Below are positions 1 to 64,000 of a stretch of 64,000 nt of DNA, one piece after another. The position numbers were made by a program, and so were the translations under genes. Below the pieces are notes generated by a model. The model did not search any database. It had not been told where the DNA came from and saw nothing but the letters and a program-made list of their open reading frames with translations. The first letter of the stretch is position 1. Each line of letters begins with the position of its first letter. Origin of the DNA: a virus (taxonomy: Duplodnaviria > Caudoviricetes); the IMG/VR virus record IMGVR_UViG_3300032285_001531; one strand, given 5' to 3'.

Positions 1-13
1 GTACGTTGACCAA

Positions 14-205
14 ATGAAGTATTGGTATAAATTGGTAGATCATTACTATGACAATGAACATTGGAAATGCAGTGATGTTGCTCCCACTGGCAGTATTAGT
101 GAATGGATAAAACATGAATTCGATGGTATTATTGATTGGCAAGATAAGAAAATATACTTTAATGATCCTAAAAGACTTTCTTGGTTTGTTCTTAAATGGT
201 CATGA
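14..205 (+). CDS. small phage protein, F-x-L-K-W C-terminal family
   Basis: 63 aa, ends YFNDPKRLSWFVLKWS; tandem with similar ORFs. Confidence 0.7.
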   Translation: MKYWYKLVDHYYDNEHWKCSDVAPTGSISEWIKHEFDGIIDWQDKKIYFNDPKRLSWFVLKWS

Positions 206-393
206 CATATCCAGTAAAAATATATTGGAAAAATGGTGATAGTATTAGTGACTGGAACGAGAAATGCATTCAAGTTATGGAACACTTTGGATTGCCAGGA
301 AACAAATATACTACTACAGTAACAGATGAACACATGACTTTTAATTTTAACCAATCAGAAGATGCAGTATTATTCAAGCTAAAATGCCTGTAA
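196..393 (+). CDS. small phage protein, F-x-L-K family
   Basis: ends FNFNQSEDAVLFKLKCL. Confidence 0.7.
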   Translation: MVMTYPVKIYWKNGDSISDWNEKCIQVMEHFGLPGNKYTTTVTDEHMTFNFNQSEDAVLFKLKCL

Positions 394-399
394 TAATCT

Positions 400-618
400 A
401 TGATTGAGATTGTACTTCACAAGCGTAGTCCAGATCAAATAATTAATATTGTTCGCAGTATGAAAGAACATGGAATGGTAGAAGGTAAGGACTTTGCTTT
501 TAGGTATAATCAAAGTAAATGGGATCCATTTGATTATGAAGCCATATCTGCCGAGCATACTGTGTTTGTATTCTATGAAGAAAAGTATGCTACTTGGTTT
601 CAGTTGAGGTGGGCATGA
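400..618 (+). CDS. small phage protein, F-x-L-R-W family
   Basis: ends FYEEKYATWFQLRWA. Confidence 0.7.
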   Translation: MIEIVLHKRSPDQIINIVRSMKEHGMVEGKDFAFRYNQSKWDPFDYEAISAEHTVFVFYEEKYATWFQLRWA

Positions 619-842
619 TTACACTGCACCGACATCAGTGGGTAAAGATTAAAGAACAGTTAAAAGAAGAATACAAAGAGACTCCTTCGGTAATGTTATT
701 TCGTATGAAGATGAAAACAGTATTAGGTTTTACTATTCGTGAAAATAACTATTGGGATGATGACGTAGAACGTAGGCATATTGTATACCTTGATTTTTTT
801 GATGACCAAAAAGAAATTGTATTCAGATTAAAATATCTATGA
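615..842 (+). CDS. small phage protein, F-x-L-K family
   Basis: ATG at 615 overlaps previous stop (ATGA); ends FFDDQKEIVFRLKYL. Confidence 0.7.
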   Translation: MITLHRHQWVKIKEQLKEEYKETPSVMLFRMKMKTVLGFTIRENNYWDDDVERRHIVYLDFFDDQKEIVFRLKYL

Positions 843-1036
843 CTTATACTCGCCGACACCCTTATACCCATATTAAGAATTTTCAAACTCAAAATGAGTC
901 AACCGAACATATTAAATGGTGTCGTAGAAATTTAGGTGAACGTGGCAGAGACTGGGACTTTGTTGGATCCATAAATCTAACTGTTATGATATATACCGAA
1001 AAATACATTTCTTTTTATAAACTCATTTATGAATGA
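839..1036 (+). CDS. small phage protein, same family (divergent)
   Basis: IKWCRRNLGERGRDWDF...YTEKYISFYKLIYE; ATGA-coupled. Confidence 0.65.
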   Translation: MTYTRRHPYTHIKNFQTQNESTEHIKWCRRNLGERGRDWDFVGSINLTVMIYTEKYISFYKLIYE

Positions 1037-1080
1037 CCAAAACATTTTACTTGTCATATGTTTAATGTTATAATTAATAC

Positions 1081-1536
1081 ATGGAAGAAGTATATTACAA
1101 AAAAGTCGGACGTAAATATGTAGAAGTAGCACGTGGTGATGTAATTGATAGTTTTCCTATTGGCGCATCATTAGTTATCGCTGAACCAGGTACAACAATG
1201 AAGTACTATAAGATTGATCCTGCATTAGCTCCAATGGTAGCAGCAAGTCAAAATGCCAAACAAATATTAAGTAAAGTTCTTATGGATGAACTATCACTAC
1301 GTCCTAGTAAAAAACTATACACAGAAGAACAAGCTACTGCTTGGAAAAAACTAAGCGAAACATTAGGAGAAGAAATTCATCCACTAGCATGGCCTAGTGT
1401 CTATGCAGCAGTAGAAGCAGCTATGAAAGTGTTGCAAGAGGATGCTAAACATATGTTAAAGTATCCTGCAGTAAAAAAAGCATACGAAGAATTTTTATTA
1501 GTATACAAATTAACTAAGGAAGAATATGACAAATAA
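1081..1536 (+). CDS. hypothetical phage protein
   Basis: 151-aa ORF after an AT-rich promoter-like gap. Confidence 0.7.
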   Translation: MEEVYYKKVGRKYVEVARGDVIDSFPIGASLVIAEPGTTMKYYKIDPALAPMVAASQNAKQILSKVLMDELSLRPSKKLYTEEQATAWKKLSETLGEEIHPLAWPSVYAAVEAAMKVLQEDAKHMLKYPAVKKAYEEFLLVYKLTKEEYDK

Positions 1537-1999
1537 TCTGATAGCAAAGCCAGTAGTTAAAAATCAGTACTGGATCGTTACAGACGGTAAACATAAAGTG
1601 GGCAATGTACTTGCTACTGGATCTGGGTATGAAGTAAAGATCGGAAATGCAAAGAAAGAATATCCTAATACTAAAACAATTGCTAATAAAGAGCATATTG
1701 AATTTGTTGCTCCTATTAAATCAGTAAAGAAAGATATTAATCCATATAGTGAATATCCTACAGGAACTAATAAAGTCTATAACAGTGTTTTGGATGTAAA
1801 GCGTAAGATTCACTTATTTACTAAAACTCCAAAAAGTAAGTGTTATTATGCAGCAGGGTGGTTTGTAGTTAAGCAGGGGACGGAATACATGGTAATGCTG
1901 AGTCCTAAATACATCTTTGTACAACGATATGAGTGTTATGGTCCATTTGCTACTAAAACCGAAGCAGGAGACACAAAAAACTTGATAAATACAATATGA
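1526..1999 (+). CDS. hypothetical phage protein
   Basis: 157-aa ORF in tightly coupled operon. Confidence 0.7.
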   Translation: MTNNLIAKPVVKNQYWIVTDGKHKVGNVLATGSGYEVKIGNAKKEYPNTKTIANKEHIEFVAPIKSVKKDINPYSEYPTGTNKVYNSVLDVKRKIHLFTKTPKSKCYYAAGWFVVKQGTEYMVMLSPKYIFVQRYECYGPFATKTEAGDTKNLINTI

Positions 2000-2208
2000 T
2001 CCATATTAAAAGATTTATAGATAAAGTTGCTAGTATGGAAGGTAAACAAGGAAGGGACGTAATACTACCCATAGCTGATGCTAGGTCTTTACGTGACGAA
2101 ATAGCAAAATTAATTATTGACCGTCATGGCGAAGCAGTAGCAGAAACAACTCCGAGGCCACAGAACAACGAGGTTATTCAAGTTGAAGTTAAGGGCGGTC
2201 GATGGTAA
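1996..2208 (+). CDS. hypothetical phage protein
   Basis: ATGA overlap with previous ORF. Confidence 0.7.
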   Translation: MIHIKRFIDKVASMEGKQGRDVILPIADARSLRDEIAKLIIDRHGEAVAETTPRPQNNEVIQVEVKGGRW

Positions 2209-2212
2209 CTTA

Positions 2213-2506
2213 ATGAGTAGAACACAACCCAAAGTCATATTAGAAATAGTAGACAAAACTACTTACAAAAATGATCAAATTGTAGAGGCTGCAGGTATAT
2301 GGGCAGTATTCTACGATGGGCAACCTATTAACCTCAAAAGCCAACACTATATTGATAGTGAGTCCGTACCTAAATACAAGAAAACTAGTTTCAGTAATCC
2401 GGGACATGCACGTAATCTGTGTAGAAAGTTAAATGCCCAATTCAAAACAGACAAATTTAGTGTAGTGTTTATGAACTCGGGTACAAAAGTGTACCCTGAT
2501 GAATAA
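2213..2506 (+). CDS. hypothetical phage protein
   Basis: ATG at 2213 (MSRTQPKV) preferred over TTG at 2183. Confidence 0.7.
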   Translation: MSRTQPKVILEIVDKTTYKNDQIVEAAGIWAVFYDGQPINLKSQHYIDSESVPKYKKTSFSNPGHARNLCRKLNAQFKTDKFSVVFMNSGTKVYPDE

Positions 2507-2903
2507 GCATAATATAAAATGTGCAATCACAGAAGCCGTATTAAAAGAATTACCTGAAGGAAAAGTAATACCTATACAAAGTGCTATGTCATCATGGTGG
2601 GTAAACTTTAGAAATGAAGGTGGAATGCGATTAACCGATGTTGGATTAAAAGCATTTAAGAACGCAAACATTCAATCATACACATATGATGTAGATATTG
2701 ATAGACTAGTGGACGGTGGCATGAGTTACACCACATTATTACTACAGTGCAATAACAAGATTAATTGTCCGTATTATATAGGAAGATTTAAAGATAACAA
2801 GCAACCATATATAAAGATATTTGACGATAAGATAGCTATGCTTATTAGTTTATACGGCGATTTTTACGATTATTTAATTAGTGTTAAAAAGAAAACTAAA
2901 TAA
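2499..2903 (+). CDS. hypothetical phage protein
   Basis: 134-aa ORF, coupled. Confidence 0.7.
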   Translation: MNKHNIKCAITEAVLKELPEGKVIPIQSAMSSWWVNFRNEGGMRLTDVGLKAFKNANIQSYTYDVDIDRLVDGGMSYTTLLLQCNNKINCPYYIGRFKDNKQPYIKIFDDKIAMLISLYGDFYDYLISVKKKTK

Positions 2904-2919
2904 TTTTGTCGGAGGCGAT

Positions 2920-3075
2920 ATGACTGAAGAAAAGAAAAGCAAGAACCCATTCATTAACATGGCAAACGCAGCAAAAAAAGCAACAACAGTACCAGTGCAA
3001 CAAGGGAAAGCTCCTAAACCAAGCAAAGGATTTGGGGCAAAGAACGTAGTAAGAAGAACCGGACGAGGACGATAA
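2920..3075 (+). CDS. small basic hypothetical protein
   Basis: GGAGG at 2911-2915 before ATG 2920; Lys/Arg-rich. Confidence 0.65.
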   Translation: MTEEKKSKNPFINMANAAKKATTVPVQQGKAPKPSKGFGAKNVVRRTGRGR

Positions 3076-3076
3076 C

Positions 3077-3253
3077 ATGAAACTAATCACAGTAGCATTA
3101 ACAGCAGTATTAGCAGTTGGAACAGTATACGCAGCAGAACCAGCAAAATCAGGTACTACTGCAGAAGCGCCAGCAAAGGGTAAACTCTTGCTAGCCAAAA
3201 AGAAAGACCATAGTAAGGATGACGCAAAGCCTGTTAAAAAGAGTAAGAAGTAA
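3077..3253 (+). CDS. small secreted Ala/Lys-rich protein (58 aa)
   Basis: not in ORF track; MKLITVALTAVLAVGTVYA-AEPAK signal peptide then Lys-rich tail. Confidence 0.65.
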   Translation: MKLITVALTAVLAVGTVYAAEPAKSGTTAEAPAKGKLLLAKKKDHSKDDAKPVKKSKK

Positions 3254-3275
3254 TATTTTTTACGCAGTACAGCAT

Positions 3276-3283
3276 TATAAATA
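3276..3283 (+). promoter_or_regulatory. T4-type late promoter TATAAATA
   Basis: exact TATAAATA followed by hairpin 3295-3319 and CA-rich leader. Confidence 0.6.
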
Positions 3284-3344
3284 GTTTTACAGTTTTTGAG
3301 GTTCTGCAAAAACCTCAAACATACACATACACAAGGAGAAAAAT

Positions 3345-3611
3345 ATGTTTAATTTCAATATGTTCGATCAGAACGCATTCAAGGATTTGTATACAGCAAA
3401 TTTCTACATCGATATGCTACAAAAGACCAAATCTGTATTAACTGATAAAGTTATTACTGATCCAGTACTAAACAAAGCAGCACATGAGTTTTTAGATGCA
3501 CAAACAGTGTTTGCTAAAATGGTAGCTACTAACACTACTACTATTGCAAAACATAGCATTGATTCAATTAGCAAAACTTATTTTCCAAATAGTAAGTCAA
3601 AGGCCGAATAA
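3345..3611 (+). CDS. hypothetical helical protein (possibly phasin-like)
   Basis: AAGGAG RBS; amphipathic helical pattern. Confidence 0.6.
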   Translation: MFNFNMFDQNAFKDLYTANFYIDMLQKTKSVLTDKVITDPVLNKAAHEFLDAQTVFAKMVATNTTTIAKHSIDSISKTYFPNSKSKAE

Positions 3612-3769
3612 TGTTTGTACTACTAAACAAGGCTTTCAATAGCCTGTTCGGTGATAACCACGGCTCAGAAGTTGAACAGTACATTATAAGTAAGAATCCA
3701 AAAAATGCAGGTGATGTCGAATACTGGTTACAACAATACACTTACTCTACTAATAGAAATAAGTTATAA
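3611..3769 (+). CDS. small protein, DUF3563-like (tentative)
   Basis: not in ORF track; MFVLLNKAFNSLFGDNHGSEVEQYIISKNPKNAGDVEYWLQQY; TAATG coupling. Confidence 0.5.
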   Translation: MFVLLNKAFNSLFGDNHGSEVEQYIISKNPKNAGDVEYWLQQYTYSTNRNKL

Positions 3770-3846
3770 AATTGAATTACCCAGAAAGGTTTAAGCTACC
3801 TCAAAAAGCTGTATAATGTAACACTCACACACATAGGAGATTTAAA

Positions 3847-4122
3847 ATGAGTACAGAACTACCAAAACTACCAGAAGTAAAATTTAACAAGAACGGTTAC
3901 GAACTACGCACTGATATATTATCAATGGCTAAAGACATTGCAATGCAAGACTTTACTATGAAATTTCAAGGTTGGGAACTGACTGCAAAACGTGATGAAA
4001 AAACAGGTCAGATCGTTACACAAGTTGGTATGCCAGAGTTTCCAGGATTAGAAAAAATCCTAGAAAATGCAGAAAAGATGTATGGCTTTGTTAATCAAAG
4101 CACTAGTAAAGATAAGAAGTAA
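3847..4122 (+). CDS. hypothetical phage protein
   Basis: AGGAG RBS; KNGYELRTDILSMAKD motif. Confidence 0.75.
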   Translation: MSTELPKLPEVKFNKNGYELRTDILSMAKDIAMQDFTMKFQGWELTAKRDEKTGQIVTQVGMPEFPGLEKILENAEKMYGFVNQSTSKDKK

Positions 4123-4138
4123 TCTATAATACTTCACA

Positions 4139-4169
4139 CAAAGCCCGTTAATTCGGGCTTTACCTTTTT
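4139..4169 (+). terminator. intrinsic terminator
   Basis: AAGCCCG-TTAATT-CGGGCTT stem followed by T-rich tract. Confidence 0.7.
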
Positions 4170-4206
4170 GTTTACAAAGTTATTAATTTTAGTATATAAT
4201 ATCAGT

Positions 4207-4959
4207 ATGAAAGACCTTACACTTTATTGCAACTGCTATCCAGAACACGAGAACCAGCACACACAATATATGCAAAAGAACTTAATGTGTGGTTCTAGTA
4301 ATATATCTGAAGAATATCGTAGAGAACTATTAAAAAAGAATTTTTACTTTGATGATAACGGATACAATATTTCAGAACTTAACAACTACTTAGGTGATTT
4401 AACCGGATTATATTATATTTGGAAGAATACCTCTGAGGGTATTATTGGTACTAATCAGTATCGTAGACATTGGCTTGAAGAAGAAGTTGATAATCTAAAG
4501 TTTGATGAAAGAACCTTTTATATTTCTGCCCCTTTTAAATTCAACAATAGTGTATATGACCAATTCATTGAAAGTCATGGATCAATGATGATGAATGTTT
4601 TATATGAAGCTGCTAAGCATAAAAAAATTCATCTTACTACAGAAGATGTAGAGCAGTTAAAGAATATCAATGTACTATCCTCTTGTAATATGTTTTTCTC
4701 TCATAGAGATATTTTTAATAAACTTTGCGAGATTCATTTTGAAACTATGTTTGAGATTTATAATGGTGTTAAATATGCACTGCCATTTATACAAGATGAT
4801 AATCCATGGCATGTAAATCAACCTAGAACATTGGCATTTCTTTCAGAGAGAATATTAACATTAACATATTTGAACATAAACAAATATATACCTAATACTA
4901 AAATAAAATCAGTGTCATGGGTTAATAACGGAACTCTTATACATAAACATGATCATTAA
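4207..4959 (+). CDS. DUF4422-family glycan-biosynthesis-associated protein
   Basis: NISELN..LGDLTGLYYIWKN...IIGTNQYRR and FLSERIL motifs. Confidence 0.65.
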   Translation: MKDLTLYCNCYPEHENQHTQYMQKNLMCGSSNISEEYRRELLKKNFYFDDNGYNISELNNYLGDLTGLYYIWKNTSEGIIGTNQYRRHWLEEEVDNLKFDERTFYISAPFKFNNSVYDQFIESHGSMMMNVLYEAAKHKKIHLTTEDVEQLKNINVLSSCNMFFSHRDIFNKLCEIHFETMFEIYNGVKYALPFIQDDNPWHVNQPRTLAFLSERILTLTYLNINKYIPNTKIKSVSWVNNGTLIHKHDH

Positions 4960-4961
4960 TA

Positions 4962-6230
4962 ATGAACTTAACTGAAATCAGCAAACAATTCAATCCCGCA
5001 TACATTAAGAACTATGATAACTTTGATTCGTCAAAAGATAGTGTCTTATATGCAGGACCTTATTGGAATCATTTAGAACTTGAAGCGATACTTGATAGTG
5101 TACTCAACGGCAACTGGATAGTAAGTGGTCCTAAAGTAGAACAGTTTCAGGATGAATTCGCTAAGAAGTTTAACGTTGGTTATAGCCACATGGTCAATAG
5201 TGGTAGTAGTGCTAATCTAGTTATGATAGCAGCATTGAAGAAACGTTTTCGTTGGAATGACAACGATGAAATTATTGTTAGCCCGGTTGGCTTCCCTACA
5301 ACTATTGCACCTATTGTACAAAACAAACTAACACCCAAGTTTATTGACATTGAGTTTGATACATTGAACTTTGATGTTAATTTAATAGAAGAGGCAATAA
5401 ACAAAAAAACACGAGCAATCATTGTAAGTCCTGTACTAGCTAATCCACCTGACATGGACAGAATCAAACAGATATGCGTTGACAATGATTTGTTATTGAT
5501 TGGTGATAACTGTGATAGTCTTGGTACATTATACAATGATAAGCCATTAAGTGATTACTATTATAGTTGGAGTTGTAGTTTCTATCCCGCACATCATATC
5601 AGCACTGGTGAAGGTGGAATGGTGTCAAGTAACGATAAGTTTCTTATTGACTTAGTGCGTAGTATTAGTTGGTGGGGTAGAGATTGTTATTGTACAGGTG
5701 TTAACAACACATTGAGTTGTGGTACATGTGGTAAGCGTTTTGATTACTGGCTAGAGAACTATGATGGTATTATTGACCACAAGTATATCTATAGTAACAT
5801 GGGATACAATCTTAAGCCACTTGACTTACAAGGTGCAGTTGGTTCAGTACAACTAACTAAGGTAGATGATATATGCACTAAACGCAAACATAATAAAGAA
5901 CAGATAGAACAAATGCTCGTGCGTCATTTAGGTATTGTACCTGTTAAAGTATATAAGAACGCTGACCCTAGTTGGTTCGGTGTACCTATTGTATGTCGTA
6001 AACAGGGTGAGAAAGAGTTATTAGTAGCTCATTTTGAAGCAAACAGAATACAAACACGTAATTATTTTGGTGGCAATATCTTATTGCACCCGGCGTATAA
6101 ACACTTAGGTGACTACAAGAAATTCCCTAATGCAAACAAAGTATTAGACTATGTTTTTTTCTTGGGTTGCAGTCCGTTGTATAACGACAGTGTATTAGAT
6201 TATTTTAATGAAGTGATTAAGAAATGGTAA
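4962..6230 (+). CDS. rfbH: CDP-4-keto-6-deoxy-D-glucose 3-dehydrase (DegT/DnrJ family, RfbH/DdhC)
   Basis: NSGSSANL, DNCDSLG, SFYPAHHISTGEGG (His in place of the catalytic Lys), WGRDCYC, GYNLKP. Confidence 0.9.
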   Translation: MNLTEISKQFNPAYIKNYDNFDSSKDSVLYAGPYWNHLELEAILDSVLNGNWIVSGPKVEQFQDEFAKKFNVGYSHMVNSGSSANLVMIAALKKRFRWNDNDEIIVSPVGFPTTIAPIVQNKLTPKFIDIEFDTLNFDVNLIEEAINKKTRAIIVSPVLANPPDMDRIKQICVDNDLLLIGDNCDSLGTLYNDKPLSDYYYSWSCSFYPAHHISTGEGGMVSSNDKFLIDLVRSISWWGRDCYCTGVNNTLSCGTCGKRFDYWLENYDGIIDHKYIYSNMGYNLKPLDLQGAVGSVQLTKVDDICTKRKHNKEQIEQMLVRHLGIVPVKVYKNADPSWFGVPIVCRKQGEKELLVAHFEANRIQTRNYFGGNILLHPAYKHLGDYKKFPNANKVLDYVFFLGCSPLYNDSVLDYFNEVIKKW

Positions 6231-7009
6231 ATTTATTCGGTAAAGGATTTATTGGGACACGATACTCAAATATATATCCATGCGTAGTCAATGAGCGTAA
6301 TGATTTGGTGCCTAAAATATCAAATGTATTATACATGATAAGCACTACGGACAACTACAATGTTAATGTAAATCCATATATTGATATTGAAACTAATCTT
6401 ACTACACTAATACGTGTATTAGAAAACTGCAAGAATAAGAACATGACATTCAACTTTATAAGTAGTTGGTTTGTCTATGGAAATAGTACATTACCATGTA
6501 GTGAAGATAGCGTATGTAATCCAAAAGGATTCTACAGTATCACTAAAAGGACAGCAGAGCAATTATTAATAGAATACTGTGAAAAATACGATATAAAATA
6601 CCGTATATTAAGATTAGCTAATGTCATAGGACCAAATGATAAAAACGTATCAGCGAAAAAGAACGTGTTGACCTATGTAGCTAATAGATTACTGCTTGGA
6701 CTTGATGTTGAACTATATGATGGTGGAGATTTTTACCGTGATTACATACATGTAGATGATGCGTGTAGAGCAATCAATCTTATATTAGAGAAGGGTGAAC
6801 TCAACACCATCTACAATGTAGGTAACAACGAGTCAATAAAATTTAAAGACGCTGTTAATTATATAGCAACATTAACTAAATCAAAATCTGTAATAACCAA
6901 CGTACCCGGAGAAGTATACGATATGAGTTTAGATTGTAGAAAGTTATTCGATTTGGGATATAGTCCGGAATACAATACGGATGCAATGTTACAAACGTTA
7001 CTGTCCTAA
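6224..7009 (+). CDS. NAD-dependent epimerase/dehydratase
   Basis: GKGFIG, ISSWFVYG, YSITK (YxxxK), RDYIHVDD. Confidence 0.85.
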   Translation: MVNLFGKGFIGTRYSNIYPCVVNERNDLVPKISNVLYMISTTDNYNVNVNPYIDIETNLTTLIRVLENCKNKNMTFNFISSWFVYGNSTLPCSEDSVCNPKGFYSITKRTAEQLLIEYCEKYDIKYRILRLANVIGPNDKNVSAKKNVLTYVANRLLLGLDVELYDGGDFYRDYIHVDDACRAINLILEKGELNTIYNVGNNESIKFKDAVNYIATLTKSKSVITNVPGEVYDMSLDCRKLFDLGYSPEYNTDAMLQTLLS

Positions 7010-7071
7010 TTCTTTACAACAAATCCACTGTGTTGTAAACTACTTTCATCAATCAACTAAAGGAGTTTTAA

Positions 7072-7362
7072 ATGAAAAAAGCAATACTTATTACAATTTT
7101 TGCATTGTTATCAACCAACAGTTATGCAAAAGACAACAGCGAAAGCGTAGGAATCTGTGCAGGTCATTACTATATGCTCATGCAATATGATAAAGTTGAA
7201 GAAATTATCAAACGTGCATCAGATGTTGCAAAAATGAAACAAGCTGCAAATGCTTGGATAGAAGTAATTTTGCGAGATGCAGAGAATGGCACTGATTTTG
7301 CATCAATACAAGCAAGAAAAGCATGTGTAATTGATTTAAAAATAAAATCATTTCCTAACTAA
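7072..7362 (+). CDS. secreted hypothetical protein
   Basis: AAGGAG RBS; signal peptide MKKAILITIFALLSTNSYA. Confidence 0.7.
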   Translation: MKKAILITIFALLSTNSYAKDNSESVGICAGHYYMLMQYDKVEEIIKRASDVAKMKQAANAWIEVILRDAENGTDFASIQARKACVIDLKIKSFPN

Positions 7363-7367
7363 AAGGC

Positions 7368-7396
7368 TTGACCTTGAATCATTTTGGGCATATACT
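7368..7396 (+). promoter_or_regulatory. sigma70-like early promoter
   Basis: TTGACC-17-TATACT with ATCATTTTGG in spacer. Confidence 0.7.
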
Positions 7397-7426
7397 AGCT
7401 TCACTAACTTAAATAAGGGGCTCAAA

Positions 7427-7738
7427 ATGAAACTGCAAATGAACGACACAGTAACTTGGTCTAGCGCAGCAGGTCAACTGACTGGTGTTATTACTAATAT
7501 TGTATTAGATTTAAATGCAGCAAGAAAAGTTGTTCCTTGGATTGATATCAAAACTGATAAAACTACAGTAAGACTGTGTGCTACTGATAGCAATCTTATA
7601 ATGATGAAAGTTCAATTAGTAGTTGATGCACCAAAAATGGTTGAACGTACAAACATCATGACCGGCAAGAAATTCATGGAGCCTGCAGATCGTCCCTACT
7701 TCTGCTCACCAAGTTCAGAAACTTTCTGGACAATGTAA
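7427..7738 (+). CDS. hypothetical phage protein
   Basis: AAGGGG RBS; 103 aa. Confidence 0.7.
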   Translation: MKLQMNDTVTWSSAAGQLTGVITNIVLDLNAARKVVPWIDIKTDKTTVRLCATDSNLIMMKVQLVVDAPKMVERTNIMTGKKFMEPADRPYFCSPSSETFWTM

Positions 7739-7746
7739 AATAGTTG

Positions 7747-7775
7747 TTGACTCTAAATCGTTTTGGATATATCAT
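7747..7775 (+). promoter_or_regulatory. sigma70-like early promoter
   Basis: TTGACT-17-TATCAT with ATCGTTTTGG in spacer. Confidence 0.65.
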
Positions 7776-7807
7776 ATACACATACACTAACAACACAGGA
7801 GCAAAAC

Positions 7808-8071
7808 ATGTCTAAATTAACCGCTTATGTAGATCGCAAAAACGCTTTTGGTTTACTATTTAATAGTAAATTCCGTCAGTTAAGTTTACAAAATGCTGCT
7901 GACCGTCAATCAATTGCTAATAGCATTGATGCTGAGTTAAGTCCAGAGAACTTAACTTGCGATGGCGAATTAAGCCGTTCACAAGTACAAGCTCGTTATA
8001 ACGAGTTGATGGCTATTGCAAAAGAGTTGCAAAAGTTGGATCCTGCTGTTAAATTTTACGATTATAACTAA
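7808..8071 (+). CDS. hypothetical phage protein
   Basis: CAGGAG RBS before ATG 7808. Confidence 0.7.
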   Translation: MSKLTAYVDRKNAFGLLFNSKFRQLSLQNAADRQSIANSIDAELSPENLTCDGELSRSQVQARYNELMAIAKELQKLDPAVKFYDYN

Positions 8072-8081
8072 GAGGTATAAC

Positions 8082-8270
8082 ATGAATAACTTAGAAATTT
8101 TAGCAAATGACATCGCCTTCCTGAGCAATGATAGTCTTGCTAAACTCGCAGAAATTTTAGTACGTGACTATACTACCCGTGCTAATGTTATGGAAGCAAA
8201 GTTGAACAGTTCATTGTTTGATCATGACATCAAAAACATGACTGCTGATATTGATATTATAGGGAGTTAA
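8082..8270 (+). CDS. hypothetical phage protein
   Basis: GAGG RBS before ATG 8082. Confidence 0.65.
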   Translation: MNNLEILANDIAFLSNDSLAKLAEILVRDYTTRANVMEAKLNSSLFDHDIKNMTADIDIIGS

Positions 8271-8272
8271 TC

Positions 8273-8644
8273 ATGGGTTTAGATATGTATGCTTATGTTG
8301 CAAATAAAGAAAGCAACCATTCTAGTGAATCAGCTAGTCAGGAAATAGCTTACTGGCGTAAGCATCCTAACTTACATGGTTGGATGGAAAGACTGTGGCG
8401 TAGTAAAAATGATTTACATGATCTAAATGATCCTATGTTCAACGGTGTTGAACTTGAGTTAACCTTCGATGATATTATGCAATTAGAAAAGGACATTAAC
8501 AATGGCACTCTACCCGGTACTTCAGGCTTCTTTTTTGGTAATAATGCTGACGATTATTATAAAGGGCAAGATTTGGAGTTCGTGTACGAAGCTAAATCAA
8601 GACTGTTCTTAGGTCAACGTGTGTTTTATAATTCAAGCTGGTAG
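8273..8644 (+). CDS. conserved phage hypothetical protein
   Basis: MGLDMY...YWRKHPNLHGW motif. Confidence 0.75.
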   Translation: MGLDMYAYVANKESNHSSESASQEIAYWRKHPNLHGWMERLWRSKNDLHDLNDPMFNGVELELTFDDIMQLEKDINNGTLPGTSGFFFGNNADDYYKGQDLEFVYEAKSRLFLGQRVFYNSSW

Positions 8645-8652
8645 GATATTAA

Positions 8653-9984
8653 ATGAGCGCAAGCTGGATCAATAAATTAAACGAATCGGATAGCAGACTT
8701 CACAAAGAAGATGTTATCCGACAAGCATTGGAAGCTGCCGTATTAGGTAGTGAAAATGCTATTACCTTTTTGAGTTTCACTAAAGCATGTTACAATCCTT
8801 ATGTAACGTTTGGTGTTAAACAACTACCAGAAACATTTGGTATTGAAGATGCTGAGAATCCTTGGGCTGAGTTTAATAGTTTGATGTGTGACCTATCCCA
8901 ACGTAGATTGACTGGACACGCTGCACGTGATGCTATTCAATCTATGAGTGAAAGATTTGATAGCAATGAATGGAACACGTTCTTAAAGCCTGTGCTAGGT
9001 AAAGACTTACGTGCAGGTATCAGTGATAAAACAATCAACAAAATTTGTAATAATACTGATTACGAAGTGCCTATATTTGGTTGTCAACTAGCAACCAATT
9101 GTGAAGGTCGCCCTGAGATGAAGGGCAAGAAAAGATTAGAGCCAAAGCTTGATGGTGTTCGTGTTATTATGGTAGTACAGATACAAGACATAGACAATAT
9201 CTATGTTACAAGTTTTAGCCGTAATGGTAAACACTTTAGTAACTTTGGTCACATTGAAAAACAAGTTGCTGACTATGCCTCACAGTTTATGTACTTAAGT
9301 GCAGGCTTATCAGGTGGTTATATACTTGACGGTGAAGTTGTAGGTAATAGCTTCCAAGAACTAATGCGTCAAGCAAGACGTAAAGAAAACGTACAAGCAG
9401 AAGATAGTGTGTTTCATATCTTTGACATTCTTCCAATAGAAGATTTCAACAGAGGTTATTGGAATGCACAATTGCACAAACGTATTGCTATTTTAGAGAA
9501 AGTGCGTACAATAATAGATCGTATGCCTAACGTAGAATTATTAGACCATATTATGGTTGATCTTGACTATAGTGAAGGGCATGACCAACTCAATCGTTAT
9601 GCTAAAGATATGGTTAATCTAGGCTATGAAGGCATTATGATTAAAGATGTTGATGCACCCTATGTATGTAAACGTAGTACTGACTGGATGAAGTGGAAGC
9701 CAACTATCACAGTTGATTTAACTGTTATTGCAATTGAACAAGGTACAGGACGTAACAGCGAACGATTAGGTGCATTAGTATGCGAAGGTGAAGATGATGG
9801 TAAGCATATCACTGTTAACGTAGGTAGTGGTTATAGTGATGAAGATAGAGAAGAATACTGGTCTAACCAAGATGCAGTGATAGGAAGAACTGCAGAAGTA
9901 TTATGTGATGCAGTGACACAAAATAGAGATGGCACGTACAGTTTACGTTTCCCTCGCTTTGTGCGATTTAGGGACGACAAATAA
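8653..9984 (+). CDS. ATP-dependent DNA ligase
   Basis: EPKLDGVR (motif I), LDGE, FDIL, EGIMIK, KWKP, SLRFPRF. Confidence 0.93.
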   Translation: MSASWINKLNESDSRLHKEDVIRQALEAAVLGSENAITFLSFTKACYNPYVTFGVKQLPETFGIEDAENPWAEFNSLMCDLSQRRLTGHAARDAIQSMSERFDSNEWNTFLKPVLGKDLRAGISDKTINKICNNTDYEVPIFGCQLATNCEGRPEMKGKKRLEPKLDGVRVIMVVQIQDIDNIYVTSFSRNGKHFSNFGHIEKQVADYASQFMYLSAGLSGGYILDGEVVGNSFQELMRQARRKENVQAEDSVFHIFDILPIEDFNRGYWNAQLHKRIAILEKVRTIIDRMPNVELLDHIMVDLDYSEGHDQLNRYAKDMVNLGYEGIMIKDVDAPYVCKRSTDWMKWKPTITVDLTVIAIEQGTGRNSERLGALVCEGEDDGKHITVNVGSGYSDEDREEYWSNQDAVIGRTAEVLCDAVTQNRDGTYSLRFPRFVRFRDDK

Positions 9985-10211
9985 TGAGAAGATGGCAAGA
10001 GTATGAAAATAACACGCAATACTATTATGATGATAGTGATGGTATGGTGATTGGACAAGTGCATAGATTTGGTACCTCTAACAGTGTATACACTGCTACA
10101 GTAAAGCCTGATAATATTGACCATGTATTAGGCCAGTTTGTTAGTTCAGACTATGCACGAAACGCAGTACAAAATTTTTGGGATGTACAAGATAGGACAT
10201 TGATAGGATAA
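9984..10211 (+). CDS. hypothetical phage protein
   Basis: TAATG coupling. Confidence 0.65.
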   Translation: MRRWQEYENNTQYYYDDSDGMVIGQVHRFGTSNSVYTATVKPDNIDHVLGQFVSSDYARNAVQNFWDVQDRTLIG

Positions 10212-10444
10212 TGAACGAACGAATTAAAGAACTTGCTAAAGAGGCTACTATATTTTATAGTAACGGACAAGAACTAACTTTTGACAAACGAAAGTTCGCC
10301 GAGTTGATTGTTCAGGAATGTATCGGTAAAGTAACAAAAGTGTCCGATAGTATTAAAGAATTTGATTCTGATAATGCTGATGGGATTGATTTGTGTGATC
10401 TTATTACCTATCATATTAAGAAACATTTCGGAGTTGAAGAATGA
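10211..10444 (+). CDS. hypothetical phage protein (MNERIKELA family)
   Basis: paralogous to 49165-49410 (RIxELA...FAxLIxxEC...IKxHFGV). Confidence 0.7.
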   Translation: MNERIKELAKEATIFYSNGQELTFDKRKFAELIVQECIGKVTKVSDSIKEFDSDNADGIDLCDLITYHIKKHFGVEE

Positions 10445-10662
10445 AAACATTTGATACATTTGAAGAAGTAGTTGGTATGAACCATTGCATGAAAAAGCCT
10501 ATTGTGGTTCATGCTAAAAAGATGGATGTAGAATTTCGTGTTAACACACTAGAAGGTAATTATAAGCAAGGTAAGCCTGGTGATTATCTTATGCGTGGAA
10601 TAGATGGCGAACTATATATATGTGATGGTCCTATCTTTGAAAAAACATACGATTGGGTATAA
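10441..10662 (+). CDS. PGDY-motif small protein
   Basis: TLEG...GKPGDYLMRGIDGELYIC...FEKTY. Confidence 0.7.
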   Translation: MKTFDTFEEVVGMNHCMKKPIVVHAKKMDVEFRVNTLEGNYKQGKPGDYLMRGIDGELYICDGPIFEKTYDWV

Positions 10663-10664
10663 GA

Positions 10665-10805
10665 ATGGAAAGTTTTGAACTAATACAACTATGGATAGTA
10701 TACTTTGCATTACAATGTGTATTATTTTATAGATGGATAGGTATAGACGGAATGATCGGTTCCATGGTCGGCACATTAGCCGTAATGTTATTTCATTATC
10801 TATGA
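10665..10805 (+). CDS. small membrane protein (46 aa)
   Basis: not in ORF track; hydrophobic, ends in ATGA overlap with 10802. Confidence 0.5.
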   Translation: MESFELIQLWIVYFALQCVLFYRWIGIDGMIGSMVGTLAVMLFHYL

Positions 10806-11044
10806 TAACAAAAGTTAAAGCCACCAAGGCTGTAAAAAAGGCTGCAAAGAAAGTTGCAGTAAAAAAGCCAGCAGTAAAAAAGGTTAAATTCAAACCAATT
10901 GATGAGAATGATTATGGTCCTGATTTAACTCATTTTACCTGTTTGTCTTGTAAAAATAAATTTTATGACATACAATTATATTTTAAAGACACTAAATCTA
11001 AAAAGTGTTTATCATGTATTAAATTTCCAAAGGACAGCAAATGA
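10802..11044 (+). CDS. Lys/Ala-rich protein with CxxC...CxxC zinc ribbon
   Basis: KKAAKKVAVKKPAVKK then CLSC and CLSC. Confidence 0.6.
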   Translation: MITKVKATKAVKKAAKKVAVKKPAVKKVKFKPIDENDYGPDLTHFTCLSCKNKFYDIQLYFKDTKSKKCLSCIKFPKDSK

Positions 11045-11637
11045 AAACTTATACAATTGAAATTTATAGTCGAGGTCTTGATGTAGGTATCGGCAAGATT
11101 ACTCAAGCACAATATGAATATTGGAGTGATGAGGATCGTGAATATGATTTGACTGAAGCACTTCAGGACAATTTTGATTATGAAGAACATGAAACTCCTG
11201 AAGAATGTAAACTATATGAATACTATAATGAGTATGAAGATGTATTATTCACATTTGGTCCTGATTTTGAATATCATGAAATGACCATCAAAGATGAAGA
11301 TAACAATATCTTGTACATGGGTGATGTTGATGGATTAGTGTCCGAACATGATCCAGATTATGAAATTGATATGATTGATGGTGGTGATCGTGATTACTAC
11401 ATGAGTGTCATGGAACCTGGTTACTATCTACAATGGTGTAACGGTGGTAAAGGATTGTATTTTGATGGTCAGTTTGAAGCAGAAAGTTTTGATCCAAAGA
11501 AACTAAAATTCAAACGTGTAGAAACTGACTTTGGTGAAGTACTAGATGGCATTTCGTATGATGATGAAAGTATAGAAAATGTTGCCGGCGATTATGATAT
11601 TAAATCATTTGAAGCACGTGTACATTACGTAGAGTAA
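11041..11637 (+). CDS. acidic hypothetical phage protein
   Basis: 198 aa, D/E-rich. Confidence 0.75.
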   Translation: MKTYTIEIYSRGLDVGIGKITQAQYEYWSDEDREYDLTEALQDNFDYEEHETPEECKLYEYYNEYEDVLFTFGPDFEYHEMTIKDEDNNILYMGDVDGLVSEHDPDYEIDMIDGGDRDYYMSVMEPGYYLQWCNGGKGLYFDGQFEAESFDPKKLKFKRVETDFGEVLDGISYDDESIENVAGDYDIKSFEARVHYVE

Positions 11638-11644
11638 ATACTAC

Positions 11645-11860
11645 ATGGATACATCATTCGTTGGTAAAAAACATATATTCCCTGATGGGGTAGAACTCGA
11701 AATAACTCAAATCAAAAGACGTGAGGATGAACCTTGGGTTACATATACTATCAAGCAAGGAAACAGTATTCCTAGAAAATTAGTTATGAAAGTATCTGAG
11801 TTTGTAGGATTATATGGACATTTATTTGGATTAAAAGATGCTCCTCCGAAACGTCCTTAA
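11645..11860 (+). CDS. hypothetical phage protein
   Basis: 71-aa ORF in operon. Confidence 0.65.
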   Translation: MDTSFVGKKHIFPDGVELEITQIKRREDEPWVTYTIKQGNSIPRKLVMKVSEFVGLYGHLFGLKDAPPKRP

Positions 11861-12035
11861 CTATATTAGATATAGTGGGTTAGGTATTACTATTACTGTA
11901 AATCCATTTCATTGGAGATATATTCCACATTTCCGCTACAGATATGACATAGAATGGTCTGACAAAGATATACAAATTTGGGGTTCTTGGTTATTCTTAA
12001 AAATACAGCTACTAATTAGTGATGGCTCTTGGTGA
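11838..12035 (+). CDS. hypothetical phage protein
   Basis: 65-aa ORF in operon. Confidence 0.55.
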   Translation: MLLRNVLNYIRYSGLGITITVNPFHWRYIPHFRYRYDIEWSDKDIQIWGSWLFLKIQLLISDGSW

Positions 12036-12048
12036 TAAATATTAGATT

Positions 12049-13758
12049 ATGATATTCGCAACTATTATTCTTTTTACCGCTGTACTGCTTAGCGCAGTAG
12101 CAGCTTGGTACTCAATAGCAGGTCTTACTGCTATTTTCTCCGCGGCTGTGATACCTGTAATTATTATGGGCGGTACTATGGAGCTTGGTAAGGTTGTCGC
12201 TACAGTTTGGTTACACAATAACTGGAAACGTGCTAACTGGGCATTCAAATCTTATTTGATTCCTGCTATTGCTTTCTTAATGATACTTACAAGTATGGGT
12301 ATCTTTGGTTTCTTAAGTAAAGCACACAGTGATCAAGGTCTAGTATCAGGCGATGCAATGAGTAAAGTTGCTATCTATGATGAAAAGATTAACACAGAAA
12401 AAGACAATGTTGCACAGGCTAAAAAAGCCCTAGAACAAATGAACACGCAGGTTGACCAGATGATGGGTCGTACTGATAGTGATACCGGTGCTCAACGTGC
12501 TGTTAATATTCGTAAGGGTCAAGCTAAAGAACGTGCTGCCCTACAAGCAGAGATTACAAAATCACAAAAGATAATTCAACAGTTACAAGAAGAACGTGCG
12601 CCAATTGCTGCAGAGTTTCGTAAGGTAGAGGCTGAAGTAGGACCTATCAAGTATATTGCTGCGCTTATCTATGGTGACAACCCTGATGCCAACGTATTAG
12701 AACGTGCTGTGCGTTGGGTTATTATTCTTATCGTTGTCGTATTCGATCCGTTAGCACTATGTTTGATTCTTGCAGGTAACAAACAAATTGAATGGGCACG
12801 TGCAGATAAACTTGCTAAACGTAAAGAAGATATAGTTGAGGCTGAAGAAGAAATTTGTGATGTAACTACATTCTTTGATTCATTAAGAAATCAATCTGAA
12901 AAAGAAAAGATTGAAGATGAACAGGCTGAGATTGAAGAGGCTAATAGTAAGTTAGCAGAGATTGAGCCTGAGCATAAGATTGAAATTATTGAACCTGAAG
13001 TTATCAAGCCAGTAATAGAAACTGTTCCCGAGCCAGTTTATGAATCAGTAATGCCTGAGCCACTTCCAGTAGAGCCAGAAGTTATTGTTGAATCTGAAAT
13101 TGAACCATTAACTGACTTTGAAGCAATAGTTGATACTCCAGTTGAGGAAGTAGTTGAATATCCAATACGAGCAATCGTTGAGCATGTTGAAGAACCTGCA
13201 GTTGGTAACTGGGCTCCTGCTATTGGACATGTTGAAGTTGTTGAAACAGTTGATGTAGTTGATACATCAATTGAAGAAGAATTTCCAGAAGTTGAATTTA
13301 GACCATTCACTGAAGAAGAAATTAAAGTGTTAGATAAAGGTCCTGAAATTGAAACAGAAGGACAAACACTTGAAGCATTCAAAAGAATAGGTGATGGCTA
13401 TGTTCAGTATGAAGGCAAGCGTATGCACGAACGTGTATTACGTGTATCTAATCCAGACTTGTTTAGCATCTATGAAGGTAATGGTGCAAACAGTACATTA
13501 TTTGGTACTGCATTCCCACAGTATGCAGCATCAGGTGATATCTATGTCAGAGTTGATGTTCTACCCCATCGTGTTTACAAATTCAGTAAAGACAAATGGA
13601 TAGAAATTAGCAAAGAGACAAGTGATACCTATTTATATAATGACAAGTATATGAACTATTTGATTGAAAAAATAGGATCAGGCGAAGTAGATCCAGACTT
13701 ATTGACATCAACTGAGCAAGAAATGGTTGAGCAATATATCAAAAAGGGTTCCCAATAA
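12049..13758 (+). CDS. multi-pass membrane protein with coiled coil and acidic Pro/Glu linker
   Basis: 3 N-terminal TM helices, coiled coil, TM with DPLA, EP-rich linker, globular C-terminus; TAAATA 7 nt upstream. Confidence 0.75.
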   Translation: MIFATIILFTAVLLSAVAAWYSIAGLTAIFSAAVIPVIIMGGTMELGKVVATVWLHNNWKRANWAFKSYLIPAIAFLMILTSMGIFGFLSKAHSDQGLVSGDAMSKVAIYDEKINTEKDNVAQAKKALEQMNTQVDQMMGRTDSDTGAQRAVNIRKGQAKERAALQAEITKSQKIIQQLQEERAPIAAEFRKVEAEVGPIKYIAALIYGDNPDANVLERAVRWVIILIVVVFDPLALCLILAGNKQIEWARADKLAKRKEDIVEAEEEICDVTTFFDSLRNQSEKEKIEDEQAEIEEANSKLAEIEPEHKIEIIEPEVIKPVIETVPEPVYESVMPEPLPVEPEVIVESEIEPLTDFEAIVDTPVEEVVEYPIRAIVEHVEEPAVGNWAPAIGHVEVVETVDVVDTSIEEEFPEVEFRPFTEEEIKVLDKGPEIETEGQTLEAFKRIGDGYVQYEGKRMHERVLRVSNPDLFSIYEGNGANSTLFGTAFPQYAASGDIYVRVDVLPHRVYKFSKDKWIEISKETSDTYLYNDKYMNYLIEKIGSGEVDPDLLTSTEQEMVEQYIKKGSQ

Positions 13759-13834
13759 TTTACCCAAAAACTGTTGTACTTGAATCCAAACCGCAGTATA
13801 CTACAAACTCTTAAACTTTACTAAGGATTTACAA

Positions 13835-14506
13835 ATGAAAAAGCTTTCAATTGCAGCCGCAATAGCACTCGCTTTGGTTGGTTGTTCTTCAATTTCAGGT
13901 AAGCAAAACAACGGTATTACTCCATCTGCAGATGCTACTGCTCCAATAAAAGAAACTAAAATCAGTACTACATTTACTGATGAAGGTGTAAAGATTGTTT
14001 ATACTACATTTGGTAAACTAGAACGTATTGAAGTTACAGGTCAGGCTCCTGCTTGGAAACGTAACGTCAACATATTAGCTGAGGGTGATGCAATGGACAA
14101 ATTAGTTAAGTTTGTTCATGGTAAAAATGTTTCAAGTGAACGCCGGGTTAAAATCATGAGTAAAGCAATAGACAATGCAAGTGATATCACTGTTAACAAG
14201 TTCAAAAGTAATGAAGGCACATTTGATACTACTGACAAAGAACTCGAAGCCGATATCAACAATAATCGTAACAATGAAGGTTCGCAGAAAGATAATACTG
14301 CAAAGCGCAATGCACGTGTAGTAGATCAAACCGTAACTGAAGCTGTGACTGAAATCACATCAAAAGGTTTCTTACACGGTGTTCGCAAGATTGGTGAATC
14401 AATCAAAGATGACGGTAAAACTTATGTTGCAGTTTATCAGTGGAGCGAACAAGATGCTAATATTGCTGCACAAGTTCGTGATTCAATGCGCAAAAATCAA
14501 AGATGA
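13835..14506 (+). CDS. lipoprotein (LPP20-like)
   Basis: lipobox LVGC; TAAGGA RBS. Confidence 0.7.
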   Translation: MKKLSIAAAIALALVGCSSISGKQNNGITPSADATAPIKETKISTTFTDEGVKIVYTTFGKLERIEVTGQAPAWKRNVNILAEGDAMDKLVKFVHGKNVSSERRVKIMSKAIDNASDITVNKFKSNEGTFDTTDKELEADINNNRNNEGSQKDNTAKRNARVVDQTVTEAVTEITSKGFLHGVRKIGESIKDDGKTYVAVYQWSEQDANIAAQVRDSMRKNQR

Positions 14507-15606
14507 GATATCTAATAACTCTGTTGTTGGCATGTATGTTAAGTGCATGTGCAACAACAGATGGCCCAACTTTAGTAAAACATTCAACACCTAAAGATGT
14601 GCGTGGACCATATAAGGTTTATGCATATGGTCAAACTGTAGTTGAAGCTAAGAAATTATGCTTTAGATATGCAGTTGAACTTGCTATGGGTGTTGCTATT
14701 CAAACTGAACGTGAAATAGTTAATAATGAAGTTGCTAAAAATTACATTCTAAGCCATAGTTCAGGTTTTATTGAAAGTTACAAGATACTAGAAATACGTC
14801 AAGGCAATGAAACAAGTTCTGGACAGTTCTTAGTTCAGATGGAAGTAATGATTCGTCCTACAATACGTGATGAATATGTTTTGTATTCTGCGAAATCTAA
14901 TCAAAAAATTGACGGTGACTTTCTTGCTGGCTCTATTAGCACATACGAAGACCAACGCAAGAGTGGTGATAAACTACTAATGAGTGTCTTAAAAGACTAT
15001 CCTGAAAAAGCATTAGAGTTAGAAGTACAACCAATTAACTTTAAAATGGATGACAGAAACAGATACGTGTATGCTGAGTTTACATACCGAGTTAGATTCA
15101 GCGACAGATATCTTCAATCATTGTCACAAGTATTAAGTCAGGTTAAAGATAGGGACTGTAGTACTTTCTGTAGTGGAATTTATAGTTTTGTTGTGCAATA
15201 TAGAAAACAAAATGATAAGTTACTTGATACAGTAGACCGTTATTACTTTAATGATTTAAATAGACCTGAACTTGCATATAATTGGTTTGGTGGAGATTAT
15301 TTCCCTCAATCTGTAAATGCATTAACTGGCCATGTAATTGATAATAGCAGATATGCTATCAAAGTAGATTTTATAGATACCAGTAAAAGAATATTGAACA
15401 CAGTTTGTTACTATAGTCCAAGTGCTAATAAGTACAAAAATTATAGCGGAAAAAGAACTGAGTTTGGAGTATCGAGTGAGTGGAACCCAAAAGAGACTTT
15501 TATTATTGATCTGAACAAGCCCAAAAATAGAATTAGGGCAAACATTGATTCTGTCAATAATATCACATTGTCTGCGGTGAAACCGCACTTGTGTACCGAC
15601 AAATAA
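14503..15606 (+). CDS. lipoprotein
   Basis: lipobox LSAC; ATGA coupling. Confidence 0.7.
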   Translation: MRYLITLLLACMLSACATTDGPTLVKHSTPKDVRGPYKVYAYGQTVVEAKKLCFRYAVELAMGVAIQTEREIVNNEVAKNYILSHSSGFIESYKILEIRQGNETSSGQFLVQMEVMIRPTIRDEYVLYSAKSNQKIDGDFLAGSISTYEDQRKSGDKLLMSVLKDYPEKALELEVQPINFKMDDRNRYVYAEFTYRVRFSDRYLQSLSQVLSQVKDRDCSTFCSGIYSFVVQYRKQNDKLLDTVDRYYFNDLNRPELAYNWFGGDYFPQSVNALTGHVIDNSRYAIKVDFIDTSKRILNTVCYYSPSANKYKNYSGKRTEFGVSSEWNPKETFIIDLNKPKNRIRANIDSVNNITLSAVKPHLCTDK

Positions 15607-15645
15607 TTTTCTAAGACAATTGGAAGGTTATGATAAGTATTATAT

Positions 15646-16842
15646 ATGGAAGAAGAAAACAAACTAAATCACTGCAGTTTTTGCGGAACTAATAAAGAAT
15701 TTGTTAAGAAGCTTATAGTAGGGGACGGAGTAGCAATTTGTAGCGACTGCGTTGAATTATGTGATGACCTGATTATGGATGATTTTAAGATAGAATCTCC
15801 TAAATCAGAACCCAACTATGATCCTGACAAAATCAAAGCTTATTTGGATGAACACGTAATAGGTCAAGATAGTGCTAAGATTGTACTAAGTGTAGCAATC
15901 AGCAATCATTATAAACGTATTACTCACCCACCTAAAGACCTTGAGATTCAAAAGGGTAATGTACTAATCGTTGGACCTACAGGTTCAGGTAAAACATTGC
16001 TTGCCAAAACAGTTGCAAAATATCTTAAGGTTCCCTTCATTGTTGCTGATGCTACTAGCCTAACTGAAGCTGGTTATGTTGGTGATGATGTAGAGTCAAT
16101 GATTACTATGCTTGTTAATGCTGCAGGAGGTGATGTAGCTTTAGCTGAACAGGGTATTATATTTGTTGATGAAATAGATAAAATCGCACGTAAAGGCGAA
16201 AGTACAAGTATTACCCGTGATGTAAGTGGTGAAGGTGTACAGCAAGCATTATTAAAGCTAGTTGAAGGTACGACTTGCAGAGTATCATCACAAGGTGGCA
16301 GAAAGCATCCGGGCAATGATATGAATGAAATAAACACTAAGAACATATTATTCATTGCAGGAGGAGCCTTTGTTGGTCTGAAAGACGTTATAGCTACACG
16401 TGAAAATGGAACTAGTATTGGATTTAGTGCAAGCATCAAAGATACAAAAATTGAGGGTGATTTAAGTAAAGTTACTCCGGACGATTTAACAAAGTATGGA
16501 ATGATTCCTGAGTTTATTGGACGTTTTACAACTACAGTCAGTATTAGCGAACTGAACAAAGAACAGTTAATTAAGGTTCTTAAGGATGTGAAAAATAACT
16601 ATATCAGTCAGTATAAATATCTATTCAGTTTAGACAAGATAGAACTAAGTTTTACAGACGAAGCTTTAGAACAGATAGCAGAGAATACATTAACGCTAAA
16701 AACTGGGGCTAGAGGCTTACATACTGAGATTGAGCGTGTATTAATGACACACATGTACAATGTGGGCAGATACAAAGAAAATAATATAAAAACGCTAAAT
16801 ATTACTAAGGATGATGTTTTAGAACCTAAATCAATATTATGA
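15646..16842 (+). CDS. clpX: ATP-dependent Clp protease ATP-binding subunit ClpX
   Basis: C4 zinc domain CSFC...CSDC, GPTGSGKT, FVDEIDK, DVSGEGVQQALLK, IGF loop, TGARGL. Confidence 0.95.
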   Translation: MEEENKLNHCSFCGTNKEFVKKLIVGDGVAICSDCVELCDDLIMDDFKIESPKSEPNYDPDKIKAYLDEHVIGQDSAKIVLSVAISNHYKRITHPPKDLEIQKGNVLIVGPTGSGKTLLAKTVAKYLKVPFIVADATSLTEAGYVGDDVESMITMLVNAAGGDVALAEQGIIFVDEIDKIARKGESTSITRDVSGEGVQQALLKLVEGTTCRVSSQGGRKHPGNDMNEINTKNILFIAGGAFVGLKDVIATRENGTSIGFSASIKDTKIEGDLSKVTPDDLTKYGMIPEFIGRFTTTVSISELNKEQLIKVLKDVKNNYISQYKYLFSLDKIELSFTDEALEQIAENTLTLKTGARGLHTEIERVLMTHMYNVGRYKENNIKTLNITKDDVLEPKSIL

Positions 16843-17054
16843 GTGGAAAAAAAGTAATCGTACATGACGGCAATGTTGAGAAAGCATTGCGTAAATTCAA
16901 AAAGAAAGTTGCAGAATCTGGTATTCTGCAAGAAGTACGTGAGCGCCAAGAATATGTCAAACCCAACATCAAACGCAAAGTAGCCAAAAGTCTTGCAAAA
17001 AGACGCTGGAAGAAATTCCTAAAAGATCAAACTCTCCCCAAAAAATTATATTAA
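16839..17054 (+). CDS. rpsU: 30S ribosomal protein bS21
   Basis: VEKALRKFKKKV..SGIL.EVRERQEYVKP..KRK. Confidence 0.9.
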   Translation: MSGKKVIVHDGNVEKALRKFKKKVAESGILQEVRERQEYVKPNIKRKVAKSLAKRRWKKFLKDQTLPKKLY

Positions 17055-17091
17055 CCTAAATAATTTACTTTTTTACGCAAAAAGTATACAC

Positions 17092-17161
17092 TAAATATAC
17101 AAGTAGATGCCGAAGTCGGGTCTACTTAATGTCATAACTTGCTTATTGAAAGGAGATAAAA
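17092..17161 (+). promoter_or_regulatory. late promoter plus ROSE-like RNA thermometer leader of hsp20
   Basis: TAAATA 17092-17097, hairpin 17101-17127, CTTGCTT (17138-17144) able to pair with AAGGAG SD. Confidence 0.65.
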
Positions 17162-17608
17162 ATGACAAATTCAACACTAACCCTTCGTGCCCGCGATATT
17201 CCCGCAATTCATAGATTTGGTATCGGTTTCGATACTATGATAGATGAACTACTACGACTATCCTCGGTACAACAAAGTAATTACCCTCCGTATAACCTTC
17301 TAAAAATAGATGAGGACGTTTTCAATATTGAAATCGCCGTTGCTGGATTCAAAGAAGGCGAAATTGAGGTTACCATAGAAAAAAATGTATTGACCGTTAA
17401 GGGTGCTAAAAAAGACGGCATTCCAGAAAACATCGAATACGTACATCATGGCATCAGTACACGTAATTTTGAGCGCACTTTCCCATTAGCTGAACATATT
17501 GAAGTTAAGGGTGCTATCATACGTGACGGTATGCTAGTTATTGATTTGGTCCGTATCATCCCAGAAGATGAGAAGCCCAAATCTATTGCTATTTCTTACG
17601 TAAAGTAA
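17162..17608 (+). CDS. ibpA: small heat-shock protein Hsp20 (IbpA-like)
   Basis: NYPPYNL, IEIAVAGF, HHGISTRNFERTFPLAEH, DGMLVIDL. Confidence 0.93.
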   Translation: MTNSTLTLRARDIPAIHRFGIGFDTMIDELLRLSSVQQSNYPPYNLLKIDEDVFNIEIAVAGFKEGEIEVTIEKNVLTVKGAKKDGIPENIEYVHHGISTRNFERTFPLAEHIEVKGAIIRDGMLVIDLVRIIPEDEKPKSIAISYVK

Positions 17609-17667
17609 TAAACTAAATAAAAGTGTGCAGTAATTCTGCTGCACACTTTACTCATATAAGGTAAAAG

Positions 17668-17973
17668 ATGGCAAATTCAGATACAAAACTAAAAATTAAA
17701 CCGAACTTTAAGATTCCGGAACCTCCTATGTACAAAATCATTTATATGAATGATGACCATACAAGCATGGACTTTGTAGTTAGCAGCCTAATTGAACATT
17801 TTAATTATAATGCAGATACCGCTGTCAATATTACACAGAATATTCATGTTGAAGGATCAGCTACAGTAGCAGTGTTACCTTATGAGATAGCCGAACAAAA
17901 GGGTATTGAAGTAACTGTAGATGCAAGATCACAGGGATTTCCGTTACAGGTTAAAATAGAACAAGAAGGTTAA
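17668..17973 (+). CDS. clpS: ATP-dependent Clp protease adaptor ClpS
   Basis: PPMYKIIYMNDDHTSMDFV, IHVEGSA, YEIAEQK, GFPLQ. Confidence 0.9.
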   Translation: MANSDTKLKIKPNFKIPEPPMYKIIYMNDDHTSMDFVVSSLIEHFNYNADTAVNITQNIHVEGSATVAVLPYEIAEQKGIEVTVDARSQGFPLQVKIEQEG

Positions 17974-18656
17974 ATTTCTATACGTTTAGCCCAATAGGGC
18001 TTGCTTACACAAGGGTTAGACACAAATCTTATTCCACTAAGTGTTGTGTCTATCATCTTATCAGTTGCACCAAAAATCCAATTCTTAACTTTCTTTTCGG
18101 TATCTGCTGTTAAAACCATAGTTGGACAAATGTCATCCGATAATCTGTTAGTATCCCCAAAAAATAGTTTTGTGTCGGGTATACAATTACTAACTACCAC
18201 AATATCCTTAACATCCATATGTAATTGCAATTTTTTGACGGTATTATAAAGATATACTATATCTTCTCTACGATATGATTCTGCTAGTAGGTCCTGCTCT
18301 AAATCAATGATAGGATAATTACCATACCATCCGTTTATTGCGATTAGTGCTACCCCATTTAAAACTACTACGTTATTGTGCAAAAACACTGTATTGTTTG
18401 TGCTGTCACACATCTTTCCTATTTCTTCTACTCTATCTTGTTGAAGCATAAGATCAAAATGTTCTAATCCACCATCGATGTAAAAAACACCTTGATAGAA
18501 TGTAGATAGATAGGTTAGTGTGCGTTGTATTGTTTTTAAATCATGGGACAGATTCCCTGCAACAATGCAGAATAAACTAGTTACTTTATCAGTCCAATCA
18601 AACTTATCCTCAGGATAAAGATCCAAGTCACTGATTATGTCAAAACTAATGCTCAT
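17970..18656 (-). CDS. degenerate calcineurin-like metallophosphoesterase
   Basis: fold motifs present but metal ligands altered (SDLDL, AGNL, DGGLEH, SNCIP, IFGA). Confidence 0.6.
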   Translation of the reverse strand: MSISFDIISDLDLYPEDKFDWTDKVTSLFCIVAGNLSHDLKTIQRTLTYLSTFYQGVFYIDGGLEHFDLMLQQDRVEEIGKMCDSTNNTVFLHNNVVVLNGVALIAINGWYGNYPIIDLEQDLLAESYRREDIVYLYNTVKKLQLHMDVKDIVVVSNCIPDTKLFFGDTNRLSDDICPTMVLTADTEKKVKNWIFGATDKMIDTTLSGIRFVSNPCVSKPYWAKRIEI

Positions 18657-18694
18657 ATAGTATTTATATGGTATCGGGACTTTCGTCCCGACTA

Positions 18695-18928
18695 TTATTT
18701 TTCTTTTTTAGCTTTAGGTTTTTTAGCAGCAGGTGTTTTTGCTGTTTTTGGCTTAGCTGTTTTTTTAGCCTTCTTTTCTACTTTAACTGGTTCTTCTACT
18801 TTTAAAGTAAGGGTGGGTGTCATATCTACTGCATCTATTACAGGTTCTTGCGGGCGACTAGTAGGAAATGGCCAAGGTTCCTGTTTTTTTGGTTCTAACC
18901 TAAATAGTTTTTTAACAAAGTCTAACAT
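18695..18928 (-). CDS. small protein with Lys/Ala-rich tail
   Basis: AAGGAG RBS; WPFP motif; KKAKKTAKPK tail. Confidence 0.65.
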   Translation of the reverse strand: MLDFVKKLFRLEPKKQEPWPFPTSRPQEPVIDAVDMTPTLTLKVEEPVKVEKKAKKTAKPKTAKTPAAKKPKAKKEK

Positions 18929-19058
18929 ATGAATCTCCTTTATAGTATTTAGAGCCAAATCAAATAAAATATTAATTTAAGCAATATTACCTAAATACTT
19001 TAATAGCTGATATCAATTTGCTATAGTGACTTACTTTCTAATTTTATAAAGGAATCAA

Positions 19059-19646
19059 ATGTCGTTAGTACCAATTGTAATTGAATCAACTAGCAAGGGT
19101 GAACGTAGCTATGACATCTATAGTCGTTTATTGCGTGACCGTGTAATTTTGCTTGAGGGCGAAGTGCATGACCATATGGCAAATCTAATCGTAGCACAAC
19201 TACTCTTTTTGGAATCAGAAGATGATAAGAAAGATATATCCCTTTATATCAACAGTCCCGGCGGCAGTGTTACTGCTGGTATGGCTATTTACGATGCTAT
19301 GCAATTTATCAAGCCTGATGTTTCTACCATCGTTATGGGCCAAGCTTGTAGTATGGGTTCATTGCTTGCTAACGCTGGTGCTAGTGGCAAACGTTTTATC
19401 CTGCCGAACGCAAGACACATGATTCATCAACCATCAGGTGGCGCCCGCGGCCAAGCAACTGATATGTTAATTCAAGTAAATGAAATTATGGAAATGAAAC
19501 GTAATCTAACACAGATTTACGTTAAACATAATAGTGCAGGCAAATCATTTGATGAACTTGCTGCAGATATGGAACGTGATAACTTTATGAGTGCTGACCA
19601 AGCCGTATCATATGGTCTTGCTGATAAAGTAATTACACAACGATAA
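19059..19646 (+). CDS. clpP: ATP-dependent Clp protease proteolytic subunit ClpP
   Basis: [24 protein letters not shown] (catalytic Ser), MIHQP, ERDNFM. Confidence 0.96.
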
Positions 19647-19655
19647 GGATTACTC

Positions 19656-20150
19656 ATGGCAACCGTATCAGCGCACATCAAACATGAAGTAAAGCATTTT
19701 AGAAATTTTCAGCAATACATACCTAGATATAATTCAATGTGTCCAAAGACCATTGATACATTGTTATATAATGGAATGATTCAAGTAAGTACTGCATTTG
19801 AACATGCACTAGCAAAAGTAGGCAAGTTTGAAGTAGTAAGTGAATCTGGTAGAGATGGAAGTGACGGTAGTGATGCTAAATTAGTCACATCATGTTTTCA
19901 TCGTGGCAAATGTGATGCACATGTATCTAATACAAAAAATAAAACAGGAAAGTTGCGAGTACAAGTTTACGAAAAGCACCAAGATAAGTTTTATTATTTT
20001 GTGATACCGCAACATGAACACTCAACTGTATCATACTTAGAGATACCATTTCATACTGACGGCTCTCCCAAACGTGTAACTTACAACGGTCATATTAGTA
20101 AGTGGTGGGTATTTGAAGTTGAAACCTTTAAGGAACTAGCAACCGCTTGA
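19656..20150 (+). CDS. hypothetical protein, possible PD-(D/E)XK-like fold
   Basis: E...RDGSDGSDAK pattern; weak. Confidence 0.5.
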   Translation: MATVSAHIKHEVKHFRNFQQYIPRYNSMCPKTIDTLLYNGMIQVSTAFEHALAKVGKFEVVSESGRDGSDGSDAKLVTSCFHRGKCDAHVSNTKNKTGKLRVQVYEKHQDKFYYFVIPQHEHSTVSYLEIPFHTDGSPKRVTYNGHISKWWVFEVETFKELATA

Positions 20151-20175
20151 CAATAAAGCCACTTGGTACTATAAT
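20147..20175 (+). promoter_or_regulatory. sigma70-like early promoter
   Basis: TTGACA-17-TATAAT. Confidence 0.75.
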
Positions 20176-20181
20176 ACGGAC

Positions 20182-20409
20182 ATGAAAAAAGAACCTGTAT
20201 TTTATCTCAAGTGGCTTGCAACTTTCGTAACTATAATCGGGGCTGTGGCTACAAGCATTAACATGTATCCACTAGGCCCCGCCTTACTTAATCTAGGTGC
20301 CTTCATTTGGTTGATTGTCTCAATCATGTGGCGTGAGTGGTCATTAATTGTTATTAATGCAACACTTTTATTAATCTATACAGTAGGTCTCCTAATAAAA
20401 ATCAGTTGA
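20182..20409 (+). CDS. small membrane protein (3 TM)
   Basis: hydrophobic 75 aa. Confidence 0.7.
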   Translation: MKKEPVFYLKWLATFVTIIGAVATSINMYPLGPALLNLGAFIWLIVSIMWREWSLIVINATLLLIYTVGLLIKIS

Positions 20410-20434
20410 CAGCAAATAATTTTGGGCATATAAT
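20406..20434 (+). promoter_or_regulatory. sigma70-like early promoter
   Basis: TTGACA-17-TATAAT with ATAATTTTGG spacer. Confidence 0.75.
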
Positions 20435-20466
20435 ATACTCATACGCTAACAAAACAGGAGCTGATT

Positions 20467-20676
20467 GTGATTAAAAATACACTAGTAACTCAAAACACTA
20501 AAGTAGTTTATGACAAACGTGGTGTTAAAATTGTTCGTGAACAAAGCTACGGTTGGGGTTGCAACAATTTATCCACAATGTGGTATGTATATCAGGGTGA
20601 TGAAAAGTCTGGTGGCTATACACGTTTAAAACGTGCAAAAGCATGGGCTGAATATATTTCACGTGTAGTTGTTTAA
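20467..20676 (+). CDS. hypothetical phage protein
   Basis: CAGGAG RBS, GTG start. Confidence 0.65.
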   Translation: MIKNTLVTQNTKVVYDKRGVKIVREQSYGWGCNNLSTMWYVYQGDEKSGGYTRLKRAKAWAEYISRVVV

Positions 20677-20688
20677 TAGGAGATCAAA

Positions 20689-21033
20689 ATGAATTATACT
20701 AAAGACGATATTGTTTCAATCATCAAAGAAGCTAGATTAGAAGCATACAAAGCGGCTGATAACTTCTTTAAAACTAAATTGAATGGTCGTGATCAAGGTT
20801 GCTGTGGTTTTGCATGGGTTGAAATCTATGGCATTAAAGGTAACACTAAACTCGGTCGTGCTATGAAATCTGCAGGACTAGAAAAATCATATACTGGTGC
20901 ATTTCGTATTTGGAATCCTAGTGGATTTGGTTGCCAAAACATTGATACACTAGAACAAGGCGCACAAGCTGCTGCTGATGTGTTTAAAAAATATGGCTTT
21001 GATAAAGCTTATGCTGGTTCACGTTTAGATTAA
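20689..21033 (+). CDS. conserved phage hypothetical protein
   Basis: AGGAG RBS; GCCGFAWV motif. Confidence 0.75.
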   Translation: MNYTKDDIVSIIKEARLEAYKAADNFFKTKLNGRDQGCCGFAWVEIYGIKGNTKLGRAMKSAGLEKSYTGAFRIWNPSGFGCQNIDTLEQGAQAAADVFKKYGFDKAYAGSRLD

Positions 21034-21048
21034 TTAAGGAGATATATT

Positions 21049-21300
21049 ATGGTTATAACTGCAGAAAAAATTGTTCGTATTCTCAAAGATGAACCTCAAT
21101 TCAACCGTAAACGTCATGGTAGTTTGTATGATCGTGGTTCTGCAGACAGTTACTATCATCGTGGTGCTAGGCCACACTGGTGGCCCGAAGGTACTGGTAA
21201 AGGTAAAGAAATTACTGTTTTGACTGCTGCAGAAATTGAAGAATATATTGCAGGCTATGATGATAATGAGCAGTTTGGCGAAAAGAAAAAGTGGGATTAA
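21049..21300 (+). CDS. conserved phage hypothetical protein
   Basis: HGSLYDRGSADSYY...PH motif; AAGGAG RBS. Confidence 0.75.
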   Translation: MVITAEKIVRILKDEPQFNRKRHGSLYDRGSADSYYHRGARPHWWPEGTGKGKEITVLTAAEIEEYIAGYDDNEQFGEKKKWD

Positions 21301-21313
21301 TATTTGGAGCTGA

Positions 21314-21700
21314 ATGATGCTAGAATGGATATTGTTAGTAGTATTAATAGCACTCATATTATTGCTTGCCGTTCATTATGAATGGGATAACGGTACTTTC
21401 TTTTTTATACTTGCTGTAGTTATAATTCCGTGGTCTATTTGGCATTGGCGTGATACTCCTGAAGAATCTGCTGCCAAGTTACAAGAAAGAATACGTGAAC
21501 AGACTGAGAGTGAGCGTCCAAGAAAAATCAATGAAATTGATGGTTGCAGTATCTATGCTTTCTATCGTGTTAGTGATGGTCGTAATCATTACTTTACTAA
21601 ATGCAGTGATAAGGTAACTACAGAAAGTAGTCACACAGAATCATGCGGTAAGAATTGTACTAAACAAGTATCTGAAACTATAGTGACCGAAAAGAAATAA
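21314..21700 (+). CDS. membrane-anchored hypothetical protein
   Basis: two TM helices then EIDGCSIYAF...HYFTKC. Confidence 0.65.
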   Translation: MMLEWILLVVLIALILLLAVHYEWDNGTFFFILAVVIIPWSIWHWRDTPEESAAKLQERIREQTESERPRKINEIDGCSIYAFYRVSDGRNHYFTKCSDKVTTESSHTESCGKNCTKQVSETIVTEKK

Positions 21701-21703
21701 GTA

Positions 21704-21732
21704 TTGACAGTAAATTTACTCTATAATATAAT
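21704..21732 (+). promoter_or_regulatory. sigma70-like early promoter
   Basis: TTGACA-17-TATAAT. Confidence 0.7.
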
Positions 21733-21762
21733 CTATCTATCGTAAACAAATAGGAGAACAAC

Positions 21763-21975
21763 ATGCTATTTAAAAATCGCAAAGTTATTGATGTAGAAGT
21801 TGACGGAATTGATAAACGTGATTTCCCTGACTTTTGTGATTCATATTTTTCTAGTGCTGTTTGGGCAGATACCGGTGAGTTTCTCACTGATGAAGAATTA
21901 GAAGAAATGACATATGATTGTGCTAGTGAAAAATATGAAATTATCTATGATGATATAGTAAGTGCCTATGAGTAG
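21763..21975 (+). CDS. conserved phage hypothetical protein
   Basis: EVDGID.RDFPDFCD motif; AGGAG RBS. Confidence 0.75.
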   Translation: MLFKNRKVIDVEVDGIDKRDFPDFCDSYFSSAVWADTGEFLTDEELEEMTYDCASEKYEIIYDDIVSAYE

Positions 21976-21978
21976 TAG

Positions 21979-22230
21979 ATGGGCATGAACAGTAAACAAA
22001 GACGAATTGATAGACGGTGTTGGAAGTATAGCGTACCCACATTATGTAGAGATTGGGACGTATACAATGACATGTGGCAATGGTTAGCTAACCGTCATGG
22101 TAAGAAAATTTATAAATGCGGTTGGCGTGAAAGAGTATCATGGGAAGATAGTTATTCCAGTAGATTAAAAGTGACATGGGAATTTCGTAAAGAAAAAGAT
22201 TTGATGGAATTTATATTGAGGTGGTCATGA
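21979..22230 (+). CDS. small phage protein, F-x-L-R-W family
   Basis: ends WEFRKEKDLMEFILRWS. Confidence 0.7.
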   Translation: MGMNSKQRRIDRRCWKYSVPTLCRDWDVYNDMWQWLANRHGKKIYKCGWRERVSWEDSYSSRLKVTWEFRKEKDLMEFILRWS

Positions 22231-22433
22231 GTAAATCTGATTACTGTAATATAAAAACAAGTGTGCCATGGCGTAGTACAGATCAATGGCGTGATCTTAG
22301 AATTTGGTTACTTGACAATGTTAATGCTCTTGACTATGATATATCATATATGGATTCAGATAACAATGAGAAGCGTGTTGTTTGGTTTGCTCATGAAAAA
22401 GATGCTGTATTGTTTACCTTGAGATGGTCATGA
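22227..22433 (+). CDS. small phage protein, F-x-L-R-W family
   Basis: ends WFAHEKDAVLFTLRWS. Confidence 0.7.
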   Translation: MSKSDYCNIKTSVPWRSTDQWRDLRIWLLDNVNALDYDISYMDSDNNEKRVVWFAHEKDAVLFTLRWS

Positions 22434-22663
22434 GTATAGGTAATGCGCTTGAAGGAAAAATATTTGGGTATCCAGAATGTTATACATGGCGGAAAACATT
22501 TGCGTGGTTACCTAGAACTACAGTTTCAGAAAAACGTGTATGGCTTAAACATATATACAAACAAAAATACTATAAAGCAACCCCGTGGTATAGTCAAAAT
22601 TATAAAATGGTACTACATGTAGAATACGCAGGGTTTTTTGATTTATTAAGAGAGACAACATGA
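22430..22663 (+). CDS. hypothetical phage protein
   Basis: W...FAWLP......VWL motif. Confidence 0.65.
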   Translation: MSIGNALEGKIFGYPECYTWRKTFAWLPRTTVSEKRVWLKHIYKQKYYKATPWYSQNYKMVLHVEYAGFFDLLRETT

Positions 22664-23496
22664 AAATAGCAGTATGTAGTGATCTCCATTTAGAGTTTGG
22701 AGATTTAGATTTGCAAAATGATGAGGGCGCAGATGTCCTCATCCTTAGCGGCGATATCTTTATTGCTAATGATTTGAAGAATTATCAAAATGAAGATGGG
22801 TTAGTTATACCGGTTATGCAAAGTTTAGTTGATCGAGGCAAACGTTATAATAATTTTATACTACGTTGCTGTGAACGTTTCCCTGAAGTTATTATGGTGT
22901 CAGGCAATCACGAACACTATCATGGAGACTTTGCTACTACACATGATACTATTCGTAAGTCATTTAGTGATTTAGAAAACTTTAATTATTTGGACAAAGA
23001 CTTTTTAATCATCAAAGGTGTTGTATTCTATGGTGGTACATTATGGACTAACATGAATAATGAAGATCCAATCACTATGATGCAAATACGTGGTGCTATG
23101 AATGACTACATTCAGATTAAGAATACTGGTGCTAATGCAGGTGGAAAATTCTTACCAGAAGATTCAGTAGAGGATCATTATGCGTTTCGTAGAGCATTAG
23201 ACAGTGTGTTGAAAAATTATCCTGATCATAAAGTGGTAGTTGTAGGGCATCATGCGCCAAGTAAGGCAAGTACACATCCTAGATATAAAACTGAAGTTGT
23301 GATGAATGGTGCATATAGTACTGACTTAAACGATTTTATTTTGGATCGTAGACAAATTAAATTATGGACTCATGGGCATACCCATGAACCATTTGATTAT
23401 ATGATTGGCACAACTAGAATAGTATGTAACCCACGAGGTTATATTGACTTTGAGGATCGTGCTGATAATTTTAAATTACAATACGTGGAGATTTAA
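22660..23496 (+). CDS. calcineurin-like metallophosphoesterase
   Basis: SDLHLE, SGDI, GNHEHY, HHAP, HGHTH all intact. Confidence 0.9.
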   Translation: MKIAVCSDLHLEFGDLDLQNDEGADVLILSGDIFIANDLKNYQNEDGLVIPVMQSLVDRGKRYNNFILRCCERFPEVIMVSGNHEHYHGDFATTHDTIRKSFSDLENFNYLDKDFLIIKGVVFYGGTLWTNMNNEDPITMMQIRGAMNDYIQIKNTGANAGGKFLPEDSVEDHYAFRRALDSVLKNYPDHKVVVVGHHAPSKASTHPRYKTEVVMNGAYSTDLNDFILDRRQIKLWTHGHTHEPFDYMIGTTRIVCNPRGYIDFEDRADNFKLQYVEI

Positions 23497-24036
23497 ATGA
23501 GTAGAGTATATCAAGTAATATCACTTGAAAAGAAAAATGTTGTTGTTACATATGAAATATTTGAAGATATGGGCAACAATAATATACGTGGTTGGCAAAT
23601 AGAAGAAACATATCGATGGGGTGCAGGATATCGTTCAGTAGATGATCCAATTAGTGAATGGGAAACTAATAACAACGGTATCTATTGTGACTTCAGTTTA
23701 GGTTCAGAATCAGATGATTTAGTTGCTTGCTATTATCAATTTGATGATGGATTCACTGACCAAGAAAAAGCAGATTTAGAAAATAGTTGGGAAGAAGGTG
23801 GTGCTGCTTGGTTATATGATGGAGAGCATAATTGGCAAGTAGAAGATGCAACGGTAGTTATATGTGGTCCGGTAAAAATTAACTTGATTGATGAGTTAAC
23901 AGGTGATATAATCGAAGAAGATATTAAGCCAACATCAAGTAAAGCTGAACTTAGTTGGCAAACAGTTCCTGACGATGAACTCAAAGTTTGGCCTTTCCCA
24001 GTTAATGAGATTTCTGGTAAAACTGATATAAATTAG
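23497..24036 (+). CDS. acidic hypothetical phage protein
   Basis: 179 aa; WPFP motif near C-terminus. Confidence 0.7.
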   Translation: MSRVYQVISLEKKNVVVTYEIFEDMGNNNIRGWQIEETYRWGAGYRSVDDPISEWETNNNGIYCDFSLGSESDDLVACYYQFDDGFTDQEKADLENSWEEGGAAWLYDGEHNWQVEDATVVICGPVKINLIDELTGDIIEEDIKPTSSKAELSWQTVPDDELKVWPFPVNEISGKTDIN

Positions 24037-24124
24037 TTAACCTAAACTGTTGCTACAAAGATAACAATTTGCTATACTATGTTCACGTTGATAACTCAGC
24101 GAAATATTTTATAAGGAAAATGTA

Positions 24125-24385
24125 ATGAAAACTAAAGAAACTAAACAAGGTCGTTTATTGCAAGCATTTAAAAGCGGTGAGAAATTAACTGCTAAGCAAA
24201 TCGCAGCACGTTTTGGTATCAAGAATCCAACAGCAACCGTAAGTGATTTACGTTTCAGTGGTTATGCAATCTATGCAAATCCACACAAAGATACTAAGGG
24301 TCAAGTAACTACTAAGTATGAAATCGGCATGCCAAGTCGCCGTGTAGTTGCAGCTGGTTACCGCGCACTTGCATTAGGGTTGTAA
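24125..24385 (+). CDS. winged helix-turn-helix DNA-binding protein
   Basis: LTAKQIAARFGIKNPTATVSDLRFSGYAI. Confidence 0.7.
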   Translation: MKTKETKQGRLLQAFKSGEKLTAKQIAARFGIKNPTATVSDLRFSGYAIYANPHKDTKGQVTTKYEIGMPSRRVVAAGYRALALGL

Positions 24386-24471
24386 TCTTAATTGATTAAC
24401 AGTTATGCAGCCTCTGTTTTAAAAGGCTGCAACCTTACCATATTAATAAATAATTAAAAGGGACTAACAAC

Positions 24472-24861
24472 ATGTTTTGGGATACTATATTAATCGCATT
24501 AACATTCTATTCTGGTTATAAACTTGGTAAATTTATACAAATGGTAGAATTACGACTTGCTATACGTAAACTAGCAAAAGATAACGATATTGATTTAGAC
24601 CAATTAATAGGTAATGTTACAGTAGAAGAAAATCCAAATGTGTTACTATTAGAAGCAGAACATATTGACAATGTAATATTGATTTACGACAGATTAAACA
24701 ATGAGTTTATTTGCCAGGCTGAATCAATGGAAGAAGCAGCAGAAAAATTCAATCAAAGAAAAAATAACATGCTAGGTGCATTAACGATAGATAATAAAAA
24801 TATCTATTTTGTTAAAGGTAAAATTTCAAATAATATTATAGACGCACTCAATGAAAGTTAA
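24472..24861 (+). CDS. membrane-anchored hypothetical protein
   Basis: N-terminal TM; 129 aa. Confidence 0.7.
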   Translation: MFWDTILIALTFYSGYKLGKFIQMVELRLAIRKLAKDNDIDLDQLIGNVTVEENPNVLLLEAEHIDNVILIYDRLNNEFICQAESMEEAAEKFNQRKNNMLGALTIDNKNIYFVKGKISNNIIDALNES

Positions 24862-25384
24862 TATCGGCCCGTATCCAAACGGGAACAAATCAAGAAAAGT
24901 ATCAATAAGAATAGACAGGCATGATACCTATAGTATGGATCATACCTTAGCCCTTATCATCCTTCCCATGCTTGTACAATTAAGAAATACTAAGCATGGT
25001 ATTCCACATGAGTTTGCTACAGTAGGTGGTGAGGACTATGATTCACAGGATAGTTTTGATTTCTACAAAGAGAGTCAGGATGAATCATTTAGCAAGGGTT
25101 GCGACCGTTGGGACGAAGTACTAGATAAGATGATTTGGAGTTTTGAACAAATTATAGATGATGACTATGATAGTAAATATCATCACGGTGAAGTTGAGTT
25201 TGAATGGAAAGAACTTGATGAAAAGATACATAATCCAGTAACTGGAAAAGATGAAGTTGCTCATGAAATGATTAACAAAAATAAGAATCATTGGTATGAT
25301 TATGTTGGTCATAGAATGCATGAAGATAGAATACAAGAAGGCTTAGAATTGTTTGGTAAACACTTTAGAAGTTTGTGGGATTAA
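24851..25384 (+). CDS. conserved phage hypothetical protein
   Basis: 177 aa; DTYSMDHTLALIILPML...GLELFGKHFRSLWD. Confidence 0.75.
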   Translation: MKVNIGPYPNGNKSRKVSIRIDRHDTYSMDHTLALIILPMLVQLRNTKHGIPHEFATVGGEDYDSQDSFDFYKESQDESFSKGCDRWDEVLDKMIWSFEQIIDDDYDSKYHHGEVEFEWKELDEKIHNPVTGKDEVAHEMINKNKNHWYDYVGHRMHEDRIQEGLELFGKHFRSLWD

Positions 25385-25915
25385 ATGAAAGAAAAATTTG
25401 CAAAAGCATACATGAAAGTTGCACAAACCTTTGCTGAGTTAAGTTCAGCAAAACGTTTACAAGTAGGTGCAATAGTAGTAAAAGAAGATAGAATTATTAG
25501 TATCGGATACAATGGTATGCCTGCAGGATGGGATAACAATTGTGAAGATAAGACATATATGGAAGCAGGTGGTTGGATGGATCCACCCGAAATATTTGCT
25601 AGATATCCATATGAAGAAGAAATATTTGAACAACTTGGTGATGAAACTATGCAGGTTACCAAACGTAGATATAACTTGAAAACTAAACCGGAGGTACTCC
25701 ATGCGGAAAGCAATGCAATTGCAAAACTTGCTAAATCTAATGACAGTGGTAATGGCAGTACTATGTTTATTACTCATGCCCCTTGTATTGACTGCGCCAA
25801 GCTCATATATCAGTCAGGCATTAATGCTGTATATTATCGTGGAGACTATCGTTCTGACGTGGGTATCGAATTCCTCAAAAAATCAGGAGTAAGTGTTGTC
25901 CAACTCAGTGATTGA
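25385..25915 (+). CDS. dCMP deaminase
   Basis: QVGAIVV, IGYNGMP, HAESNAI, PCIDCAK zinc motifs. Confidence 0.92.
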   Translation: MKEKFAKAYMKVAQTFAELSSAKRLQVGAIVVKEDRIISIGYNGMPAGWDNNCEDKTYMEAGGWMDPPEIFARYPYEEEIFEQLGDETMQVTKRRYNLKTKPEVLHAESNAIAKLAKSNDSGNGSTMFITHAPCIDCAKLIYQSGINAVYYRGDYRSDVGIEFLKKSGVSVVQLSD

Positions 25916-26105
25916 TTGGCATACAGTTATTGTTGACTTACGTTACGGAGAGTTAGGTCCTCTTATGGATTGGTGTAAACGTAACTGCAATGATAAATGG
26001 TATGTAAGTGAAAGCGAAGCCGTTCAGTATGATCAGGAAGGCAATTACAGATTTTACTTTGAATCAGAACGAGATTACATAAACTTTATAGTTTGGAAAA
26101 AATGA
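25893..26105 (+). CDS. small phage protein, F-x-L-K-W-related family
   Basis: DWCKRNC..KW...FYFESERDYINFIVWKK; exact start uncertain. Confidence 0.65.
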   Translation: MLSNSVIDWHTVIVDLRYGELGPLMDWCKRNCNDKWYVSESEAVQYDQEGNYRFYFESERDYINFIVWKK

Positions 26106-26362
26106 AGCAATTAACTTTTCATAGAGAATCAAATAACTTTGATGACATATTAAATGATTCCGAATTAAAGAAATATACAGGCACTACAATATTTTGGCAT
26201 TGTGGATTATTGATACAAATACCAGATAGTGAAACTAAACTATTAAGTTATATTGAATTAAAGTATGGTGAGAGTATTATCAAATTATGTAAAGACAGAT
26301 CACCTATTCCGTTTGTTCACTATCTTCCGAAGAAGCCTGAGCCTTCGGCTGACAAAGATTAG
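26102..26362 (+). CDS. hypothetical phage protein
   Basis: ATGA-type coupling at 26102. Confidence 0.65.
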   Translation: MKQLTFHRESNNFDDILNDSELKKYTGTTIFWHCGLLIQIPDSETKLLSYIELKYGESIIKLCKDRSPIPFVHYLPKKPEPSADKD

Positions 26363-26452
26363 ATTGAGCCTCAACCATCAAACCAGGTAAAAACTTATAG
26401 AACAACATAGTTTTTACCCAGTAATCCATATACATATCAAACAACGTAAGCA

Positions 26453-26767
26453 TTAAGTTTTAGGTCCTGCAGATTGTTCTATAACTTCAACACCAGTACC
26501 TACTCCAAGGATACATGAAGTATCACCGTAAGTATCTATTACTGTAAATGTTTTGGTTTCAGGATTTCCCCAAAAGGATATCATATGTTGACTTGATCCT
26601 AATCCTTTTCCCACTACTATTGGTACCTCAACATATTCTTTTTTTAATGTCTGCACTATAACTGCAGTATCATCACATATTACTTCAAACGGTACAGAAT
26701 GTTGCTCTGCATTACTTAGAGTTGGTGCGATACACAGTATCCCAATCAGAAGGTAAATTTTGTTCAC
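26453..26767 (-). CDS. secreted hypothetical protein
   Basis: GTG start with GGAGA RBS; signal peptide; Cys pair. Confidence 0.65.
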   Translation of the reverse strand: MNKIYLLIGILCIAPTLSNAEQHSVPFEVICDDTAVIVQTLKKEYVEVPIVVGKGLGSSQHMISFWGNPETKTFTVIDTYGDTSCILGVGTGVEVIEQSAGPKT

Positions 26768-28766
26768 GTAGTTCTCCTATTCTTTCTATCATCATATGAT
26801 AGTATTTGTCCATCTCTGAATCAAATTCCCCATGAAGTTGGTTCAGTAGTTCTAATGCTTCATCCCACTTTTGCTTGCGGTAGTGATCCAGCATCAGGTC
26901 ATGTTCTACACGTGATACTAAATATTCTGCCATTGAGTTTGCATCTGTTTTTAATACTGTAAAGATTCTAACACCTTCAGTCTTACCTTTTACTGCTATA
27001 ATATCTAATTCTAATGTGAAGTAATCATCACTTATCTGTTCTGCTGTCTTAGGTCCTAATACAATCTTGACACCATAAGGCTTAGACTGTCCTTCCAAAC
27101 GTGAAGCAAGATTGACACCATCACCAAGGCAAGTATAGTCAAAACGTTGACTAGACCCCATATTTCCCACAACAACAGTATCGGTATTGATTCCCAGACC
27201 CATACCAAAAGCTGGCACACCTTCTTTCGTAATTTCTTCATTGAACTCAGTTAAACTTTCCATCATCTCTAATGCCGTTTTAACAGCATCTTTTGCATGA
27301 TTGCTATTACCTACTGGAGCATTCCAGAAAGCCATTTGTGCATCGCCAATATACTTGTCTAATGTACCTTTGTTTTCTAGTATCTTTTTTGTCATAGCAG
27401 TCATGTACCTATTCATGATCTTTGTAAGACCCTGAACGTCTTTGCCATAATGTTCACTGATTGTTGTAAAGCCACGAACATCAGTAAACATAATAGACAA
27501 TTCTTGGCTTTCTCCACCTAACTTAAGTAGATCGGGTTGTCGTTGCAATTGTGCAACTAAGTCTGGTGATAAGTATGTACCAAACTGTTTCTTAATTTGT
27601 TGTTTTTGTAAAAATTCACTTATGAACTTAATGCCATAGCAATGTAGCATAACCAACACACTACTAACAATAAGCGCAGTGGCATCGACAAGCCATTTGT
27701 ACTTGGTAAAAGTATAAAAACTACCGGGCACAACGCTGCCAATAATAATGACAGATATAATAATTCCAGCATATGTCCACCTTGATATAAAAATAATTAT
27801 TAGACCTACTAGTATCAAGCCTAATATCTCAGCACCGTCTATCCAATCAGGACGTTCGATGTTAACTCCATTAATCATTGTGCCAATTACTGCTGCTTGT
27901 ACATCTTGTGGATATACTGCACCACGTGCTGTTGGTACTGGATTAGCTATACCTGCTGCACTTGTTCCTACGATTACTATTGCACCACCAAAGTCTGCGG
28001 GTAAGTCAACTGCACTTACACTCTTATTACTTTGACTCCAATCAATCCATATACGACCTAATGGATCAGTGCTGATTGGTCCGAACTGAGGTATACGCAT
28101 TTTCTCTACACCTAGTTCATTTAATTTAATTTGAAAACTTGGATCACCTGCAGCAACACGTAATGTTTCTAATGCTATTGAAGGATATAGTAAATCATTT
28201 ACACTTACTACTAAAGGTAATCTACGATTAACACCATCAATCTCAGGCATTACATTTGCAATACCAACACCTGCAGCATTTTCTTCTAATGGGCTTACGT
28301 TAGCAATTAATCCAGGATACACTACAATTCTATCAACAAATTCAGGACGCATAATACTTACACCAACTTGTTTAGGTGTATTCTTACTACGTGCTGAAGG
28401 TGTGTTACTTAATACTACAGGATGAGTTGCTAATGATTCTGCTAGTGCTTCATCTTGTCCGTTACGATCGGCTTCAGGCATTAATATATTCCACACTACA
28501 AGCCCCGCATGACGTTTATATAATTCATCAATTAGATTAGCATATTCATTTCTGGGTAAAGGCCATTGTCCATACTTATCTAGTGTAGCCTCATCTATGT
28601 TTACGGTGTAGATGTTGTTTTGTGTTATAGGTTGACTGATTATTACAGTATCAAAATATCGTAGACGAATTGATTCCACAAATGCAGGATCTGCAATGCG
28701 CAATAATGCTAACAATGCTAGTGTTATTAGTGAAGTCCAAGGGCTTAATAATATTTTCTTAATCAT
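26712..28766 (-). CDS. CHASE2-domain class III adenylate/guanylate cyclase
   Basis: IDEATLDKYGQWPLPR, D.DG..RRLPL, 3 TM, FTDVRGFT, DKYIGDA, GNMGS..RFDYTCLGDGVNLASRLEG. Confidence 0.93.
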   Translation of the reverse strand: MIKKILLSPWTSLITLALLALLRIADPAFVESIRLRYFDTVIISQPITQNNIYTVNIDEATLDKYGQWPLPRNEYANLIDELYKRHAGLVVWNILMPEADRNGQDEALAESLATHPVVLSNTPSARSKNTPKQVGVSIMRPEFVDRIVVYPGLIANVSPLEENAAGVGIANVMPEIDGVNRRLPLVVSVNDLLYPSIALETLRVAAGDPSFQIKLNELGVEKMRIPQFGPISTDPLGRIWIDWSQSNKSVSAVDLPADFGGAIVIVGTSAAGIANPVPTARGAVYPQDVQAAVIGTMINGVNIERPDWIDGAEILGLILVGLIIIFISRWTYAGIIISVIIIGSVVPGSFYTFTKYKWLVDATALIVSSVLVMLHCYGIKFISEFLQKQQIKKQFGTYLSPDLVAQLQRQPDLLKLGGESQELSIMFTDVRGFTTISEHYGKDVQGLTKIMNRYMTAMTKKILENKGTLDKYIGDAQMAFWNAPVGNSNHAKDAVKTALEMMESLTEFNEEITKEGVPAFGMGLGINTDTVVVGNMGSSQRFDYTCLGDGVNLASRLEGQSKPYGVKIVLGPKTAEQISDDYFTLELDIIAVKGKTEGVRIFTVLKTDANSMAEYLVSRVEHDLMLDHYRKQKWDEALELLNQLHGEFDSEMDKYYHMMIERIGELREQNLPSDWDTVYRTNSK

Positions 28767-28802
28767 CTATCTACCTTATAGTTTGTAATAGTATTTAGAC
28801 AC

Positions 28803-28841
28803 AAAAAAATAGCAGTCTAACTAGATATAATTAGACCGCTA
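28803..28841 (-). terminator. intrinsic terminator between csg-like operon and cyclase
   Basis: TAGC-GTCTAA / TTAGAC-GCTA stem with T7 tract on minus strand. Confidence 0.6.
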
Positions 28842-28864
28842 CCAAAAACTACCGTACTACTTTA

Positions 28865-29008
28865 TTATTGTTGTTCTACTTCCCGCTTCCATTTTTCATG
28901 ATTTTGGATAACTAGTTCTATTAGTTCTATACGGTGTCTAAGTCTTAGATGGATATCCTGCACAGTATAACCATGTTCAATCATACGTAGAATTAATTCA
29001 ATGTTCAT
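28865..29008 (-). CDS. small helical protein (47 aa, HTH-like)
   Basis: not in ORF track; MNIELILRMIEHGYTVQDIHLRLRHRIELIELVI. Confidence 0.5.
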   Translation of the reverse strand: MNIELILRMIEHGYTVQDIHLRLRHRIELIELVIQNHEKWKREVEQQ

Positions 29009-29017
29009 TCTTATAGT

Positions 29018-29611
29018 CTAATGTTTAATATAACTATACATGCCGCACGTGCCTGGGGCACAGTTAATCATAATACTTGCTTGGTCTACTGTAGTTGGAT
29101 TATCCTGTACTACATTGACTGTTGCATTTGTTGCACCGTGTAGATAAACTTTAAACCATTTATCTGATCCTACATCACCGCTTTGGGTAGATGTTATAGT
29201 GTTACCATTATTTACATTATTACCATCAACAATTAAAGTATGAGATCCTGAACCTGTTTGTCCTATAGTAATACTGTTACCATTACCTTGTAAATTCTGT
29301 ATGTTAGCTATGTGATTACCTGAACCACTTTGATTAATGTCTATTGTGTTATTAATTCCGGCTTTAACTTCAACGGTTGCTGTTTTAGCAGCACCTTGTT
29401 GAGTTATTGTAAACACAGAATAATCTACATCACTAATACTGCCTGTGTTTATAGTGGCGGTGTGTCCTAACCCTGTTTGTTCAATAGTAACTGTATTGCC
29501 AGTACCAATTTGATCTACACTAATTGTATTGTCTGCACTCCATGCATAACCCACCACTAATAGTAGTAAAACTAAAACAAAATATAATATAGTAGCTAGT
29601 CTAAAGTTCAT
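29018..29611 (-). CDS. curlin-like repeat protein (CsgA/CsgB-like)
   Basis: signal peptide; repeats N-T-x-x-I-x-Q-x-G-x-G. Confidence 0.75.
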   Translation of the reverse strand: MNFRLATILYFVLVLLLLVVGYAWSADNTISVDQIGTGNTVTIEQTGLGHTATINTGSISDVDYSVFTITQQGAAKTATVEVKAGINNTIDINQSGSGNHIANIQNLQGNGNSITIGQTGSGSHTLIVDGNNVNNGNTITSTQSGDVGSDKWFKVYLHGATNATVNVVQDNPTTVDQASIMINCAPGTCGMYSYIKH

Positions 29612-29612
29612 C

Positions 29613-30722
29613 TTAATGTTGTGTAATTGTTATATTGCTTGTGCCACCTGCATTGACACGATTCTTAAATTCCATACGTTCTTGATTAATAGTAATAGTC
29701 ACATCTCTAGTTTGTCTTACTGTAGCACATGCAATGTTACTGCCATTATCTTCACGACATAATTGCACAATTGGATCTTCAATGACTGCTACTACACCAG
29801 TTAATGCTACATAATCAGGTAACAGTCTAGCATTAGCATTCTCTAAATAATCCATCTGCGCTTTAAGCATAGCATTAATTAAATCAAGTATATTAACTAG
29901 AAAATCTCTTTCTAAAAAATTAACATCTAATTTACTATACTTGAATGGATCTTGTGTTGCTAATACATTATCTAGTCCTTCATATTTTAAATAATCAACG
30001 TCTAGAAAACCTTTTTTAGTATCACCACGTGCTTCATTGTTGTTCTCAGATTTAACTGGAGTCATAATCAATAAATTATTCATTTGGTCTTCATCCAGTT
30101 TTAATATAACTGGCTTCATAGGTTTTGTTTCACGTGTTTGTACTACAGTAGCCTGAAAAGGTTGATTCATTATCACAACACCTTCATCACTTGTTACACT
30201 AATCTCACCTGTCTTACAATCTGTTTTAACATCACGCCAGCCTACTGGACAACTAGGCAACAACACAATAGTACTACGACCAAGTTCATCTACTGCTGCG
30301 GTGAAGTCTGTACCACGAACACCAATTGTGGCTGATGGAGTATTAACTGCTACTGATTGTGGATTGTTCTTTGCTATTTGACCTGATGCGTAACGTACGG
30401 TACCTAATGCTATATTAACAGCAAGTTTTCCACCTGTCTTGCTGTTAGGATCATAAACAAAATCATCTATAACTAGTTTACTATTCTCCGTTACCTGTAC
30501 CTTTGTGTTGTCTGCGAACGTGAGTCCCACTTTTCCCTGTTGGGTTCTTACCGTATCTAACATCTCCAGTCCAGTCCCTTTGGACCCCGTCAACGTCTGC
30601 TTCTGTCGTAGTATCGAAGGCGGAGTCTGAACTTGTTCCGTTATCGTCCCTATTGCTGCGTTTACGTTCATTGGCGATATGCTCAGCAATAGTAAGGATA
30701 TTCTTAGGTACCATGTTTTCAT
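29613..30722 (-). CDS. FecR-domain secreted protein
   Basis: signal peptide; FADNTKVQVTENSKLVIDDFVYD, GTVRYASG, TPSATIGVRGTDF. Confidence 0.85.
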   Translation of the reverse strand: MKTWYLRISLLLLSISPMNVNAAIGTITEQVQTPPSILRQKQTLTGSKGTGLEMLDTVRTQQGKVGLTFADNTKVQVTENSKLVIDDFVYDPNSKTGGKLAVNIALGTVRYASGQIAKNNPQSVAVNTPSATIGVRGTDFTAAVDELGRSTIVLLPSCPVGWRDVKTDCKTGEISVTSDEGVVIMNQPFQATVVQTRETKPMKPVILKLDEDQMNNLLIMTPVKSENNNEARGDTKKGFLDVDYLKYEGLDNVLATQDPFKYSKLDVNFLERDFLVNILDLINAMLKAQMDYLENANARLLPDYVALTGVVAVIEDPIVQLCREDNGSNIACATVRQTRDVTITINQERMEFKNRVNAGGTSNITITQH

Positions 30723-30732
30723 CTCCTTCCCC

Positions 30733-31512
30733 TTATTGGGCAGTTTGTGTTATTGTAAATGAATTAGTACTTCCTGAACTTTGTAAATTAAATGTGTTAT
30801 CACCTGCAGTACCTGATTGAGTTACTGATAATGTATTGCCACTACCTGTAACTGCTAATGTAGCACTATGTCCTAGTACTGCACCACCAGTTTGATTAAT
30901 AGACACATTATTATTAGCACCCGCTATAACCATAGTAGCAGTAGCATTAATACCTACACTAGGAGCTAATGTAATATTACCTGTGTTACCGCCACCGCCT
31001 GTGATACCAATGCTAGGATGTAATCCATCACCAATGATGTTAAAGTTCATTGCATTGTTATTACCACCTGCACTGTTACCAGTAACTACATTGTTTTCAC
31101 CGCTAATTGAAACGTTAGCCTGTGAATTATTACCTACTTGTGTAATACCAATATTGTTACGATTACATTTTCCTGTTTCAGCGTCATTACAATTTATAAG
31201 TGCAATGCCATTGTTACCTGAAACACTGTAGCTGAACACGTTTGTTGAACCTAATGATCCGCCGTTAATACCTAATGTTAAACGATTGTTGATACCTGTT
31301 TGTGTGATTGTTACTGCAGTATCATCACCATATATTTTAGCATTAGCATCTTGTGCTATTCCTATACCCTTAACGGTGTTGCTCGATCCGTCTTGAGTTA
31401 TAGTAATAGTGCTACGATCACCAATTTGATCCAAATAAACTTTGTTGTCCCCTGATATAGCAACACTGGCTAAAGTTAATAACGCCATCATTACTACTAT
31501 TTTTGTTTTCAT
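30733..31512 (-). CDS. curlin-like repeat protein (CsgA/CsgB-like)
   Basis: signal peptide; many x-I-T-Q-x-G-x-x-N repeats. Confidence 0.75.
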   Translation of the reverse strand: MKTKIVVMMALLTLASVAISGDNKVYLDQIGDRSTITITQDGSSNTVKGIGIAQDANAKIYGDDTAVTITQTGINNRLTLGINGGSLGSTNVFSYSVSGNNGIALINCNDAETGKCNRNNIGITQVGNNSQANVSISGENNVVTGNSAGGNNNAMNFNIIGDGLHPSIGITGGGGNTGNITLAPSVGINATATMVIAGANNNVSINQTGGAVLGHSATLAVTGSGNTLSVTQSGTAGDNTFNLQSSGSTNSFTITQTAQ

Positions 31513-31528
31513 GATTTTTCACGAGTCC

Positions 31529-32671
31529 TTACTTTTTCTTTTTTTTATTGTGCAGGTTCTTAATGACCTGTTTTTTATTGCTAATTTTTCTAGCATGTTT
31601 TTCTTCTTGTTTCATCTTAATAGTAGGCTTACTCATCTTTATAGGTATCATCACTAATACTTTACTTTTTTGAGCAAACCTATTATCATTTGATTCTTTT
31701 GTTTCACTGTGTGTGTCAACTTCTTGTACTTTTGGCTCTTCGGATTTAACTTCTTCCTTAGGCTCTTCTTTTGGTTCTTCTTTTACTTCTACCTTAGGTT
31801 CTTCTTTCTTTACATCTTCTTTTTTTGTTTCCACCTTAGGTTCTTGCTTTGAAGCGGGTATAATTATTACGCCAGGTTTAGTATCTTCAATTGCCCAGAT
31901 ACCTTTACGTGCACCTTCTTTAATCAATTCAAGCACTGCTGCTTCAATTGCACTCTTAACTGCAAATGTCCCTGGCTCATTTACAGTTAACCCTGCTTCA
32001 AATTCAAACGCTTTGGTGCCCACGTCAAAGAACTTCATTGCTGCTACTGAGTCACCTGCACTAACAATTGTTTTCTGCATTGTTACTGCTGCTAATACTT
32101 CACCTGTGCTTACACTGATAGCACGGATACTCACAGTAACAATATCTTCACTATATTGTGTTTGAGGTCCTATGCCTAACCAACGTGCTGCCATACCGCC
32201 TGACTTAGTTGAACTATCATATCCAACTATGCCACCTTCTAATAATATACCGGCGAACATCATAGGTGGCAAAGGCTTAGCATTTGATCCTTCATATGCT
32301 TCACGCATTTGACGAATCAATTGTCGTTCACGTGTTAAGCCATCTATGCCTACACGTTCAACTACTTTGAACCACTTACCTTGTCCTACATCTTGCAATG
32401 CTTTAATCAAAAACATTTCACCGCCTTGTGTTACTGCAGTGCTTAAACTTGCTACGTTTTGTTGTGGTCTACGCTGACCTGTTTTATCTGTAAATCCATA
32501 CAGTGCTACTGTAATAGGTTGTCCACCTGCAGGACCCGGAATCTTATCAAATTCTTTTTGCATCATTACTGGCATATTAACAGGTTTAGGAGCTGACCCC
32601 ATACGCTCGTTTTGCGATACTGCACATCCTGATAATAAACTTAGTAATAATAATATTTTTATTGTTCTCAT
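31529..32671 (-). CDS. csgG: curli secretion channel CsgG with charged C-terminal extension
   Basis: lipobox LSGC; DKTGQRRP, STAVTQG, WF.VVER, ERQLIR, LEGGIVGYD. Confidence 0.9.
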   Translation of the reverse strand: MRTIKILLLLSLLSGCAVSQNERMGSAPKPVNMPVMMQKEFDKIPGPAGGQPITVALYGFTDKTGQRRPQQNVASLSTAVTQGGEMFLIKALQDVGQGKWFKVVERVGIDGLTRERQLIRQMREAYEGSNAKPLPPMMFAGILLEGGIVGYDSSTKSGGMAARWLGIGPQTQYSEDIVTVSIRAISVSTGEVLAAVTMQKTIVSAGDSVAAMKFFDVGTKAFEFEAGLTVNEPGTFAVKSAIEAAVLELIKEGARKGIWAIEDTKPGVIIIPASKQEPKVETKKEDVKKEEPKVEVKEEPKEEPKEEVKSEEPKVQEVDTHSETKESNDNRFAQKSKVLVMIPIKMSKPTIKMKQEEKHARKISNKKQVIKNLHNKKKKK

Positions 32672-33126
32672 TATTGAAATTGAAATTGTCCTAATGGTAC
32701 TGTAATCTGTGTGGTGTTCCCTACTAAATCTGTTACTGTCAAATATACGTTGCTAGAATCTTTCGTCCATGAAATATTATTCCCCTCAAAGTTCAGTGTA
32801 CCACTATTACTACCACCATTAGCAAACATAGCAGTTGCTAAGTTTTGACTGATTTGTGCATAGATTCGTGATTCTAAGTTATTAAGGAATTTCTGTAGAT
32901 TTGTGTTTTTGGCATCTGCTGCAGCCTTATCTATTGCTGACTGTATATCTTTCCTCAATTGTTCTTTTCTAGTATGTTCCTGATTCTCTATAGTAAGTAC
33001 GTGGCTGCTGTATCCAATACCATTAAAGGATGGACTTTTAAAACTATAATCGGGTAAAGGCGCAGCATAAACTACGCTGGTTAGTGCAGTTAGAACAGCC
33101 ACCTTTATTATTTTTTTGACTACCAT
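32671..33126 (-). CDS. csgF: curli assembly protein CsgF
   Basis: signal peptide; YSFKSPSFNG, LTIENQE, FLNNLESRIYAQISQ; adjacent to csgG. Confidence 0.8.
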   Translation of the reverse strand: MVVKKIIKVAVLTALTSVVYAAPLPDYSFKSPSFNGIGYSSHVLTIENQEHTRKEQLRKDIQSAIDKAAADAKNTNLQKFLNNLESRIYAQISQNLATAMFANGGSNSGTLNFEGNNISWTKDSSNVYLTVTDLVGNTTQITVPLGQFQFQ

Positions 33127-33220
33127 TGGTACAATCTTTCCAGATAAATACTACTATAATAAGACTATTTAGTTGACTTAGATCAAAAAAATAGCGTAAT
33201 ACTTTACAGGGAGCATAAAT

Positions 33221-33499
33221 ATGGACTTTTTCAAATTAGTCGCCGAAGTGGGGTTTCCCATTGCCGGTGCATGTGCCGCAGGGTATTTCGTGTTTTTGAC
33301 ATTGAAGTTTATCTTGGCTGGTGTAACAGGTAGTGTTATGGGTATCAAGGGCATTATTATGGCCCTAGATAATCGTGTTAAAACCATGAACCATGATGTA
33401 GTAAGAATTGACGTAACAGTAAGTAATGCATTAGGACTCAGACCAGACGTAGACCGTATTGCGAGAGCAGACGGAAAAAACGATGCAAGGAGAGACTAA
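33221..33499 (+). CDS. small membrane protein (YvrJ/holin-like)
   Basis: VGFPIAG...GYF single TM then coiled coil. Confidence 0.6.
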   Translation: MDFFKLVAEVGFPIAGACAAGYFVFLTLKFILAGVTGSVMGIKGIIMALDNRVKTMNHDVVRIDVTVSNALGLRPDVDRIARADGKNDARRD

Positions 33500-33681
33500 T
33501 GAAAATATTCAAAGGAAACAAATGGAATCAATGGTATGAGTCATTACCTGAGAACTACAAGATATACCTAGAAAATCAAGGTAAGTATTACGAACAACAT
33601 AATACAAATGACATTATAGTATCATTAGCAATAGGATTCATAGTAGGAATAGGTTTAGGGTTTTGGCTATTCCTTAAATGA
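33499..33681 (+). CDS. small membrane protein
   Basis: C-terminal TM. Confidence 0.6.
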   Translation: MKIFKGNKWNQWYESLPENYKIYLENQGKYYEQHNTNDIIVSLAIGFIVGIGLGFWLFLK

Positions 33682-33908
33682 GTGCCCATATTTTATCTAA
33701 AGGATCAGTTGTGCTATTTCATGATTACACTTGGAATCTAGATGAAAACGGAATTAAACTAGATAGTGAATTAGAAGTAGAACAACTGGGCTGGCAGGTA
33801 GGAGACTACTTTAAGTTTGTAGAAGAAAATGGTGTACGTAGATTAGTAAAAATAGATGTGTTAGAGAAGTTTATAATAAAAGGAGCAGATAATGAAACAA
33901 ATGATTGA
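33678..33908 (+). CDS. hypothetical phage protein
   Basis: 76 aa, coupled. Confidence 0.65.
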   Translation: MSAHILSKGSVVLFHDYTWNLDENGIKLDSELEVEQLGWQVGDYFKFVEENGVRRLVKIDVLEKFIIKGADNETND

Positions 33909-34443
33909 TAAAGCAACAGGAAAAGTATTGACAAGAAGTGAAGCCGAAGCTAAAATTAAAGATAAAGCAGGATGGGTTATCACAGTTGTTGCTGCACTAT
34001 TAGCAGTTAATGCTTACTTAGGCAATAGTAATAGTAGTAAAATATTAAACAATACAATTGAAGCAAACGATACTTGGGGTTTCTATCAAGCAAAAAGTAT
34101 TAAGCAAAGTATTGCTGAAGGGCAACTTGATGATGCATTGTCACGTAAGGATGCAGCAAAGGTTGAGAAGCTAAGAGCAAAGATTGCAAGATACGAAAGT
34201 GATCCTGAAAAAGGTGAGGGTAAAAAAGAGTTAATGGCTAAGGCTCAGAAACTAGCAGCAGATAGAGCAGAAGCTAAAAAACGTAGTCCGTGGTATACAT
34301 TTGCCGGTACTGCATTTCAGTTAGCAATTGTGTTATTATCAGCAAGTATATTAGCAGTGAGTATGACTATGTTCTGGGCCAGCTTGTGGGTTGGCGGTAT
34401 TGGTGCTATACTAATGGCACAAGCTATTTGGATGATAGTATAA
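33892..34443 (+). CDS. DUF4337-family membrane protein
   Basis: TVVAALLAVN...ANDTWGFYQAKSIKQ...FQLAIVLLSASIL. Confidence 0.75.
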   Translation: MKQMIDKATGKVLTRSEAEAKIKDKAGWVITVVAALLAVNAYLGNSNSSKILNNTIEANDTWGFYQAKSIKQSIAEGQLDDALSRKDAAKVEKLRAKIARYESDPEKGEGKKELMAKAQKLAADRAEAKKRSPWYTFAGTAFQLAIVLLSASILAVSMTMFWASLWVGGIGAILMAQAIWMIV

Positions 34444-34793
34444 TGGATGGCATAGCTGATTTAATTAACAAATATGGTTTTCCCATAGTTGCTGCAGGCG
34501 GAACCGGTTACATGATATACTATGTTTGGGAATGGGCGACTAAGGATATTAAGCCTGTTCTCAGTGAAGCGAATACTACATTGATTGCATTAATCGACCG
34601 TATTCGTATGCTAGATAATGACTTAATAAGATTGCAACAAAAAGTTAACACTACACTTCATTTACGTGGTAAGATTATTGAAAGTGAACGTGTTATGGAA
34701 GCACATAAAGTTGATGTTGAGGCAGAAAAGAAATTTAGACAGGCAGTAGAAGAAGAACCGCATCCTCATCATAAGAAAGAGGAACCAAAATGA
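34443..34793 (+). CDS. small membrane protein (YvrJ/holin-like), paralogue of 33221
   Basis: LINKYGFPIVAAGGTGY...LIDRIRMLDNDLIRL. Confidence 0.6.
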   Translation: MDGIADLINKYGFPIVAAGGTGYMIYYVWEWATKDIKPVLSEANTTLIALIDRIRMLDNDLIRLQQKVNTTLHLRGKIIESERVMEAHKVDVEAEKKFRQAVEEEPHPHHKKEEPK

Positions 34794-34876
34794 TTAACAC
34801 ATTTTTAATCATAATAGGTTTTGTAGCAGCAGTTTTATTCATACGTTGGTTAACCGAAGAGATAGATGGTGAATAA
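34790..34876 (+). CDS. tiny membrane peptide (28 aa)
   Basis: not in ORF track; ATGA and TAATG coupling on both sides. Confidence 0.45.
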   Translation: MINTFLIIIGFVAAVLFIRWLTEEIDGE

Positions 34877-35484
34877 TGAAAATTTTTGAAGTACAAGAAC
34901 AAGAAGTAGTTGAACAGAAACCGCCTATGTTGTACCTTGACATGGACGGAGTTCAGGCAGACTTTTTTACAAGCTGGGCTTTATGGCACGGCGAGAAAAT
35001 TCAAAATCCTGAAGTACAAAGATACAAACAAATTGGTGACAAAGAAAAGCGTGAGGAAAGCATTCGTGCCTTACAAGCAGAAGGTCCTGAATTTGTCTAT
35101 CAGTTCTTTGCTACTTTACCAATACTTCCAAACGGTATGGCACTTGTGCAGTGGATCAAAGACAACAAGATTCCTTGCACAATCTTATCCGCTCCCCTAC
35201 GTTCAAGCCCTGAGGACAAACAAAAGTTAATCACGGCTGCAAGCATTGAGGGTAAGAAATATTGGCTCAGTCAACACAACCCCGGACTTCCTATGATATT
35301 TGACGGTATGAAGGAAAGATACGCTACAAAAGGCGGTCAACCTAACGTATTAGTTGATGACCATAAGAAGTACATTTCAGCATGGGAAGGTAAGGGCGGA
35401 ATCGGTATATTACACCGTGAACAAAATACTGACCATACCATTCAACAACTTAAACAGATATATGGAAAGTTTCTAGATAAATAG
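34876..35484 (+). CDS. HAD-family 5'(3')-deoxyribonucleotidase-like protein
   Basis: LYLDMDGVQADF, ILSAP, LVDDH...W...GGIGI. Confidence 0.8.
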   Translation: MKIFEVQEQEVVEQKPPMLYLDMDGVQADFFTSWALWHGEKIQNPEVQRYKQIGDKEKREESIRALQAEGPEFVYQFFATLPILPNGMALVQWIKDNKIPCTILSAPLRSSPEDKQKLITAASIEGKKYWLSQHNPGLPMIFDGMKERYATKGGQPNVLVDDHKKYISAWEGKGGIGILHREQNTDHTIQQLKQIYGKFLDK

Positions 35485-35511
35485 TATATTATCCTTAAAG
35501 GCAAATATACT

Positions 35512-36480
35512 ATGGAACACGATTTTTTCAAAAAATACATTGATATCATCAATGAGGCACAAGCTCCGGCGCCAGGCGCAATGCGCCCTACAACAGCACA
35601 AACATTAGCAGCTACTAGAGCGGCTAGTAATGCATCAGCTGGAGGTAACGTTCCACCAAACTCTCCAAAACAGATGCCGTACATGGCGCCGCAAAAGCAA
35701 GTTGGAGAACCGCAAAGAGTAGCACCCACAGCAAGTTTAGGTGGAATGTCACAATCAGCGGACGCAAAAACAGGTGATATTACTACTGCATTTAACGCAG
35801 GTGATGTGGGTGTATCATCAACAAAAACTCCCGGCGGATATGTAAAAGCAAAATCAATGGATTATCAAATGGGTGATGTTGGTGTTGCTCAATCTCAAAA
35901 TGCACCTAATTATGCTCAGGGACAAATTGCTGCACCTACTACAACTACTGCAACAACAGGTAGTGGAGCACAAGGAACAGCCGTAAGTGGTGTTGGCTTT
36001 GGTGGTGCGAGCGGTAGCAATGTTGGTAACAATACAGTTACTTCAGGTGATCAAGAACTAGCTGGTATAGCAAAAGGAATGACCCCTCAGCCAGGTCAAC
36101 AAACTGTGCAAGAAGAAGAAGAACCAGAATCAGTACGAGATTTACTAAAGAAATTACTTGACATCGTAAGAGACCACGAAGGTCCTAAAAAAGATTCTGA
36201 AAAAGAAGTAGACGAAGCTAAAAAAGATGATGGTAAGGATCAAAAGAATACAAGTACTACTAAAGATAATCCTTCTCAGAATCCAACAAAGACTGATATT
36301 CCAAAACGTGAGACACCAAAGAACACTTCTACTGTGATTGGAAAAGAAGATGACAAAGAAGAAGATGAAGAAAAAGTCACAGAAGATGAAAACCTATATC
36401 AGCGTGAGTACCAAGTGGCTGAGGAAAAAATTGAAGAATCTCTCCGTAGTTTATTAAAGGCTATCAAAGAAGGTAAATGA
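35512..36480 (+). CDS. low-complexity protein, possible virion internal protein
   Basis: Gly/Ala/Thr-rich then D/E/K-rich; IDIINEA N-terminus. Confidence 0.65.
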   Translation: MEHDFFKKYIDIINEAQAPAPGAMRPTTAQTLAATRAASNASAGGNVPPNSPKQMPYMAPQKQVGEPQRVAPTASLGGMSQSADAKTGDITTAFNAGDVGVSSTKTPGGYVKAKSMDYQMGDVGVAQSQNAPNYAQGQIAAPTTTTATTGSGAQGTAVSGVGFGGASGSNVGNNTVTSGDQELAGIAKGMTPQPGQQTVQEEEEPESVRDLLKKLLDIVRDHEGPKKDSEKEVDEAKKDDGKDQKNTSTTKDNPSQNPTKTDIPKRETPKNTSTVIGKEDDKEEDEEKVTEDENLYQREYQVAEEKIEESLRSLLKAIKEGK

Positions 36481-37076
36481 GAGCAAGCGAGTTCATTACT
36501 GAAGATAGTAAGCCACAAATAGCATATGATGAATATGCTAGACAAATGGCTGAAAAGTATGGGATTCCACCTGGCATGGTTTTACATGCTATGAAGAAAG
36601 AAACAGGACACCTAGCTGATGATCCTGCAGCAAGAGCAACAGTTAGAGGTCCTAAAACTAAAAGTGGTGAACGTGCAGTAGGTGTTATGCAATTAATGCC
36701 TATAGCTGCAAAAGATGTAGGAGTTAAGGATCGTACTGATCCTTATGAAAATATACGAGGCGGTACAGAGTTGTTAGCCAAATACTACAATAGATATAGC
36801 AAAGATCCTACATTAGCATTAGCAGCATACAATGCAGGACCAACTGCTGTTGAAAAGTACGGCGGAATTCCACCATTCAAGCAAACCCAAAATTATGTAG
36901 CAGATTATGTACATGATGAAAGAACTATACCATCGGCACCGAAAGCTGATGATTCATGGACTAGTAAAATTTCAAATTATGTAAGTGATTTAGTATCTCC
37001 AAAACCATCAACCCCAGAACCAAAACCAGTTAAATCAAAGTCTGCTTATACTGACTTACCAACTTCTCAATATTAA
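36477..37076 (+). CDS. lytic transglycosylase (SLT domain)
   Basis: AMKKETG (catalytic Glu), GVMQLMP, NIRGG, LAAYNAGP. Confidence 0.9.
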   Translation: MRASEFITEDSKPQIAYDEYARQMAEKYGIPPGMVLHAMKKETGHLADDPAARATVRGPKTKSGERAVGVMQLMPIAAKDVGVKDRTDPYENIRGGTELLAKYYNRYSKDPTLALAAYNAGPTAVEKYGGIPPFKQTQNYVADYVHDERTIPSAPKADDSWTSKISNYVSDLVSPKPSTPEPKPVKSKSAYTDLPTSQY

Positions 37077-37136
37077 TGGGAGAATTATTTTTATACTAAG
37101 TATTGTTATAATGATAATTTTCCTGTACAATAAGAT

Positions 37137-37319
37137 ATGAGCAAAAAGAACAAAGATCACAAAAGGTATGAGGTTATCACCCAAGAAGATACCAACGGTG
37201 ATGTTCTTATCCCCATTCCTCCTGCACTATTAACAGAGTTGAAATGGGAACCAGGTGATGACATTGAGTTTAATGTCGATAAGACTGGTCGATTCATTCT
37301 TAAAAAGGTTGACAAATGA
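37137..37319 (+). CDS. AbrB/MazE-like DNA-binding protein
   Basis: GDVLIPIPPALLTELKWEPGDDIEF. Confidence 0.75.
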   Translation: MSKKNKDHKRYEVITQEDTNGDVLIPIPPALLTELKWEPGDDIEFNVDKTGRFILKKVDK

Positions 37320-37789
37320 GTATAACAACGATACCTCCATTAACTACATCAAATATTAAGCCTTTGACTGCTGCTGATTTATCCACTGTAGGGATTAATT
37401 CAGGAACATTAGGACATGTATACAATGGCACCGGTGGCGCCTATGGTATAGGATCACCTAACATAACATGGTCTGGCACAAGCTATCAACATCCTCAAAC
37501 TATAACACTAAATCCAAATCCAATTTCAAATGTATATACTAATGGTGCGATACAGAATTCTGGTACGATACAAGTAAAGGGTGATGCTGAGTTTGAAGGC
37601 AAGATTAAAGTAGGTGGAAAAGATTTAGTTGAGTTATTATCTAAGATAGAAGATAAATTAGCAATTTATAAACCTAATCCTGAACTAGAAGAAAAGTGGG
37701 AAGAACTACGTGAATTATCAAAACGTTATAAAGAACTAGAAGCTGAAATCAAAGAGAAAGAACAAGTGTGGGACATCCTCAAAAAATGA
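37316..37789 (+). CDS. hypothetical phage protein
   Basis: C-terminal NPELEEKWEELRELSKRYKELE coiled coil. Confidence 0.7.
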   Translation: MSITTIPPLTTSNIKPLTAADLSTVGINSGTLGHVYNGTGGAYGIGSPNITWSGTSYQHPQTITLNPNPISNVYTNGAIQNSGTIQVKGDAEFEGKIKVGGKDLVELLSKIEDKLAIYKPNPELEEKWEELRELSKRYKELEAEIKEKEQVWDILKK

Positions 37790-37791
37790 TG

Positions 37792-37820
37792 TTGACACTT
37801 AATCATTTTGGTAGTAGAAT
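37792..37820 (+). promoter_or_regulatory. sigma70-like early promoter
   Basis: TTGACA-17-TAGAAT with ATCATTTTGG spacer. Confidence 0.7.
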
Positions 37821-37850
37821 CATAATACAGTCAACTACTTCAATATTACT

Positions 37851-38240
37851 ATGACAATGCATCTAGCACATCCTGCACTCACTACAATGGGCAAGCGTAA
37901 GGGTAAACACAAATGGGCTTCTTCTGAGCAAAAGCGTAAAGCAGAGCAATTAGACCGTGAGTGGAAAGACTTGCAGGATAAATGGAAAATTGACGCTGAA
38001 GATAAAAAGCGCAGTCGTGCATTGAAGTCTAAGCCTTATATTCCTCCTAAAAATCCAAGACTAGCAGAGATACGTAATCTGCCTAGTGTTGATACAGGTC
38101 ACACTGGTGCTGTCACTATTAGACAAACACCAAAATACACAGGTGACAAAATCATTGGTATCGGTACTATGCATAAAAGTAATGCTGTGCCTATTTTTAC
38201 TGATGAAGCAGCAAAAGACATTAGTAAAATGAGGAGATAA
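37851..38240 (+). CDS. conserved phage hypothetical protein
   Basis: [22 protein letters not shown] motif. Confidence 0.75.
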
Positions 38241-38455
38241 TGGCTAAAGAAGAAGGATTAAAAATTGATGGTAAAGTCATCGATGTATTACCAAATGCAA
38301 TGTTTAGGGTTGAATTACCGAACAAGCAGTTGATTATTGGTTACATATCAGGTAAAATGCGCAAGCATGACATCAAGATTCTACTAGGAGACACGGTAGA
38401 AGTAGAGTTCAGTCCATATGACTTAACTAGAGGCCGAATCACACGCCGCAGATAA
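38240..38455 (+). CDS. infA: translation initiation factor IF-1
   Basis: [16 protein letters not shown]...[27 protein letters not shown]. Confidence 0.95.
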
Positions 38456-38463
38456 ATATTCTA

Positions 38464-39018
38464 ATGCGTGATATCATTACATTACTTGAGGATAAGAACA
38501 AACCTCAAGACATCGAAATAATTAATCTAAACTTTGAACCAAAAGACGTAAGCCCTGTCCTCAGCAAGGATACAATAGACTTACACTATGGTAAACTAGC
38601 CCATGGGTATGCAGAAAGATACAACAAGGGTGAAGGTGATCCTGATTTCAATTATGCAGGTGCATTTTTGCACAATACACTTTTCCCACAGTTCCGTGAA
38701 GTTCGTAATGATAACAAGCCTAATGGCCCTATGCTAGGATTCATCAAAAAACACTTTGGTGGATACGACAATATGAAGGATAAGTTTGAAGAAGAAGCTA
38801 TGAAGTTACAGGGTAGTAATTGGATTTATCTAGCGCACAATGGTACCATCAAAACAATCAAAAACCATGAAGTACGTAATGATATACTATTGTTAATTGA
38901 CTGGTGGGAACATGCATGGATCCTTGACTACGGCACAGATAAGAAAAAGTATCTAAAAGAACAGTGGAAGATCATCAACTGGAACGTCATCAACACACGT
39001 TGGGGCAAAAGTCTTTAA
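38464..39018 (+). CDS. sod: Fe/Mn superoxide dismutase
   Basis: DLHYGK, FLHN, DWWEHAW: all four metal ligands present. Confidence 0.85.
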   Translation: MRDIITLLEDKNKPQDIEIINLNFEPKDVSPVLSKDTIDLHYGKLAHGYAERYNKGEGDPDFNYAGAFLHNTLFPQFREVRNDNKPNGPMLGFIKKHFGGYDNMKDKFEEEAMKLQGSNWIYLAHNGTIKTIKNHEVRNDILLLIDWWEHAWILDYGTDKKKYLKEQWKIINWNVINTRWGKSL

Positions 39019-39056
39019 ATATAATGGTCAAGCACGTAGTCAATAAATATTAGACT

Positions 39057-39755
39057 ATGTATACCGATCAAAAAATCAAAGTAGTAGTCGCTACCGAATA
39101 TTCACAAGAAGATTTTAAGCAGAAAGCTGAAACTGCTAAATCACTAATGGCTACAAATCAGAAAAATATCCAGATTCATATTGCCACCAATAATAAATCT
39201 AGTTTAGGTGAAGTATATAATAACATAATTGAACAGAGTTTAGATGAAGATTATATTATTGTGTTCATGCATGACGATGTTATGATACTTGATTACTTCT
39301 GGCCATTAAGGGTTACGGAAGCATTAAAGAAATATGACGTTGTTGGATTAGCAGGAAATATAAAGAGAGTTGACTATCAACCCGCATGGGGACATTTAAT
39401 CAAAGAAAGTGGATTTGTTTGGGATGAAAATACAAACCTAACTGGTACTGTTGCGCACGGTCAAAACTGGTACCCAAACAATATCAACTATTATGGTCCT
39501 AGCGATCAAGAAGTAAAACTCTTAGATGGAGTGTTCTTAGCAGCACATAGTAACACATTAAAACAATCAGGACTACGATTCGACCCACAGTTTGACTTTC
39601 ATTTCTATGACATGGACTTCTGTAGACAAGCAGAATTAAAGAATCTAAAGATGGGTACATTTCCACTAGCCATAATTCATGCAGGGACAGGGTCATTAGG
39701 TACTGCTGAATGGAGTAAGAATTTTCGCAAGTATGCAGATAAGTATACAAAATAA
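39057..39755 (+). CDS. glycosyltransferase family 2-like protein
   Basis: YN..IE, FMHDDV, VGLAG, LDGVFLA, FHFYDMDFC. Confidence 0.75.
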   Translation: MYTDQKIKVVVATEYSQEDFKQKAETAKSLMATNQKNIQIHIATNNKSSLGEVYNNIIEQSLDEDYIIVFMHDDVMILDYFWPLRVTEALKKYDVVGLAGNIKRVDYQPAWGHLIKESGFVWDENTNLTGTVAHGQNWYPNNINYYGPSDQEVKLLDGVFLAAHSNTLKQSGLRFDPQFDFHFYDMDFCRQAELKNLKMGTFPLAIIHAGTGSLGTAEWSKNFRKYADKYTK

Positions 39756-39763
39756 GGAGTTAT

Positions 39764-40093
39764 ATGAATCTACAAGTATCAGAAAATGCCATAAAGAAAT
39801 TACATGAAATAGTAGAGGAGGAAAATGATCCTGCGCTAAGACTACGTATATTTGTACAAGGCGGTGGCTGTTCGGGTATGCAATATGGATTCACACTAGA
39901 TAATGAACAAAATGAAGATGACTTTGCAATTCCAGCAGGATCATTGAGTGTATTAATTGACAGTATTTCGGCACAATACTTAGAAAATGCTAGTATTGAC
40001 TACAGTGAAGATGTATACGGATCCAGCTTTAAAATCATTAATCCTAATGCTCAGACTACTTGTGGGTGTGGTTCTAGCTTTAATCCCTATTAA
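39764..40093 (+). CDS. erpA: Fe-S cluster insertion protein (ErpA/IscA, HesB family)
   Basis: LRIFVQGGGCSGMQYGF, CGCGSSF. Confidence 0.88.
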   Translation: MNLQVSENAIKKLHEIVEEENDPALRLRIFVQGGGCSGMQYGFTLDNEQNEDDFAIPAGSLSVLIDSISAQYLENASIDYSEDVYGSSFKIINPNAQTTCGCGSSFNPY

Positions 40094-40123
40094 AGTAAGA
40101 TAAATACTAGATGAGGGACTAAA

Positions 40124-42307
40124 ATGCCTATACAAGGACAAGCAAATATCAACATTGGAGCACAGAATTCAGTCGCAAATAGCGATTCATTATTCACGGC
40201 TTTTAATAAAATACAGAATAATTTCACTACACTTTTCACAACCGCAAGTAACTACAATACTTTTGTTGGAAATAATGGAATAGCTACTGAGTCAACTAGT
40301 TCAACCGGTACACTCAAAATCACAAATACTGGCGTTATTAATGTAATAGCGGGAACTGGTATTACAGTAAACAGTGCCAACGGAAACGTTATAATCAGTA
40401 TGTCAGGTGACGGGACTGGTAATTTAGTGGCAGGTGTTACCAATGTTGCATTAGTTACTAATACATTAGAAATTACAGGTAGTCCTATAGTAAGTGCTGG
40501 AATTATGACAGTTGATTTGCCATTACTTCCTGCATTAGTACCCGGTCAATATGCTACACCAGTAATGTCAGTAGATGAATATGGTCGTGTAACACAAATT
40601 GCAAATTCAAGTATTGCTGGTACTGTTACTTCAGTTGCAGTAAGTGGTGGCAATGGTATTTCTATAACAGGCAGTCCGATAACATCAAATGGTACAATAA
40701 CTGTAACTAATACAGGTGTGACTAGAATTAATCCAGGTCCCGGTATTGTAGTAACTGATAACACCGGTGAACTAACAATTTCTGCAAAATTATCAAGCGG
40801 CACAGTATCACAAGTTAGTGTGTCTAGTACCACATTAACTATTACAAACCCAACAATAACTACAGCAGGTACTATTACCATTGACTTACCTACTAATATA
40901 AGCATAGTTGGTAATATAACTAATTCTGGTAATACAATAACATACGGCAACATCACAGGTAACAGAAATGTGCAGATAACTGGGAATCTGACAGCTAATG
41001 GTAATATTTCTGTAGCAGGAAACTTAGTAGCATCAACTCCAGATAATATCAAGATTGGTGGAGGTACATCAAGTTATTTCTTACAAACAGACGGTGGCGG
41101 CAATCTAAGTTGGCAACCAGCTCCGGGTGCAGTTGGAACTACAACTGCTGCTGCAGGTAGTAACACACAAGTACAATTTAATAATGCAGGTGCAATTGGT
41201 GCTAATGCTGGCTTTACTTTTGATAAAGTTACAGGAGTTTTTACTGCTCCTAAACTATCAGGTAACGGTGCTAGTGTAACTGGAGTATTATCTGCTAATA
41301 ACGCAAACTTTGCCGGATCAGTTACTGGTGCTACCCAAAGCAATATCACAACTGTTGGTAACTTGGTTAACTTATCTGTAGTTGGAAACATTAGAGCAAA
41401 TGGTAACGTAGTTGCATTAGGTACTATATCATCAACTGGTGCTATGTATGCACTGACTCCTAGTAATTCAATAAGTAACACGACAGTTGCTACTACAGAA
41501 TTTGTAAACAATGTTATATTAACTAAAGCTCCATTAAATAGTCCAATCTTTACTGGAATTCCACAAGCTCCTGAAGTTGCAAATATAGCAAACGTTATAT
41601 TCCCAAGTTCACAAATTGCTACATTGAATTTCGTAAAAGATTTTAACGCTAATAAAGCTCCTTTAACAAGTCCGAGTTTTAATGGTATTCCACTAACACC
41701 TGATGTCACATTAGCAAATGCCGTTACTGCACCAGCCAATCAAATTTCTACAATTAATTTTGCAAGAAACTATGCTAACAGCGTAGCAAGTAACTCTAGC
41801 TTCCAAACTTCAGGTACATTAGGTAGTGCTAGATTACCTTCAGGAACAATATTACAAGTTCAGATGGCAGTAAGTGGTCCGGCAAGACAACAAATTAATA
41901 CCACTCTTAATGTTGCAGTATTAGGTCTTAAAATTAACTTTACACCGTTATCAGCTACTAGCAGAATTATCATAGATTGTGTTATTAGTGCAACTCCTAC
42001 TTATGTTCAGGGTTTTGGAGTATACAAAGACGGAGTTCCTACAGTTAATAATAATGTTGGTGGCATAGCTCCTTGGACTGCTGGTTTTCAGGTTACTAGT
42101 TTTATAGGTGTTAGTACTGCATCTGATTGGATAATGCAAGTTCCATTTAAACATACTGAAATATCAGGATCTATTGTACCTAGAATTTATGAAGTTTATG
42201 CCGGATCTCATTGGCTTGGAGTAGCATATGATATGTATATCAATAACAGAAAATCAAACGATATGGCCAGCTTCAGTTATATGACAATCTATGAAGTAGC
42301 AGTGTAA
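40124..42307 (+). CDS. tail fibre / baseplate-associated structural protein
   Basis: gp9/gp10-like N-terminus INIG...DSLFTAFNKIQNNF; G/N/T beta-repeats; APL.SP.F.GIP repeats. Confidence 0.7.
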   Translation: MPIQGQANINIGAQNSVANSDSLFTAFNKIQNNFTTLFTTASNYNTFVGNNGIATESTSSTGTLKITNTGVINVIAGTGITVNSANGNVIISMSGDGTGNLVAGVTNVALVTNTLEITGSPIVSAGIMTVDLPLLPALVPGQYATPVMSVDEYGRVTQIANSSIAGTVTSVAVSGGNGISITGSPITSNGTITVTNTGVTRINPGPGIVVTDNTGELTISAKLSSGTVSQVSVSSTTLTITNPTITTAGTITIDLPTNISIVGNITNSGNTITYGNITGNRNVQITGNLTANGNISVAGNLVASTPDNIKIGGGTSSYFLQTDGGGNLSWQPAPGAVGTTTAAAGSNTQVQFNNAGAIGANAGFTFDKVTGVFTAPKLSGNGASVTGVLSANNANFAGSVTGATQSNITTVGNLVNLSVVGNIRANGNVVALGTISSTGAMYALTPSNSISNTTVATTEFVNNVILTKAPLNSPIFTGIPQAPEVANIANVIFPSSQIATLNFVKDFNANKAPLTSPSFNGIPLTPDVTLANAVTAPANQISTINFARNYANSVASNSSFQTSGTLGSARLPSGTILQVQMAVSGPARQQINTTLNVAVLGLKINFTPLSATSRIIIDCVISATPTYVQGFGVYKDGVPTVNNNVGGIAPWTAGFQVTSFIGVSTASDWIMQVPFKHTEISGSIVPRIYEVYAGSHWLGVAYDMYINNRKSNDMASFSYMTIYEVAV

Positions 42308-42350
42308 TTTCCTCCCATTTCAGCTAAATACTGAATAAAGGAGCAAAACG

Positions 42351-45194
42351 ATGGCTATACCAACCCCACAACAGACAATTATCAGCACAGGGACTGACCC
42401 TGCGTTGGCCACATATGGAAACGCACTAAATTCTGCGGCATATGTTTCTAATGGAAATGTTACTTACAACATTACCCAGATAGAACAAACGGTCCAAAAT
42501 ACTACCCTAACTAACAATTTCAACAATACTGCCGGAGGATCCGGCGGACAAGTTCAATTCAACGTCAATGGTGTGTTGACCGGTGATGCTGGCTTCATCT
42601 ACAATCCTAATAATGACACAGTAGTTGTTTCAGGAAATGTACTTACTGGCTCAATCAGTGCAACTGCTAATATTACTAGTGCAGGAAATATAAGCGCAAA
42701 CATTGTCAATGCAGCTAATTTAAGAACCGATCATCTACAACATGCAAACGGTGACTCCTATGTTTTCACTGCTGTAACAGGCAACATCACTTTTGATGAA
42801 GAAAACATCATAAGCACTGGCAATATGTATCTACAGCCAAATGACGCTAGTGCAAGTGCAGTTGACATTTATCTAACTGGAAGTAATGATGTTCATATGG
42901 CAACTAGTGCATCAGGTGATATGCTTTATGTAGGTGGAGATAATCAATATGTACGTTTAAACTCAACTGGTAATGTTGACATTCAATCATATGATTCAGG
43001 CACAGATACAACAAATACATGGAACTTTAATAATAACGGTCAGTTAGTATTTCCATATGGCGGAATTATTGGTCCAGACGGTGGAGAGAGTTTAATAGTC
43101 AATGCTAAAGATGGTGTAGCAATGTATTCTAGTAACAGTTTAGTAAGCACTGGTGCATTAGATTTATCTGCAGTATTTACTAATACTAATAACAATGATT
43201 TACCTGGTGTTGAAATTTGGGCTAGAGCAAAAGGAAATGCTACTAGTACATGGACGTTCAGTAAAGACGGGATAATGGCTTTCCCAAATAATCGAATCAA
43301 TGTTGGTGCTGAAAGTATTGATATCGTAAGTAGCAACTATAGCGAATTATTATTTGAAAATAGTGATGCAGCAAATGCAGCAAATGGTGACGGTATTACT
43401 TCATACATATATATTGAAGGGAATCAAGCAGGTACCGGAATTGAAACAAAGAACGGAGAGAATTATTACTGGTATAATTACAGTGACGGAACTGCTGTTT
43501 TCCCTGCAGGAATTTCAATCGAAAACAACTACAAACAATATTTTAATGTTATAGTTAACACTAATACTGGTTCAGGCATCAATCTTCGAATTAATATTAA
43601 TGTTACTGCTGCAGGTGAAATGATTATTGTAGGCATAGCAAACGGTGGTAGCGGATATGTTGTCGGTGATAGTGTTTTTGTTTTAGGTACTGCAATTAAT
43701 GGTACAAATTTACTTAATGATGTATACATGACCGTTGCTGCAGTTAATGGAAGTGGTACAATTACAAGCACTGGTGGGTTAACAATTGATACAACATATA
43801 CTCATCCACTAGACGGTGTTAAGTTTGCAGGTGGAGGTGTAGTATCTGGTACTGATGCTAACGGTAATGTAACTATTCAAACTTTTGATAGTGAAGGCCC
43901 TACCAGTTACAATTATGCGTTTACTAATCAAGGCACATTAGAAGCTTATGATAATTTTTATATCAAAAGTCCAAGTTTTGTTGACATGCTTTGGTATAAT
44001 GATAATGTAGTTGGATCTAAAAAGGTAGGTGATTCTGACACTACTGGATTCCATGCTCAAGATAATACTGCTACAATATATGGTTCATTATACAATGCAG
44101 GAAGCACTGAATGGAATTTTTCAAATGATGGTACATTGTCAGCTCCTGGTTCAATTCATATGAACGGAGACGGTAGATATTTTCAAGTTAGCGTAACTAG
44201 TGATACTGGATCTGGTGCTAATCTTCAAGTATTGGTTTATGTTAATCTTGCGGGAACTGTTAGTATCTCATCTATTAGTAACGGTGGACAATATTACAAC
44301 GTCGGTGATGTATTATTCATAGACGGTAGTTTAATTGGTGGCCATGAAATAGCTAATCAAATTAATATTGAAGTTATCGGAACAGGTACCGGTGGTGTTA
44401 TTGAAGGTACAGGTCAATTGACAATCACAAGCGGTATTGGTCCTAGATCAGGAGTAGAATTCAATAATTTTGCTGCAGTTCAAACTGATGACAATGCTAA
44501 CGGTAATTTAGTTTTCCAATCATTTAATACAAATACAGAAGAATTTTACTATTCAACATTTGATAATACAGGTAATCTATCTGTTCCAGGTGAAATTCAT
44601 TTAATAAATGACAATGCACACGGTGGTGCAGGTTATGCAGGAATGATAACATTTGAAAATACAACCAGTGGTGCGACCAACACTAAGAAATTTGTACGCA
44701 TGAATAGTACTGGTAATCTTGAAATTATCAATAATGGATACTCTACAACTTTATTATCATTATCTGATAGCGGTAACTTGAGCATTTATGGTAATGCTAA
44801 TGTAGGTAATTTAGGTACTACTACTGCTATTATCACTACAGGTAACATCACTACTGTTAATACTGGCTTAGTTCAGAATGGAAACTCAAACGTAACTATT
44901 ACTGCTAACGCAAATATTACACTAACTGCTACAAGCAATGCTACAATGGTTATCACTGGTACAGGTGCTAACGTAACTGGTTACGCTAATATATCAGGTA
45001 ATGTCAGTGCAGGTAATGTTTCAGGGGCAATTACTCTCGCTACACTAGCATTAAAAATGCCAGTATATGCAGATGCTACTGCTAGAGATGCAGCTATTAC
45101 TTCTCCGACTGCAGGTATGATAATTTATAATACTGGTTCAGGAAATGTGCAAGTTTATAGTGGTTCTGCTTGGGGTAATATAACTGTATCATAA
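42351..45194 (+). CDS. tail fibre / adhesin-like structural protein
   Basis: GGSGGQVQFN..G...GDAGF fibre motif; N/G/T-rich; duplicated internal module. Confidence 0.7.
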   Translation: MAIPTPQQTIISTGTDPALATYGNALNSAAYVSNGNVTYNITQIEQTVQNTTLTNNFNNTAGGSGGQVQFNVNGVLTGDAGFIYNPNNDTVVVSGNVLTGSISATANITSAGNISANIVNAANLRTDHLQHANGDSYVFTAVTGNITFDEENIISTGNMYLQPNDASASAVDIYLTGSNDVHMATSASGDMLYVGGDNQYVRLNSTGNVDIQSYDSGTDTTNTWNFNNNGQLVFPYGGIIGPDGGESLIVNAKDGVAMYSSNSLVSTGALDLSAVFTNTNNNDLPGVEIWARAKGNATSTWTFSKDGIMAFPNNRINVGAESIDIVSSNYSELLFENSDAANAANGDGITSYIYIEGNQAGTGIETKNGENYYWYNYSDGTAVFPAGISIENNYKQYFNVIVNTNTGSGINLRININVTAAGEMIIVGIANGGSGYVVGDSVFVLGTAINGTNLLNDVYMTVAAVNGSGTITSTGGLTIDTTYTHPLDGVKFAGGGVVSGTDANGNVTIQTFDSEGPTSYNYAFTNQGTLEAYDNFYIKSPSFVDMLWYNDNVVGSKKVGDSDTTGFHAQDNTATIYGSLYNAGSTEWNFSNDGTLSAPGSIHMNGDGRYFQVSVTSDTGSGANLQVLVYVNLAGTVSISSISNGGQYYNVGDVLFIDGSLIGGHEIANQINIEVIGTGTGGVIEGTGQLTITSGIGPRSGVEFNNFAAVQTDDNANGNLVFQSFNTNTEEFYYSTFDNTGNLSVPGEIHLINDNAHGGAGYAGMITFENTTSGATNTKKFVRMNSTGNLEIINNGYSTTLLSLSDSGNLSIYGNANVGNLGTTTAIITTGNITTVNTGLVQNGNSNVTITANANITLTATSNATMVITGTGANVTGYANISGNVSAGNVSGAITLATLALKMPVYADATARDAAITSPTAGMIIYNTGSGNVQVYSGSAWGNITVS

Positions 45195-45213
45195 TTAATA
45201 TAAAGCAATAACT

Positions 45214-45241
45214 AAAAAAGCCCCTTAATTGGGGCTTTTTT
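45214..45241. terminator. bidirectional intrinsic terminator
   Basis: AAAAAAGCCCC-TTAATT-GGGGCTTTTTT between convergent gene blocks. Confidence 0.85.
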
Positions 45242-45458
45242 ATTTTAAGCGTTGTAACATGAACTCTGCATATTTACTTTCACACATTGATATTATATCC
45301 GTAAACGGCCATTCTAAATAGAAAGGACACCTATCTTTCCATCTATAGTTCTGTTTGAAATATTTAAATTCTTCCAAATCATTACGATTAGCCGGATCAA
45401 AATAACGTCTGCGTTGTGCAAACTTATGAAGTATTGTTATACTATCAATGCAAATCAT
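45240..45458 (-). CDS. conserved phage hypothetical protein
   Basis: RRRYFDP.N..DL...KYF...W...CPFYLEWP. Confidence 0.7.
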   Translation of the reverse strand: MICIDSITILHKFAQRRRYFDPANRNDLEEFKYFKQNYRWKDRCPFYLEWPFTDIISMCESKYAEFMLQRLK

Positions 45459-45460
45459 GT

Positions 45461-45649
45461 TTAGCTACGTTCAATGGCAGTAGCTTCTTTGATAAGTGTG
45501 GTTACTTCATCAAGTGATGCACAAAGAATCTTTACGTTAGACCAATCATCATCATGGTCACGTCCAGATATCTCAAACAAGAAACCATTATCATACATCT
45601 GAATGGTTACTGTTTCATCTACCTTCATTAGTTTATCGTTAATCTTCAT
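45461..45649 (-). CDS. hypothetical phage protein
   Basis: AGGAG RBS; YDNGFLFEISGRD..DDW. Confidence 0.7.
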   Translation of the reverse strand: MKINDKLMKVDETVTIQMYDNGFLFEISGRDHDDDWSNVKILCASLDEVTTLIKEATAIERS

Positions 45650-45701
45650 TTAATACTCCTAGAAAGAATATAGGACATCCTAAAATGTCCTATCATATTT
45701 A

Positions 45702-46052
45702 TTACTGTTCAACCGCAGTCTTAGTTTTTGCACGTGCTTGGATGTCGCTGAGGCTAGGCTTACTTGCCTTAACCTTAACTTCACCTTTCTTAGCATCTTT
45801 TTCACGATCAGCGATACAATCACTAATCAATGCCTGATCATTGGCACTTTGAAAATCTGCATGTGCAGCAAGATAACGCAATGCTTCAAGTTTAGTCATT
45901 GCATTCGGGAGTTCAATCAAATCGATGCGTGATGCACCACCTTTAGTAAACTGCTTAACACGACGGATAAGGTCATCAGTAAAACGAACCTTAGAATTAC
46001 CATTGTGAGTTGTAATGCCTGCTACCTTAAAAAGCTGATTAGTATCTGCCAT
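45702..46052 (-). CDS. conserved phage hypothetical protein
   Basis: GAGG RBS; KVAG.T...G..KVRFTDD. Confidence 0.75.
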   Translation of the reverse strand: MADTNQLFKVAGITTHNGNSKVRFTDDLIRRVKQFTKGGASRIDLIELPNAMTKLEALRYLAAHADFQSANDQALISDCIADREKDAKKGEVKVKASKPSLSDIQARAKTKTAVEQ

Positions 46053-46157
46053 AAATTACCTCATAAAAATTAAAGTTAATAAAAAACACTGATTGCTCAG
46101 TCTATATATGATAACACCATTTGTGTTTATTGTCAACAATTGGTATGACCAAATTCA

Positions 46158-46301
46158 TTACACATTACCCAAAAGAACTGCCCGTCCAAGAGGACTAGAA
46201 CCTTCAGCTAATGATACTGCATTATACCATGTATCTGCTTGGATAACAATATCCATCCATTTAGATTCAGATATAAACACACGTACACGAAATCCATTCA
46301 T
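46158..46301 (-). CDS. small hypothetical protein (47 aa)
   Basis: not in ORF track; AGGAG RBS, ATGA coupling. Confidence 0.55.
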   Translation of the reverse strand: MNGFRVRVFISESKWMDIVIQADTWYNAVSLAEGSSPLGRAVLLGNV

Positions 46302-46447
46302 TTTACTTCTCCTAATGGTTTATTAAGTTGATTCAAGTCATCAGCACATTTTCTAACAGTTTCACTTAATGTACCTGTACCAATTTCTTTTTCTATCAAT
46401 CGTGCGATATTATGTAGTTGCATAACTGCATCAGTTAGTTCATTCAT
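46298..46447 (-). CDS. small hypothetical protein (49 aa)
   Basis: not in ORF track; ATGA coupling on both sides. Confidence 0.55.
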   Translation of the reverse strand: MNELTDAVMQLHNIARLIEKEIGTGTLSETVRKCADDLNQLNKPLGEVK

Positions 46448-46953
46448 TTCAATGGACCTCTAATTTCAATCAAGGGTATTGTAGATGCCCAAAGATTAGT
46501 GTTTATTAAAAATTCAAATGTACTTAATATTTCTTCTTTGCTAATTCTGTCACAATATACAGTTTGCGGAGTATTAAATAATTCTGCTGGATTAATCAGT
46601 GTATGTTTGACGCTAGACCTAGTTAACAATAATTGTTCATTTAATCTAACCAATTTATTTTTAACATGATACTGGTCATTTATCCGATAACTCATGCTAC
46701 CTACTGTAATAAAATAAGTGCTTAAATTTTTATCACTATGATACTTTACCATCTGAGCAACAACATCATATTGATCATCGTTCGGAAGACAATTTATAAC
46801 AATAGAAAATTTTTCACTAAGTTCTAATATAGGTTGAATATTGACACTATCATATCCATTGCTGCGTCCTATACCTTGTGCATTAAATTTATTAACTATC
46901 TCTAGCCCAAGGCCTTTAGTTCCGCCTATGACTAAAATTTTATCATTGTTCAT
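46444..46953 (-). CDS. short-chain dehydrogenase-like Rossmann protein (truncated)
   Basis: ILVIGGTKGLG, INC, ITVGS, YxxxK degenerate. Confidence 0.6.
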   Translation of the reverse strand: MNNDKILVIGGTKGLGLEIVNKFNAQGIGRSNGYDSVNIQPILELSEKFSIVINCLPNDDQYDVVAQMVKYHSDKNLSTYFITVGSMSYRINDQYHVKNKLVRLNEQLLLTRSSVKHTLINPAELFNTPQTVYCDRISKEEILSTFEFLINTNLWASTIPLIEIRGPLK

Positions 46954-46954
46954 A

Positions 46955-47110
46955 TTAGTTATAGCCAAGTTCAACATCTAACATATCTGCCTCAAGGACA
47001 GCATCCTGATAGTTATTTGCATTAAGTACTACAATATTACCATCCGAATAATTTGCGATGTAGGAGTCATGTCCTTCATCAAATGCAACATCAATAATAA
47101 AGTTGTCCAT
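46955..47110 (-). CDS. small acidic protein (51 aa)
   Basis: not in ORF track; TAATG coupling. Confidence 0.55.
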   Translation of the reverse strand: MDNFIIDVAFDEGHDSYIANYSDGNIVVLNANNYQDAVLEADMLDVELGYN

Positions 47111-47301
47111 TATTTCAATCCTTTAATATAGTTAATAACTTCATTTGCTTGGGTCAAGTCACTTACTGCTACTGCATCTTCAATCATATTTGTATGAATT
47201 TGATCCAACTGATTTAACAGTTTATCAATCTTTTGCCGTTTATCGTTATTCAATTTAATTACATAATGCTTATATGCATCATGGTGATTGTAGTTTTTCA
47301 T
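47110..47301 (-). CDS. hypothetical phage protein
   Basis: 63 aa, coupled. Confidence 0.6.
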   Translation of the reverse strand: MKNYNHHDAYKHYVIKLNNDKRQKIDKLLNQLDQIHTNMIEDAVAVSDLTQANEVINYIKGLK

Positions 47302-47492
47302 GCATCACCTAAGAATTTTGATTTAGTATTACTACGTTCTTCAATTGGGGCTGGCTTTGAACGAACTGGCTGTTCACCATTCATTTTATCTTTGGTCCAA
47401 TCTGCACCTTGTGTAATATCTTTGCCGATGCCGGATATAGTATTACAAGCAGTCAATGCCAGTAGCGAGGCTAAAATGATTATATTCTTCAT
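47298..47492 (-). CDS. entericidin EcnA/B-like lipoprotein
   Basis: LALTACNTISGIGKDI matches the entericidin core CNT..G.GKD. Confidence 0.75.
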   Translation of the reverse strand: MKNIIILASLLALTACNTISGIGKDITQGADWTKDKMNGEQPVRSKPAPIEERSNTKSKFLGDA

Positions 47493-47501
47493 AGTATCTC
47501 C

Positions 47502-47768
47502 TTAAAGTAAATCAACTTGTACATCAACAGAATGCGGATTCATATTATAATCATATACACGTATACGATGACCAATCCCACCACATTTTTCGCCTGCTTT
47601 CAAGTGTAGTGCCATTAGGTGCAGAGTTTGCTCTACTGCTTGATAGTGAGGGGTAGTTGCAAAACGAGTAACTATTTCGCCAACTGTCATGTAAATACCG
47701 ACACCTTCAACAATAACACGAATCTTTTGACTATTATTGAAACCTTTGATAACTTGTGGTTTGCGCAT
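47502..47768 (-). CDS. hypothetical phage protein
   Basis: AAGGA RBS before ATG 47768. Confidence 0.7.
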   Translation of the reverse strand: MRKPQVIKGFNNSQKIRVIVEGVGIYMTVGEIVTRFATTPHYQAVEQTLHLMALHLKAGEKCGGIGHRIRVYDYNMNPHSVDVQVDLL

Positions 47769-47787
47769 ATTTTTCCTTAAGAGTGTA

Positions 47788-47985
47788 TCAAAACAATGTA
47801 TTATAAACTTTCTTACGTACTTCAGTGTCAGTAGCTTTTTCAAGCCCTGTAACAGTGCTTATTTCAAGTAACATATTAAGAACTTTAGACCATGCTAATT
47901 TTTTAGAGATGGCAATTAATACAATTTCATGTACAGTATTATTGCCTATGTCAGTATTCATACCGTAGTCAAATTTTGCATTCAT
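47788..47985 (-). CDS. hypothetical phage protein
   Basis: follows promoter cassette and CAGGA RBS. Confidence 0.65.
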   Translation of the reverse strand: MNAKFDYGMNTDIGNNTVHEIVLIAISKKLAWSKVLNMLLEISTVTGLEKATDTEVRKKVYNTLF

Positions 47986-48017
47986 GATAAGTTCCTGTGT
48001 TGTTAGTTGATGTAGTG

Positions 48018-48046
48018 ATTATATGACCAAAATGATTTACTGTCAA
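48018..48046 (-). promoter_or_regulatory. sigma70-like early promoter
   Basis: TTGACA-17-TATAAT with ATCATTTTGG spacer on minus strand. Confidence 0.75.
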
Positions 48047-48166
48047 CCAAAAATTAATGTACCTATTAAATACCCTAATCCAACAGAAGTTAATGGAATA
48101 ATTGCTAATGTCAAAATGATTTTAGTTAAGTTATCAGTATGATCTTTCATGTCGCTCTTTTTCATT

Positions 48167-48424
48167 TTATGCCTTTAATAAGAAAAGTGTTGCATCTCTG
48201 CTATCACGAAAAAACAAGTGCAGTTCATACTCACGGTATTTACCTCTAGCTCCTTTTCGTCTCCACCCCGTTTGTTCTACTAATCTATAGAACCAACGTT
48301 TATCTTTACTTGTTCCACCTGAACCAAACAGTTTAAAACACAATTCCAAATCCTCTACATGATAGGAACCACGATCAATTTTAGTTGTTTTTGCCTGCAA
48401 TTTCAGCCCAGTCAACTTCACCAT
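48167..48424 (-). CDS. small phage protein, F-x-L-K family
   Basis: ends LFFRDSRDATLFLLKA; start uncertain. Confidence 0.55.
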   Translation of the reverse strand: MVKLTGLKLQAKTTKIDRGSYHVEDLELCFKLFGSGGTSKDKRWFYRLVEQTGWRRKGARGKYREYELHLFFRDSRDATLFLLKA

Positions 48425-48689
48425 GGTTATACCAACGATTTTCTTCATAGTTCCAGCGTCTTGTGTCATAGAAGTGTAGCATAATACTATAACCAAATAA
48501 ACCAATTTCAAAATGAACTCCAGCATAATCACTATGCGTAGATACATTAATTGATAACCTAACAATAGTTGTATCTTTACATATCTGTATTTCACCTGCT
48601 TTATTTTTGCTAATTTGATGATCTTTGTAAAAAATAGTATTCCACCGATCACTAAAAGGATTTACAATTCTAAGCTGAAATAAAATCAT
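48381..48689 (-). CDS. hypothetical phage protein
   Basis: 102 aa; HFYDTRRWN motif. Confidence 0.65.
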   Translation of the reverse strand: MILFQLRIVNPFSDRWNTIFYKDHQISKNKAGEIQICKDTTIVRLSINVSTHSDYAGVHFEIGLFGYSIMLHFYDTRRWNYEENRWYNHGEVDWAEIAGKNN

Positions 48690-49018
48690 TCTTTAATCTC
48701 ACTATTAGGTAAATTATATTCTCTCTCATATTGCGAGTTTATGCTGCCATTCTTTTCAGGACTAGGATACTTAATATTACTTTCTACTTCAAAGCCAAAC
48801 GATTTAAGTAAGTTTCTTTGATCTGCTTGGCTACCACATCTATCAGCACATTCTCTAACTATTGCTTCAACGAATCTACGTCCCTGCACACGCCATATAG
48901 GAGAATTGTAAATATTAAACCGTGTAGCTGCGGCTATATAATTGAAAACATCAGCATCATCAGGTAGCAGCATTGTATCATATGCTTGATAAAATTCAGG
49001 AAAATCAGACATAGACAT
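48686..49018 (-). CDS. hypothetical phage protein
   Basis: 110 aa, coupled. Confidence 0.65.
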   Translation of the reverse strand: MSMSDFPEFYQAYDTMLLPDDADVFNYIAAATRFNIYNSPIWRVQGRRFVEAIVRECADRCGSQADQRNLLKSFGFEVESNIKYPSPEKNGSINSQYEREYNLPNSEIKE

Positions 49019-49175
49019 CTACCTTGTTTTTGTTTACTACATTCATGTGATGTGCTTTCTTAAACTCTTTAAGTTTTTCATCACGTATATCCATCATATG
49101 TCTAAGTTGACCTGCACTATGATCCTGAATACGGATCTGTCTAAGTTGTTCTGCAAGTGAAATTTTAAATGTCAT
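49005..49175 (-). CDS. small hypothetical protein
   Basis: GGAG RBS before ATG 49175. Confidence 0.55.
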   Translation of the reverse strand: MTFKISLAEQLRQIRIQDHSAGQLRHMMDIRDEKLKEFKKAHHMNVVNKNKVDVYV

Positions 49176-49410
49176 CTTTAACTCCAAAATGTTCTTTGAA
49201 TTGATTAAGTACAATATTGCATGTACCGGTCATAATCATGCGAGTAGCTACATCAGTGGAGACTTCCTCTTTGGAAACTTCTCTGAATTTTTTTACCTCA
49301 CTTATACACTCAGCAATAATCAACTTAGCAAAGTCATTAACTAAATCTTCCCGATCTGTTACAAACCACAGTCCAGAATTCTTAGCAAGTTCTTCAATAC
49401 GGTTGTTCAT
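49165..49410 (-). CDS. hypothetical phage protein (MNNRIEELA family)
   Basis: paralogue of 10211-10444. Confidence 0.7.
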   Translation of the reverse strand: MNNRIEELAKNSGLWFVTDREDLVNDFAKLIIAECISEVKKFREVSKEEVSTDVATRMIMTGTCNIVLNQFKEHFGVKDDI

Positions 49411-49610
49411 TTTGCAAGTGCCTCTGCAAGGTAGTTATGGATCTCATCCATTTCTGCTTGCTCAACGTAAAAGTCTGTGGTAGGATCATAATACATGCCT
49501 TCTTTGACATCATAATATAACACACGACCGTTACTGTAATAGAAAGGACCTTCTAAACCCTTACGTGGTTGCCATTTAACATCACGGTCGCAGAGTACTT
49601 TGTATCCCAT
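49407..49610 (-). CDS. conserved phage hypothetical protein
   Basis: GLEGPF.Y.NGRVLYYD.KEG.YYDP.TDFYV. Confidence 0.75.
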   Translation of the reverse strand: MGYKVLCDRDVKWQPRKGLEGPFYYSNGRVLYYDVKEGMYYDPTTDFYVEQAEMDEIHNYLAEALAK

Positions 49611-49664
49611 GCTATTCTCCAAAAAGTTAAGATGAAGTAATTATATGATATGTCAGATCCGATG

Positions 49665-49820
49665 TCAAGCTTCGGGTAAATATTTTTTGTGTTTAGGTTG
49701 TCTTTTAAACAACTTCTTACTTTTAACAACTTTGGGTGTAAAGGGAGTATCGTTGTCAAAAAGAACACGATGGGCCCTAGTTTTGGGTGTTATGAGAAAT
49801 GTAATAGTTTCATGTTTCAT
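49665..49820 (-). CDS. small basic hypothetical protein
   Basis: after TTGACA promoter; K.RAHRVLF...TPF.PK..K.KK...R..KH. Confidence 0.55.
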   Translation of the reverse strand: MKHETITFLITPKTRAHRVLFDNDTPFTPKVVKSKKLFKRQPKHKKYLPEA

Positions 49821-49855
49821 AGTATTGATATTATATAACCGAATACTATTTATTG

Positions 49856-50167
49856 TCAACCGTTTTTTATTTCAAACTCAAATGATTTTACATTTTTGAT
49901 AACAAAACTACGCCAGCCCTTTTCCACAGTATCATATACTGCGATATATTCTTTGGATTTTGAAGTTTCAACTAGTTGACGTTTAGTTTCTCTTGTAGGC
50001 AATAAATCTTCTTTTAAGGTACAATGCATTGTTCGTTCAGTACCGTCTTTTTTATTAAAGACAATTTTAACTGTAGTTTCTTTTAATACTCCAGTAATCC
50101 ACACATTGAACTTATCCCACTCTTTGTCTGTCCAATCTTTTGTACTATCTACTTTAGTTAGGCCCAT
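49856..50167 (-). CDS. SH3/WYL-like small protein
   Basis: VFNKKDGTERTMHCTL...VYDTVEKGWRSF. Confidence 0.7.
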   Translation of the reverse strand: MGLTKVDSTKDWTDKEWDKFNVWITGVLKETTVKIVFNKKDGTERTMHCTLKEDLLPTRETKRQLVETSKSKEYIAVYDTVEKGWRSFVIKNVKSFEFEIKNG

Positions 50168-50448
50168 AGCATTCTCACTAAACCAATCATATCAATTGTT
50201 ACTAATAACATGTAGTTGGCCAACATGCCAAATGATTTGCGAGTGTAAGCAGCCCAACCATACAAGGCACAACCAGTGATCCAAATAGGATAGAGTAAAA
50301 GTAAAGGCGGATTTGGAACTGTGCTGGCCATAGTAATTGAACATCCGATACTAATTGTCCAGGCAGTGATTTCAACCATAAACCTAAAAGGATTAGTTTT
50401 GTAGTCATCTCTTATCCAACTAAAAATATTAAATAAAATATCATTCAT
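50158..50448 (-). CDS. small membrane protein
   Basis: 3 hydrophobic segments. Confidence 0.7.
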   Translation of the reverse strand: MNDILFNIFSWIRDDYKTNPFRFMVEITAWTISIGCSITMASTVPNPPLLLLYPIWITGCALYGWAAYTRKSFGMLANYMLLVTIDMIGLVRMLWA

Positions 50449-50549
50449 ATACAATCATAGCATAACTGCTATGATATATCAAACAATTCGGTTAACAAAT
50501 AAAATAATACAAACGGTGATGCAGAATAACAATGCTTCAGATATGATTA

Positions 50550-50729
50550 TCATTTTGCTTCTCTAAGTTGTCTACATTGTTCACGCATAGCAGGTGTGAA
50601 GTCAGGACTTATTTCTGCTATATCACAATTAGTTGAACCTTTAACTGGAACGTCGGACATCATTACTACACCAGTAATAGCTATAATAATCATAACTACC
50701 AATAATACTTCTTGCATAATTTTATTCAT
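50550..50729 (-). CDS. membrane-anchored small protein
   Basis: TM then CDIAEISPDF....REQCR; paralogue of 51812. Confidence 0.6.
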   Translation of the reverse strand: MNKIMQEVLLVVMIIIAITGVVMMSDVPVKGSTNCDIAEISPDFTPAMREQCRQLREAK

Positions 50730-51291
50730 CTTTTTCTTCCTCTTCGGCTTCTTTAGCCCAACGTGCCATGCGTTCAGTACGTTCACGTTTTTCTGTTTCC
50801 TCACGCTCACGTGTCATTTCATCAACATAGTCTGCATCACTATCACACATTGGGCATGTTTCTTTTTCATGATGTGATTCTTCTTCAGTCATATAATAAT
50901 CTTCTATTACAGAACCATCTTCACGACAGTGTACGGTGTTAGCATCATATCTACCACCAGTCCATTTACACTTAGTACACTTCCATACTGTAGGTTCTAC
51001 ATATGGTTGATGAACTTCCCATTCTTCTGCACTATATGTAACTTCGTATCCACCTTTGCGGTCAGTCCACCAATCATCTTCGTCAAGCCAATCCCATTCT
51101 AAGTCAATATTATTGTCCCAAGCATCACCGATAACTTGTTCAAAATCTTCTTCTCCACTTTCCAAGTCGGCTAGTAGTTGAGTTATTTCAGCTTCTTCAT
51201 AGTCAGGATATATCTCACTTAATATTGCTTCATTAAGTTCAATACCATATCTTCTTTCAACTTGGTGCCATTCGCTTTTAACTATTTGCAT
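50722..51291 (-). CDS. acidic protein with zinc-ribbon motifs
   Basis: CTKC and CPMC. Confidence 0.7.
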   Translation of the reverse strand: MQIVKSEWHQVERRYGIELNEAILSEIYPDYEEAEITQLLADLESGEEDFEQVIGDAWDNNIDLEWDWLDEDDWWTDRKGGYEVTYSAEEWEVHQPYVEPTVWKCTKCKWTGGRYDANTVHCREDGSVIEDYYMTEEESHHEKETCPMCDSDADYVDEMTREREETEKRERTERMARWAKEAEEEEKDE

Positions 51292-51478
51292 GTTCTACCT
51301 TTCGTTGCATGATAACACTAATCATAGTTGTTGGGATATACACTAATGCCCACCACCATGAATCATGGGCTATTAACTGAACCACAGTTATCAATACAAG
51401 TAAGTCAAATATATTGTATGATAATTTGAAAAAGAACCTGTTCCACATTCTAAGAAATTTCATAAGTGTATCTTTCAT
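51278..51478 (-). CDS. small membrane protein
   Basis: two TM segments. Confidence 0.6.
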   Translation of the reverse strand: MKDTLMKFLRMWNRFFFKLSYNIFDLLVLITVVQLIAHDSWWWALVYIPTTMISVIMQRKVEHANS

Positions 51479-51654
51479 TTATCTTTAAATTCTGAACATA
51501 CCATTTGAAAACGTTGATACTGAGAAGTTATTTGACTATGCGGAGCATTAGGATTTTTTAAACGATACATTTCCCTTTGTTCATCTATACAACTGTCAAA
51601 TTTACTACCACACGCAGATAATGCTAATATAAAAAATATAGTTAAGTATTTCAT
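51475..51654 (-). CDS. small lipoprotein (59 aa)
   Basis: not in ORF track; lipobox LSAC; AGGAG RBS. Confidence 0.6.
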   Translation of the reverse strand: MKYLTIFFILALSACGSKFDSCIDEQREMYRLKNPNAPHSQITSQYQRFQMVCSEFKDK

Positions 51655-51811
51655 AATTGAATCCTCCTATATATATTTATGGTTATTTCTTATCCGAATG
51701 TACGTCATCATGTAGTTTATTAACCTCATCTAAATCACGTTCAAATTTATCAAAGATAATCCAAAACAATAATAAAAATATTACTATAAGAATAAGAAAC
51801 TTTATCATAGT

Positions 51812-52021
51812 TTACCTTTTTAATGCTTTGCATTTAGCACGTACTTCAATGGGAGTACTTGCAAGATCAGCTAACTCGCAATTATACGAGATAACGTTTT
51901 TTTCAGTACCGGTAATCTCAGTCCAAAACAATACAAGAACACTAATGAATAGTGTCCATGAAATTATTAATGCACCTGTAACGATGAATAGTCTGTTTTG
52001 TAAATTGTACATGCTTAGCAT
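51812..52021 (-). CDS. membrane-anchored small protein
   Basis: TM then YNCELA....P.EVRAKC. Confidence 0.55.
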   Translation of the reverse strand: MLSMYNLQNRLFIVTGALIISWTLFISVLVLFWTEITGTEKNVISYNCELADLASTPIEVRAKCKALKR

Positions 52022-52061
52022 TATACACTGTTATGGCACAAGTGCAATATATTTGGTTAAA

Positions 52062-52526
52062 TTAATTGAGTTGGGAGAGTTGTTGCTGTTTTGCTAATTT
52101 TACTGTTTCTGTTAATAGTTTATCAAGCCTTTCATCTACATCTAATTCCCAAGGAGAATTCTTGTATTCATGATAATCTAAATTTTCAGGAAGTGTATTA
52201 TGATATGGGATGCCTCGCCAATAATATGTCCCATTATTTTTTATATCTAACATATTAGTATGTCGTTGACTAGCATGTATCAACTCATGCACTAATATTT
52301 CAGGGATACGTTCTAATGGAAGCTTACTGTTTAGACCTAATCTATTCGGGGTATGCTTATCTAATCCACCATATACATTATCAGGTAAATCATATATACA
52401 AACTTCAACAGTTTCAGGCAAAGGTATCAATGTGGAAAGTGCATGAGATAATGATTTAATCATAGTCTCACGCACTAGTCTGTATGTGTTTTTACTTTTA
52501 TCCTGATAGTAAAATTTTACTAGCAT
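52062..52526 (-). CDS. zincin-like metalloprotease domain protein
   Basis: LVHELIHASQ (HExxH) and Y..SPWE.D. Confidence 0.7.
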   Translation of the reverse strand: MLVKFYYQDKSKNTYRLVRETMIKSLSHALSTLIPLPETVEVCIYDLPDNVYGGLDKHTPNRLGLNSKLPLERIPEILVHELIHASQRHTNMLDIKNNGTYYWRGIPYHNTLPENLDYHEYKNSPWELDVDERLDKLLTETVKLAKQQQLSQLN

Positions 52527-52816
52527 TAATGAAGGGTTCTACTTTCTACAAAGTCAATATATTGTGATACTTGATCAATTAAATCTTCTTTGCTATACCC
52601 TAAATGTGATAATAAAGGTACTAATTCTATAAACATTCCAAAAGTGGCAGTTCCGTATATATAATTTTCATCTTCATTACCGTAGTCAAATTCTTGTAAA
52701 ACCGGCATTAATACGGTTTCAAGAAATTCACTTGCTTTCTTACCACTTTCTTCGTATTGCCATTCCTCATAAACTTCTTCTTCTATTTCTTCTATGACTT
52801 CAGTAGCTTTGCTCAT
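52526..52816 (-). CDS. acidic hypothetical protein
   Basis: 96 aa, coupled. Confidence 0.65.
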   Translation of the reverse strand: MSKATEVIEEIEEEVYEEWQYEESGKKASEFLETVLMPVLQEFDYGNEDENYIYGTATFGMFIELVPLLSHLGYSKEDLIDQVSQYIDFVESRTLH

Positions 52817-52871
52817 GGTATTCTTTCATAGTTAGTTGGATCTTTTATATATCCATAAGTATTTATAGATA

Positions 52872-53699
52872 TTAAACTTGATTTATCATTTGAAGCGATT
52901 TTTCTACTATTATTTTTCTTTCTTGTTTAGTCCGTGCGCCCAATACAGTTAAACTATATAATTTATTTTCACAATTCACTAACATAGTTATACAAAATCC
53001 AGCAGCGTTTGTAAAACCCGTTTTGATTGTTATTATACCTTCTTTACCAAACATTGTGCTTGTTGGAGAAACAATAATGTTAATTAGTCTATTCTTTTTT
53101 ATTGCATGTACAGTCAATGGTTTTTCTGTTTGTGCAGCTTCACGGAAAACATCGTATTTACTAACCTCTGCAGTCAATGTTGCAATATCACTTAACGTGC
53201 TACTGTTGTTAGCATCAAGGCCAGTTGGTTCATAAAATACAGTATTAAACATACCCAATGATCTAGCATTAGTATTCATGTCTCCGATGAAGTTATTGAA
53301 TCCACCCTTACCATTTTCTGCTAACGTAATAGCTGCTAAATTATCACTGTGTATCAGAGCTAATTTTACTAAATCCATCCTAGTCAGTGCCATACCCTTA
53401 TTTAATCTTGTATGATTTACTGGGCTATGTGTTACTGTTAACACCTCATACATATTCTCGTCATTCTTCATAACAGTATAAACTGTCATTAATTTACTTA
53501 TGCTGGCGATGCTCAATTTTTGATTATCATAGCTGCTGTTTACAACTGAATTATCAGTCAGATTAACCAACAGATAGTTAGCATGGGTGTGGATAACAGA
53601 ATGAACCTGTTTTTTCTGTACATGCTTTTTATGTCTTGCGTATGCTGTGTCCACTAATCCTAAGGACAATAGTAGCATCAATATAATTATTTTTCTCAT
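52872..53699 (-). CDS. D-alanyl-D-alanine carboxypeptidase/endopeptidase (peptidase S11, PbpG-like)
   Basis: signal peptide; SIASISK (SxxK), SDN, KTG. Confidence 0.9.
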   Translation of the reverse strand: MRKIIILMLLLSLGLVDTAYARHKKHVQKKQVHSVIHTHANYLLVNLTDNSVVNSSYDNQKLSIASISKLMTVYTVMKNDENMYEVLTVTHSPVNHTRLNKGMALTRMDLVKLALIHSDNLAAITLAENGKGGFNNFIGDMNTNARSLGMFNTVFYEPTGLDANNSSTLSDIATLTAEVSKYDVFREAAQTEKPLTVHAIKKNRLINIIVSPTSTMFGKEGIITIKTGFTNAAGFCITMLVNCENKLYSLTVLGARTKQERKIIVEKSLQMINQV

Positions 53700-53776
53700 A
53701 TAGTATTTAACTTGCCTTCAACAGTATACAATATGCTACGTTAAAAAGCAAATTAGCGGGCTACCCCGAAACAGCC

Positions 53777-53805
53777 AAAAAAATAGACCCCGAAGGGTCT
53801 ATTTT
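53777..53805 (-). terminator. intrinsic terminator
   Basis: AAAATAGACCC-CGAA-GGGTCTATTTT with A7 flank. Confidence 0.8.
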
Positions 53806-54382
53806 ACATAAAAACTCCAGTGTTTTTGCGGAATCCTACAGTACCACCTTCTTCCTTTATCATTTCAAACACTTTTTCAAGTAAAATGGGTCTAAAGTCA
53901 GTTCTCTCTACACAAACGTTAAAATAACTCGGATTAACGATTTTTTCACTCAAATACGTGTCTAACATCATTACACGCTTTTCATGCAAATGGCCATGAA
54001 TATTAGTACCAAATCTATACAGATTAGATTCATGTACTGGAATATGACTCAGTATCATACCGTTCATTACGTGATAGCTACGAATATCTCTAAAGTACTT
54101 GGTATAGTCCTCTAGCTTGAAGATGTCATGGTTACCTTTAATCAATACCTTATCTCCATTTAATCTATCCAGTACTGATAATGCTTTGCGATTTATAACC
54201 ACATCACCTAAATGATATACTTTATCATTAGGACGAACTGTTTCATTCCAACGCTTAATCATTTCCTCATCCATCTCATTAGGATCATCCCATGGACGTA
54301 GTTTTGTACCATCCTCACGTAGAAACTTACAAACGCCAGCATGACCAAAATGCGTGTCGCTTACTAAAAATGTTGCTGGCAT
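53804..54382 (-). CDS. calcineurin-like metallophosphoesterase
   Basis: SDTHFGH, YHLGD, KGNHD, SHIP, HGHLH. Confidence 0.9.
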   Translation of the reverse strand: MPATFLVSDTHFGHAGVCKFLREDGTKLRPWDDPNEMDEEMIKRWNETVRPNDKVYHLGDVVINRKALSVLDRLNGDKVLIKGNHDIFKLEDYTKYFRDIRSYHVMNGMILSHIPVHESNLYRFGTNIHGHLHEKRVMMLDTYLSEKIVNPSYFNVCVERTDFRPILLEKVFEMIKEEGGTVGFRKNTGVFM

Positions 54383-54384
54383 AC

Positions 54385-54600
54385 TTATCTCCTTTTCTTC
54401 CAATCATAATCTGAACCTGTTTCTGCTACACCTAACTTAGTAACACTGTCAGGATTATCAGAAGCCATGCATACAAAGGTACGATTATGTGTATTACGTA
54501 ATTCTTGCATCCAATTCAATGCTTCACGCATATCATTAAAATCTTGGTGTGTTGACTCACCACCTATATCAGTCCAATATACTTTAAATATAGTATTCAT
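54385..54600 (-). CDS. hypothetical phage protein
   Basis: 71 aa after minus-strand TTGACA promoter. Confidence 0.65.
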   Translation of the reverse strand: MNTIFKVYWTDIGGESTHQDFNDMREALNWMQELRNTHNRTFVCMASDNPDSVTKLGVAETGSDYDWKKRR

Positions 54601-54637
54601 GTATATATCATATCACCAGTTGAATAGTGTGTCAACC

Positions 54638-54667
54638 AAAAAAAAAGTTACTCTTAAGTAACTTTTT
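54638..54667 (-). terminator. intrinsic terminator after ppiC
   Basis: AAAAAGTTAC-TCTTAA-GTAACTTTTT. Confidence 0.6.
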
Positions 54668-54684
54668 CTGTTCTGCCGCAGAAT

Positions 54685-54954
54685 TTAAGCAGTGCGTTGA
54701 ATCAAATGATATCCAAACTGTGTTTGAACAGGATGACTTAAATCACCTACTTGCAAACTGAATGTAGCATCTTCAAATGGTTTAACCATTTGACCAGGAC
54801 CAAATGCACCTAAATCACCACCGTTTTGACCACTTGGGCATTTGCTATTTGTTCTTGCAACTGCTGAAAACTCAGCACCTGATTTAATTTGTTCACGTAA
54901 TTCATTTGCCTTCTCAAGGCTTTCTACTAAAATGTGACTTGCACGTACTTGCAT
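54685..54954 (-). CDS. ppiC: parvulin-type peptidyl-prolyl isomerase
   Basis: ASHILV, SKCPSGQNGGDLG.F..GQMV.PFE, TQFGYHLI. Confidence 0.93.
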   Translation of the reverse strand: MQVRASHILVESLEKANELREQIKSGAEFSAVARTNSKCPSGQNGGDLGAFGPGQMVKPFEDATFSLQVGDLSHPVQTQFGYHLIQRTA

Positions 54955-55113
54955 GATTTTCCTTTATAAGTTAAATAGGCTATATGGTGAAGCCAATTAC
55001 CCCCTTTAGTAATGCAGAAGGGACTGCAGGATACTGGAGCAACGGGTGTGATTTGAACACACGGTTTTACAGATTTGCAATCTGCTGCATTGGGCCGCTC
55101 TGCCACCGTTGCA

Positions 55114-55329
55114 TTAAAGCTTTTTGTATTCGTGTGGATACGTCAATACAAATAGAGTATAATCTTTATCATCTAAAAATTCAATGATTCTTTTACTATT
55201 ATCTACAAATTTGTAATTAATGATATTGTATTGTTTAGCCCAATTGCAAAATTTTTTATATCTATCATTTGCTTTATGAGGCATGCCTGCTAATGGGCCT
55301 GTTACTGAACATATTTCTACAAGTATCAT
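55114..55329 (-). CDS. small phage protein, F-x-L family
   Basis: ends IEFLDDKDYTLFVLTYP. Confidence 0.55.
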   Translation of the reverse strand: MILVEICSVTGPLAGMPHKANDRYKKFCNWAKQYNIINYKFVDNSKRIIEFLDDKDYTLFVLTYPHEYKKL

Positions 55330-55336
55330 AATTGTT

Positions 55337-55410
55337 TGGCTCCGGTTGAGGGAATCGAACCCCCACTAATGGTTTTGGAGACCATCGCACTGCCATTATA
55401 CTAAACCGGA
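55337..55410 (-). tRNA. tRNA-Trp(CCA)
   Basis: cloverleaf; ATGGT-CTCCAAA-ACCAT; GTTCGA; encoded CCA. Confidence 0.9.
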
Positions 55411-55415
55411 ATATG

Positions 55416-55616
55416 TTATCTTATTTTGTTTAGGTATTCTCTACCTATGTGACCTTCTTCGATTTCTCTTAATGCTGTTACTGTAGTTTTATCTTTAGTA
55501 ACAATTTTAGGTGCATGACCACTTTTCAATTCACGTGCCCTCACACTTGCAATTAAAATTAAATCATAAAGACCGCCTGCCGCCTTAGCAGCTAATTCAC
55601 TTGTTCTGCCTTTCAT
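55416..55616 (-). CDS. rpoZ: RNA polymerase omega subunit
   Basis: GLYDLILIASVRAREL...K..VTALREIEEG. Confidence 0.8.
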   Translation of the reverse strand: MKGRTSELAAKAAGGLYDLILIASVRARELKSGHAPKIVTKDKTTVTALREIEEGHIGREYLNKIR

Positions 55617-55636
55617 TGTATTCCCTTTATGTTTAG

Positions 55637-55708
55637 TGGGTGATTAGAGGGTCGAACTCCCGACATTCGCCGTGTAAAGGCGCTACTCTACCACTGAGTT
55701 AATCACCC
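55637..55708 (-). tRNA. tRNA-Val(TAC), CCA not encoded
   Basis: GGGTGAT/ATCACCC acceptor stem; loop TTTACAC; 3' end reads A-CTA. Confidence 0.85.
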
Positions 55709-55714
55709 AGTTGA

Positions 55715-55891
55715 CTACACTCTTTCAATACGAATTGACATTGATTCATCTAAATTTAAACTTGCAGGAATAAGTCCTGCTTCTTTATCAGCGAATACAA
55801 GGTCAGTAATTGCTTTAGGATTATAACTAGTTACATTTCCTAAATCAATCGTTTTGTATAATGTGTCGTTTATGTATACGTTTACTTTCAT
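55715..55891 (-). CDS. small hypothetical protein (58 aa)
   Basis: not in ORF track; MKVNVYINDTLYKTIDLG. Confidence 0.55.
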   Translation of the reverse strand: MKVNVYINDTLYKTIDLGNVTSYNPKAITDLVFADKEAGLIPASLNLDESMSIRIERV

Positions 55892-55907
55892 ACATCTATT
55901 TATTAAT

Positions 55908-55991
55908 TGGTGCGTAAGGAGAGACTCGAACTCTCAATCCTTTCGGCACTGGCTTCTAAGACCAGCGTGTATACCATTCCACCACTTACGC
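55908..55991 (-). tRNA. tRNA-Leu(TAG)
   Basis: CTGGT-CTTAGAA-GCCAG; long variable arm; CCA. Confidence 0.92.
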
Positions 55992-55998
55992 ATTAATA

Positions 55999-56082
55999 TG
56001 GTACGAGAAGAGGGACTTGAACCCTCAATCCTTTCGGCGCAAGATTTTAAGTCTTGTGTGTATACCATTCCACCATTCTCGC
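55999..56082 (-). tRNA. tRNA-Leu(TAA)
   Basis: CAAGA-CTTAAAA-TCTTG; long variable arm; CCA. Confidence 0.92.
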
Positions 56083-56087
56083 ATTAC

Positions 56088-56161
56088 TGGAGCGGAGTGA
56101 GAGAATCGAACTCTCAACTAGAGCTTGGAAGGCTTTCGTTTTACCATTAAACTAACCCCGC
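56088..56161 (-). tRNA. tRNA-Gly(TCC)
   Basis: loop CTTCCAA; discriminator T; CCA. Confidence 0.92.
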
Positions 56162-56171
56162 ATTTACTACT

Positions 56172-56238
<67 letters not shown>

Positions 56239-56248
<10 letters not shown>

Positions 56249-56478
56249 CAATCATCTTCTTCATCTACACCATTGATAAAATCTTGTAACTTCTGCTTTG
56301 CTTCTTTTCTGCTTAATGCAGGTAGTGTAACAGTAGCAATACAATTTTTAATCTTTATATCAAACGGTACAACACCATGCGGCAGCCAGCCTTCTTCAAC
56401 CGGTACACTTACTGTGTACGATTTAAGTTTCATTATCCTATCAAGTATCTGTTTAGTAATATCCGCTGGATGTGGCAT
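56239..56478 (-). CDS. hypothetical phage protein
   Basis: 79 aa; last 10 nt overlap tRNA-Ile2. Confidence 0.6.
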
Positions 56479-56488
56479 AGTTGTTGAA

Positions 56489-56562
56489 TGGTGCCCCTTG
56501 ACAGAATCGAACTGCCAATTGATGATTACAAATCAACTGTTATACCATTTAACTAAAAGGGC
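56489..56562 (-). tRNA. tRNA-Thr(TGT)
   Basis: loop TTTGTAA; GCCCTTT acceptor; CCA. Confidence 0.9.
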
Positions 56563-56569
56563 GTTTTAA

Positions 56570-56731
56570 CTACTTAGTCTTACTTTCTATAGCACGTTTA
56601 ATTTTCATAACATGCTTAGGTCTTGCTGATTCTAAAAGTTTAGTTAACTGCTCTACGTTAAGAGGACCTAATCTAGTTTTGCCTGTCTTAGTTTTCATTG
56701 GATCACGTTTACTATCTTTTTTTACTGCCAT
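56570..56731 (-). CDS. small basic protein (53 aa)
   Basis: not in ORF track; GAGGA RBS; KTKTGKTRLGPLNVEQL. Confidence 0.6.
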   Translation of the reverse strand: MAVKKDSKRDPMKTKTGKTRLGPLNVEQLTKLLESARPKHVMKIKRAIESKTK

Positions 56732-56750
56732 ATTTTCCTCTTTATGTTAA

Positions 56751-56845
56751 TGGCGAAGAGTATTGGATTCGAACCAATGAAGCAGATTTGTGTCCGCTTG
56801 CCTTCTTAGCAGGAAGGTGCCTTCGACCAACTCGGCCAACTCTCC
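56751..56845 (-). tRNA. tRNA-Ser(GCT)
   Basis: CCTTC-CTGCTAA-GAAGG; long variable arm; GCCA end. Confidence 0.92.
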
Positions 56846-56855
56846 GATACAACCT

Positions 56856-57077
56856 TTACTGCTTGTCCTCGTACTTCTCATTCAACTTATCTACACCGTG
56901 TGAGAATCTAAAATAACTCACTAGCATACTGTACATTGCATAAACAAGAAGTGCTATAGCAATCCATGTTATAGCTACTGGATTAATATAATATAGTACT
57001 GCATAACCACCTACTATCATAGCTAACAATGCAAGTATTGCCTTTACTTCTGGTTTCAAACTATTAAATTTGTTCAT
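56856..57077 (-). CDS. small membrane protein
   Basis: two TM; AAGGA RBS. Confidence 0.65.
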   Translation of the reverse strand: MNKFNSLKPEVKAILALLAMIVGGYAVLYYINPVAITWIAIALLVYAMYSMLVSYFRFSHGVDKLNEKYEDKQ

Positions 57078-57142
57078 ACATAGTCCTTTATAACGGTTTA
57101 AGAGATTTAATTATATAATAAGTGCAGAGTAATGTCAAACAC

Positions 57143-58306
57143 TTAAATTCTGACTTTATCCAAAAATCTATGCATTCCTTCTAATACGGGTATCCAATCA
57201 CCATATGTTGCTTGTCTGAATATTCTAGCAGTTGGATACCATGGACTTAATCCAGTATTAAGTAGATATCTCCAATCAACTGCAAATGCATTCAATGGTA
57301 TCCATAAGTCTTTACCCATTGCACCTGCTAAATGTGCAATTGCTGTATCTACACTGATTATCATATCCATATTCGCTACAACTGCTGCTGTATCGCCCCA
57401 ATGTCTAATATGACCAGGAAATCTTAAGAATGCATTACTATTTTCTATTAATTGCATTTCTTGTTGACTTGCATCAGCCTGTAAACTAACCCATTCAATA
57501 TCAGGATTAAGTTGTGCTAACTGAATCATTAATTCTACTGGCATTGCTTTATGTTGATTGATCCAACTATCTTTACGACCACTCCAACATACACCAATAC
57601 GCATTTTAGTTTTAGGCCCTAATGCAACTCGCCATTGTTCAACTAAATTAGGATCAGCTTGAATATATCCTATCTCTTTTGGCAATGTATCATAAGTTAC
57701 TCCTAATACTCTAGGAACACTCATAGTCATTACCCAATAATCAAATTCACCTGCATCATTGATATCAGTAATAACTCTATTAATATTAGGATCACGTTCA
57801 AATAACTCTTGCATACCCTGATGTGTATGGAAAATTACTTTTGCACCAAGTGCAGTTAAGTATTTTAAAAAACGATAGAATTGAATTGTATCACCTAAAC
57901 CTTGTTCCCAACATACTAAGATAGTTTTACCTGTTAAATCTTCACCATTCCATTCAGGCTGAGAAAATTTATATTTTGTATCTGCTAGATGTTCATATTG
58001 CCAACGCCATTCATATTGTTCAAGACCACGCTTTAAGTCTCCCATTAACATATATGCTACTGATAGATTAAACTGTGCTGTTATATAGTCAGGCACTAAT
58101 GCACATGCATGTTGTAAGAAAGGTATTGCACGTGCAGGATATCCCATTTCACGTAATACATTTCCATAATTATTCCATGCATGAGGGTTTGTTGGGTCTT
58201 TGACAAAGGCTTGAGCATAACATTCTAATGCTTTATCAGGCTGCGTTGAATTACGATATTCATTGCCCTGTTCAATTAAATCATTTACGTCTACTATATC
58301 TGTCAT
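57143..58306 (-). CDS. TPR-repeat plus GT9-like glycosyltransferase
   Basis: TPRs (AWNNYGNVL); EQGLGDTIQF; ISVDTAIAHLAGAMG; W.YLL....SPWYPT. Confidence 0.85.
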   Translation of the reverse strand: MTDIVDVNDLIEQGNEYRNSTQPDKALECYAQAFVKDPTNPHAWNNYGNVLREMGYPARAIPFLQHACALVPDYITAQFNLSVAYMLMGDLKRGLEQYEWRWQYEHLADTKYKFSQPEWNGEDLTGKTILVCWEQGLGDTIQFYRFLKYLTALGAKVIFHTHQGMQELFERDPNINRVITDINDAGEFDYWVMTMSVPRVLGVTYDTLPKEIGYIQADPNLVEQWRVALGPKTKMRIGVCWSGRKDSWINQHKAMPVELMIQLAQLNPDIEWVSLQADASQQEMQLIENSNAFLRFPGHIRHWGDTAAVVANMDMIISVDTAIAHLAGAMGKDLWIPLNAFAVDWRYLLNTGLSPWYPTARIFRQATYGDWIPVLEGMHRFLDKVRI

Positions 58307-58322
58307 TATATCACTCGTTGTT

Positions 58323-58410
58323 TGGCGGAAGCGGTGAGATTCGAACTCACGGACCCTTTCGAGCCTCTAGCTTTCAAGGCTAGTGTAATCGGCCACTCTA
58401 CCACACTTCC
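58323..58410 (-). tRNA. tRNA-Ser(TGA)
   Basis: CTAGC-CTTGAAA-GCTAG; long variable arm; GCCA end. Confidence 0.92.
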
Positions 58411-58650
58411 TTATTTTCTATTCCTAAGTTTCATTCCTACATATGTACCACAAAATGCACCTATACATGCAGGTATTAATAACATATGATCGGCGGTATA
58501 TTCAATCACAGCTAAACTACCAATTAACCATACAATAGCACCCCAAAGACTAGCTGTTAGGGCGGCATTTTCACTGATAGCTTTTAAATAGTATGTATAG
58601 AATATATCTACTACAAACACTGCAAGAAAGGTAGTTAGGTAACTTATCAT
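58411..58650 (-). CDS. small membrane protein
   Basis: 3 hydrophobic helices. Confidence 0.65.
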   Translation of the reverse strand: MISYLTTFLAVFVVDIFYTYYLKAISENAALTASLWGAIVWLIGSLAVIEYTADHMLLIPACIGAFCGTYVGMKLRNRK

Positions 58651-58695
58651 TGTTAAGGTATAATTGAAGCGGGTGATAATCACCCGCTTTGATGC

Positions 58696-60588
58696 TTAAT
58701 TTGCTTCTTTTACTTCGGCATCAACAACTGTTTCATCAGTTGGAGGACCATCTGGCATTTCTTTGTTGCGCTTCTCAGCTTCCCAAGCAATAGTTTTCTG
58801 CATCAACTCACCAATTTCTTTAACTGCTGCGTCCATGTCATCTTTACTATCGCCCTTTGCCGTCTCTTTATATTTACTTAGAGATTCAGTGATGGCTGTT
58901 TTTTCCTCAGCAGGAACATAATCACCTAAATTCTCAATTTGAGATTCAAGATGACCAATGCTACTATCTAAACTATTACGTGCACCAACAAGTTCAACAA
59001 TTTTCTTATCTTCTTCAGCATTCAATTCAGCATCTTTGACCATTTGATCAATCTCTTGCTCTGATAAGCCACTGTTTGCTTTGATTGTGATTTCTTTTTC
59101 TTTGTTGGTTTTCTTATCAACTGCTTTAACTGATAAGATACCATTCGCATCAATGTCAAATGTAACTTCAATTTGTGGTACTCCGCGTGGTGCTGGATCG
59201 ATACCTTCTAAATTGAATTCACCTAAACGTTTGTTACCACTTACAATCTCACGTTCACCTTGATAAACACTGATAGTAACTGATGGCTGATTGTTTTCTG
59301 CAGTAGAATAAACTTGACTGTACTTTGTAGGTATAGTTGTGTTCTTCTTAATCATCTTAGTCATAACACCACCCATTGTTTCAATGCCTAATGATAATGG
59401 AGTTACATCTAATAACAATACGTCTTTACGATCACCACCTAATACTGCACCTTGAATTGCTGCACCAACTGCAACGGCTTCATCAGGATTAACATCTTTA
59501 CGTGGAGCCTTACCGAATAGCTTCTCAACTTCTTCTTGCACCTTAGGCATACGTGTCATACCACCAACAAGAATAATCTCATCAATGTCACTTGCAGTAA
59601 CGCCTGCATCTTTCATTGCAACTTTACATGGCTCAATACTACGCTGAATTAAATCTTCTACTAATGATTCTAACTTAGCACGTGTGATCTTAACATTCAA
59701 ATGCTTAGGACCAGTTGCATCTGCAGTGATGTATGGTAAGTTAACATCAGTTTGTGTACTGTTAGATAGTTCAATCTTTGTACGTTCTGCTGCCTCTTTC
59801 AAACGTTGTAGTGCCATCATGTCTTTACTTAAATCAACACCTGAATCTTTTTTGAACTCAGCAATGATGTGATCCATTATTCTTTGGTCAAAATCTTCAC
59901 CGCCCAAGAATGTGTCACCGTTTGTGGAAAGTACTTCGAATTGTTTATCGCCATCCACATTATTGATGTCAATGATAGATATATCAAAAGTACCGCCACC
60001 AAGATCATAGACAGCAACTTTGCGGTCTGTTTTTTCATTCTTATCTACTCCATATGCCAATGCTGCTGCAGTTGGCTCATTAATAATACGCAATACTTCT
60101 AAGCCTGCAATTCTACCTGCATCCTTAGTTGCTTGACGTTGACTGTCATTAAAGTACGCTGGTACTGTAATAACTGCTTGTGTAACTTCTTCACCTAAGA
60201 AATCTTCTGCTGTCTTTTTCATCTTACGTAAAACTTCAGCACTTATTTGAGGTGGTGCATACTTCTTATCTTCTACTTGTACCCATGCATCACCGTTATC
60301 TGCTGCAACGATTTTATATGGAATCAAGTCAATATCTTTCTGTACTGCTTTCTCATCAAACTTACGTCCGATTAGTCGCTTAGCAGCATAGATTGTATTT
60401 TTTGGATTAGTTACAGCTTGACGTTTTGCTGGTGCACCAACAGTGATTTCACCGTTTTGCATATACGCAATAATACTAGGTGTAGTTCTTGCACCTTCGC
60501 TGTTCTCTAATACTTTTGGGGTTTTGCCATCTATGATAGCAACGCATGAATTGGTAGTACCTAGGTCGATACCTATAATCTTAGACAT
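58696..60588 (-). CDS. dnaK: molecular chaperone DnaK (Hsp70)
   Basis: [52 protein letters not shown]. Confidence 0.98.
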
Positions 60589-60660
60589 ATTTTTCTCCTT
60601 TAAATTAAGCAAGATTTTTTATCAGAAGCCCGTAAGGCGCATCTGAGACATGTATTTATA
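60589..60660 (-). promoter_or_regulatory. late promoter plus ROSE-like RNA thermometer leader of dnaK
   Basis: TATAAATA 60653-60660, hairpin 60622-60646, CTTGCTT 60607-60613 able to pair with AAGGAG 60595-60600. Confidence 0.65.
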
Positions 60661-60692
60661 CATGGGAAAATGTAAAATATCAATATATTTGG

Positions 60693-60768
60693 TGGTGCCC
60701 ATTGACGGATTCGAACCGCCGACCTACTGATTACTAATCAGTTGCTCTACCAACTGAGCTAAATGGGC
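60693..60768 (-). tRNA. tRNA-Thr(AGT)
   Basis: ACTGA-TTAGTAA-TCAGT anticodon arm; GCCCATT acceptor; CCA. Confidence 0.9.
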
Positions 60769-61373
60769 TACTTTTTCTTATAAATCTTTACGTCAATCTT
60801 TCCGCTGAAAGGAATAGATTTGACTAATGCAAAGTGCTTCTCTACTTCTTTAAAAACATTAAAATCATCATTGAACCAGATGACACTATTATCTGACCTA
60901 ACATCACCGGGAACTAATCTACCTTCAGCTTCGTTAAGCAATATAAAGTATCCATCTTTACGCATAGCATCAGCTATAGTTTCTATCTCTTTTACTGGGT
61001 GTTCTACATGCTGCAAAACGTATGCAGCTAAGCAAACATCAATTACTCCCTTACGGATGAATGAACTGCAGGTAACAAATTTATTAGAATCAGCAACATA
61101 CATTGTGGCCAACTTTAGCATGTCAATACTCATGTCTAACCCAATAACTTCACATTTGAATCTCTCAATCAATTGTTTGCTTACACGACCCATTCCGCAT
61201 CCAAAATCAAGTACAACTTTTTGATCAGATATGATATTTTCGTTAGCAATTATATTGACTAATTGATTGGTCTCATCCTCAAATTTATTAGGATTTGCAG
61301 GATCCGGGGTCAATACAATGTCTTTTGCATGTTGCATAGAAGCCGGAATAAATGTTTCGTATAAGTATTTCAT
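60768..61373 (-). CDS. class I SAM-dependent methyltransferase
   Basis: VLDFGCGMGR, GLDMS..ML, YVLQHVEHP. Confidence 0.85.
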   Translation of the reverse strand: MKYLYETFIPASMQHAKDIVLTPDPANPNKFEDETNQLVNIIANENIISDQKVVLDFGCGMGRVSKQLIERFKCEVIGLDMSIDMLKLATMYVADSNKFVTCSSFIRKGVIDVCLAAYVLQHVEHPVKEIETIADAMRKDGYFILLNEAEGRLVPGDVRSDNSVIWFNDDFNVFKEVEKHFALVKSIPFSGKIDVKIYKKK

Positions 61374-61441
61374 AATCTTTATATATGTGTTTTAAGTTTG
61401 CCCGTTATTTTTCGGAGTATCTGACTGATAAATACTATATT

Positions 61442-62434
61442 ATGCTAATCAACGAGATTCTAACAGAAGCCATCAGTCTAACACAATACGAAAGTAAGGT
61501 GCAAGGTATGATTATTAAAGGGCTCCAAAAGGCTCTAAAACGTTTATCCAAAACTAAAGGTAAATTTCCCGAAGAAGAACAGGAATTAACACAGAATGAT
61601 CGTAGCTATCCATTTAGAACACAAATGGTGAATCTTTTTACAAGATATCTAGCCACCGATATTGCTAAAGAATTCAAAAACTTAAAAACTATTGACGGTG
61701 TTCAAGTGGACACTATCAAGTTTATCAAATCTGAGTATGGCGGATACGCACAAGGAACTGATCTTTACATCGGTTCTATAATTATAAAAAATATTGCCAG
61801 AACAACAATTGATACTATCGATCAATTTTGCATTGATGCGTCAGGTGAATATCCTGATCGTGTTACTACATTTTTCACAATGTGTTCTATAATTGCTGAT
61901 GGGGTAGACAGGCATAGTAAATTCTTACTGAATGAAATACTTGACCAAATTCAACCAAGTGTAGATTCTATAATTAACACTGTTACACATGAAATGGTTC
62001 ACACAACTCAACATGGTCGCCAGTTTCAAAAAGGAAGAAGTAACCTTGAATATCGCAGTTATTTGGATAAAAAGAAAGGCGAGTTTATAAAGTTACACAA
62101 CAACAAAGACTGGAATAAAAATCCTCGTGCAAGAGAATTGTATTACGCTAGTCCACAAGAGATTCCTGCATTTGCACATGAAATCGCTCTGTATATTATT
62201 CGTGCGTATGCTCTACCAGAAATAACTTCAGTTGAAGAAATTTCAACAGTAACTCCTGAAGATATTACTTACGCAATGTCTAGATATCCAATGATAGCAA
62301 GTCTTGCTACTAATCCTGATCCTAGAGCAAAGAAAGTTTATCAACGCTATGCTAAATTAATATACTCGGAAGTTCAGAATTACATTCAACAATTAAAACA
62401 GAAACTAACTAAAGAAGCGGTACCTGCTACTTAA
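61442..62434 (+). CDS. zincin-like metalloprotease domain protein, possible virion protein
   Basis: VTHEMVH (HExxH), Y..SPQEI.AFAHE; N-terminus MLINEILTE. Confidence 0.7.
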   Translation: MLINEILTEAISLTQYESKVQGMIIKGLQKALKRLSKTKGKFPEEEQELTQNDRSYPFRTQMVNLFTRYLATDIAKEFKNLKTIDGVQVDTIKFIKSEYGGYAQGTDLYIGSIIIKNIARTTIDTIDQFCIDASGEYPDRVTTFFTMCSIIADGVDRHSKFLLNEILDQIQPSVDSIINTVTHEMVHTTQHGRQFQKGRSNLEYRSYLDKKKGEFIKLHNNKDWNKNPRARELYYASPQEIPAFAHEIALYIIRAYALPEITSVEEISTVTPEDITYAMSRYPMIASLATNPDPRAKKVYQRYAKLIYSEVQNYIQQLKQKLTKEAVPAT

Positions 62435-62908
62435 GTTAGATTTATCATTTACCATACGGTCAAATTGACCACTCTTACCATCAAAGTAAAATCCACTAGG
62501 GTCTAGTATCTGACCTCGTAACTCAACCCAACTATGCGGTATCCATTTGAATTCTTCACGTATTGCAGGATCACTGTTTATGTATTTGATGCGGTCTGAT
62601 TTCTTGCGTGGATCAAGACCTAATTGTTTCATTGCTAATTTATCTTTTGTTTCTAGTGCGTCAATATGTAGATCAGGTTCGTCTGCATGAAACCATCCAT
62701 ATTTTTTCTTGCCGTTGTTTACAATACCAATAGGAACAATCTCGGCATTACCTATACCTTTATTCTCTAAGAATGATATAAAATCTTGACTGGCGCCATA
62801 ACAATTATCTTGTACAAAGTAATAGTTCAATTGCATTGGACTAGCTTGCTTCCAAAACTCAATTAATAATGGATCAATTTTTGATCCTGCAAGTTCAAAG
62901 ATTTTCAT
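62405..62908 (-). CDS. transglutaminase/papain-like fold protein (putative Cys-His-Asp)
   Basis: DNCYGAS ... HSWVELRGQILDP. Confidence 0.55.
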   Translation of the reverse strand: MKIFELAGSKIDPLLIEFWKQASPMQLNYYFVQDNCYGASQDFISFLENKGIGNAEIVPIGIVNNGKKKYGWFHADEPDLHIDALETKDKLAMKQLGLDPRKKSDRIKYINSDPAIREEFKWIPHSWVELRGQILDPSGFYFDGKSGQFDRMVNDKSNLSSRYRFFS

Positions 62909-63393
62909 TTTATACGAGGAATGACGTTGGTATCCCAATAGCTTTTCTTACCAATGCGACTTTTATCTACGTCTGGTAAATCTTGCCATTGTTTAGAACG
63001 TTGTTTGCTTTGCTCTACATCAAAGCCTGTGTAGTCATCAGGTACCCATTGCCATTTGTGATGATAGATCCAAGGATCAACTGCCTGTTTAGTTACTTTA
63101 ACGGTACCATCTGGTGATACTCTGATACTGGTACCACTGATTGGTTCGTCTGCAGTATCAAAGTCAGGTGATTCTATGAATGAGAATGTTTTTAACTTGG
63201 GATTGTATTTGATTACAGTAAAGTCAAAATCATTTGGGATTTTTGATTGTGCAAACTTTAATTCGTCTGCAGGAATTCCGGCTTCTATCGCATATTGTTT
63301 ATGCACATAAAGTTCTCCGCCAATACGCTTTCCTATCTTTCTAGGTTGTTGCGCAGCTTCTACTATGTTAATTAATTTACGTATATCACTCAT
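62905..63393 (-). CDS. protein resembling a domain of DNA phosphorothioation-associated putative methyltransferases
   Basis: GK.IGG..YVH, F..SPDFD...EP, P.IYHHK..V.DDY, SRIG...YW; recalled similarity, not searched. Confidence 0.5.
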   Translation of the reverse strand: MSDIRKLINIVEAAQQPRKIGKRIGGELYVHKQYAIEAGIPADELKFAQSKIPNDFDFTVIKYNPKLKTFSFIESPDFDTADEPISGTSIRVSPDGTVKVTKQAVDPWIYHHKWQWVPDDYTGFDVEQSKQRSKQWQDLPDVDKSRIGKKSYWDTNVIPRIK

Positions 63394-63430
63394 AGATATA
63401 TTTATCTGGCAGGGCATAACCATTAGGTAG

Positions 63431-63450
63431 AAAAAGGTAGCAAGCTACCC
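63431..63450 (-). terminator. intrinsic terminator of pqqA
   Basis: GGTAG-CTTG-CTACC then T5 on minus strand. Confidence 0.7.
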
Positions 63451-63477
63451 TTATCTTAAAACTTATTTTACAATGTA

Positions 63478-63549
63478 TTAGCGATTTGCAATGTACATTG
63501 TGATTTCAAAACCAAAACGCAAATCAGTTGCTTGAGGTATTGTCCACAT
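63478..63549 (-). CDS. pqqA: coenzyme PQQ precursor peptide PqqA (23 aa)
   Basis: not in ORF track; [23 protein letters not shown] with ExxxY core; AAGGAG RBS 63556-63561; TAAATA 63586-63591. Confidence 0.93.
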
Positions 63550-63660
63550 GTTATTCTCCTTAAATGAATACATATACTGCATATGTATTTAAGATATAGT
63601 AACACGTAAAAACACCAAGGTATTGCAGATAATCATTGGCTGATACTAATGAAAATCATT

Positions 63661-63835
63661 AAAATGCTCTGCGACCCTCGGCGGTAATTATAGTACTAAC
63701 AGCTTCGTCTAGCTTTCGCCGCATCAACTGTTAAATACCTTCCACCCGCTCCCCGACAGGGTCCGTTCTCGCATTGCCAGCGCACTTTTCGCCTAAGTGT
63801 AAGGTCCTACGAGGAATTACCTCGCTTCTCATCTT
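63661..63835 (-). ncRNA. candidate structured RNA with RNase P S-domain / T-box-like double T-loop module
   Basis: GC-rich non-coding island; nested hand-folded stems; GCGAGAA and GGUGGAA joiners flanking one helix. Confidence 0.55.
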
Positions 63836-63856
63836 CCGGACCAGAATAGAGTGTGA

Positions 63857-64000
63857 TTAACACTCACGTTCTTTACGAATTCGCCATCTTTCTAATTGAG
63901 CTAGGCGAATTTTTTCTTTTTGTTCAATAGTCATAGGAATTCCTAATTTTCCATTTGGTTTTCCTTTTTTATTTTGACTTATTTTTTGATTTACTATATC
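63857..64000 (-). CDS. C-terminal fragment of NUMOD3-type homing-endonuclease-like protein (runs off window)
   Basis: KISQNKKGKPNGKLGIPMTIEQKEKIRLAQ resembles NUMOD3 repeats. Confidence 0.6.
   Translation of the reverse strand, partial: DIVNQKISQNKKGKPNGKLGIPMTIEQKEKIRLAQLERWRIRKEREC

Follow-up and report, generated by a model that had tools for sequence, protein, structure and literature searches.

A probable copy of the viral type VIII secretion module, with FecR-domain and CHASE2 adenylate cyclase genes, in an uncultured T4-like jumbo phage

Introduction

A set of genes coding for CsgF, CsgG, CsgA/B, FecR, a second CsgA/B and a cyclase was described in ocean phages by Wittmers et al. in 2022 as a conserved viral type VIII secretion system (T8SS) module, of which the second curlin gene and the cyclase are optional members (PMC9599517). 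The module is carried as gp014-gp019 by the pelagiphage HTVC008M, as genes 99-104 by the OM43 phage Melnitz, and by HTVC023P-type podophages (PMC7029224, PMC9004378, PMC9599517).

Receptor cyclases with a CHASE2 domain have been studied in S. meliloti, where an outer-membrane protein (NsrA) was found to pass a trans-envelope signal to a CHASE2 cyclase (PMC5498481, PMC7529298, PMC13001267). The S. meliloti cyaD1 gene adjoins a FecR-domain gene, SMc02177 (PMC5498481), which was dispensable for signal perception (PMC5498481, PMC7529298, PMC13001267). In Burkholderia the BiofilmReg operon codes for a response regulator, a LysM-FecR periplasmic protein and a CHASE2 histidine kinase (PMC5192318).

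Here we describe a minus-strand gene block in a 64,000-nucleotide stretch of viral DNA (the window; IMG/VR record IMGVR_UViG_3300032285_001531), carried by a T4-like jumbo phage that is uncultured and measures roughly 350 kb. The block is probably another copy of the viral curli (type VIII secretion) module published earlier, in its form with FecR and adenylate cyclase. Both the genes and their linkage hold up, and the role that we infer for them is a predicted one. A first-pass annotation of the window knew of no experimental description of such a complete phage circuit; this holds as far as experiments are concerned, but the gene set itself, FecR and cyclase included, is not new and has been in print since 2022 as a conserved viral module (PMC9599517).

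Results

Organization of the block

In transcriptional order, the minus-strand features were mapped as follows.

33166-33172, minus strand: CTAAATA, T4-late-promoter-like, about 40 nt upstream of csgF
32671-33126, minus strand: csgF (PF10614, E 2.4e-13; 50.8 bits, cut-off 25.8; profile positions 13-132 of 132)
31529-32671, minus strand: csgG, outer-membrane lipoprotein channel (PF03783, E 2.1e-46)
30733-31512, minus strand: curlin-repeat protein 1, 259 aa, signal peptide (PF07012, 33.9 bits, cut-off 20.7)
29613-30722, minus strand: secreted FecR-domain protein, 369 aa (PF04773, E 1e-10)
29018-29611, minus strand: curlin-repeat protein 2, 197 aa, signal peptide (PF07012, 43 bits, cut-off 20.7)
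28865-29008, minus strand: 47-codon ORF, lineage-specific; the source assemblies list it as a gene
28808-28843, minus strand: intrinsic-terminator-like hairpin (16-pair stem, 4-nt loop, T-run), ending the csgF operon
28792-28798, minus strand: CTAAATA, late-promoter-like, 26-32 nt upstream of the cyclase start
26712-28766, minus strand: CHASE2 receptor cyclase (PF05226, E 2e-40, residues 15-323; PF00211, E 8.5e-22)
26453-26767, minus strand: small secreted protein, 104 aa, two conserved Cys (phrog_25396, E 1.1e-5)

Every named gene (csgF, csgG, both curlin-like genes, the FecR-domain gene and the cyclase) lay where the first-pass annotation had placed it on the minus strand and passed its Pfam gathering threshold. 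A close-packed operon running from csgF to curlin 2 was followed by the terminator and then by the cyclase unit with its own promoter-like motif, the module as a whole being inverted relative to both flanks. Six of the products are exported as judged by sequence, these being CsgF, the lipoprotein CsgG, the two curlin-repeat proteins, the FecR-domain protein and the 104-aa protein. Three further genes for membrane proteins are found on the opposite strand.

33221-33499, plus strand: p92, small membrane protein, divergent from csgF (phrog_18771, E 3.8e-34)
33892-34443, plus strand: DUF4337 membrane protein, between p92 and p116 (PF14235, E 6.9e-30)
34443-34793, plus strand: p116, p92 paralogue with one TM segment and a helical tail (phrog_18771, E 2.6e-29)

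The best-conserved partner of the module was p92, which was present in 70 of 83 loci and each time at the module border, and p116 adjoined p92 in 73 of 83. Both share a GFPI...LDN motif, and in Melnitz and HTVC008M they lie directly upstream of csgF. p92 has no Pfam family and, among 50,697 phage records, was found in Melnitz and HTVC008M only, while p116 gave a weak holin match (phrog_4898, E 2.5e-4). Neither member of the pair was seen in phages that do not carry the module. The two are probably the one or two short ORFs beside csgF that are labeled "HK" (histidine kinase) in the 2022 paper (PMC9599517); no HisKA or HATPase_c domain was found in either. As judged by homologue distances, p92 and p116 make up an evolutionary block of their own, distinct from the csg genes (r 0.28-0.51). 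The DUF4337 gene occurred near the module in seven related IMG/VR loci and was placed directly upstream of the cyclase in L003.

The TAAATA motif annotated as a promoter was recovered at exactly 28797-28792, and the annotated terminator was recovered as a terminator-like hairpin with a T-run at 28843-28808. Minus-strand CTAAATA was seen at three sites in the 64-kb window, two of which precede csgF and the cyclase. Among relatives, TAAATA was located upstream of p92 in 73%, of csgF in 51% (within 80 nt) and of the cyclase in 31%, over a background of 3.5%, and upstream of csgG and p116 in 0%. This enrichment suggests that TAAATA behaves as a promoter-like mark of three transcription starts across relatives.

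Secretion and curlin-repeat genes

The csgF gene codes for a T8SS accessory protein that carries a signal peptide (phrog_35372, E 3.5e-66), for which a plain sequence search of solved structures gave no match. CsgG has a lipobox (LLSGC), and its residues 3-263 align to E. coli CsgG (3x2r, E 2.4e-46). In the alignment to 3x2r the constriction residues Y51, N55 and F56 of the E. coli protein are replaced by Q, S and L in the phage CsgG, and thus the properties of the channel may differ. The C-terminus of CsgG is a 115-aa tail rich in K and E. Both curlin-repeat proteins have signal-peptide-like N-termini, protein 1 showing weak matches to the CsgA/CsgB NCBIfam models that were far under the equivalog cut-offs, and protein 2 being found in part of the relatives only; the curlin-repeat genes were kept within the operon in 67 of 82 and 73 of 77 loci. 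No Pfam or NCBIfam match to a CsgE- or CsgC/CsgH-type partner was obtained in the cassette, and CsgE is also absent from alphaproteobacterial systems (PMC9599517).

FecR-domain protein, adenylate cyclase and small ORFs

The FecR-domain protein, for which PF04773 was the sole Pfam match, is laid out as a signal peptide, a FecR/PupR-type beta-sandwich, a disordered linker, a helix and a small C-terminal beta domain. Its AF2 model (pLDDT 76) resembled the PupR CCSSD (6ovk_R) with a Z of 15.1 and an rmsd of 2.6 over 136 residues. A FecR-type anti-sigma regulator was considered and rejected: the periplasmic sandwich is present, directly after a cleavable signal peptide, but both the cytoplasmic anti-sigma N-domain and the single TM anchor are absent.

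The cyclase is an inner-membrane receptor, and its hydropathy indicated an N-terminal TM segment (residues ~12-30), the periplasmic CHASE2 domain, a hydrophobic block (~307-385) and a class III(b) catalytic domain, followed by a helical tail. Six catalytic residues were assigned by alignment to CyaB (3r5g) and Cya2 (2w01), and all are present: D429 and D475 for metal, K471 and T545 for substrate, and N552 and R556 for the transition state. The catalytic Asp motifs are thus intact, as had been annotated, and among 37 cyclase homologues each of the six residues is either invariant or conserved to at least 90%. The protein reads as an adenylate cyclase with a complete active site, and the output, previously given as cAMP or cGMP, can be narrowed by the Lys/Thr specificity pair to cAMP, the cGMP half of the claim being dropped; the solved guanylate cyclase Cya2 has a Glu at the site of the phage Lys. 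Among cellular cyclases the nearest come from Alphaproteobacteria (33-38% identity). Neither csgG nor csgF was found near any of 77 such loci, and in 8 of the 77 (Alphaproteobacteria, without curli genes) a FecR-domain gene was directly upstream of the CHASE2 cyclase. The pairing of FecR with CHASE2 that had been called common in bacteria is seen in some Alphaproteobacteria, and it has been published for S. meliloti (PMC5498481) and Burkholderia (PMC5192318). As the cNMP-binding domain PF00027 was absent from three near-complete jumbo relatives, Melnitz and HTVC008M, cAMP would have to act on a receptor of the host.

The 47-aa ORF had been called HTH-like, which was not borne out: it had no significant Pfam match (best E 0.061), no HTH model was among the matches, and no homologue was found in 82 related loci. 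The secreted protein annotated after the cyclase was recovered as the 104-aa ORF, which overlaps the cyclase end by 56 nt and has a signal-peptide-like N-terminus. Its homologues were found in 8 related loci, in four of which (L003, L031, L041 and L053) the 56-nt overlap recurs, and the protein is an accessory of some lineages. Its AF2 model is alpha/beta and not an Ig-like sandwich, and it matched no solved structure.

Conservation across related loci

When loci were sampled from the cyclase, csgF, csgG and FecR occurred together, in syntenic order, in 64 of 80 IMG/VR loci; in L079, an apparent exception, the csg-FecR block is on the same contig about 12 kb away. When sampling was from FecR, 76 of 77 loci had csgG, and of the 42 with enough flank 39 had the cyclase; three FecR loci had no cyclase within 10 kb. 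The csg block was inverted in 8 loci with linkage kept, and in more than 90% of loci the linkage between cyclase and csg genes outlasted inversions and insertions. The FecR stop overlapped or abutted the cyclase start in 10 loci. The module is co-conserved from whichever end it is sampled, even through inversions. Of the outcomes by which the first-pass annotation would have been refuted, the two that sequence bears on, a defective cyclase and one that is not co-conserved with the csg genes, were not seen. Homologue distances of FecR followed those of CsgF and CsgG (r 0.82-0.87) and only weakly those of CHASE2 (r 0.38), and the CHASE2, TM and catalytic parts of the cyclase formed a separate evolutionary block. 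As read from these distances, the partners with which FecR co-evolves are CsgF/CsgG and not CHASE2, and the relay from FecR to CHASE2 that had been proposed is left without direct support by this test.

Discussion

We propose that the T4-late-type TAAATA promoters would turn the units on late in infection, a timing read from a short motif, and that CsgG and CsgF would then make a channel in the outer membrane of a host without curli genes. The curlin-repeat proteins may pass through this channel and assemble into surface fibres. The FecR-domain protein would serve as a periplasmic accessory or cargo of the secretion system, evolving in step with CsgF/CsgG, and may in addition be the input sensed by the CHASE2 domain. 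A signal at the envelope would be passed to the cyclase, and the cAMP made would act on a host receptor. Speaking against this reading are the lack of clumping in Melnitz-infected cells (PMC9004378), the altered CsgG constriction, the failure to find a CsgE- or CsgC-type partner, and the weak covariation of FecR with CHASE2. Candidate benefits to the phage would be aggregation or "sibling capture", superinfection shielding and lysis timing; sensing of superinfection or cell density is speculation.

Extending a proposal made for Melnitz, CsgG/CsgF might instead have been turned into a pore of the outer membrane, gating like a pinholin or secretin, that together with p92/p116 and an endolysin times or completes lysis, with fibres being irrelevant. 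Consistent with this, p92 and p116 are holin-like (small, with one or two hydrophobic segments and a charged tail, in addition to the weak phrog_4898 "holin" match) and are located at the module border in every arrangement, an SLT transglycosylase is encoded 3 kb away in the window, motifs resembling late promoters occur, the CsgG constriction is altered, and the Melnitz authors saw no clumping of infected cells (PMC9004378). Nonetheless, a simple pore needs no CsgF, FecR or cyclase, the conservation in the operon of curlin-repeat proteins with signal peptides implies a secreted substrate, the SLT gene is not a conserved neighbor of the module, and p92/p116 evolve apart from the csg genes; we regard a lysis device as unlikely. 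An iron or uptake function, which is among the options named in the 2022 paper (PMC9599517) and in which nutrients or siderophores enter through a CsgG pore without a gate while "FecR" is a regulator of the iron-dicitrate type, would draw on the Pfam name of the domain and on the absence of the CsgE gate. As the FecR-domain protein is a signal peptide and a periplasmic sandwich without the anti-sigma part or TM anchor, the reading as an iron regulator is unlikely; moreover, the conserved module includes neither a FecI-type sigma factor nor a TonB-dependent receptor, and in bacteria the FecR domain also occurs in adhesin-like proteins beside CHASE2 cyclases, such as a 1733-aa BapA/RTX protein in L097. 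We regard this function as very improbable.

Two modules might also be co-located, an alphaproteobacterial-type FecR-CHASE2-cyclase sensor acting on the host via cAMP independently of a T8SS acquired alongside. The cyclase has a promoter-like motif of its own beyond the terminator that separates off the csg operon, its parts form a separate evolutionary block, its nearest cellular relatives have FecR-domain neighbors in some loci and csg genes in none, and it is missing within 10 kb in the three FecR loci noted above and sometimes from the published module (PMC9599517). Such independence is difficult to reconcile with a cyclase-csg linkage that persists through rearrangement, with FecR stops that overlap or abut cyclase starts, and with the tracking of CsgF/CsgG by FecR, which is therefore not simply the private partner of the cyclase; we consider it improbable.

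Comparison with known systems

Like the curli system of E. coli and Salmonella (csgBAC-csgDEFG), the phage module has a CsgG lipoprotein channel, CsgF and secreted curlin-repeat proteins. Unlike it, the module is without CsgE, CsgC and CsgD, its subunits are far under the CsgA/CsgB equivalog cut-offs, its constriction reads Q/S/L, and its expression is probably driven by phage promoter-like motifs. The cyclase shares the CHASE2-TM-class III architecture of S. meliloti CyaD1, CyaD2 and CyaK (PMC5498481, PMC7529298, PMC13001267), whereas the bacterial CHASE2-cyclase loci are without csgG/csgF (0 of 77) and their FecR-domain partners are larger and differ outside the sandwich domain. The BiofilmReg operon of Burkholderia (PMC5192318) likewise has a secreted FecR-domain protein beside a CHASE2 sensor and a surface or biofilm phenotype, but it signals through a histidine kinase and response regulator instead of a cyclase, and it has no T8SS.

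The phage catalytic domain also matched the PycC profiles of Pycsar through the shared fold (PADLOC, best E 1.3e-23). Membership in Pycsar was rejected, as no PycTM/PycTIR effector was found and the match reflects the catalytic fold only; p92, p116, the DUF4337 protein and the 104-aa protein had no PycTM match, and no PycTM-like gene was found in the window. Furthermore, the Lys/Thr residues would favor ATP over pyrimidines, the sensor is CHASE2, and the system is phage-borne. In L093, a cellular copy of the whole cassette, a PycTM-type gene lies directly after the cyclase.

Compared with HTVC008M and Melnitz, p92 and p116 are here divergent and split by the DUF4337 gene, the 115-aa CsgG tail, the 47-codon ORF and the overlapping 104-aa secreted protein are additional, and the carrier is a T4-like jumbo phage of some 350 kb, the pelagimyophage having 140 kb. 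CsgE and CsgD, published as absent there, were not found here either. The first-pass annotation had pointed to csgF/csgG in some marine T4-like phages, and the block is syntenic with the Pelagibacter phage HTVC008M and the Methylophilales phage Melnitz: both have two small ORFs, csgF, csgG, curlin, FecR, curlin and cyclase in the same order, and their proteins are 39-45% identical to those of the module described here, rising to 53-64% for p92.

Gene content and organization of the module

A minus-strand island spans 26.4 to 33.1 kb of the window, with plus-strand genes on either side, and the GC skew switches sign across it. The first-pass annotation had described an operon of csgF, csgG, curlin-like, FecR-domain and CHASE2 cyclase genes here, and this inventory was borne out, as all five named families exceed their Pfam gathering scores. 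Signal-peptide-like N-termini are present on six of the module proteins, and most of the module genes fall into phage-only PHROG families with no assigned function.

Features of the module and its border (window coordinates)
34443-34793, plus strand: p116, small membrane protein, paralogue of p92
33221-33499, plus strand: p92, small membrane protein
32671-33126, minus strand: csgF (Pfam)
31529-32671, minus strand: csgG (Pfam), one base in common with csgF
30733-31512, minus strand: curlin-repeat protein, 259 aa (Pfam)
29613-30722, minus strand: FecR-domain protein, 369 aa (Pfam)
29018-29611, minus strand: curlin-repeat protein, 197 aa (Pfam)
28865-29008, minus strand: 47-codon ORF
28843-28808, minus strand: strong hairpin with T-run
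28798-28792, minus strand: CTAAATA
26712-28766, minus strand: CHASE2 cyclase, 684 aa (Pfam)
26453-26767, minus strand: 104-aa ORF, 56 nt shared with the cyclase end

The 47-codon ORF had been called HTH-like, a label that is unsupported because a family search and a homologue search of the related loci both found nothing. A CsgC/CsgH-type chaperone role for the 104-aa secreted protein was likewise not supported: its AF2 model (pLDDT 78) has an alpha/beta fold that gave no match to solved structures at E <= 0.001 and matched only uncharacterised small secreted proteins in the AlphaFold DB.

In protein searches Pelagibacter phage HTVC008M and four isolates of the Methylophilales phage Melnitz showed the same six genes in identical order. 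The presence of csgF and csgG in pelagimyophages was reported in 2020 (PMC7029224). In 2022 the CsgGF pore of Melnitz was modelled and a role in lysis was proposed, with csgA/B said to be missing (PMC9004378). In another study of that year podo- and myophages were listed with a 'histidine kinase' followed by CsgF, CsgG, CsgA/B, FecR, another CsgA/B and an adenylate cyclase, the global distribution and expression of the module were shown, and Alphaproteobacteria were given as its origin (PMC9599517). The gene block of the window, FecR and adenylate cyclase included, is this known module, to which the comparative points made here add modest value. Neither CHASE2 nor periplasmic extensions of CsgG are mentioned in these three papers.

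Linkage in related phages

IMG/VR was sampled from both ends of the module, with a cyclase probe and a FecR probe, each of which was found on more than 560 contigs (the cyclase probe alone on more than 586); the FecR component comprises more than 7,000 protein clusters. Among the best 80 of the more than 586 cyclase contigs, csgF, csgG and FecR lay within 9 kb in 64, most of the others being incomplete loci. From the FecR end, csgG was present in 76 of 77 loci and the cyclase in 39 of the 42 with sufficient flank. The single apparent cyclase-only locus (L079) carries a csg-FecR block about 12 kb away on the same contig, the csg block is inverted in 8 loci with linkage kept, and the FecR stop and the cyclase start overlap or touch in 10 loci. 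A cyclase not co-conserved with csg genes had been named beforehand as refuting the proposed circuit; since the linkage holds from both ends and through inversions, the two are co-conserved.

Searched by megablast, the region matched none of 50,697 phage records, so that relatives are seen at the protein level only, and outside the module the window has little in common with the 140-kb pelagimyophages. Many related contigs measure 328-344 kb, consistent with a jumbo T4-like phage as the carrier. Eleven tRNA genes (Cys, Trp, Val, Leu x2, Gly, Met, Thr x2, Ser x2) cluster at 55035-60768 on the minus strand of the window.

Pore, FecR protein and cyclase

The CsgG of the window has a lipobox and aligns with solved E. 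coli CsgG over residues 3-263 (E 2.4e-46); the constriction residues Y51/N55/F56 of E. coli are changed to Q/S/L, and the protein has a K/E-rich, low-complexity tail of 115 aa (residues 265-380). In several relatives the phage CsgG ends, after a linker, in a bacterial SH3 domain (PF08239/PF06347, E as low as 2.8e-10).

CsgG genes with a C-terminal SH3 domain (related loci)
L006:3081-4205
L071:14226-15260
L049:15170-16249
L044:2173-3270

The model of the FecR protein (pLDDT 76) shows a PupR/FecR-type sandwich (Z 15.1 to 6ovk_R by structure comparison), followed by a disordered linker, a helix and a small C-terminal beta domain without a match. We considered this C-terminus, with its two 'ITI.Q'-type strands, as a curlin repeat and dropped the idea: an HMM of 40 FecR C-termini gave no significant curlin match among 7,093 ORFs of the loci (best E 4.7), and Pfam Curlin_rpt failed to hit it with the cut-off relaxed to E 10. 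A match of the model to the 'cell surface anchoring domain' of 5ix9 was disregarded, as it involves the N-terminal sandwich (residues 21-117, Z 6.7) and not the C-terminal domain.

Hydropathy places a TM segment at the N-terminus of the cyclase, then a periplasmic CHASE2 domain and a hydrophobic stretch at about 307-385 ahead of the catalytic domain. Alignment to the solved cyclases CyaB and Cya2 assigned metal binding to D429 and D475, substrate specificity to the pair K471 and T545, and the transition state to N552 and R556; D429, K471, D475 and R556 are invariant in 37 homologues, and conservation of T545 and N552 is 90% or more. The protein reads as a predicted adenylate cyclase of the class IIIb type, because the guanylate cyclase Cya2 has Glu at the position of its Lys. 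Membership in Pycsar was rejected, the PADLOC matches to PycC reflecting the shared class III fold. No cNMP-binding domain (PF00027) was found in three near-complete jumbo relatives, Melnitz or HTVC008M, and therefore the cAMP receptor, if any, is probably a host protein.

Border genes and promoter-like motifs

The p92/p116 pair lies at the module border in 70-73 of 83 loci, whatever the orientation, and is the best-conserved part of the module (identity up to 91%); among the 50,697 phage records p92 occurs in Melnitz and HTVC008M only. Domain searches found no kinase domain in either protein and only a weak holin match, and we infer that the pair is the 'histidine kinase' of PMC9599517.

In 73% of relatives TAAATA stands in the 80 nt before p92, in 51% before csgF and in 31% before the cyclase, against a background of 3.5%; for csgG and p116 the figure is 0%. 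This enrichment and absence support three putative transcription units under T4-late-like promoters. The minus strand of the window has three CTAAATA sites, one ahead of csgF and one ahead of the cyclase. The plus strand holds 13 copies, with intergenic clusters at about 17-19 kb (16795-18991) and 2-3 kb (1905-2896), and the motif may be a promoter of general use in this phage.

An SLT-domain transglycosylase gene (36477-37076, plus strand; PF01464, E 1.1e-18, endolysin-type PHROG matches) is found at a distance of 3 kb from the module and shares its strand with p92/p116 and a DUF4337 membrane protein (33221-34793). These genes may make up a lysis region, but related loci do not conserve the SLT gene beside the module.

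Cellular relatives

The nearest cellular cyclases are alphaproteobacterial (33-38% identity); csg genes lie near none of 77, and a FecR-domain gene lies directly upstream in 8 of the 77, with a TPR/FecR/CHASE2-cyclase trio in Thalassospira. In a Curvivirga sp. MAG (L097:2676-7877) a protein of 1733 aa joins a BapA prefix-like domain to a FecR domain and RTX repeats. It is encoded right before a CHASE2 adenylate cyclase, suggesting that FecR domains can belong to secreted adhesins read by CHASE2 sensors. Published precedents for such pairs are S. meliloti CyaD1 with SMc02177 and outer-membrane NsrA (PMC5498481, PMC7529298, PMC13001267) and the Burkholderia BiofilmReg operon (PMC5192318). In S. 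meliloti CyaD1, loss of CHASE2 renders the enzyme constitutive.

Six MAG contigs found with the FecR probe, together with L091 and L092, bear the names of bacteria from several phyla; they were set aside as mis-binned phage DNA because their non-cassette flanking genes are common to IMG/VR phage loci. A full csgF-csgG-curlin-FecR-CHASE2-cyclase cassette was found in a Caulobacteraceae MAG contig (CANGEH010000001.1, L093:3998-11090). Its cyclase is 45% identical to that of the window, its neighbours are of cellular type (glycosyltransferases, S9 peptidase, TonB-dependent receptor), none of its flanking genes are common to the phage loci, p92/p116 are absent, and GC changes from about 65% to about 53% at the upstream edge. 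A PycTM-type membrane effector gene (PF18967, E 8.8e-25) directly follows the cyclase, which hints at cyclase-to-membrane-effector wiring in the family.

Proposed function

Judged from sequence, it is most likely that late in infection the phage would fit its host with a CsgG/CsgF channel exporting curlin-repeat proteins and would add a periplasmic FecR-domain accessory, with the CHASE2 adenylate cyclase as a reporter turning an envelope signal into cAMP. The first-pass annotation had proposed a pore for amyloid-like subunits whose status, or an external cue, is relayed through FecR and CHASE2 to cyclic nucleotides; its observations are confirmed, its interpretation only partly supported.

Three rivals were weighed. 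The genes may form two independent modules side by side, although the csg block and the cyclase stay linked. Pairwise distances in 62 loci fall into three blocks (p92/p116; csgF/csgG/FecR; CHASE2/TM/catalytic domain), and FecR distances correlate with those of CsgF/CsgG at r 0.82-0.87 but with CHASE2 at 0.38 only, values confounded by gene order and recombination. Despite this confounding, a private FecR-CHASE2 partnership finds no support in them, and CsgG/CsgF would be predicted as the stronger partner of FecR. A lysis-pore role has the Melnitz proposal behind it, and the two curlin-repeat genes in the same operon speak against it. An uptake or iron role is the weakest of the three; the signal peptide in place of an anti-sigma domain argues against an iron-regulator reading. 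The comparative data narrow the hypotheses: FecR goes with the pore rather than iron regulation, the pair of small membrane proteins is probably what was called a kinase, and late-type promoter motifs lie on the units.

In a further reading, p92/p116, the type VIII secretion genes, FecR and the cyclase might form one late envelope-sensing circuit, in which a periplasmic readout of the phage-built channel or fibre, or of an external cue (superinfecting phage, neighbouring cells), would set lysis timing through cAMP and holin-like p92/p116; we consider this quite improbable. If true, the single circuit would match T4 lysis inhibition in function while being made from bacterial secretion and second-messenger parts.

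Few accessory gene blocks of aquatic T4-like phages are as widespread as this module, its carriers include jumbo phages, and hosts without curli genes would gain a complete secretion machine and a second-messenger sensor. Its candidate roles (aggregation, exclusion of competing phages, lysis control) would each affect how phages shape plankton populations.

Follow-up and report, generated by a model that had tools for sequence, protein, structure and literature searches.

The window analysed here, by which we mean the whole 64-kb stretch of phage DNA, carries the chaperone genes dnaK and hsp20, and each of them is preceded by a short leader with two hairpins (Table 1). The dnaK leader sits in the 5′ UTR and ends at the start codon of this heat-shock gene (Hsp70). 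Its hairpin 1 reads UCAGA-U-GC-G-CC / UUAC / GG-GC-U-UCUGA, that is, an outer stem of 5 bp, a U/U mismatch, a GC/GC step, a bulged G60638, a CC/GG step and the loop UUAC. After an A-rich spacer of 7 nt comes the anti-Shine–Dalgarno stretch (anti-SD) UCUUGCUU at 60614-60607, which reads UCUU-G-CUU and pairs, across a 6-nt loop (60606-60601), with the Shine–Dalgarno sequence (SD) AAGGAG(A) at 60600-60594. The segment UUGCU (60612-60608), lying opposite AAGGAG with G60610 bulged, is the U(U/C)GCU hallmark of ROSE-like thermometers. The dnaK ATG follows SD AAGGAGA after 5 nt. RNAfold places both hairpins in the minimum-energy as well as the centroid structure, with a fold energy of −12.2 kcal/mol compared to −7.4 kcal/mol in shuffles (z −2.1). 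An earlier note, made from the sequence, had described these elements on the minus strand; all of them were found, and hairpin 1 folds as first drawn. Both dnaK and a TPR/glycosyltransferase-like gene (57143-58306) lie among 11 tRNA genes of the minus strand (55035-60768).

In the hsp20 leader the anti-SD CUUGCUU (17138-17144, bulged G17141) pairs with AAGGAG (17150-17155). An extra outer helix joins an anti-AUG stretch UGUCAU (17130-17135) to AUGACA (17162-17167), so that the start codon is also sequestered. An anti-AUG stretch of at least 5 nt is present in 25 of 65 hsp20 leaders compared to 2 of 62 dnaK leaders, and in the relative L081 this helix shows a compensatory change (AGUCAU with AUGACU). 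Layout, first hairpin and the CUUGCUU/AAGGAG stem are shared by the two leaders of the window, and the earlier view that the dnaK leader is of the hsp20 type is borne out: they form one family. The same promoter motif had also been claimed for hsp20, wrongly, since the motif there is CTAAATA and not TATAAATA; in two relatives, L081 and L082, ATAATAAATA occupies the matching position. The hairpin-1 stems of dnaK and hsp20 differ within this one phage, which argues that the dnaK copy is not a recent duplicate of the hsp20 copy.

The hsp20 gene stands in a cluster of proteostasis and translation genes (15646-17973), with ClpX at 15646-16842, the ribosomal protein bS21 at 16839-17054 (PF01165), overlapping the ClpX stop, and ClpS at 17668-17973. 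In freshwater phages, a link between phage-encoded bS21 and late-stage replication has been described (PMC9723584).

Table 1. Coordinates of the leaders, their parts and neighbouring genes in the window, and of leader copies at other loci (given by locus label); R1 is the covariance model described in the text.
Feature	Position	Strand	Basis and remarks
TTGATA, −35-like hexamer	60678..60683	minus	read from sequence; 17 nt upstream of TATAAA
TATAAATA, promoter-like −10 / T4-late-type motif	60660-60653	minus	read from sequence; 6 nt between motif end and hairpin 1
Hairpin 1 of dnaK leader	60646-60622	minus	MFE fold; aligns with helix 1 of ROSE_3 and R1
Hairpin 2 of dnaK leader	60614-60594	minus	MFE fold
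dnaK (Hsp70), 630 aa	58696..60588	minus	ATG 60588-60586; Pfam PF00012, E 5.9e-257, full-length
tRNA-Thr(AGU)	60693..60768	minus	ARAGORN and Rfam; adjoins the dnaK promoter region on its upstream side
CTAAATA, promoter-like motif of hsp20	17091..17097	plus	read from sequence; one base off the relatives' ATAAATA
hsp20 leader	17101-17164	plus	layout as in the dnaK leader; 43 kb away on the opposite strand
Hairpin 1 of hsp20 leader	17101..17127	plus	MFE fold; AAGUAGAU-G-CCG / AAGU / CGG-GUCUACUU
Hairpin 2 of hsp20 leader	17130..17167	plus	anti-SD and anti-AUG pairings
hsp20 (IbpA-type small heat-shock protein), 148 aa	17162..17608	plus	Pfam PF00011, E 5.8e-17
Leader before groES or 88-aa ORF, L122	1501-1564	minus	
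Leader before groES or 88-aa ORF, L073	4874-4927		
Leader before groES or 88-aa ORF, L012/L013	921-978		
hsp20 leader, cultured phage, L253	2446-2509		
hsp20 leader, cultured phage, L254	938-991		
hsp20 leader, cultured phage, L255	930-1006		
hsp20 leader, cultured phage, L256	945-1003		
hsp20 leader, cultured phage, L257	901-958		
Phage-type two-hairpin leader (dnaK or sHsp gene), cellular, L140	7761-7824	minus	
Phage-type two-hairpin leader (dnaK or sHsp gene), cellular, L251	1501-1558	plus	
Rhizobial-type dnaK leader, L153	2850-2991		

Family membership and conservation

Small heat-shock genes of bacteria are the textbook targets of ROSE-type thermometers. With the Rfam model ROSE_3 (RF02523), the hsp20 leader gives a full-length match of 42.6 bits, 0.4 below the cut-off of 43, and the hsp20 leader of the closest related contig, a sister phage, scores 53.7 bits, above that cut-off. 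The full-length match on the dnaK leader reaches 20.5 bits, far under the gathering score. The hairpin-1 core of the hsp20 leader, GAUGCCGAAGUCGGGUC, is identical to that of the ROSE_3 consensus. The classical ROSE model (RF00435), with three to four hairpins, matched neither leader at E up to 10. Among other Rfam families, CIRCE-like ones included, there was no credible candidate for the dnaK leader; freshwater-2, at 20.4 bits, shares the SD tail alone.

We also used a model of the phage leaders themselves, R1, a covariance model built from 15 dnaK leaders of other phages, the window excluded, with a hand-written structure. Its seed was anchored by hand and realigned with Infernal; it replaced an approach with MAFFT and RNAalifold, which on 53 raw upstream regions had returned 5 pairs only, because the stems were misaligned. 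Run on the 64-kb window with filters off, R1 finds exactly two sites, one being the dnaK leader with 58.6 bits (E 5.5e-12), the other the hsp20 leader with 45.3 bits (E 8.7e-9); the next best hit has 15.4 bits.

Could the two leaders look alike merely by chance, as AT-rich upstream stretches with a strong SD in common might? AAGGAG often serves as SD in the window and AGGAG occurs in 10 other leaders, as such an explanation would have it. However, all of those 10 lack an anti-SD, no other AAGGAG site in the window is preceded within 2-9 nt by the anti-SD CTTGCTT, and the combined motif CTTGCTT-N2-9-AAGGAG occurs at two sites, one per leader, against 0.02 expected. Together with the R1 scores and an element kept with covariation in more than 100 contigs, this refutes the chance explanation, to which we give practically no credence. 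Membership of both leaders in one ROSE-like family of the ROSE_3 type is, by sequence and model scores, solid.

Searching IMG/VR with the DnaK and Hsp20 proteins of the window gave 80 dnaK loci (70-84% identity) and 34 hsp20 loci, and nearly all of the dnaK loci have the same upstream layout. On the 80 dnaK loci R1 marks 118 copies of the leader, with 67 before dnaK, 47 before hsp20 and 3 before groES (Cpn10); in one relative a copy precedes an 88-aa ORF of unassigned function. In the relatives the hsp20 copies mostly adjoin the dnaK stop codon, and no promoter separates the two. These observations support a leader that is tied almost only to chaperone genes in the related phages. Two complete relatives of 360 kb have exactly two copies each, and in the window the regulon consists of two genes, dnaK and hsp20. 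The proposal of a phage heat-shock "regulon built purely from RNA thermometers" was, with two copies in the window and two per complete relative, overstated.

Conservation was measured on 106 distinct leaders from related IMG/VR contigs. Standard pairs fill 95.8% of pair cells, a share that drops to 42-62% in controls with slid 3′ partners; having been fitted to the model, the alignment favours the structure, but the slid controls and the raw folds agree nonetheless. In helix 1, 97% of cells are paired and compensatory double changes are seen in 7 of 9 pairs. Double-change cells number 292, against 84 in shuffles. Hairpin 1 has a conserved core, which the ROSE_3 consensus shares: its closing pair is U.G or C-G, one G is bulged (in 94 of 99 leaders), and a CC/GG step is present. 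Hairpin 1 is shown by this sequence comparison to be a conserved structure.

Helix 2 has no compensatory change among the 106 leaders, which is expected because one of its strands is the SD. The anti-SD CUU(G/A)CUU is invariant in all 106, with flanking positions that vary; the bulged base is G in 96 leaders and A in 10. The two strands of hairpin 2 can pair, as judged by sequence invariance, and covariation leaves helix 2 unproven. The covariation that had been named as a check in the earlier note is seen for hairpin 1 and does not appear in helix 2. A variant with three hairpins also exists upstream of dnaK, with an extra, nearly invariant middle hairpin GGGCA-nnn-UGCCC (L052, L058, L059, L063-L067, L069-L071, L073, L074 and L078-L080), often together with the bulged-A form of the anti-SD, UCUUACUU.

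Promoter motif and timing of transcription

The late promoter of T4 is TATAAATA, a consensus placed roughly 6 nt ahead of the transcript start, and NATAAATA has been reported in T4-like cyanophages. In the relatives, (N)ATAAATA is kept upstream of the leader in 59 of 107 distinct upstream regions and usually ends 5 nt before the R1 match, so the transcript would open with hairpin 1, in agreement with a T4-type late promoter. Of the 21 ATAAATA copies in the window, 13 lie 0-70 nt upstream of a same-strand ORF start, where 1.4 would be expected at random positions; for permuted heptamers the share at ORF starts is 6-23%, and ATAAATA is rarer in the window than any of its 20 letter permutations. 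The T4-type capsid protein Gp23 is encoded in three near-complete relatives (330-367 kb; E about 1e-99), from which it follows that the group is T4-like. The dnaK locus thus resembles T4-type late promoters in its exact TATAAATA, in the Gp23 of the relatives and in a motif tied to gene starts.

Two features differ from that type. The window has a −35-like hexamer at 17 nt, and its ATAAATA motifs stand before genes with no evident late role, among them those for superoxide dismutase (SOD), a glycosyltransferase and an IscA-like protein. Annotation of the large window ORFs with PHROGs and Pfam returned no virion or late genes, and in three relatives the major capsid gene follows its neighbour gene without a promoter. 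A perfect TTGACA at 16-18 nt upstream (TTGACA-N17-TATAAATA) is found in 6 of 59 relatives; across the relatives, a −35 element is not generally enriched (a mean of 2.9 of 6 matches compared to 2.7 at control offsets). A consensus promoter scan reported no sigma-70 site at either leader; it missed the TTGATA/TATAAA pair of dnaK because this −10 ends in A. The sigma-32 promoter of P. putida ibpA is CTTGAA-N13-18-CNCCATAT (PMC3669281). By eye, a sigma-32-like aTTGAt-N12-tCCCATgT overlaps the TATAAATA region of dnaK; none of the closest relatives keeps it, whereas TATAAATA is conserved. No terminator was called at either leader by a terminator scan and no U-run follows hairpin 1, which argues that hairpin 1 is not an intrinsic terminator.

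Late transcription of the dnaK leader is plausible from the motif and its setting. The "late transcripts" of the earlier note are thus favoured by T4-like relatives and by ATAAATA at gene starts, but TTGATA at 17 nt, the kinds of genes behind the motif and the hsp20 leaders of most relatives, which are intercistronic without a promoter, speak against them.

Sites of ATAAATA in the window include 12035, 18661, 38452, 39043, 40100 and 63399, and often stand only 4-8 nt before an ATG. If ATAAATA were a −10 element, such spacing would yield leaderless or nearly leaderless mRNAs. Unusual auxiliary genes lie at 38464-40093 (plus strand), for Fe/Mn superoxide dismutase, the glycosyltransferase and the IscA-like Fe-S assembly protein, and a CHASE2-sensor adenylate/guanylate cyclase of 684 aa at 26712-28766 (minus strand).

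How the leader may act

The 61 nt from 60646 to 60586 (minus strand) are probably a two-hairpin ROSE-like leader for translational control, homologous to the hsp20 leader and to the thermometers of Pseudomonas ibpA. For ibpA of P. putida and P. aeruginosa it was shown that the SD is paired with U(U/C)GCU in hairpin II, which opens between 25 and 42 °C and is sufficient for thermoregulation, whereas hairpin I stays closed and its disruption derepresses; hairpin I is proposed to stabilise the ibpA mRNA or its fold (Krajewski et al. 2013, PMC3669281). The phage leaders are like these ROSE_3 thermometers in having two hairpins in about 60 nt, a hairpin 1 core (G)AU-G-CC...GG-GUC with a bulged G, U(U/C)GCU/SD pairing around a bulged G, and a start codon within about 7-10 nt. 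They differ in that the gene is dnaK and not one for a small heat-shock protein (sHsp), a feature that the second copy, at hsp20, does have; hairpin 2 of the window is without flanking G-C pairs, the promoter motif is TATAAATA and not a sigma-32 promoter, and the carrier is a T4-like phage. With the classical rhizobial ROSE (RF00435, at class A sHsp operons) the phage leader shares the principle and the U(U/C)GCU/SD pairing with its bulged G, but the classical element has three to four hairpins (PMC3669281) and the phage leader two.

By homology with Pseudomonas ibpA, thermometer function is the best-supported reading and the most likely one. The transcript would begin a few bases past TATAAATA, which would put hairpin 1 at the 5′ end of the mRNA, where it may stabilise the message or aid its folding. 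Hairpin 2 would mask the ribosome-binding site at low temperature and melt on warming, and DnaK and Hsp20 would therefore be made together at the level of translation, without the host heat-shock sigma factor. The hsp20 leader, which sequesters the AUG too, should be the tighter switch of the two. This suggests that phages control their own chaperones post-transcriptionally, independent of sigma-32 or HrcA circuits of the host.

Nearest-neighbour predictions of hairpin 2 give the dnaK leader −7.4, −5.6, −3.9, −1.9 and −1.0 kcal/mol at 4, 15, 25, 37 and 42 °C. For the hsp20 leader (inner stem only) the values are −4.2, −2.8, −1.5 and −0.3 kcal/mol at 4, 15, 25 and 37 °C, and for the ROSE_3 consensus at the same four temperatures −13.9, −11.8, −10.0 and −7.8 kcal/mol. 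On these predictions the phage hairpin 2 is less stable than the Pseudomonas consensus by about 6-7.5 kcal/mol, and so the switching range, if the leaders are thermometers, would be low, roughly 5-25 °C. Such a range would suit a cool-water phage, a habitat that we assume. It would also make these leaders natural examples of very short SD hairpins with little stability, perhaps switching in the cold, of possible use as parts and for the physiology of cold-water phages and their hosts.

Other predictions do not single out a temperature response. Hairpin 2 alone is no more stable than its shuffles (z −0.67 and +0.12). The partition function including the coding start shows competing folds and no clear opening of the SD with temperature for both leaders of the window, and the trend of unpaired SD with temperature in the leaders of relatives is no different from that in control leaders. 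Against thermometer function we also count that the role of heat shock for a lytic aquatic phage is not obvious, and the strict sequence conservation of the hairpin 1 core, with its bulged G and CC-GG step, is not explained by a pure thermometer.

The marginal in silico stability of hairpin 2 would equally agree with a constitutive element for mRNA stability and translation tuning, in which hairpin 1 guards the 5′ end and hairpin 2, sensing nothing, damps a very strong SD to set the dosage of the chaperones. The suggestion by Krajewski et al. that hairpin I stabilises the ibpA mRNA points the same way, as does one more gene of the window: at 3276-3347 (plus strand), a perfect 8-bp 5′ hairpin (UUGAGGUU...AACCUCAA) comes directly after TATAAATA and precedes an unmasked SD and ATG, and therefore the arrangement of promoter plus 5′ hairpin exists also without an anti-SD. 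Still, we consider pure tuning quite improbable, given that the anti-SD hairpin is confined to chaperone genes in phages and in cells, that the anti-SD of the window is found at dnaK and hsp20 only, and that the homologues are proven thermosensors (PMC3669281).

A different kind of sensing is suggested by work on IbpA itself. In E. coli, Cedecea and Vibrio, IbpA binds the ROSE-like 5′ UTR of its own mRNA and thereby represses its translation; no other residue can stand in for R93 here, a positive charge is needed at R97/K98 and an aromatic residue at Y34, and R93 is said to be common in alpha- and gamma-proteobacterial IbpAs (PMC10474464). We aligned the window Hsp20 with E. coli IbpA and IbpB from the MG1655 record and found Y41, R101 and R105 as equivalents of Y34, R93 and R97. 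The R93 and R97 equivalents are also kept by four other phage Hsp20s and a Micavibrio sHsp, and that of Y34 by all but one phage Hsp20, while E. coli IbpB is without R93 or R97.

Since these residues are retained and the leader is common to hsp20 and dnaK, the leader could be a shared sHsp operator, at which phage Hsp20 or host IbpA would repress translation of hsp20 and dnaK until titrated away by aggregating or unassembled proteins. We regard this as possible though unlikely, and with the same reserve the circuit would sense folding load instead of, or besides, temperature. An operator would fit the conserved hairpin 1 core, which is one of sequence besides structure, and a hairpin 2 whose predicted strength would not suffice for repression by itself at moderate temperature. 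Several points tell against it: the K98 position is T in the window Hsp20, the RNA features recognised by IbpA are not defined in the available text of PMC10474464, and in some phages (such as G003) the leader stands on dnaK without a detected hsp20 match, so that host IbpA would be needed. An operator is compatible with a thermometer and does not exclude one.

Compared to the E. coli ibpA leader (PMC10474464; bioRxiv 10.1101/2020.04.20.050740), the hsp20 copy is alike in being a ROSE-like 5′ UTR on an IbpA-type gene whose mRNA-binding residues are kept; in E. coli the leader is longer and comprises three to four hairpins (PMC3669281). The further target of E. coli IbpA named in the available part of PMC10410725 is the sigma-32 (rpoH) mRNA, not dnaK. 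A full proteostasis feedback loop of the phage, in which Hsp20 would bind the bulged-G core in the hsp20 and dnaK mRNAs and, in relatives, also in that of groES, and would be titrated by unfolded virion proteins, we hold to be a rather improbable conjecture. If true, assembly load would switch on the whole chaperone set, and temperature would do no more than modulate the weak SD hairpin.

Cellular copies, cultured phages and origin

Returning to the ROSE-like leader, preferred here as a thermometer, full-text literature searches found no paper on a ROSE-like element at a phage gene or at dnaK, and the papers found on large aquatic phages mention DnaK, DnaJ and Hsp20 but not the leader. Outside sHsp genes, ROSE-like elements are known for ABC transporters (PMC11342760). 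Judged by its sequence, the leader is a known ROSE-like module on a new gene class (dnaK, and groES in relatives) and in a new carrier, a large family of aquatic phages of the T4-like type.

The link to dnaK is not a novelty of the phage, since some cellular Alphaproteobacteria carry the same leader on dnaK and on a sHsp gene. A pattern scan of 185,579 species genomes, with CTTGCT-N-AGGAG-N-ATG followed by a DnaK N-terminus, gave at least 120 loci, and among the matches listed these were mostly from Alphaproteobacteria (many Rhizobium, Micavibrio and uncultured lineages). R1 reaches E <0.2 at 20 of the 80 cellular loci listed. One cellular dnaK copy, on a 934-kb contig, has 48.2 bits with R1 and 30 bits with ROSE_3, and one Micavibrio genome has R1 matches at both dnaK and a 158-aa sHsp gene. 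Some short MAG contigs with the leader may be phage contamination; the long contigs are not.

The phage-type two-hairpin leader is seen on dnaK, and in one genome also on the 158-aa sHsp gene, in uncultured Alphaproteobacteria and Micavibrio (L140, L251 and L250), and these genomes are candidate donors or hosts of the phage module. DnaK identity to the cellular loci varies too little (65-74%) to single out a donor or host. It is reasonable to hypothesize from these comparisons that the phage most likely took dnaK and hsp20, with their leaders, from alphaproteobacterium-like cells.

The dnaK leaders of the Rhizobium type were not found by R1. By eye they have a covarying outer stem, a core AAUGCC...GGGGUU that resembles the one of ROSE_3, and immediately after it CUUGCUU-CA-AGGAG, and no paper was found that describes a ROSE-like element on rhizobial dnaK. 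ROSE-like control would thereby be extended to Hsp70 in some Alphaproteobacteria, the Rhizobium-type dnaK leader included. The outer stem is GCUGUC/GACAGC in some of these leaders and GCCGCC/GGCGGC in others, and they occur in many Rhizobium species, Liberibacter, Aureimonas and others (L125-L204, e.g., L153, L166, L156 and L144).

Finally, the leader is also present in cultured phages. In five of five tested, the R1 match (17-31 bits) ends at the annotated hsp20 start: the Synechococcus phages S-SRM01, S-RIM8 and S-CAM1, phage C48C1 and the Pelagibacter phage HTVC115P. The set comprises four Kyanoviridae, three of them the Synechococcus phages, and one pelagiphage. With an hsp20 copy in cultured cyanophages, the idea is directly testable.

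Follow-up and report, generated by a model that had tools for sequence, protein, structure and literature searches.

A stand-alone pqqA gene in an uncultured tailed phage and its probable role in supplying the precursor of PQQ to the host

In fresh water and in the sea, many Betaproteobacteria draw their energy from periplasmic alcohol, methanol and sugar dehydrogenases that depend on the cofactor PQQ. Its synthesis uses up the precursor peptide PqqA, one molecule of which is spent for each PQQ made: a glutamate and a tyrosine of the peptide become cross-linked and form PQQ, and the leader of PqqA is the part recognised by PqqD. The presence of this precursor on a phage has been described for the Lake Baikal phage population VP_266, which also encodes a methanol dehydrogenase and whose hosts were assigned to the Methylophilaceae; PqqA was read there as an auxiliary gene for PQQ-dependent metabolism of the betaproteobacterial host (Coutinho et al., 2020, Microbiome 8:163; PMC7678222). 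A 2026 paper counted viral pqqA, pqqD and pqqE among phosphorus-cycling genes.

Similar genes are present in cultured phages of Methylophilales (MEP301, Venkman, P19250A, MEP401/402 and Melnitz), as stand-alone ORFs of 23-24 codons with a Shine-Dalgarno sequence and no pqqB-E; pqqA goes unmentioned in the papers on these phages. The statement that phage P19250A is without these auxiliary genes (PMC7678222) does not hold for pqqA, of which P19250A has a copy. On the bacterial side, the comparison is with operon-type PqqA of freshwater Burkholderiales (Oxalobacteraceae MAGs, Zwartia-like Alcaligenaceae, Derxia and Methyloversatilis), where 91 of 134 loci with the peptide type of the window have pqqB-E inside the roughly 8 kb or less examined per locus. 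A purely functional analogue, unrelated in protein and pathway, is psbA (D1) of cyanophages, a phage copy of a rapidly used-up host component that keeps host energy metabolism running; its role in infected cells is experimentally established, whereas for phage pqqA we infer a role.

Here, we describe pqqA in a window of 64,000 nucleotides, the whole stretch of DNA analysed, from the IMG/VR record IMGVR_UViG_3300032285_001531. A first-pass annotation had recognised a 23-residue peptide with an E-x-x-x-Y core near its end, and both the sequence and the coordinates agree with ours (Table 1): the ORF lies in an AT-rich stretch at the end of the window, and the sequence and the ORF list give a peptide of 23 amino acids, in the size range of PqqA (about 20-40 aa), with E15 and Y19 inside ...GFEITMY.... 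Profile searches bore out the assignment, since both models exceeded their curated cut-offs. The Pfam PqqA model PF08042 scored 36.2 bits against a cut-off of 21.1, with model positions 1-19 of 19 covered, and the NCBIfam equivalog model TIGR02107 scored 31.8 bits against 20, with positions 1-21 of 21 covered. The window ORF is confirmed as a genuine, intact and full-length PqqA-family gene.

Table 1. Coordinates of pqqA and of the signals around it in the window.
Feature	Position	Strand	Remarks
Intrinsic-terminator-like hairpin and T-run	63429..63453	minus	between pqqA and the next gene
Stop codon TAA of pqqA	63478..63480	minus	read from the sequence
pqqA CDS, 23 codons	63481..63549	minus	cross-linking residues Glu15 and Tyr19
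Shine-Dalgarno AAGGAG	63556..63561	minus	6 nt ahead of the pqqA ATG
8-bp palindrome with 5-nt loop, ATACATAT-GCAGT-ATATGTAT	63568..63588	minus	candidate RNA hairpin or DNA binding site
TAAATAC promoter-like box	63585..63591	minus	T4 late promoter-like; 4-nt overlap with the palindrome

When likened via its published description, VP_266 shares with the window a pqqA gene on an uncultured large tailed freshwater phage of about 35% GC. The two differ in that VP_266 encodes a methanol dehydrogenase, whereas HMM searches found no PQQ alcohol dehydrogenase in the four large viral records, related or with pqqA, that were checked here, and in that the hosts of VP_266 are Methylophilaceae, whereas the window peptide is not of the Methylophilaceae type. 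The peptides of the cultured Methylophilales phages are 61-65% identical to that of the window. In contrast to the latter they are of the host-identical Methylophilaceae type ending in TEMRFGFEVTMYVMNK; their genomes are mostly of 35-45 kb, and the cassette of TAAATAC box and palindrome is absent. Viral pqqA was thus already published in 2020, with the same functional proposal (PMC7678222), and the window is a further example. New are a variant peptide of the IANR type with a Met-Trp start, which in the scans made appears to be confined to viruses, the frequent location of IANR-type pqqA in the tRNA arrays that large phages carry, and a cassette of box, palindrome and terminator that is conserved, together with complete giant phages that have no other pqq genes.

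The distribution of pqqA among viruses is wide. A tblastn search of GenBank phages with the pqqA peptide, a check on short ORFs proposed in the first-pass annotation, recovered stand-alone pqqA in cultured Methylophilales phages. It returned 12 records, nine of which are cultured phages of Methylophilales/Methylophilaceae (MEP301, Venkman, P19250A, MEP401, MEP402 and four Melnitz strains) and one an uncultured podovirus. The other two, labelled 'Acinetobacter phage MD-2021a' (CAKLQF020000010.1 and CAKLQH020000055.1, L012), were rejected as bacterial DNA with a full pqqABCDE; they carry ppk, pqqABCDE and a dipeptidase gene and resemble a bacterial chromosome. In the true phages the pqqA ORF is unannotated or hidden under a wrong-strand call, and it is unannotated in all of the cultured Methylophilales phages matched. 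Viral copies were gathered with IUPAC back-translation patterns, and the pattern for RFGFE[VI]TMY occurs in at least 120 IMG/VR contigs.

Among the unique viral copies of 23 codons, all 103 have a Shine-Dalgarno-like core upstream, and W2, P5, R11, G13, E15, Y19 and N22 are invariant. Over the 13 codons left free by the search pattern, codon entropy is 11.4 at third positions, as compared with 5.5 and 4.6 at first and second positions. Third positions therefore vary about twice as much as the others, the signature of a translated and selected gene, and purifying selection maintains pqqA across hundreds of viral contigs.

Several features of its surroundings mark pqqA in the window as phage DNA. 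The coding sequence has 36% GC, close to the value of about 35% found throughout the window, as compared with a median of 48% for bacterial pqqA copies; its DNA identity is 91% with viral copies, and no bacterial copy found exceeds 87%. The window encodes 11 tRNAs, DnaK, ClpX, CsgG, a DNA ligase and tail-fibre-like proteins, and phage genes flank pqqA on both sides. The order pqqA, methyltransferase, DnaK is common to the window and seven IMG/VR contigs, with DnaK identity of up to 83.5%. Such conserved synteny, together with the conserved cassette, the third-position variation and the phage-like composition, indicates a gene that phages retain stably and under selection, as would be expected of an auxiliary metabolic gene.

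The gene next to pqqA is 59% identical to its best IMG/VR relative, and a blastn search with positions 62400-64000 gave no match among GenBank phages. A functional tie between pqqA and the neighbouring 172-aa gene was considered and rejected, as the loci found via this gene (L003-L007) are without pqqA. A tRNA lies within 1 kb of pqqA at 21 of 89 IANR-type loci, as compared with 1 of 96 loci of the Methylophilaceae type; in the closest relatives pqqA sits inside tRNA arrays, and in the window 2.7 kb separate it from the nearest tRNA.

Just upstream of pqqA lies a GC-rich structured RNA of about 210 nt (63650-63868, minus strand, running past the window end; 55% GC as compared with 35%). Homologues were found in eight other loci (L391, L015, L043, L404, L387, L357, L344 and L383), and of the 45 pairs predicted by RNAalifold, 15 show compensatory double changes. 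In relatives this RNA occurs within tRNA arrays, where it begins 8-9 nt past one tRNA and abuts the next. An Rfam search with it matched no family, and we regard it as a candidate for a new non-coding RNA family. The adjoining ORF fragment at the window edge (63857-64000, minus strand) comprises the C-terminal 47 residues of a protein with lysine-rich, NUMOD-like repeats; a Pfam search with the fragment gave no match, and it probably represents a homing endonuclease inserted in the structured RNA. Elsewhere in the window, an envelope and signalling block that is unusual in a phage (26712-32671, minus strand) encodes a CHASE2-adenylate/guanylate cyclase of 684 aa, a FecR-domain protein and the curli pore protein CsgG; a cyclase 56% identical to this one occurs in another viral contig (L055).

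The sequence of the peptide also bears on the host. The commonest viral peptide, MWT[KT]PAATEMRFGFEVTMYVMNK, is identical to that of Methylophilus, Methylotenera and other Methylophilaceae. The window peptide falls in a second viral group (the IANR type), ending in D[LM] followed by 13 residues. Over its last 17 residues it is the same as PqqA from freshwater Oxalobacteraceae MAGs and Zwartia-like Alcaligenaceae, and also from Derxia, Aquabacterium and Methyloversatilis. The freshwater Burkholderiales copies share up to 87% of their nucleotides with the window gene; they differ in their higher GC and in an extra residue, which in all bacterial peptides of this type stands between Met and Trp. 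The window peptide is set apart from every bacterial copy found by its Met-Trp start and by unique Ile4 and Gln6. The pattern with the Met-Trp start occurs in 80 IMG/VR contigs, many of them longer than 100 kb, and had 0 matches in 185,579 bacterial species genomes (one genome per species).

The first-pass annotation had proposed a PQQ-using, possibly methylotrophic, betaproteobacterial host. A betaproteobacterial host that makes PQQ is indeed plausible on the sequence comparisons, and the best 80 cellular relatives of the phage DnaK are all from Betaproteobacteria, at 70-77% identity. Nothing points specifically to methylotrophy: the peptide differs from the Methylophilaceae type and would rather fit freshwater Burkholderiales, such as Oxalobacteraceae or Zwartia-like Alcaligenaceae. 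Two routes to a closer assignment were rejected. The phage DnaK (Hsp70) is full-length (58696-60612, minus strand; 854 bits), and in a DnaK tree it groups, at 100% support, with the copies of four IMG/VR contigs and of two complete phages of about 360 kb in a clade that lies outside the Burkholderiales families sampled, so that DnaK does not point to any one family. The second route was a 947-aa tail-fibre-like protein (42351-45194, plus strand), whose last 57 residues match the C-terminal end of the baseplate wedge protein of Melnitz, an OM43 phage, at 47% identity; a stretch of 57 residues is not long enough to assign a host. This C-terminal module has a 62% identical copy in a related viral record of 106 kb (G001). 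One bacterial record deserves separate mention: 'Candidatus Methylopumilus sp. Tobar2m-G31' (G010, locus L534) is a 3.0-Mb MAG whose DnaK groups with that of Zwartia (Alcaligenaceae) and whose pqqA locus has 50% GC, and its label or its bin is probably wrong.

We now turn to the expression signals. The AAGGAG ribosome binding site claimed in the first-pass annotation was found exactly where it had been placed. So was a terminator belonging to the gene, with the qualification that it lies slightly outside the interval 63478-63591 given for the unit: at 63449-63431 stands a hairpin, GGTAGC-TT-GCTACC, with a T-run of TTTTT behind it and a fold of -11.5 kcal/mol. The terminator stem GGGTAGC/GCTACC and the T-run are kept in the seven syntenic relatives compared (L391, L359, L387, L363, L337, L377 and L357), with loops that vary. 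Upstream, the order of box, palindrome, AAGGAG and pqqA is kept in eight relatives (L333, L404, L397, L391, L387, L363, L357 and L337), in all of which the palindrome reads ATACATGT-GCAGT-ACATGTAT. As compared with these, the window palindrome has a symmetric double change from G:C to A:T that leaves the pairing intact. Signals of this kind are enriched at viral pqqA in general, with inverted repeats upstream at 97 of 191 viral loci (25 in shuffled controls) and terminator-like sites downstream of 62 of the 191 genes (2 in shuffled controls).

The first-pass annotation had further combined a TAAATA promoter with a 5′ hairpin. Both elements are present and conserved in relatives, but they may not both serve one transcript. 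There are 22 copies of TAAATAC in the window, 13 of which precede a same-strand gene start by at most 100 nt, with 2 antisense; for TAAATACT the corresponding count is 10 of 12. The box resembles the T4-type late promoter (TATAAATA). It also stands upstream of the tail-fibre-like genes at 40124 and 42351, a placement which suggests that it behaves like a T4-type late promoter. If it is of this type, the transcript start would fall in the loop of the palindrome, and a promoter and a 5′ RNA hairpin would hence be incompatible for a single transcript. The palindrome may instead be a DNA site, or be active in read-through RNA. As an RNA fold on its own it is not significant (z = -1.2; 23 of 200 shuffles were equally good), and an Rfam search with the pqqA leader matched no family.

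The further claim that no pqqB-E lie in the window holds as well. A tblastn search with PqqB, C, D and E of Acinetobacter found none there, and none beside pqqA at any of 196 viral loci, whereas the same queries, as a positive control, found pqqB-E at 137 of 234 bacterial pqqA loci. The window gene does not head a pqqABCDE operon; operon linkage is no strict hallmark of pqqA, since 97 of the 234 bacterial loci are also without pqqB-E within the 8 kb or less examined per locus. HMM searches covered related or pqqA-bearing large viral records, including ones of 367, 359, 169 and 163 kb that are 93-100% complete by CheckV. In five such records the best matches to the PqqE model reached 15-29 bits, against a cut-off of 381, and concerned the radical SAM core only. 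A PqqD-type recognition domain was looked for in four of the five, and PqqB in four, without a match; the search for PqqC, which took in all five and two further large records with pqqA, found none either. The positive controls, Derxia lacustris and Methylophilus rhizosphaerae, were strong. The large pqqA phages covered by these searches carry the precursor gene alone out of the PQQ pathway.

We consider it probable that this phage-borne, stand-alone pqqA is an auxiliary gene which keeps a consumable precursor available to host PqqB-E during infection. Such a reading is the most economical, because only the precursor is supplied and it comes with its own expression signals. The phage would transcribe pqqA during infection from its own, probably late-type, promoter, and PqqD/E, a protease, PqqB and PqqC of the host, which is assumed to have pqqB-E, would turn the phage peptide into PQQ. 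As host transcription presumably declines in the course of infection, and one peptide is destroyed per PQQ, PqqA would be the component likeliest to run out. Its supply could then keep periplasmic PQQ-dependent dehydrogenases loaded and maintain energy flow until lysis, following a logic like that of cyanophage psbA, in which a rapidly consumed host component is replaced. The occurrence of pqqA on several scaffolds in genomes of methylotrophs, for example Methyloversatilis, fits the idea that precursor dosage matters.

A decoy function, processing by a gene cluster of the phage itself and an assembly artefact are each less likely than supply to the host. As a decoy or regulator, the phage peptide would occupy host PqqD/PqqE, or some other binding partner, but yield no PQQ, and host PQQ synthesis would be shut down or redirected, for instance sparing S-adenosylmethionine and reducing power. 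We think this unlikely. The shortened N-terminus of the IANR-type peptides, which occurs in 80 viral contigs but in none of the bacterial species genomes searched, would be in keeping with it; yet the consumed Glu and Tyr and the whole core, all unnecessary for a decoy, are invariant in the 103 viral copies, which weakens the case, and the identity of the commonest viral type with the Methylophilaceae host peptide argues for a normal substrate.

Processing by phage enzymes has, in our estimation, slim prospects. Here, radical SAM and 2-oxoglutarate oxygenase genes of the phage would make PQQ or another modified peptide without host PqqB-E, and generic radical SAM genes do occur in related viral records. 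The proposal is weakened by the lack of PqqD/E-like genes in related complete genomes: the PqqE-model matches in the five large viral records are those to the radical SAM core described above, and the searches for PqqD-type domains, PqqC and PqqB in these records were empty to the extent given there. Moreover, phages of 35-45 kb have pqqA without a radical SAM/oxygenase cluster. A special form of the idea, which strikes us as highly improbable, is that the IANR peptide represents a virus-specific PqqA lineage processed by the radical SAM enzymes and oxygenases of large phages, without host PqqB-E, into PQQ or a PQQ-like quinone; if true, lineage and enzymes would together amount to a self-contained viral cofactor pathway.

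Least probable of all is that pqqA is not a phage gene, being either host DNA at a chimeric assembly joint, a risk at the contig end that the first-pass annotation had itself raised and that the 'Acinetobacter phage MD-2021a' records show to be real, or an att-site remnant within host pqqA: the phage-like GC, the 91% DNA identity to viral copies, the flanking phage genes and the recurrence of both cassette and synteny in seven other viral contigs make a chimeric join very unlikely and close to refuted, and the many synonymous differences between copies argue against the identity constraint of an att site.

Supply of the precursor to host PqqB-E thus remains the preferred explanation. Of the PQQ genes, many phages of Betaproteobacteria, whether podoviruses of 35 kb or giants of 360 kb, have retained the precursor gene alone, which points to PqqA supply as the weak link in the energy metabolism of the infected host. 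With its 72 nt, pqqA may serve as a marker for host prediction of uncultured phages, and it represents a widespread viral metabolic gene that has been systematically missed by gene callers and in published annotations.

Follow-up and report, generated by a model that had tools for sequence, protein, structure and literature searches.

This locus raises the question of what is encoded by the GC island near the end of the window, i.e., the whole 64,000-nt stretch of phage DNA analysed here. The window belongs to a large, tailed phage with a baseplate-wedge match to Methylophilales phages, and the phage is tRNA-rich, as had been stated at the outset, the Rfam scan of the whole window returning tRNAs only (n = 11). 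The element itself has a GC content of 54-56%, against ~33% in its surroundings. The preliminary description had quoted the minus-strand sequence of 63661-63835, which we confirmed, and had read it as a novel structured non-coding RNA resembling an isolated RNase P specificity domain. The novelty was borne out, as Rfam 15 returned no family match at E<=10 either for window 63200-64000 or for the canonical members L018 and L014 of the family described below, and the models of RNase P, T-box, known ribozymes and riboswitches gave no match in the Rfam scans at this threshold. A literature search by sequence words of the RNA found nothing. As judged by Rfam 15, the family was previously uncatalogued, and the catalogue of 10,006 candidate viral RNAs (csRNA) in PMC10690425 lies outside this comparison.

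The RNA gene proved to be larger than first flagged. It occupies window 63665-63872 on the minus strand, ~208 bases, and the start given earlier, 63835, lies ~37 nt too far 3', as conservation continues through two further hairpins and an AGAACGU leader up to 63872. The 3' boundary of the element is 63665, where conservation stops. The folding energy of the lone window sequence was not better than that of shuffles (z = -0.81), and therefore the evidence that the fold is more than chance is comparative. This evidence showed that window 63665-63872 (-) encodes a real folded member of a structured RNA family with a consensus length of ~206 nt. The parts of the window copy, and the ORF at its 5' edge, are given below in 5' to 3' order, with per-helix pair counts made on 176 distinct sequences.

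63857-64000, minus strand: C-terminus of an ORF, 47 codons, cut by the window end, with its stop codon at 63857-63859.
63866-63872, minus strand: 5' leader AGAACGU, of which ACGU is nearly invariant in the 176 members.
63849-63865, minus strand: hairpin H1, GAGUGU-UAAUC-ACACUC; double-sided changes in 5 of 5 family pairs, with 99.2% canonical cells.
63834-63846, minus strand: hairpin H2, UUCU-GGUCC-GGAA; 100% canonical, 3 of 4 pairs compensatory, the loop forming a pseudoknot.
63825-63833, minus strand: joining strand GAUGAGAAG, identical in 141 of the 176 distinct members and in the window.
63810-63824, minus strand: hairpin H3, CGAGG-UAAUU-CCUCG; 3 of 4 pairs compensatory, the loop contacting that of H1.
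63800-63809, minus strand: linker UAGGACCUUA, which holds the pseudoknot strand GGACC (63803-63807).
63783-63799, minus strand: hairpin H4, CACUU-AGGCGAA-AAGUG; 4 of 6 pairs compensatory.
63770-63782, minus strand: H4b, a 3-bp hairpin with a 7-nt loop, CGC-UGGCAAU-GCG; pair 92-100 is CG in 167 and UA in 9 sequences, with no exception.
63764-63769, minus strand: joining strand AGAACG, part of the GCGAGAA named in the preliminary description; variants AUAACG, UUAACG, UAAACG and AGAGCG.
63758-63763, minus strand: 5' strand of helix P-b, GACCCU, with its partner at 63673-63678; 6 of 6 pairs show double-sided changes, 99.8% canonical.
63740-63757, minus strand: GU bulge, CG (P-b2), variable 4-nt bulge, GCGG (P-c) and GUGGAA, in this order 5' to 3', the internal-loop strand GUGGAA being 63740-63745.
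63692-63739, minus strand: H5, a terminal arm of variable length, here with a GAAA cap; the 4 pairs past the closing G-U are compensatory.
63679-63691, minus strand: internal-loop strand AUAAUUA, followed by CCGC (3' strand of P-c) and CG (3' strand of P-b2).
63673-63678, minus strand: 3' strand of P-b, AGGGUC, pairing with the GACCCU of 63758-63763.
63665-63672, minus strand: 3' tail GCAGAGCA, invariant and with no partner found, at which conservation ends.

How widely the RNA occurs was examined with sequence patterns and profiles. The 21-base gapped pattern GCGAGAACGG-N(4-24)-CGGGTGGAAGG was found in more than 120 metagenome and 97 IMG/VR stretches, nearly all matches being 35 nt long, where chance would have given no more than a handful. 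An independent pattern from the 3' end, AATTACCGCC-N(5-9)-CAGAGCA, gave at least 119 matches; many of these loci lack the first pattern yet carry a complete RNA, which added 72 new full-length matches of the family model R1. With an nhmmer profile we recovered 281 copies in viral and metagenome contigs, 239 of them full-length and 176 of these distinct. Five phage records of 197-345 kb had exactly one copy each, and the carrier contigs range up to 524 kb. Hundreds of large environmental phages carry the RNA, once per genome and usually adjoining tRNA genes. On the other side, no copy was found in the 50,697 records of INPHARED phages, and the RNA was absent from the relatives reached via the neighbouring protein P0001 (L001-L005). 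Thirty pattern matches among 185,579 prokaryote species fitted neither the family profile nor RNase P, and were set aside as chance. These results showed that the family is widespread and phage-specific.

The fold of the family was established from alignments. RNAalifold on alignment A1, made of 48 representatives with the window included, predicted 45 pairs, 27 of them with double-sided changes. In A2, an independent sequence set used for the covariation test, 98.5% of the cells were paired, against 82.6% in shuffles, and the covariation score was 0.438, against 0.166 in shuffles, none of 500 shuffles reaching 0.438; slid controls on the same set scored 0.04-0.07. The 5' domain is compact, comprising H1, H2 and H3 with kissing loops and a pseudoknot, followed by H4 and H4b, and the 3' domain is a rod formed by P-b, P-b2, P-c, an internal loop and the variable arm H5. 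The rod is closed by the long-range helix P-b, with the family form GNNNNU/RNNNNY, and P-b2 is its 2-bp extension, where pair 117-187 is CG with three U-A compensations. P-c (GCGG/CCGC) is invariant across the family and hence gives no covariation signal. The 4-nt bulge beside P-b2 varies, being GGGA in the window and GGAA in most members. At the base of H5 4 of 5 pairs are compensatory, and the arm itself is nearly missing in some members and ~90 nt longer in others. Two further pairings examined were discarded, namely a UGC/GCA helix proposed by RNAalifold, which is excluded by the covariation of H4b, and a P7-like pairing GGUGGUA/UACCGCC, which does not occur in the window copy and clashes with P-c.

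Both tertiary contacts of the 5' domain are also visible in the alignment. In the kissing of the H1 and H3 loops, pair 16-57 is GC in 130 and AU in 31 sequences, and pair 17-56 covaries too. The pseudoknot joins, in its family form, the H2 loop ACCC with the linker GGGU, is 99.7% canonical, and shows compensation in 2 members, where G-C stands in place of A-U. In the window both sides differ from the family, the H2 loop GGUCC (63838-63842) and GGACC of the linker still making 5 Watson-Crick pairs, which has a chance of 0.2-0.6%. The window copy is the most divergent member, with at most 68% identity to any other, and every one of its helices has been rewritten with compensation. It is the same as the family at AGAACGU, GAUGAGAAG, the UGGCAAU loop with AGAACG, GUGGAA, the AAUUACCGCC core and GCAGAGCA, the variable 4-nt bulge being the sole exception. 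Across the 176 members AAUUACCGCC is invariant but for one base in a single member, and UAUAAU varies at its third base only. Thus helices vary freely with compensation around purine-rich joining strands and loops that hardly change.

Two side observations concern the architecture. The hexamer AGAACG stands twice in the RNA (63866-63872 and 63764-63769, minus strand), directly preceding helix H1 and helix P-b, respectively, and both copies are conserved family-wide as ANAACG. In L018 (3235-3640) and L067 the RNA is lengthened at its 5' end by a structured segment of ~90 nt and, between the pseudoknot strand and H4, by a further two hairpins, so the family has elaborated variants of up to ~400 nt.

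The preliminary description had folded its sequence by hand and had named covariation as a check, and when its stems were placed on the alignment, three were upheld and four gave way. The hairpin CGAGG/CCUCG, which it had called P8-like, is H3, the hairpin CACUU/AAGUG is H4 and the long GAAA-capped arm is H5, all three confirmed by covariation. On the other hand, the stem GACCUU/AGGGUC is only 49.7% canonical across the 176 distinct members, and the stem UGGCAAU/AUUACCG has a fixed C-A mismatch and 41% A-C at another pair without compensation. Canonical pairing reaches 78% in the closing stem AAGAUG/CAUUUU, which shares two bases with the proven helix H2. The P12-like hairpin CCC-UGUC-GGG lacks compensatory changes; the partner of its 5' strand is AGGGUC, with double-sided changes in 6/6 pairs, and in AAUC variants the hairpin is broken and the compensation is found at this far 3' strand.

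This last result bears directly on the proposed likeness to RNase P, in which GCGAGAA and GGUGGAA were taken to flank one hairpin and to form the interdigitated T-loops that dock the tRNA elbow. Since the P12 5' strand pairs with the far 3' strand, the two joiners flank no common hairpin. They are separated by P-b, P-b2 and P-c, AGAACG lying between H4b and P-b and GUGGAA in the internal loop ~12 bp (plus bulges) further along the same rod. In the S-domain (J11/12-J12/13), in contrast, P12 stands between the strands. The defining feature of the double T-loop module is a set of six core bases, AG..A and UG..A (Lehmann et al. 2013, PMC3664808; review PMC4810234). The second joiner, UGGAA, fits UG..A, although its fifth base is G in 26 of 176 members (15%); the first, AGAAC, has C at position 5 and so departs from AG..A, and its G is replaced by U or A in ~13% of distinct members. 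The RNA does have, like the S-domain, a purine-rich strand, GGGUGGAAGG, before a hairpin as in CR-III, an AGAA-type strand upstream, and an association with tRNAs. This likeness to CR-III amounts to a purine-rich word of ~10 nt. The corresponding word is GGUUGAAAUGG in Nitrosomonadales rnpB and GGGUGAAAGG in CR-III of E. coli RNase P. As the preliminary description had noticed, catalytic signatures are missing: CR-I (GAGGAAAGUCC)/P4 and CR-V are absent from the window element and from the 206-nt consensus. No catalytic domain occurs anywhere in the family, unlike in RNase P, and the many members bounded by tRNAs on both sides could not accommodate a C-domain. Recognition failed in both directions: R1, run with filters off on 4 real rnpB loci, gave noise only, none of it on the rnpB strand and region, and no Rfam model of RNase P (RF00010/RF00011) or the T-box matched the RNA. 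The tRNA-cluster setting, the CR-III-like word and UGGAA would suit an isolated analogue of the specificity domain serving as a tRNA sensor, chaperone or RNase P decoy, but with joiners placed differently by covariation and the hairpin between them not conserved, we regard such a tRNA-elbow binder as very improbable.

We then considered the genomic neighbourhood of the family. An upstream same-strand tRNA was present at 115 loci, and at 79 of these it ends 97-100 nt (one at 103) before GCGAGAA, and hence the conserved GAACGU directly follows the CCA of the tRNA. An upstream tRNA abuts 77 of the 172 distinct copies (~45%), ~50 copies abut a downstream tRNA, and in many members the next tRNA begins few nt past GCAGAGCA. 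The abutting upstream tRNAs are of about a dozen identities, and the place of the RNA in the arrays varies. About a quarter of the copies stand 3-6 nt after an unrelated protein gene instead of a tRNA. The upstream ORFs in the relatives encode radical SAM, methyltransferase and tryptophan halogenase proteins and unknowns; as these families are unrelated, they suggest no protein partner.

Within the window, no tRNA adjoins the RNA gene; its neighbours are a partial ORF on the 5' side and pqqA ~115 nt away on the 3' side. The partial ORF (63857-64000) gave weak tblastn matches (E ~1) which were consistently to HNH/NUMOD3 homing endonucleases, and Pfam gave nothing for the fragment; a free-standing homing endonuclease is its probable identity. 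The ORF has its stop codon in the H1 loop and the AGAACGU leader as its last codons, so that mobile gene and RNA gene overlap at the 5' edge of the latter.

Several other features of the window and its relatives were noted. The pqqA-like ORF (63478-63549, minus strand) has 23 codons, a strong AAGGAG ribosome-binding site and an E-x-x-x-Y core, with no pqqB-E nearby. A full-length Hsp70/DnaK (PF00012, E = 6e-257) and a CHASE2-adenylate/guanylate cyclase are encoded at 58696-60612 (-) and 26712-28766 (-). Between tRNA-Trp and tRNA-Val a 66-aa ORF (55416-55616, minus strand) matches RNA polymerase omega/Rpb6 (PF01192, E = 1e-11), and other ~200-nt spacers of the tRNA array contain ORFs of 53-71 aa for which Pfam gave nothing. 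Among the spacers of this array, coding is least clear in that of 240 nt between tRNA-Thr and tRNA-Met (56249-56488, minus strand): a 79-aa ATG ORF with no Pfam match (56239-56478) runs into the tRNA-Met gene, and a separate scan inside the spacer gave no ORF. This spacer could be the home of another RNA. In the relative L002, a 498-aa protein (3788-5284) has a C-terminal part homologous to window ORF 62905-63393 and an N-terminal part matching window ORF 61385-62434, which in the window lies on the opposite strand, i.e., a gene split and an inversion separate the two phages. The carrier contigs L081 (5284-5748, 7621-8046) and L026 (2379-2799) also encode a GOLLD with a nested tRNA, in L081, and phage tmRNAs of permuted and beta types.

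What the RNA does was approached from its conservation and its setting. We favour, at a little below an even chance, a stable trans-acting RNA, released by tRNA enzymes where tRNAs flank it, which acts on or binds a conserved partner. The RNA would be transcribed within tRNA-cluster or neighbouring-gene transcripts, and where tRNAs flank it, host tRNA-processing enzymes would release it, RNase P cutting at the 5' end of the next tRNA and 3'-end processing of the preceding tRNA freeing the other side. The released RNA may then accumulate as a stable trans-acting species, whose invariant single-stranded surfaces would serve as its binding or active site. The partner engaged there would be highly conserved and would most plausibly belong to the translation or tRNA metabolism of the host. 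As no tRNA abuts the window copy and about a quarter of the copies follow protein genes, maturation by tRNA enzymes is not general. Two observations count against this reading: the invariant UAUAAU could be a promoter element at the DNA level, and the invariant strands equally suit a ribozyme, an aptamer or an RNA-only assembly.

In a ribozyme, or a small-molecule aptamer or sponge, GAUGAGAAG, AGAACG, GCAGAGCA and the internal loop would form the catalytic or ligand pocket, and the cores of ribozymes and riboswitches typically show helices covarying freely around near-invariant junction strands, as here; the pseudoknot and loop-loop contacts make the core of the phage RNA compact. No known ribozyme or riboswitch model matches, however, there is no conserved downstream gene to regulate, and the data suggest neither a cleavage site nor a ligand, and we consider this explanation unlikely. 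We judge no differently the idea of an RNA-only architectural particle, a GOLLD/ROOL-like oligomer or cage with H5 at its periphery. It draws on the ornate pseudoknotted fold, on the niche shared with GOLLD and ROOL in phage tRNA islands, and on a palindrome at the 5' end, ACGU (AACGUU in most members), which is, however, only 4-6 nt long and partly overlaps H1. In one carrier, L081, GOLLD (201.8 bits) lies in the same tRNA island ~650 nt from the phage RNA, and this score implies that the GOLLD model works on such material. Against the particle, the RNA is far smaller than GOLLD or ROOL, and GOLLD was absent from the five large carrier genomes. The same absence rejected the separate notion that the RNA is a 5' domain of GOLLD.

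The promoter-like UAUAAU leads to a further alternative, that the sequence acts in cis on the tRNA-cluster transcript or DNA as a processing platform, stabiliser or antiterminator, or as an embedded promoter (UAUAAUUA) for downstream genes. The direct abutment to tRNAs would fit this role, and variation at the third base alone is like that of -10 boxes. But neither the window copy nor about a quarter of its relatives is flanked by tRNAs, the position in the arrays varies with flanking tRNAs of about a dozen identities, and conservation and covariation extend over 200 nt, far beyond the need of a promoter; moreover, promoter and terminator calling gave nothing on the minus strand at the window locus. 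We hold a cis element to be quite improbable. Finally, a structured GC-rich RNA directly after a homing-endonuclease-like ORF might be the 3' part of a group I or group II intron carrying this ORF. All three frames close within 10 codons past the element, the Rfam intron models gave no match, and other genomes carry the 206-nt RNA in full and on its own, either between tRNAs or behind unrelated genes, no endonuclease being present. The family context has already refuted the intron, to which we attach next to no probability.

More broadly than the trans-acting RNA favoured above, the family may represent a new compact, pseudoknotted class of phage RNA with its own biochemical activity, arising from the tRNA clusters of giant phages and commandeering or protecting translation, a prospect to which we give perhaps one chance among several. 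That activity could be that of a ribozyme, or of a high-affinity binder or decoy whose target is a universal host component, e.g., tRNA, the ribosome, RNA polymerase or a defence signal. Phage tRNA clusters hold structured RNAs without known function, some of them for decades (T4 species 1 and 2, GOLLD and ROOL), and to these the phage RNA family is a small, tractable addition, being ~206 nt long and single-copy, with a well-defined secondary structure and two tertiary contacts. Its near-invariant strands mark a functional surface, its size suits SHAPE, crystallography, cryo-EM and partner pull-downs, and the window copy provides a natural variant in which all helices are swapped and all joiners kept. 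R1, A1 and A2 could seed a new Rfam family. A defined function would reveal what large phages do with RNA beyond tRNAs.

When compared with other known systems, the RNA resembles the T-box in having a UGGA loop between helices, similar to the UGGN bulge which pairs with the NCCA end of tRNA, and a GGC in a 7-nt loop which resembles a specifier. It differs from the T-box in having no Rfam match, no terminator or antiterminator and no regulated gene. A T-box-like pair of specifier and UGGN was also rejected, as GGC is changed to AGC in 41% with UGGA unchanged, and does not track the neighbouring tRNA. Mimicry of 5S/16S rRNA was rejected too, the matches being words found by eye without BLAST or CM support. 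Closer parallels are offered by rnaC and rnaD of T4 (species 1 and 2), which are stable RNAs of unknown function directly after tRNA-Arg in the tRNA cluster, into which a homing endonuclease, segB, is inserted, the order being tRNAs, segB, rnaD and rnaC, and the gene layout thus matching that of the phage RNA with its neighbouring endonuclease-like ORF. These RNAs are of 139 and 119 nt, and unlike the carriers described here, T4 and its relatives lack the phage RNA family. Homology to rnaC/rnaD was rejected, the best match of R1 on the T4 cluster having E = 0.53 and overlapping tRNA-Arg, i.e., no significant similarity. GOLLD (RF02032) and ROOL are ~580-800 nt or more in length, against ~206 nt, and their models do not match the phage RNA; nevertheless, like it, they are phage RNAs, highly structured and pseudoknotted, of unknown function, found near tRNA islands and mainly from metagenomes.
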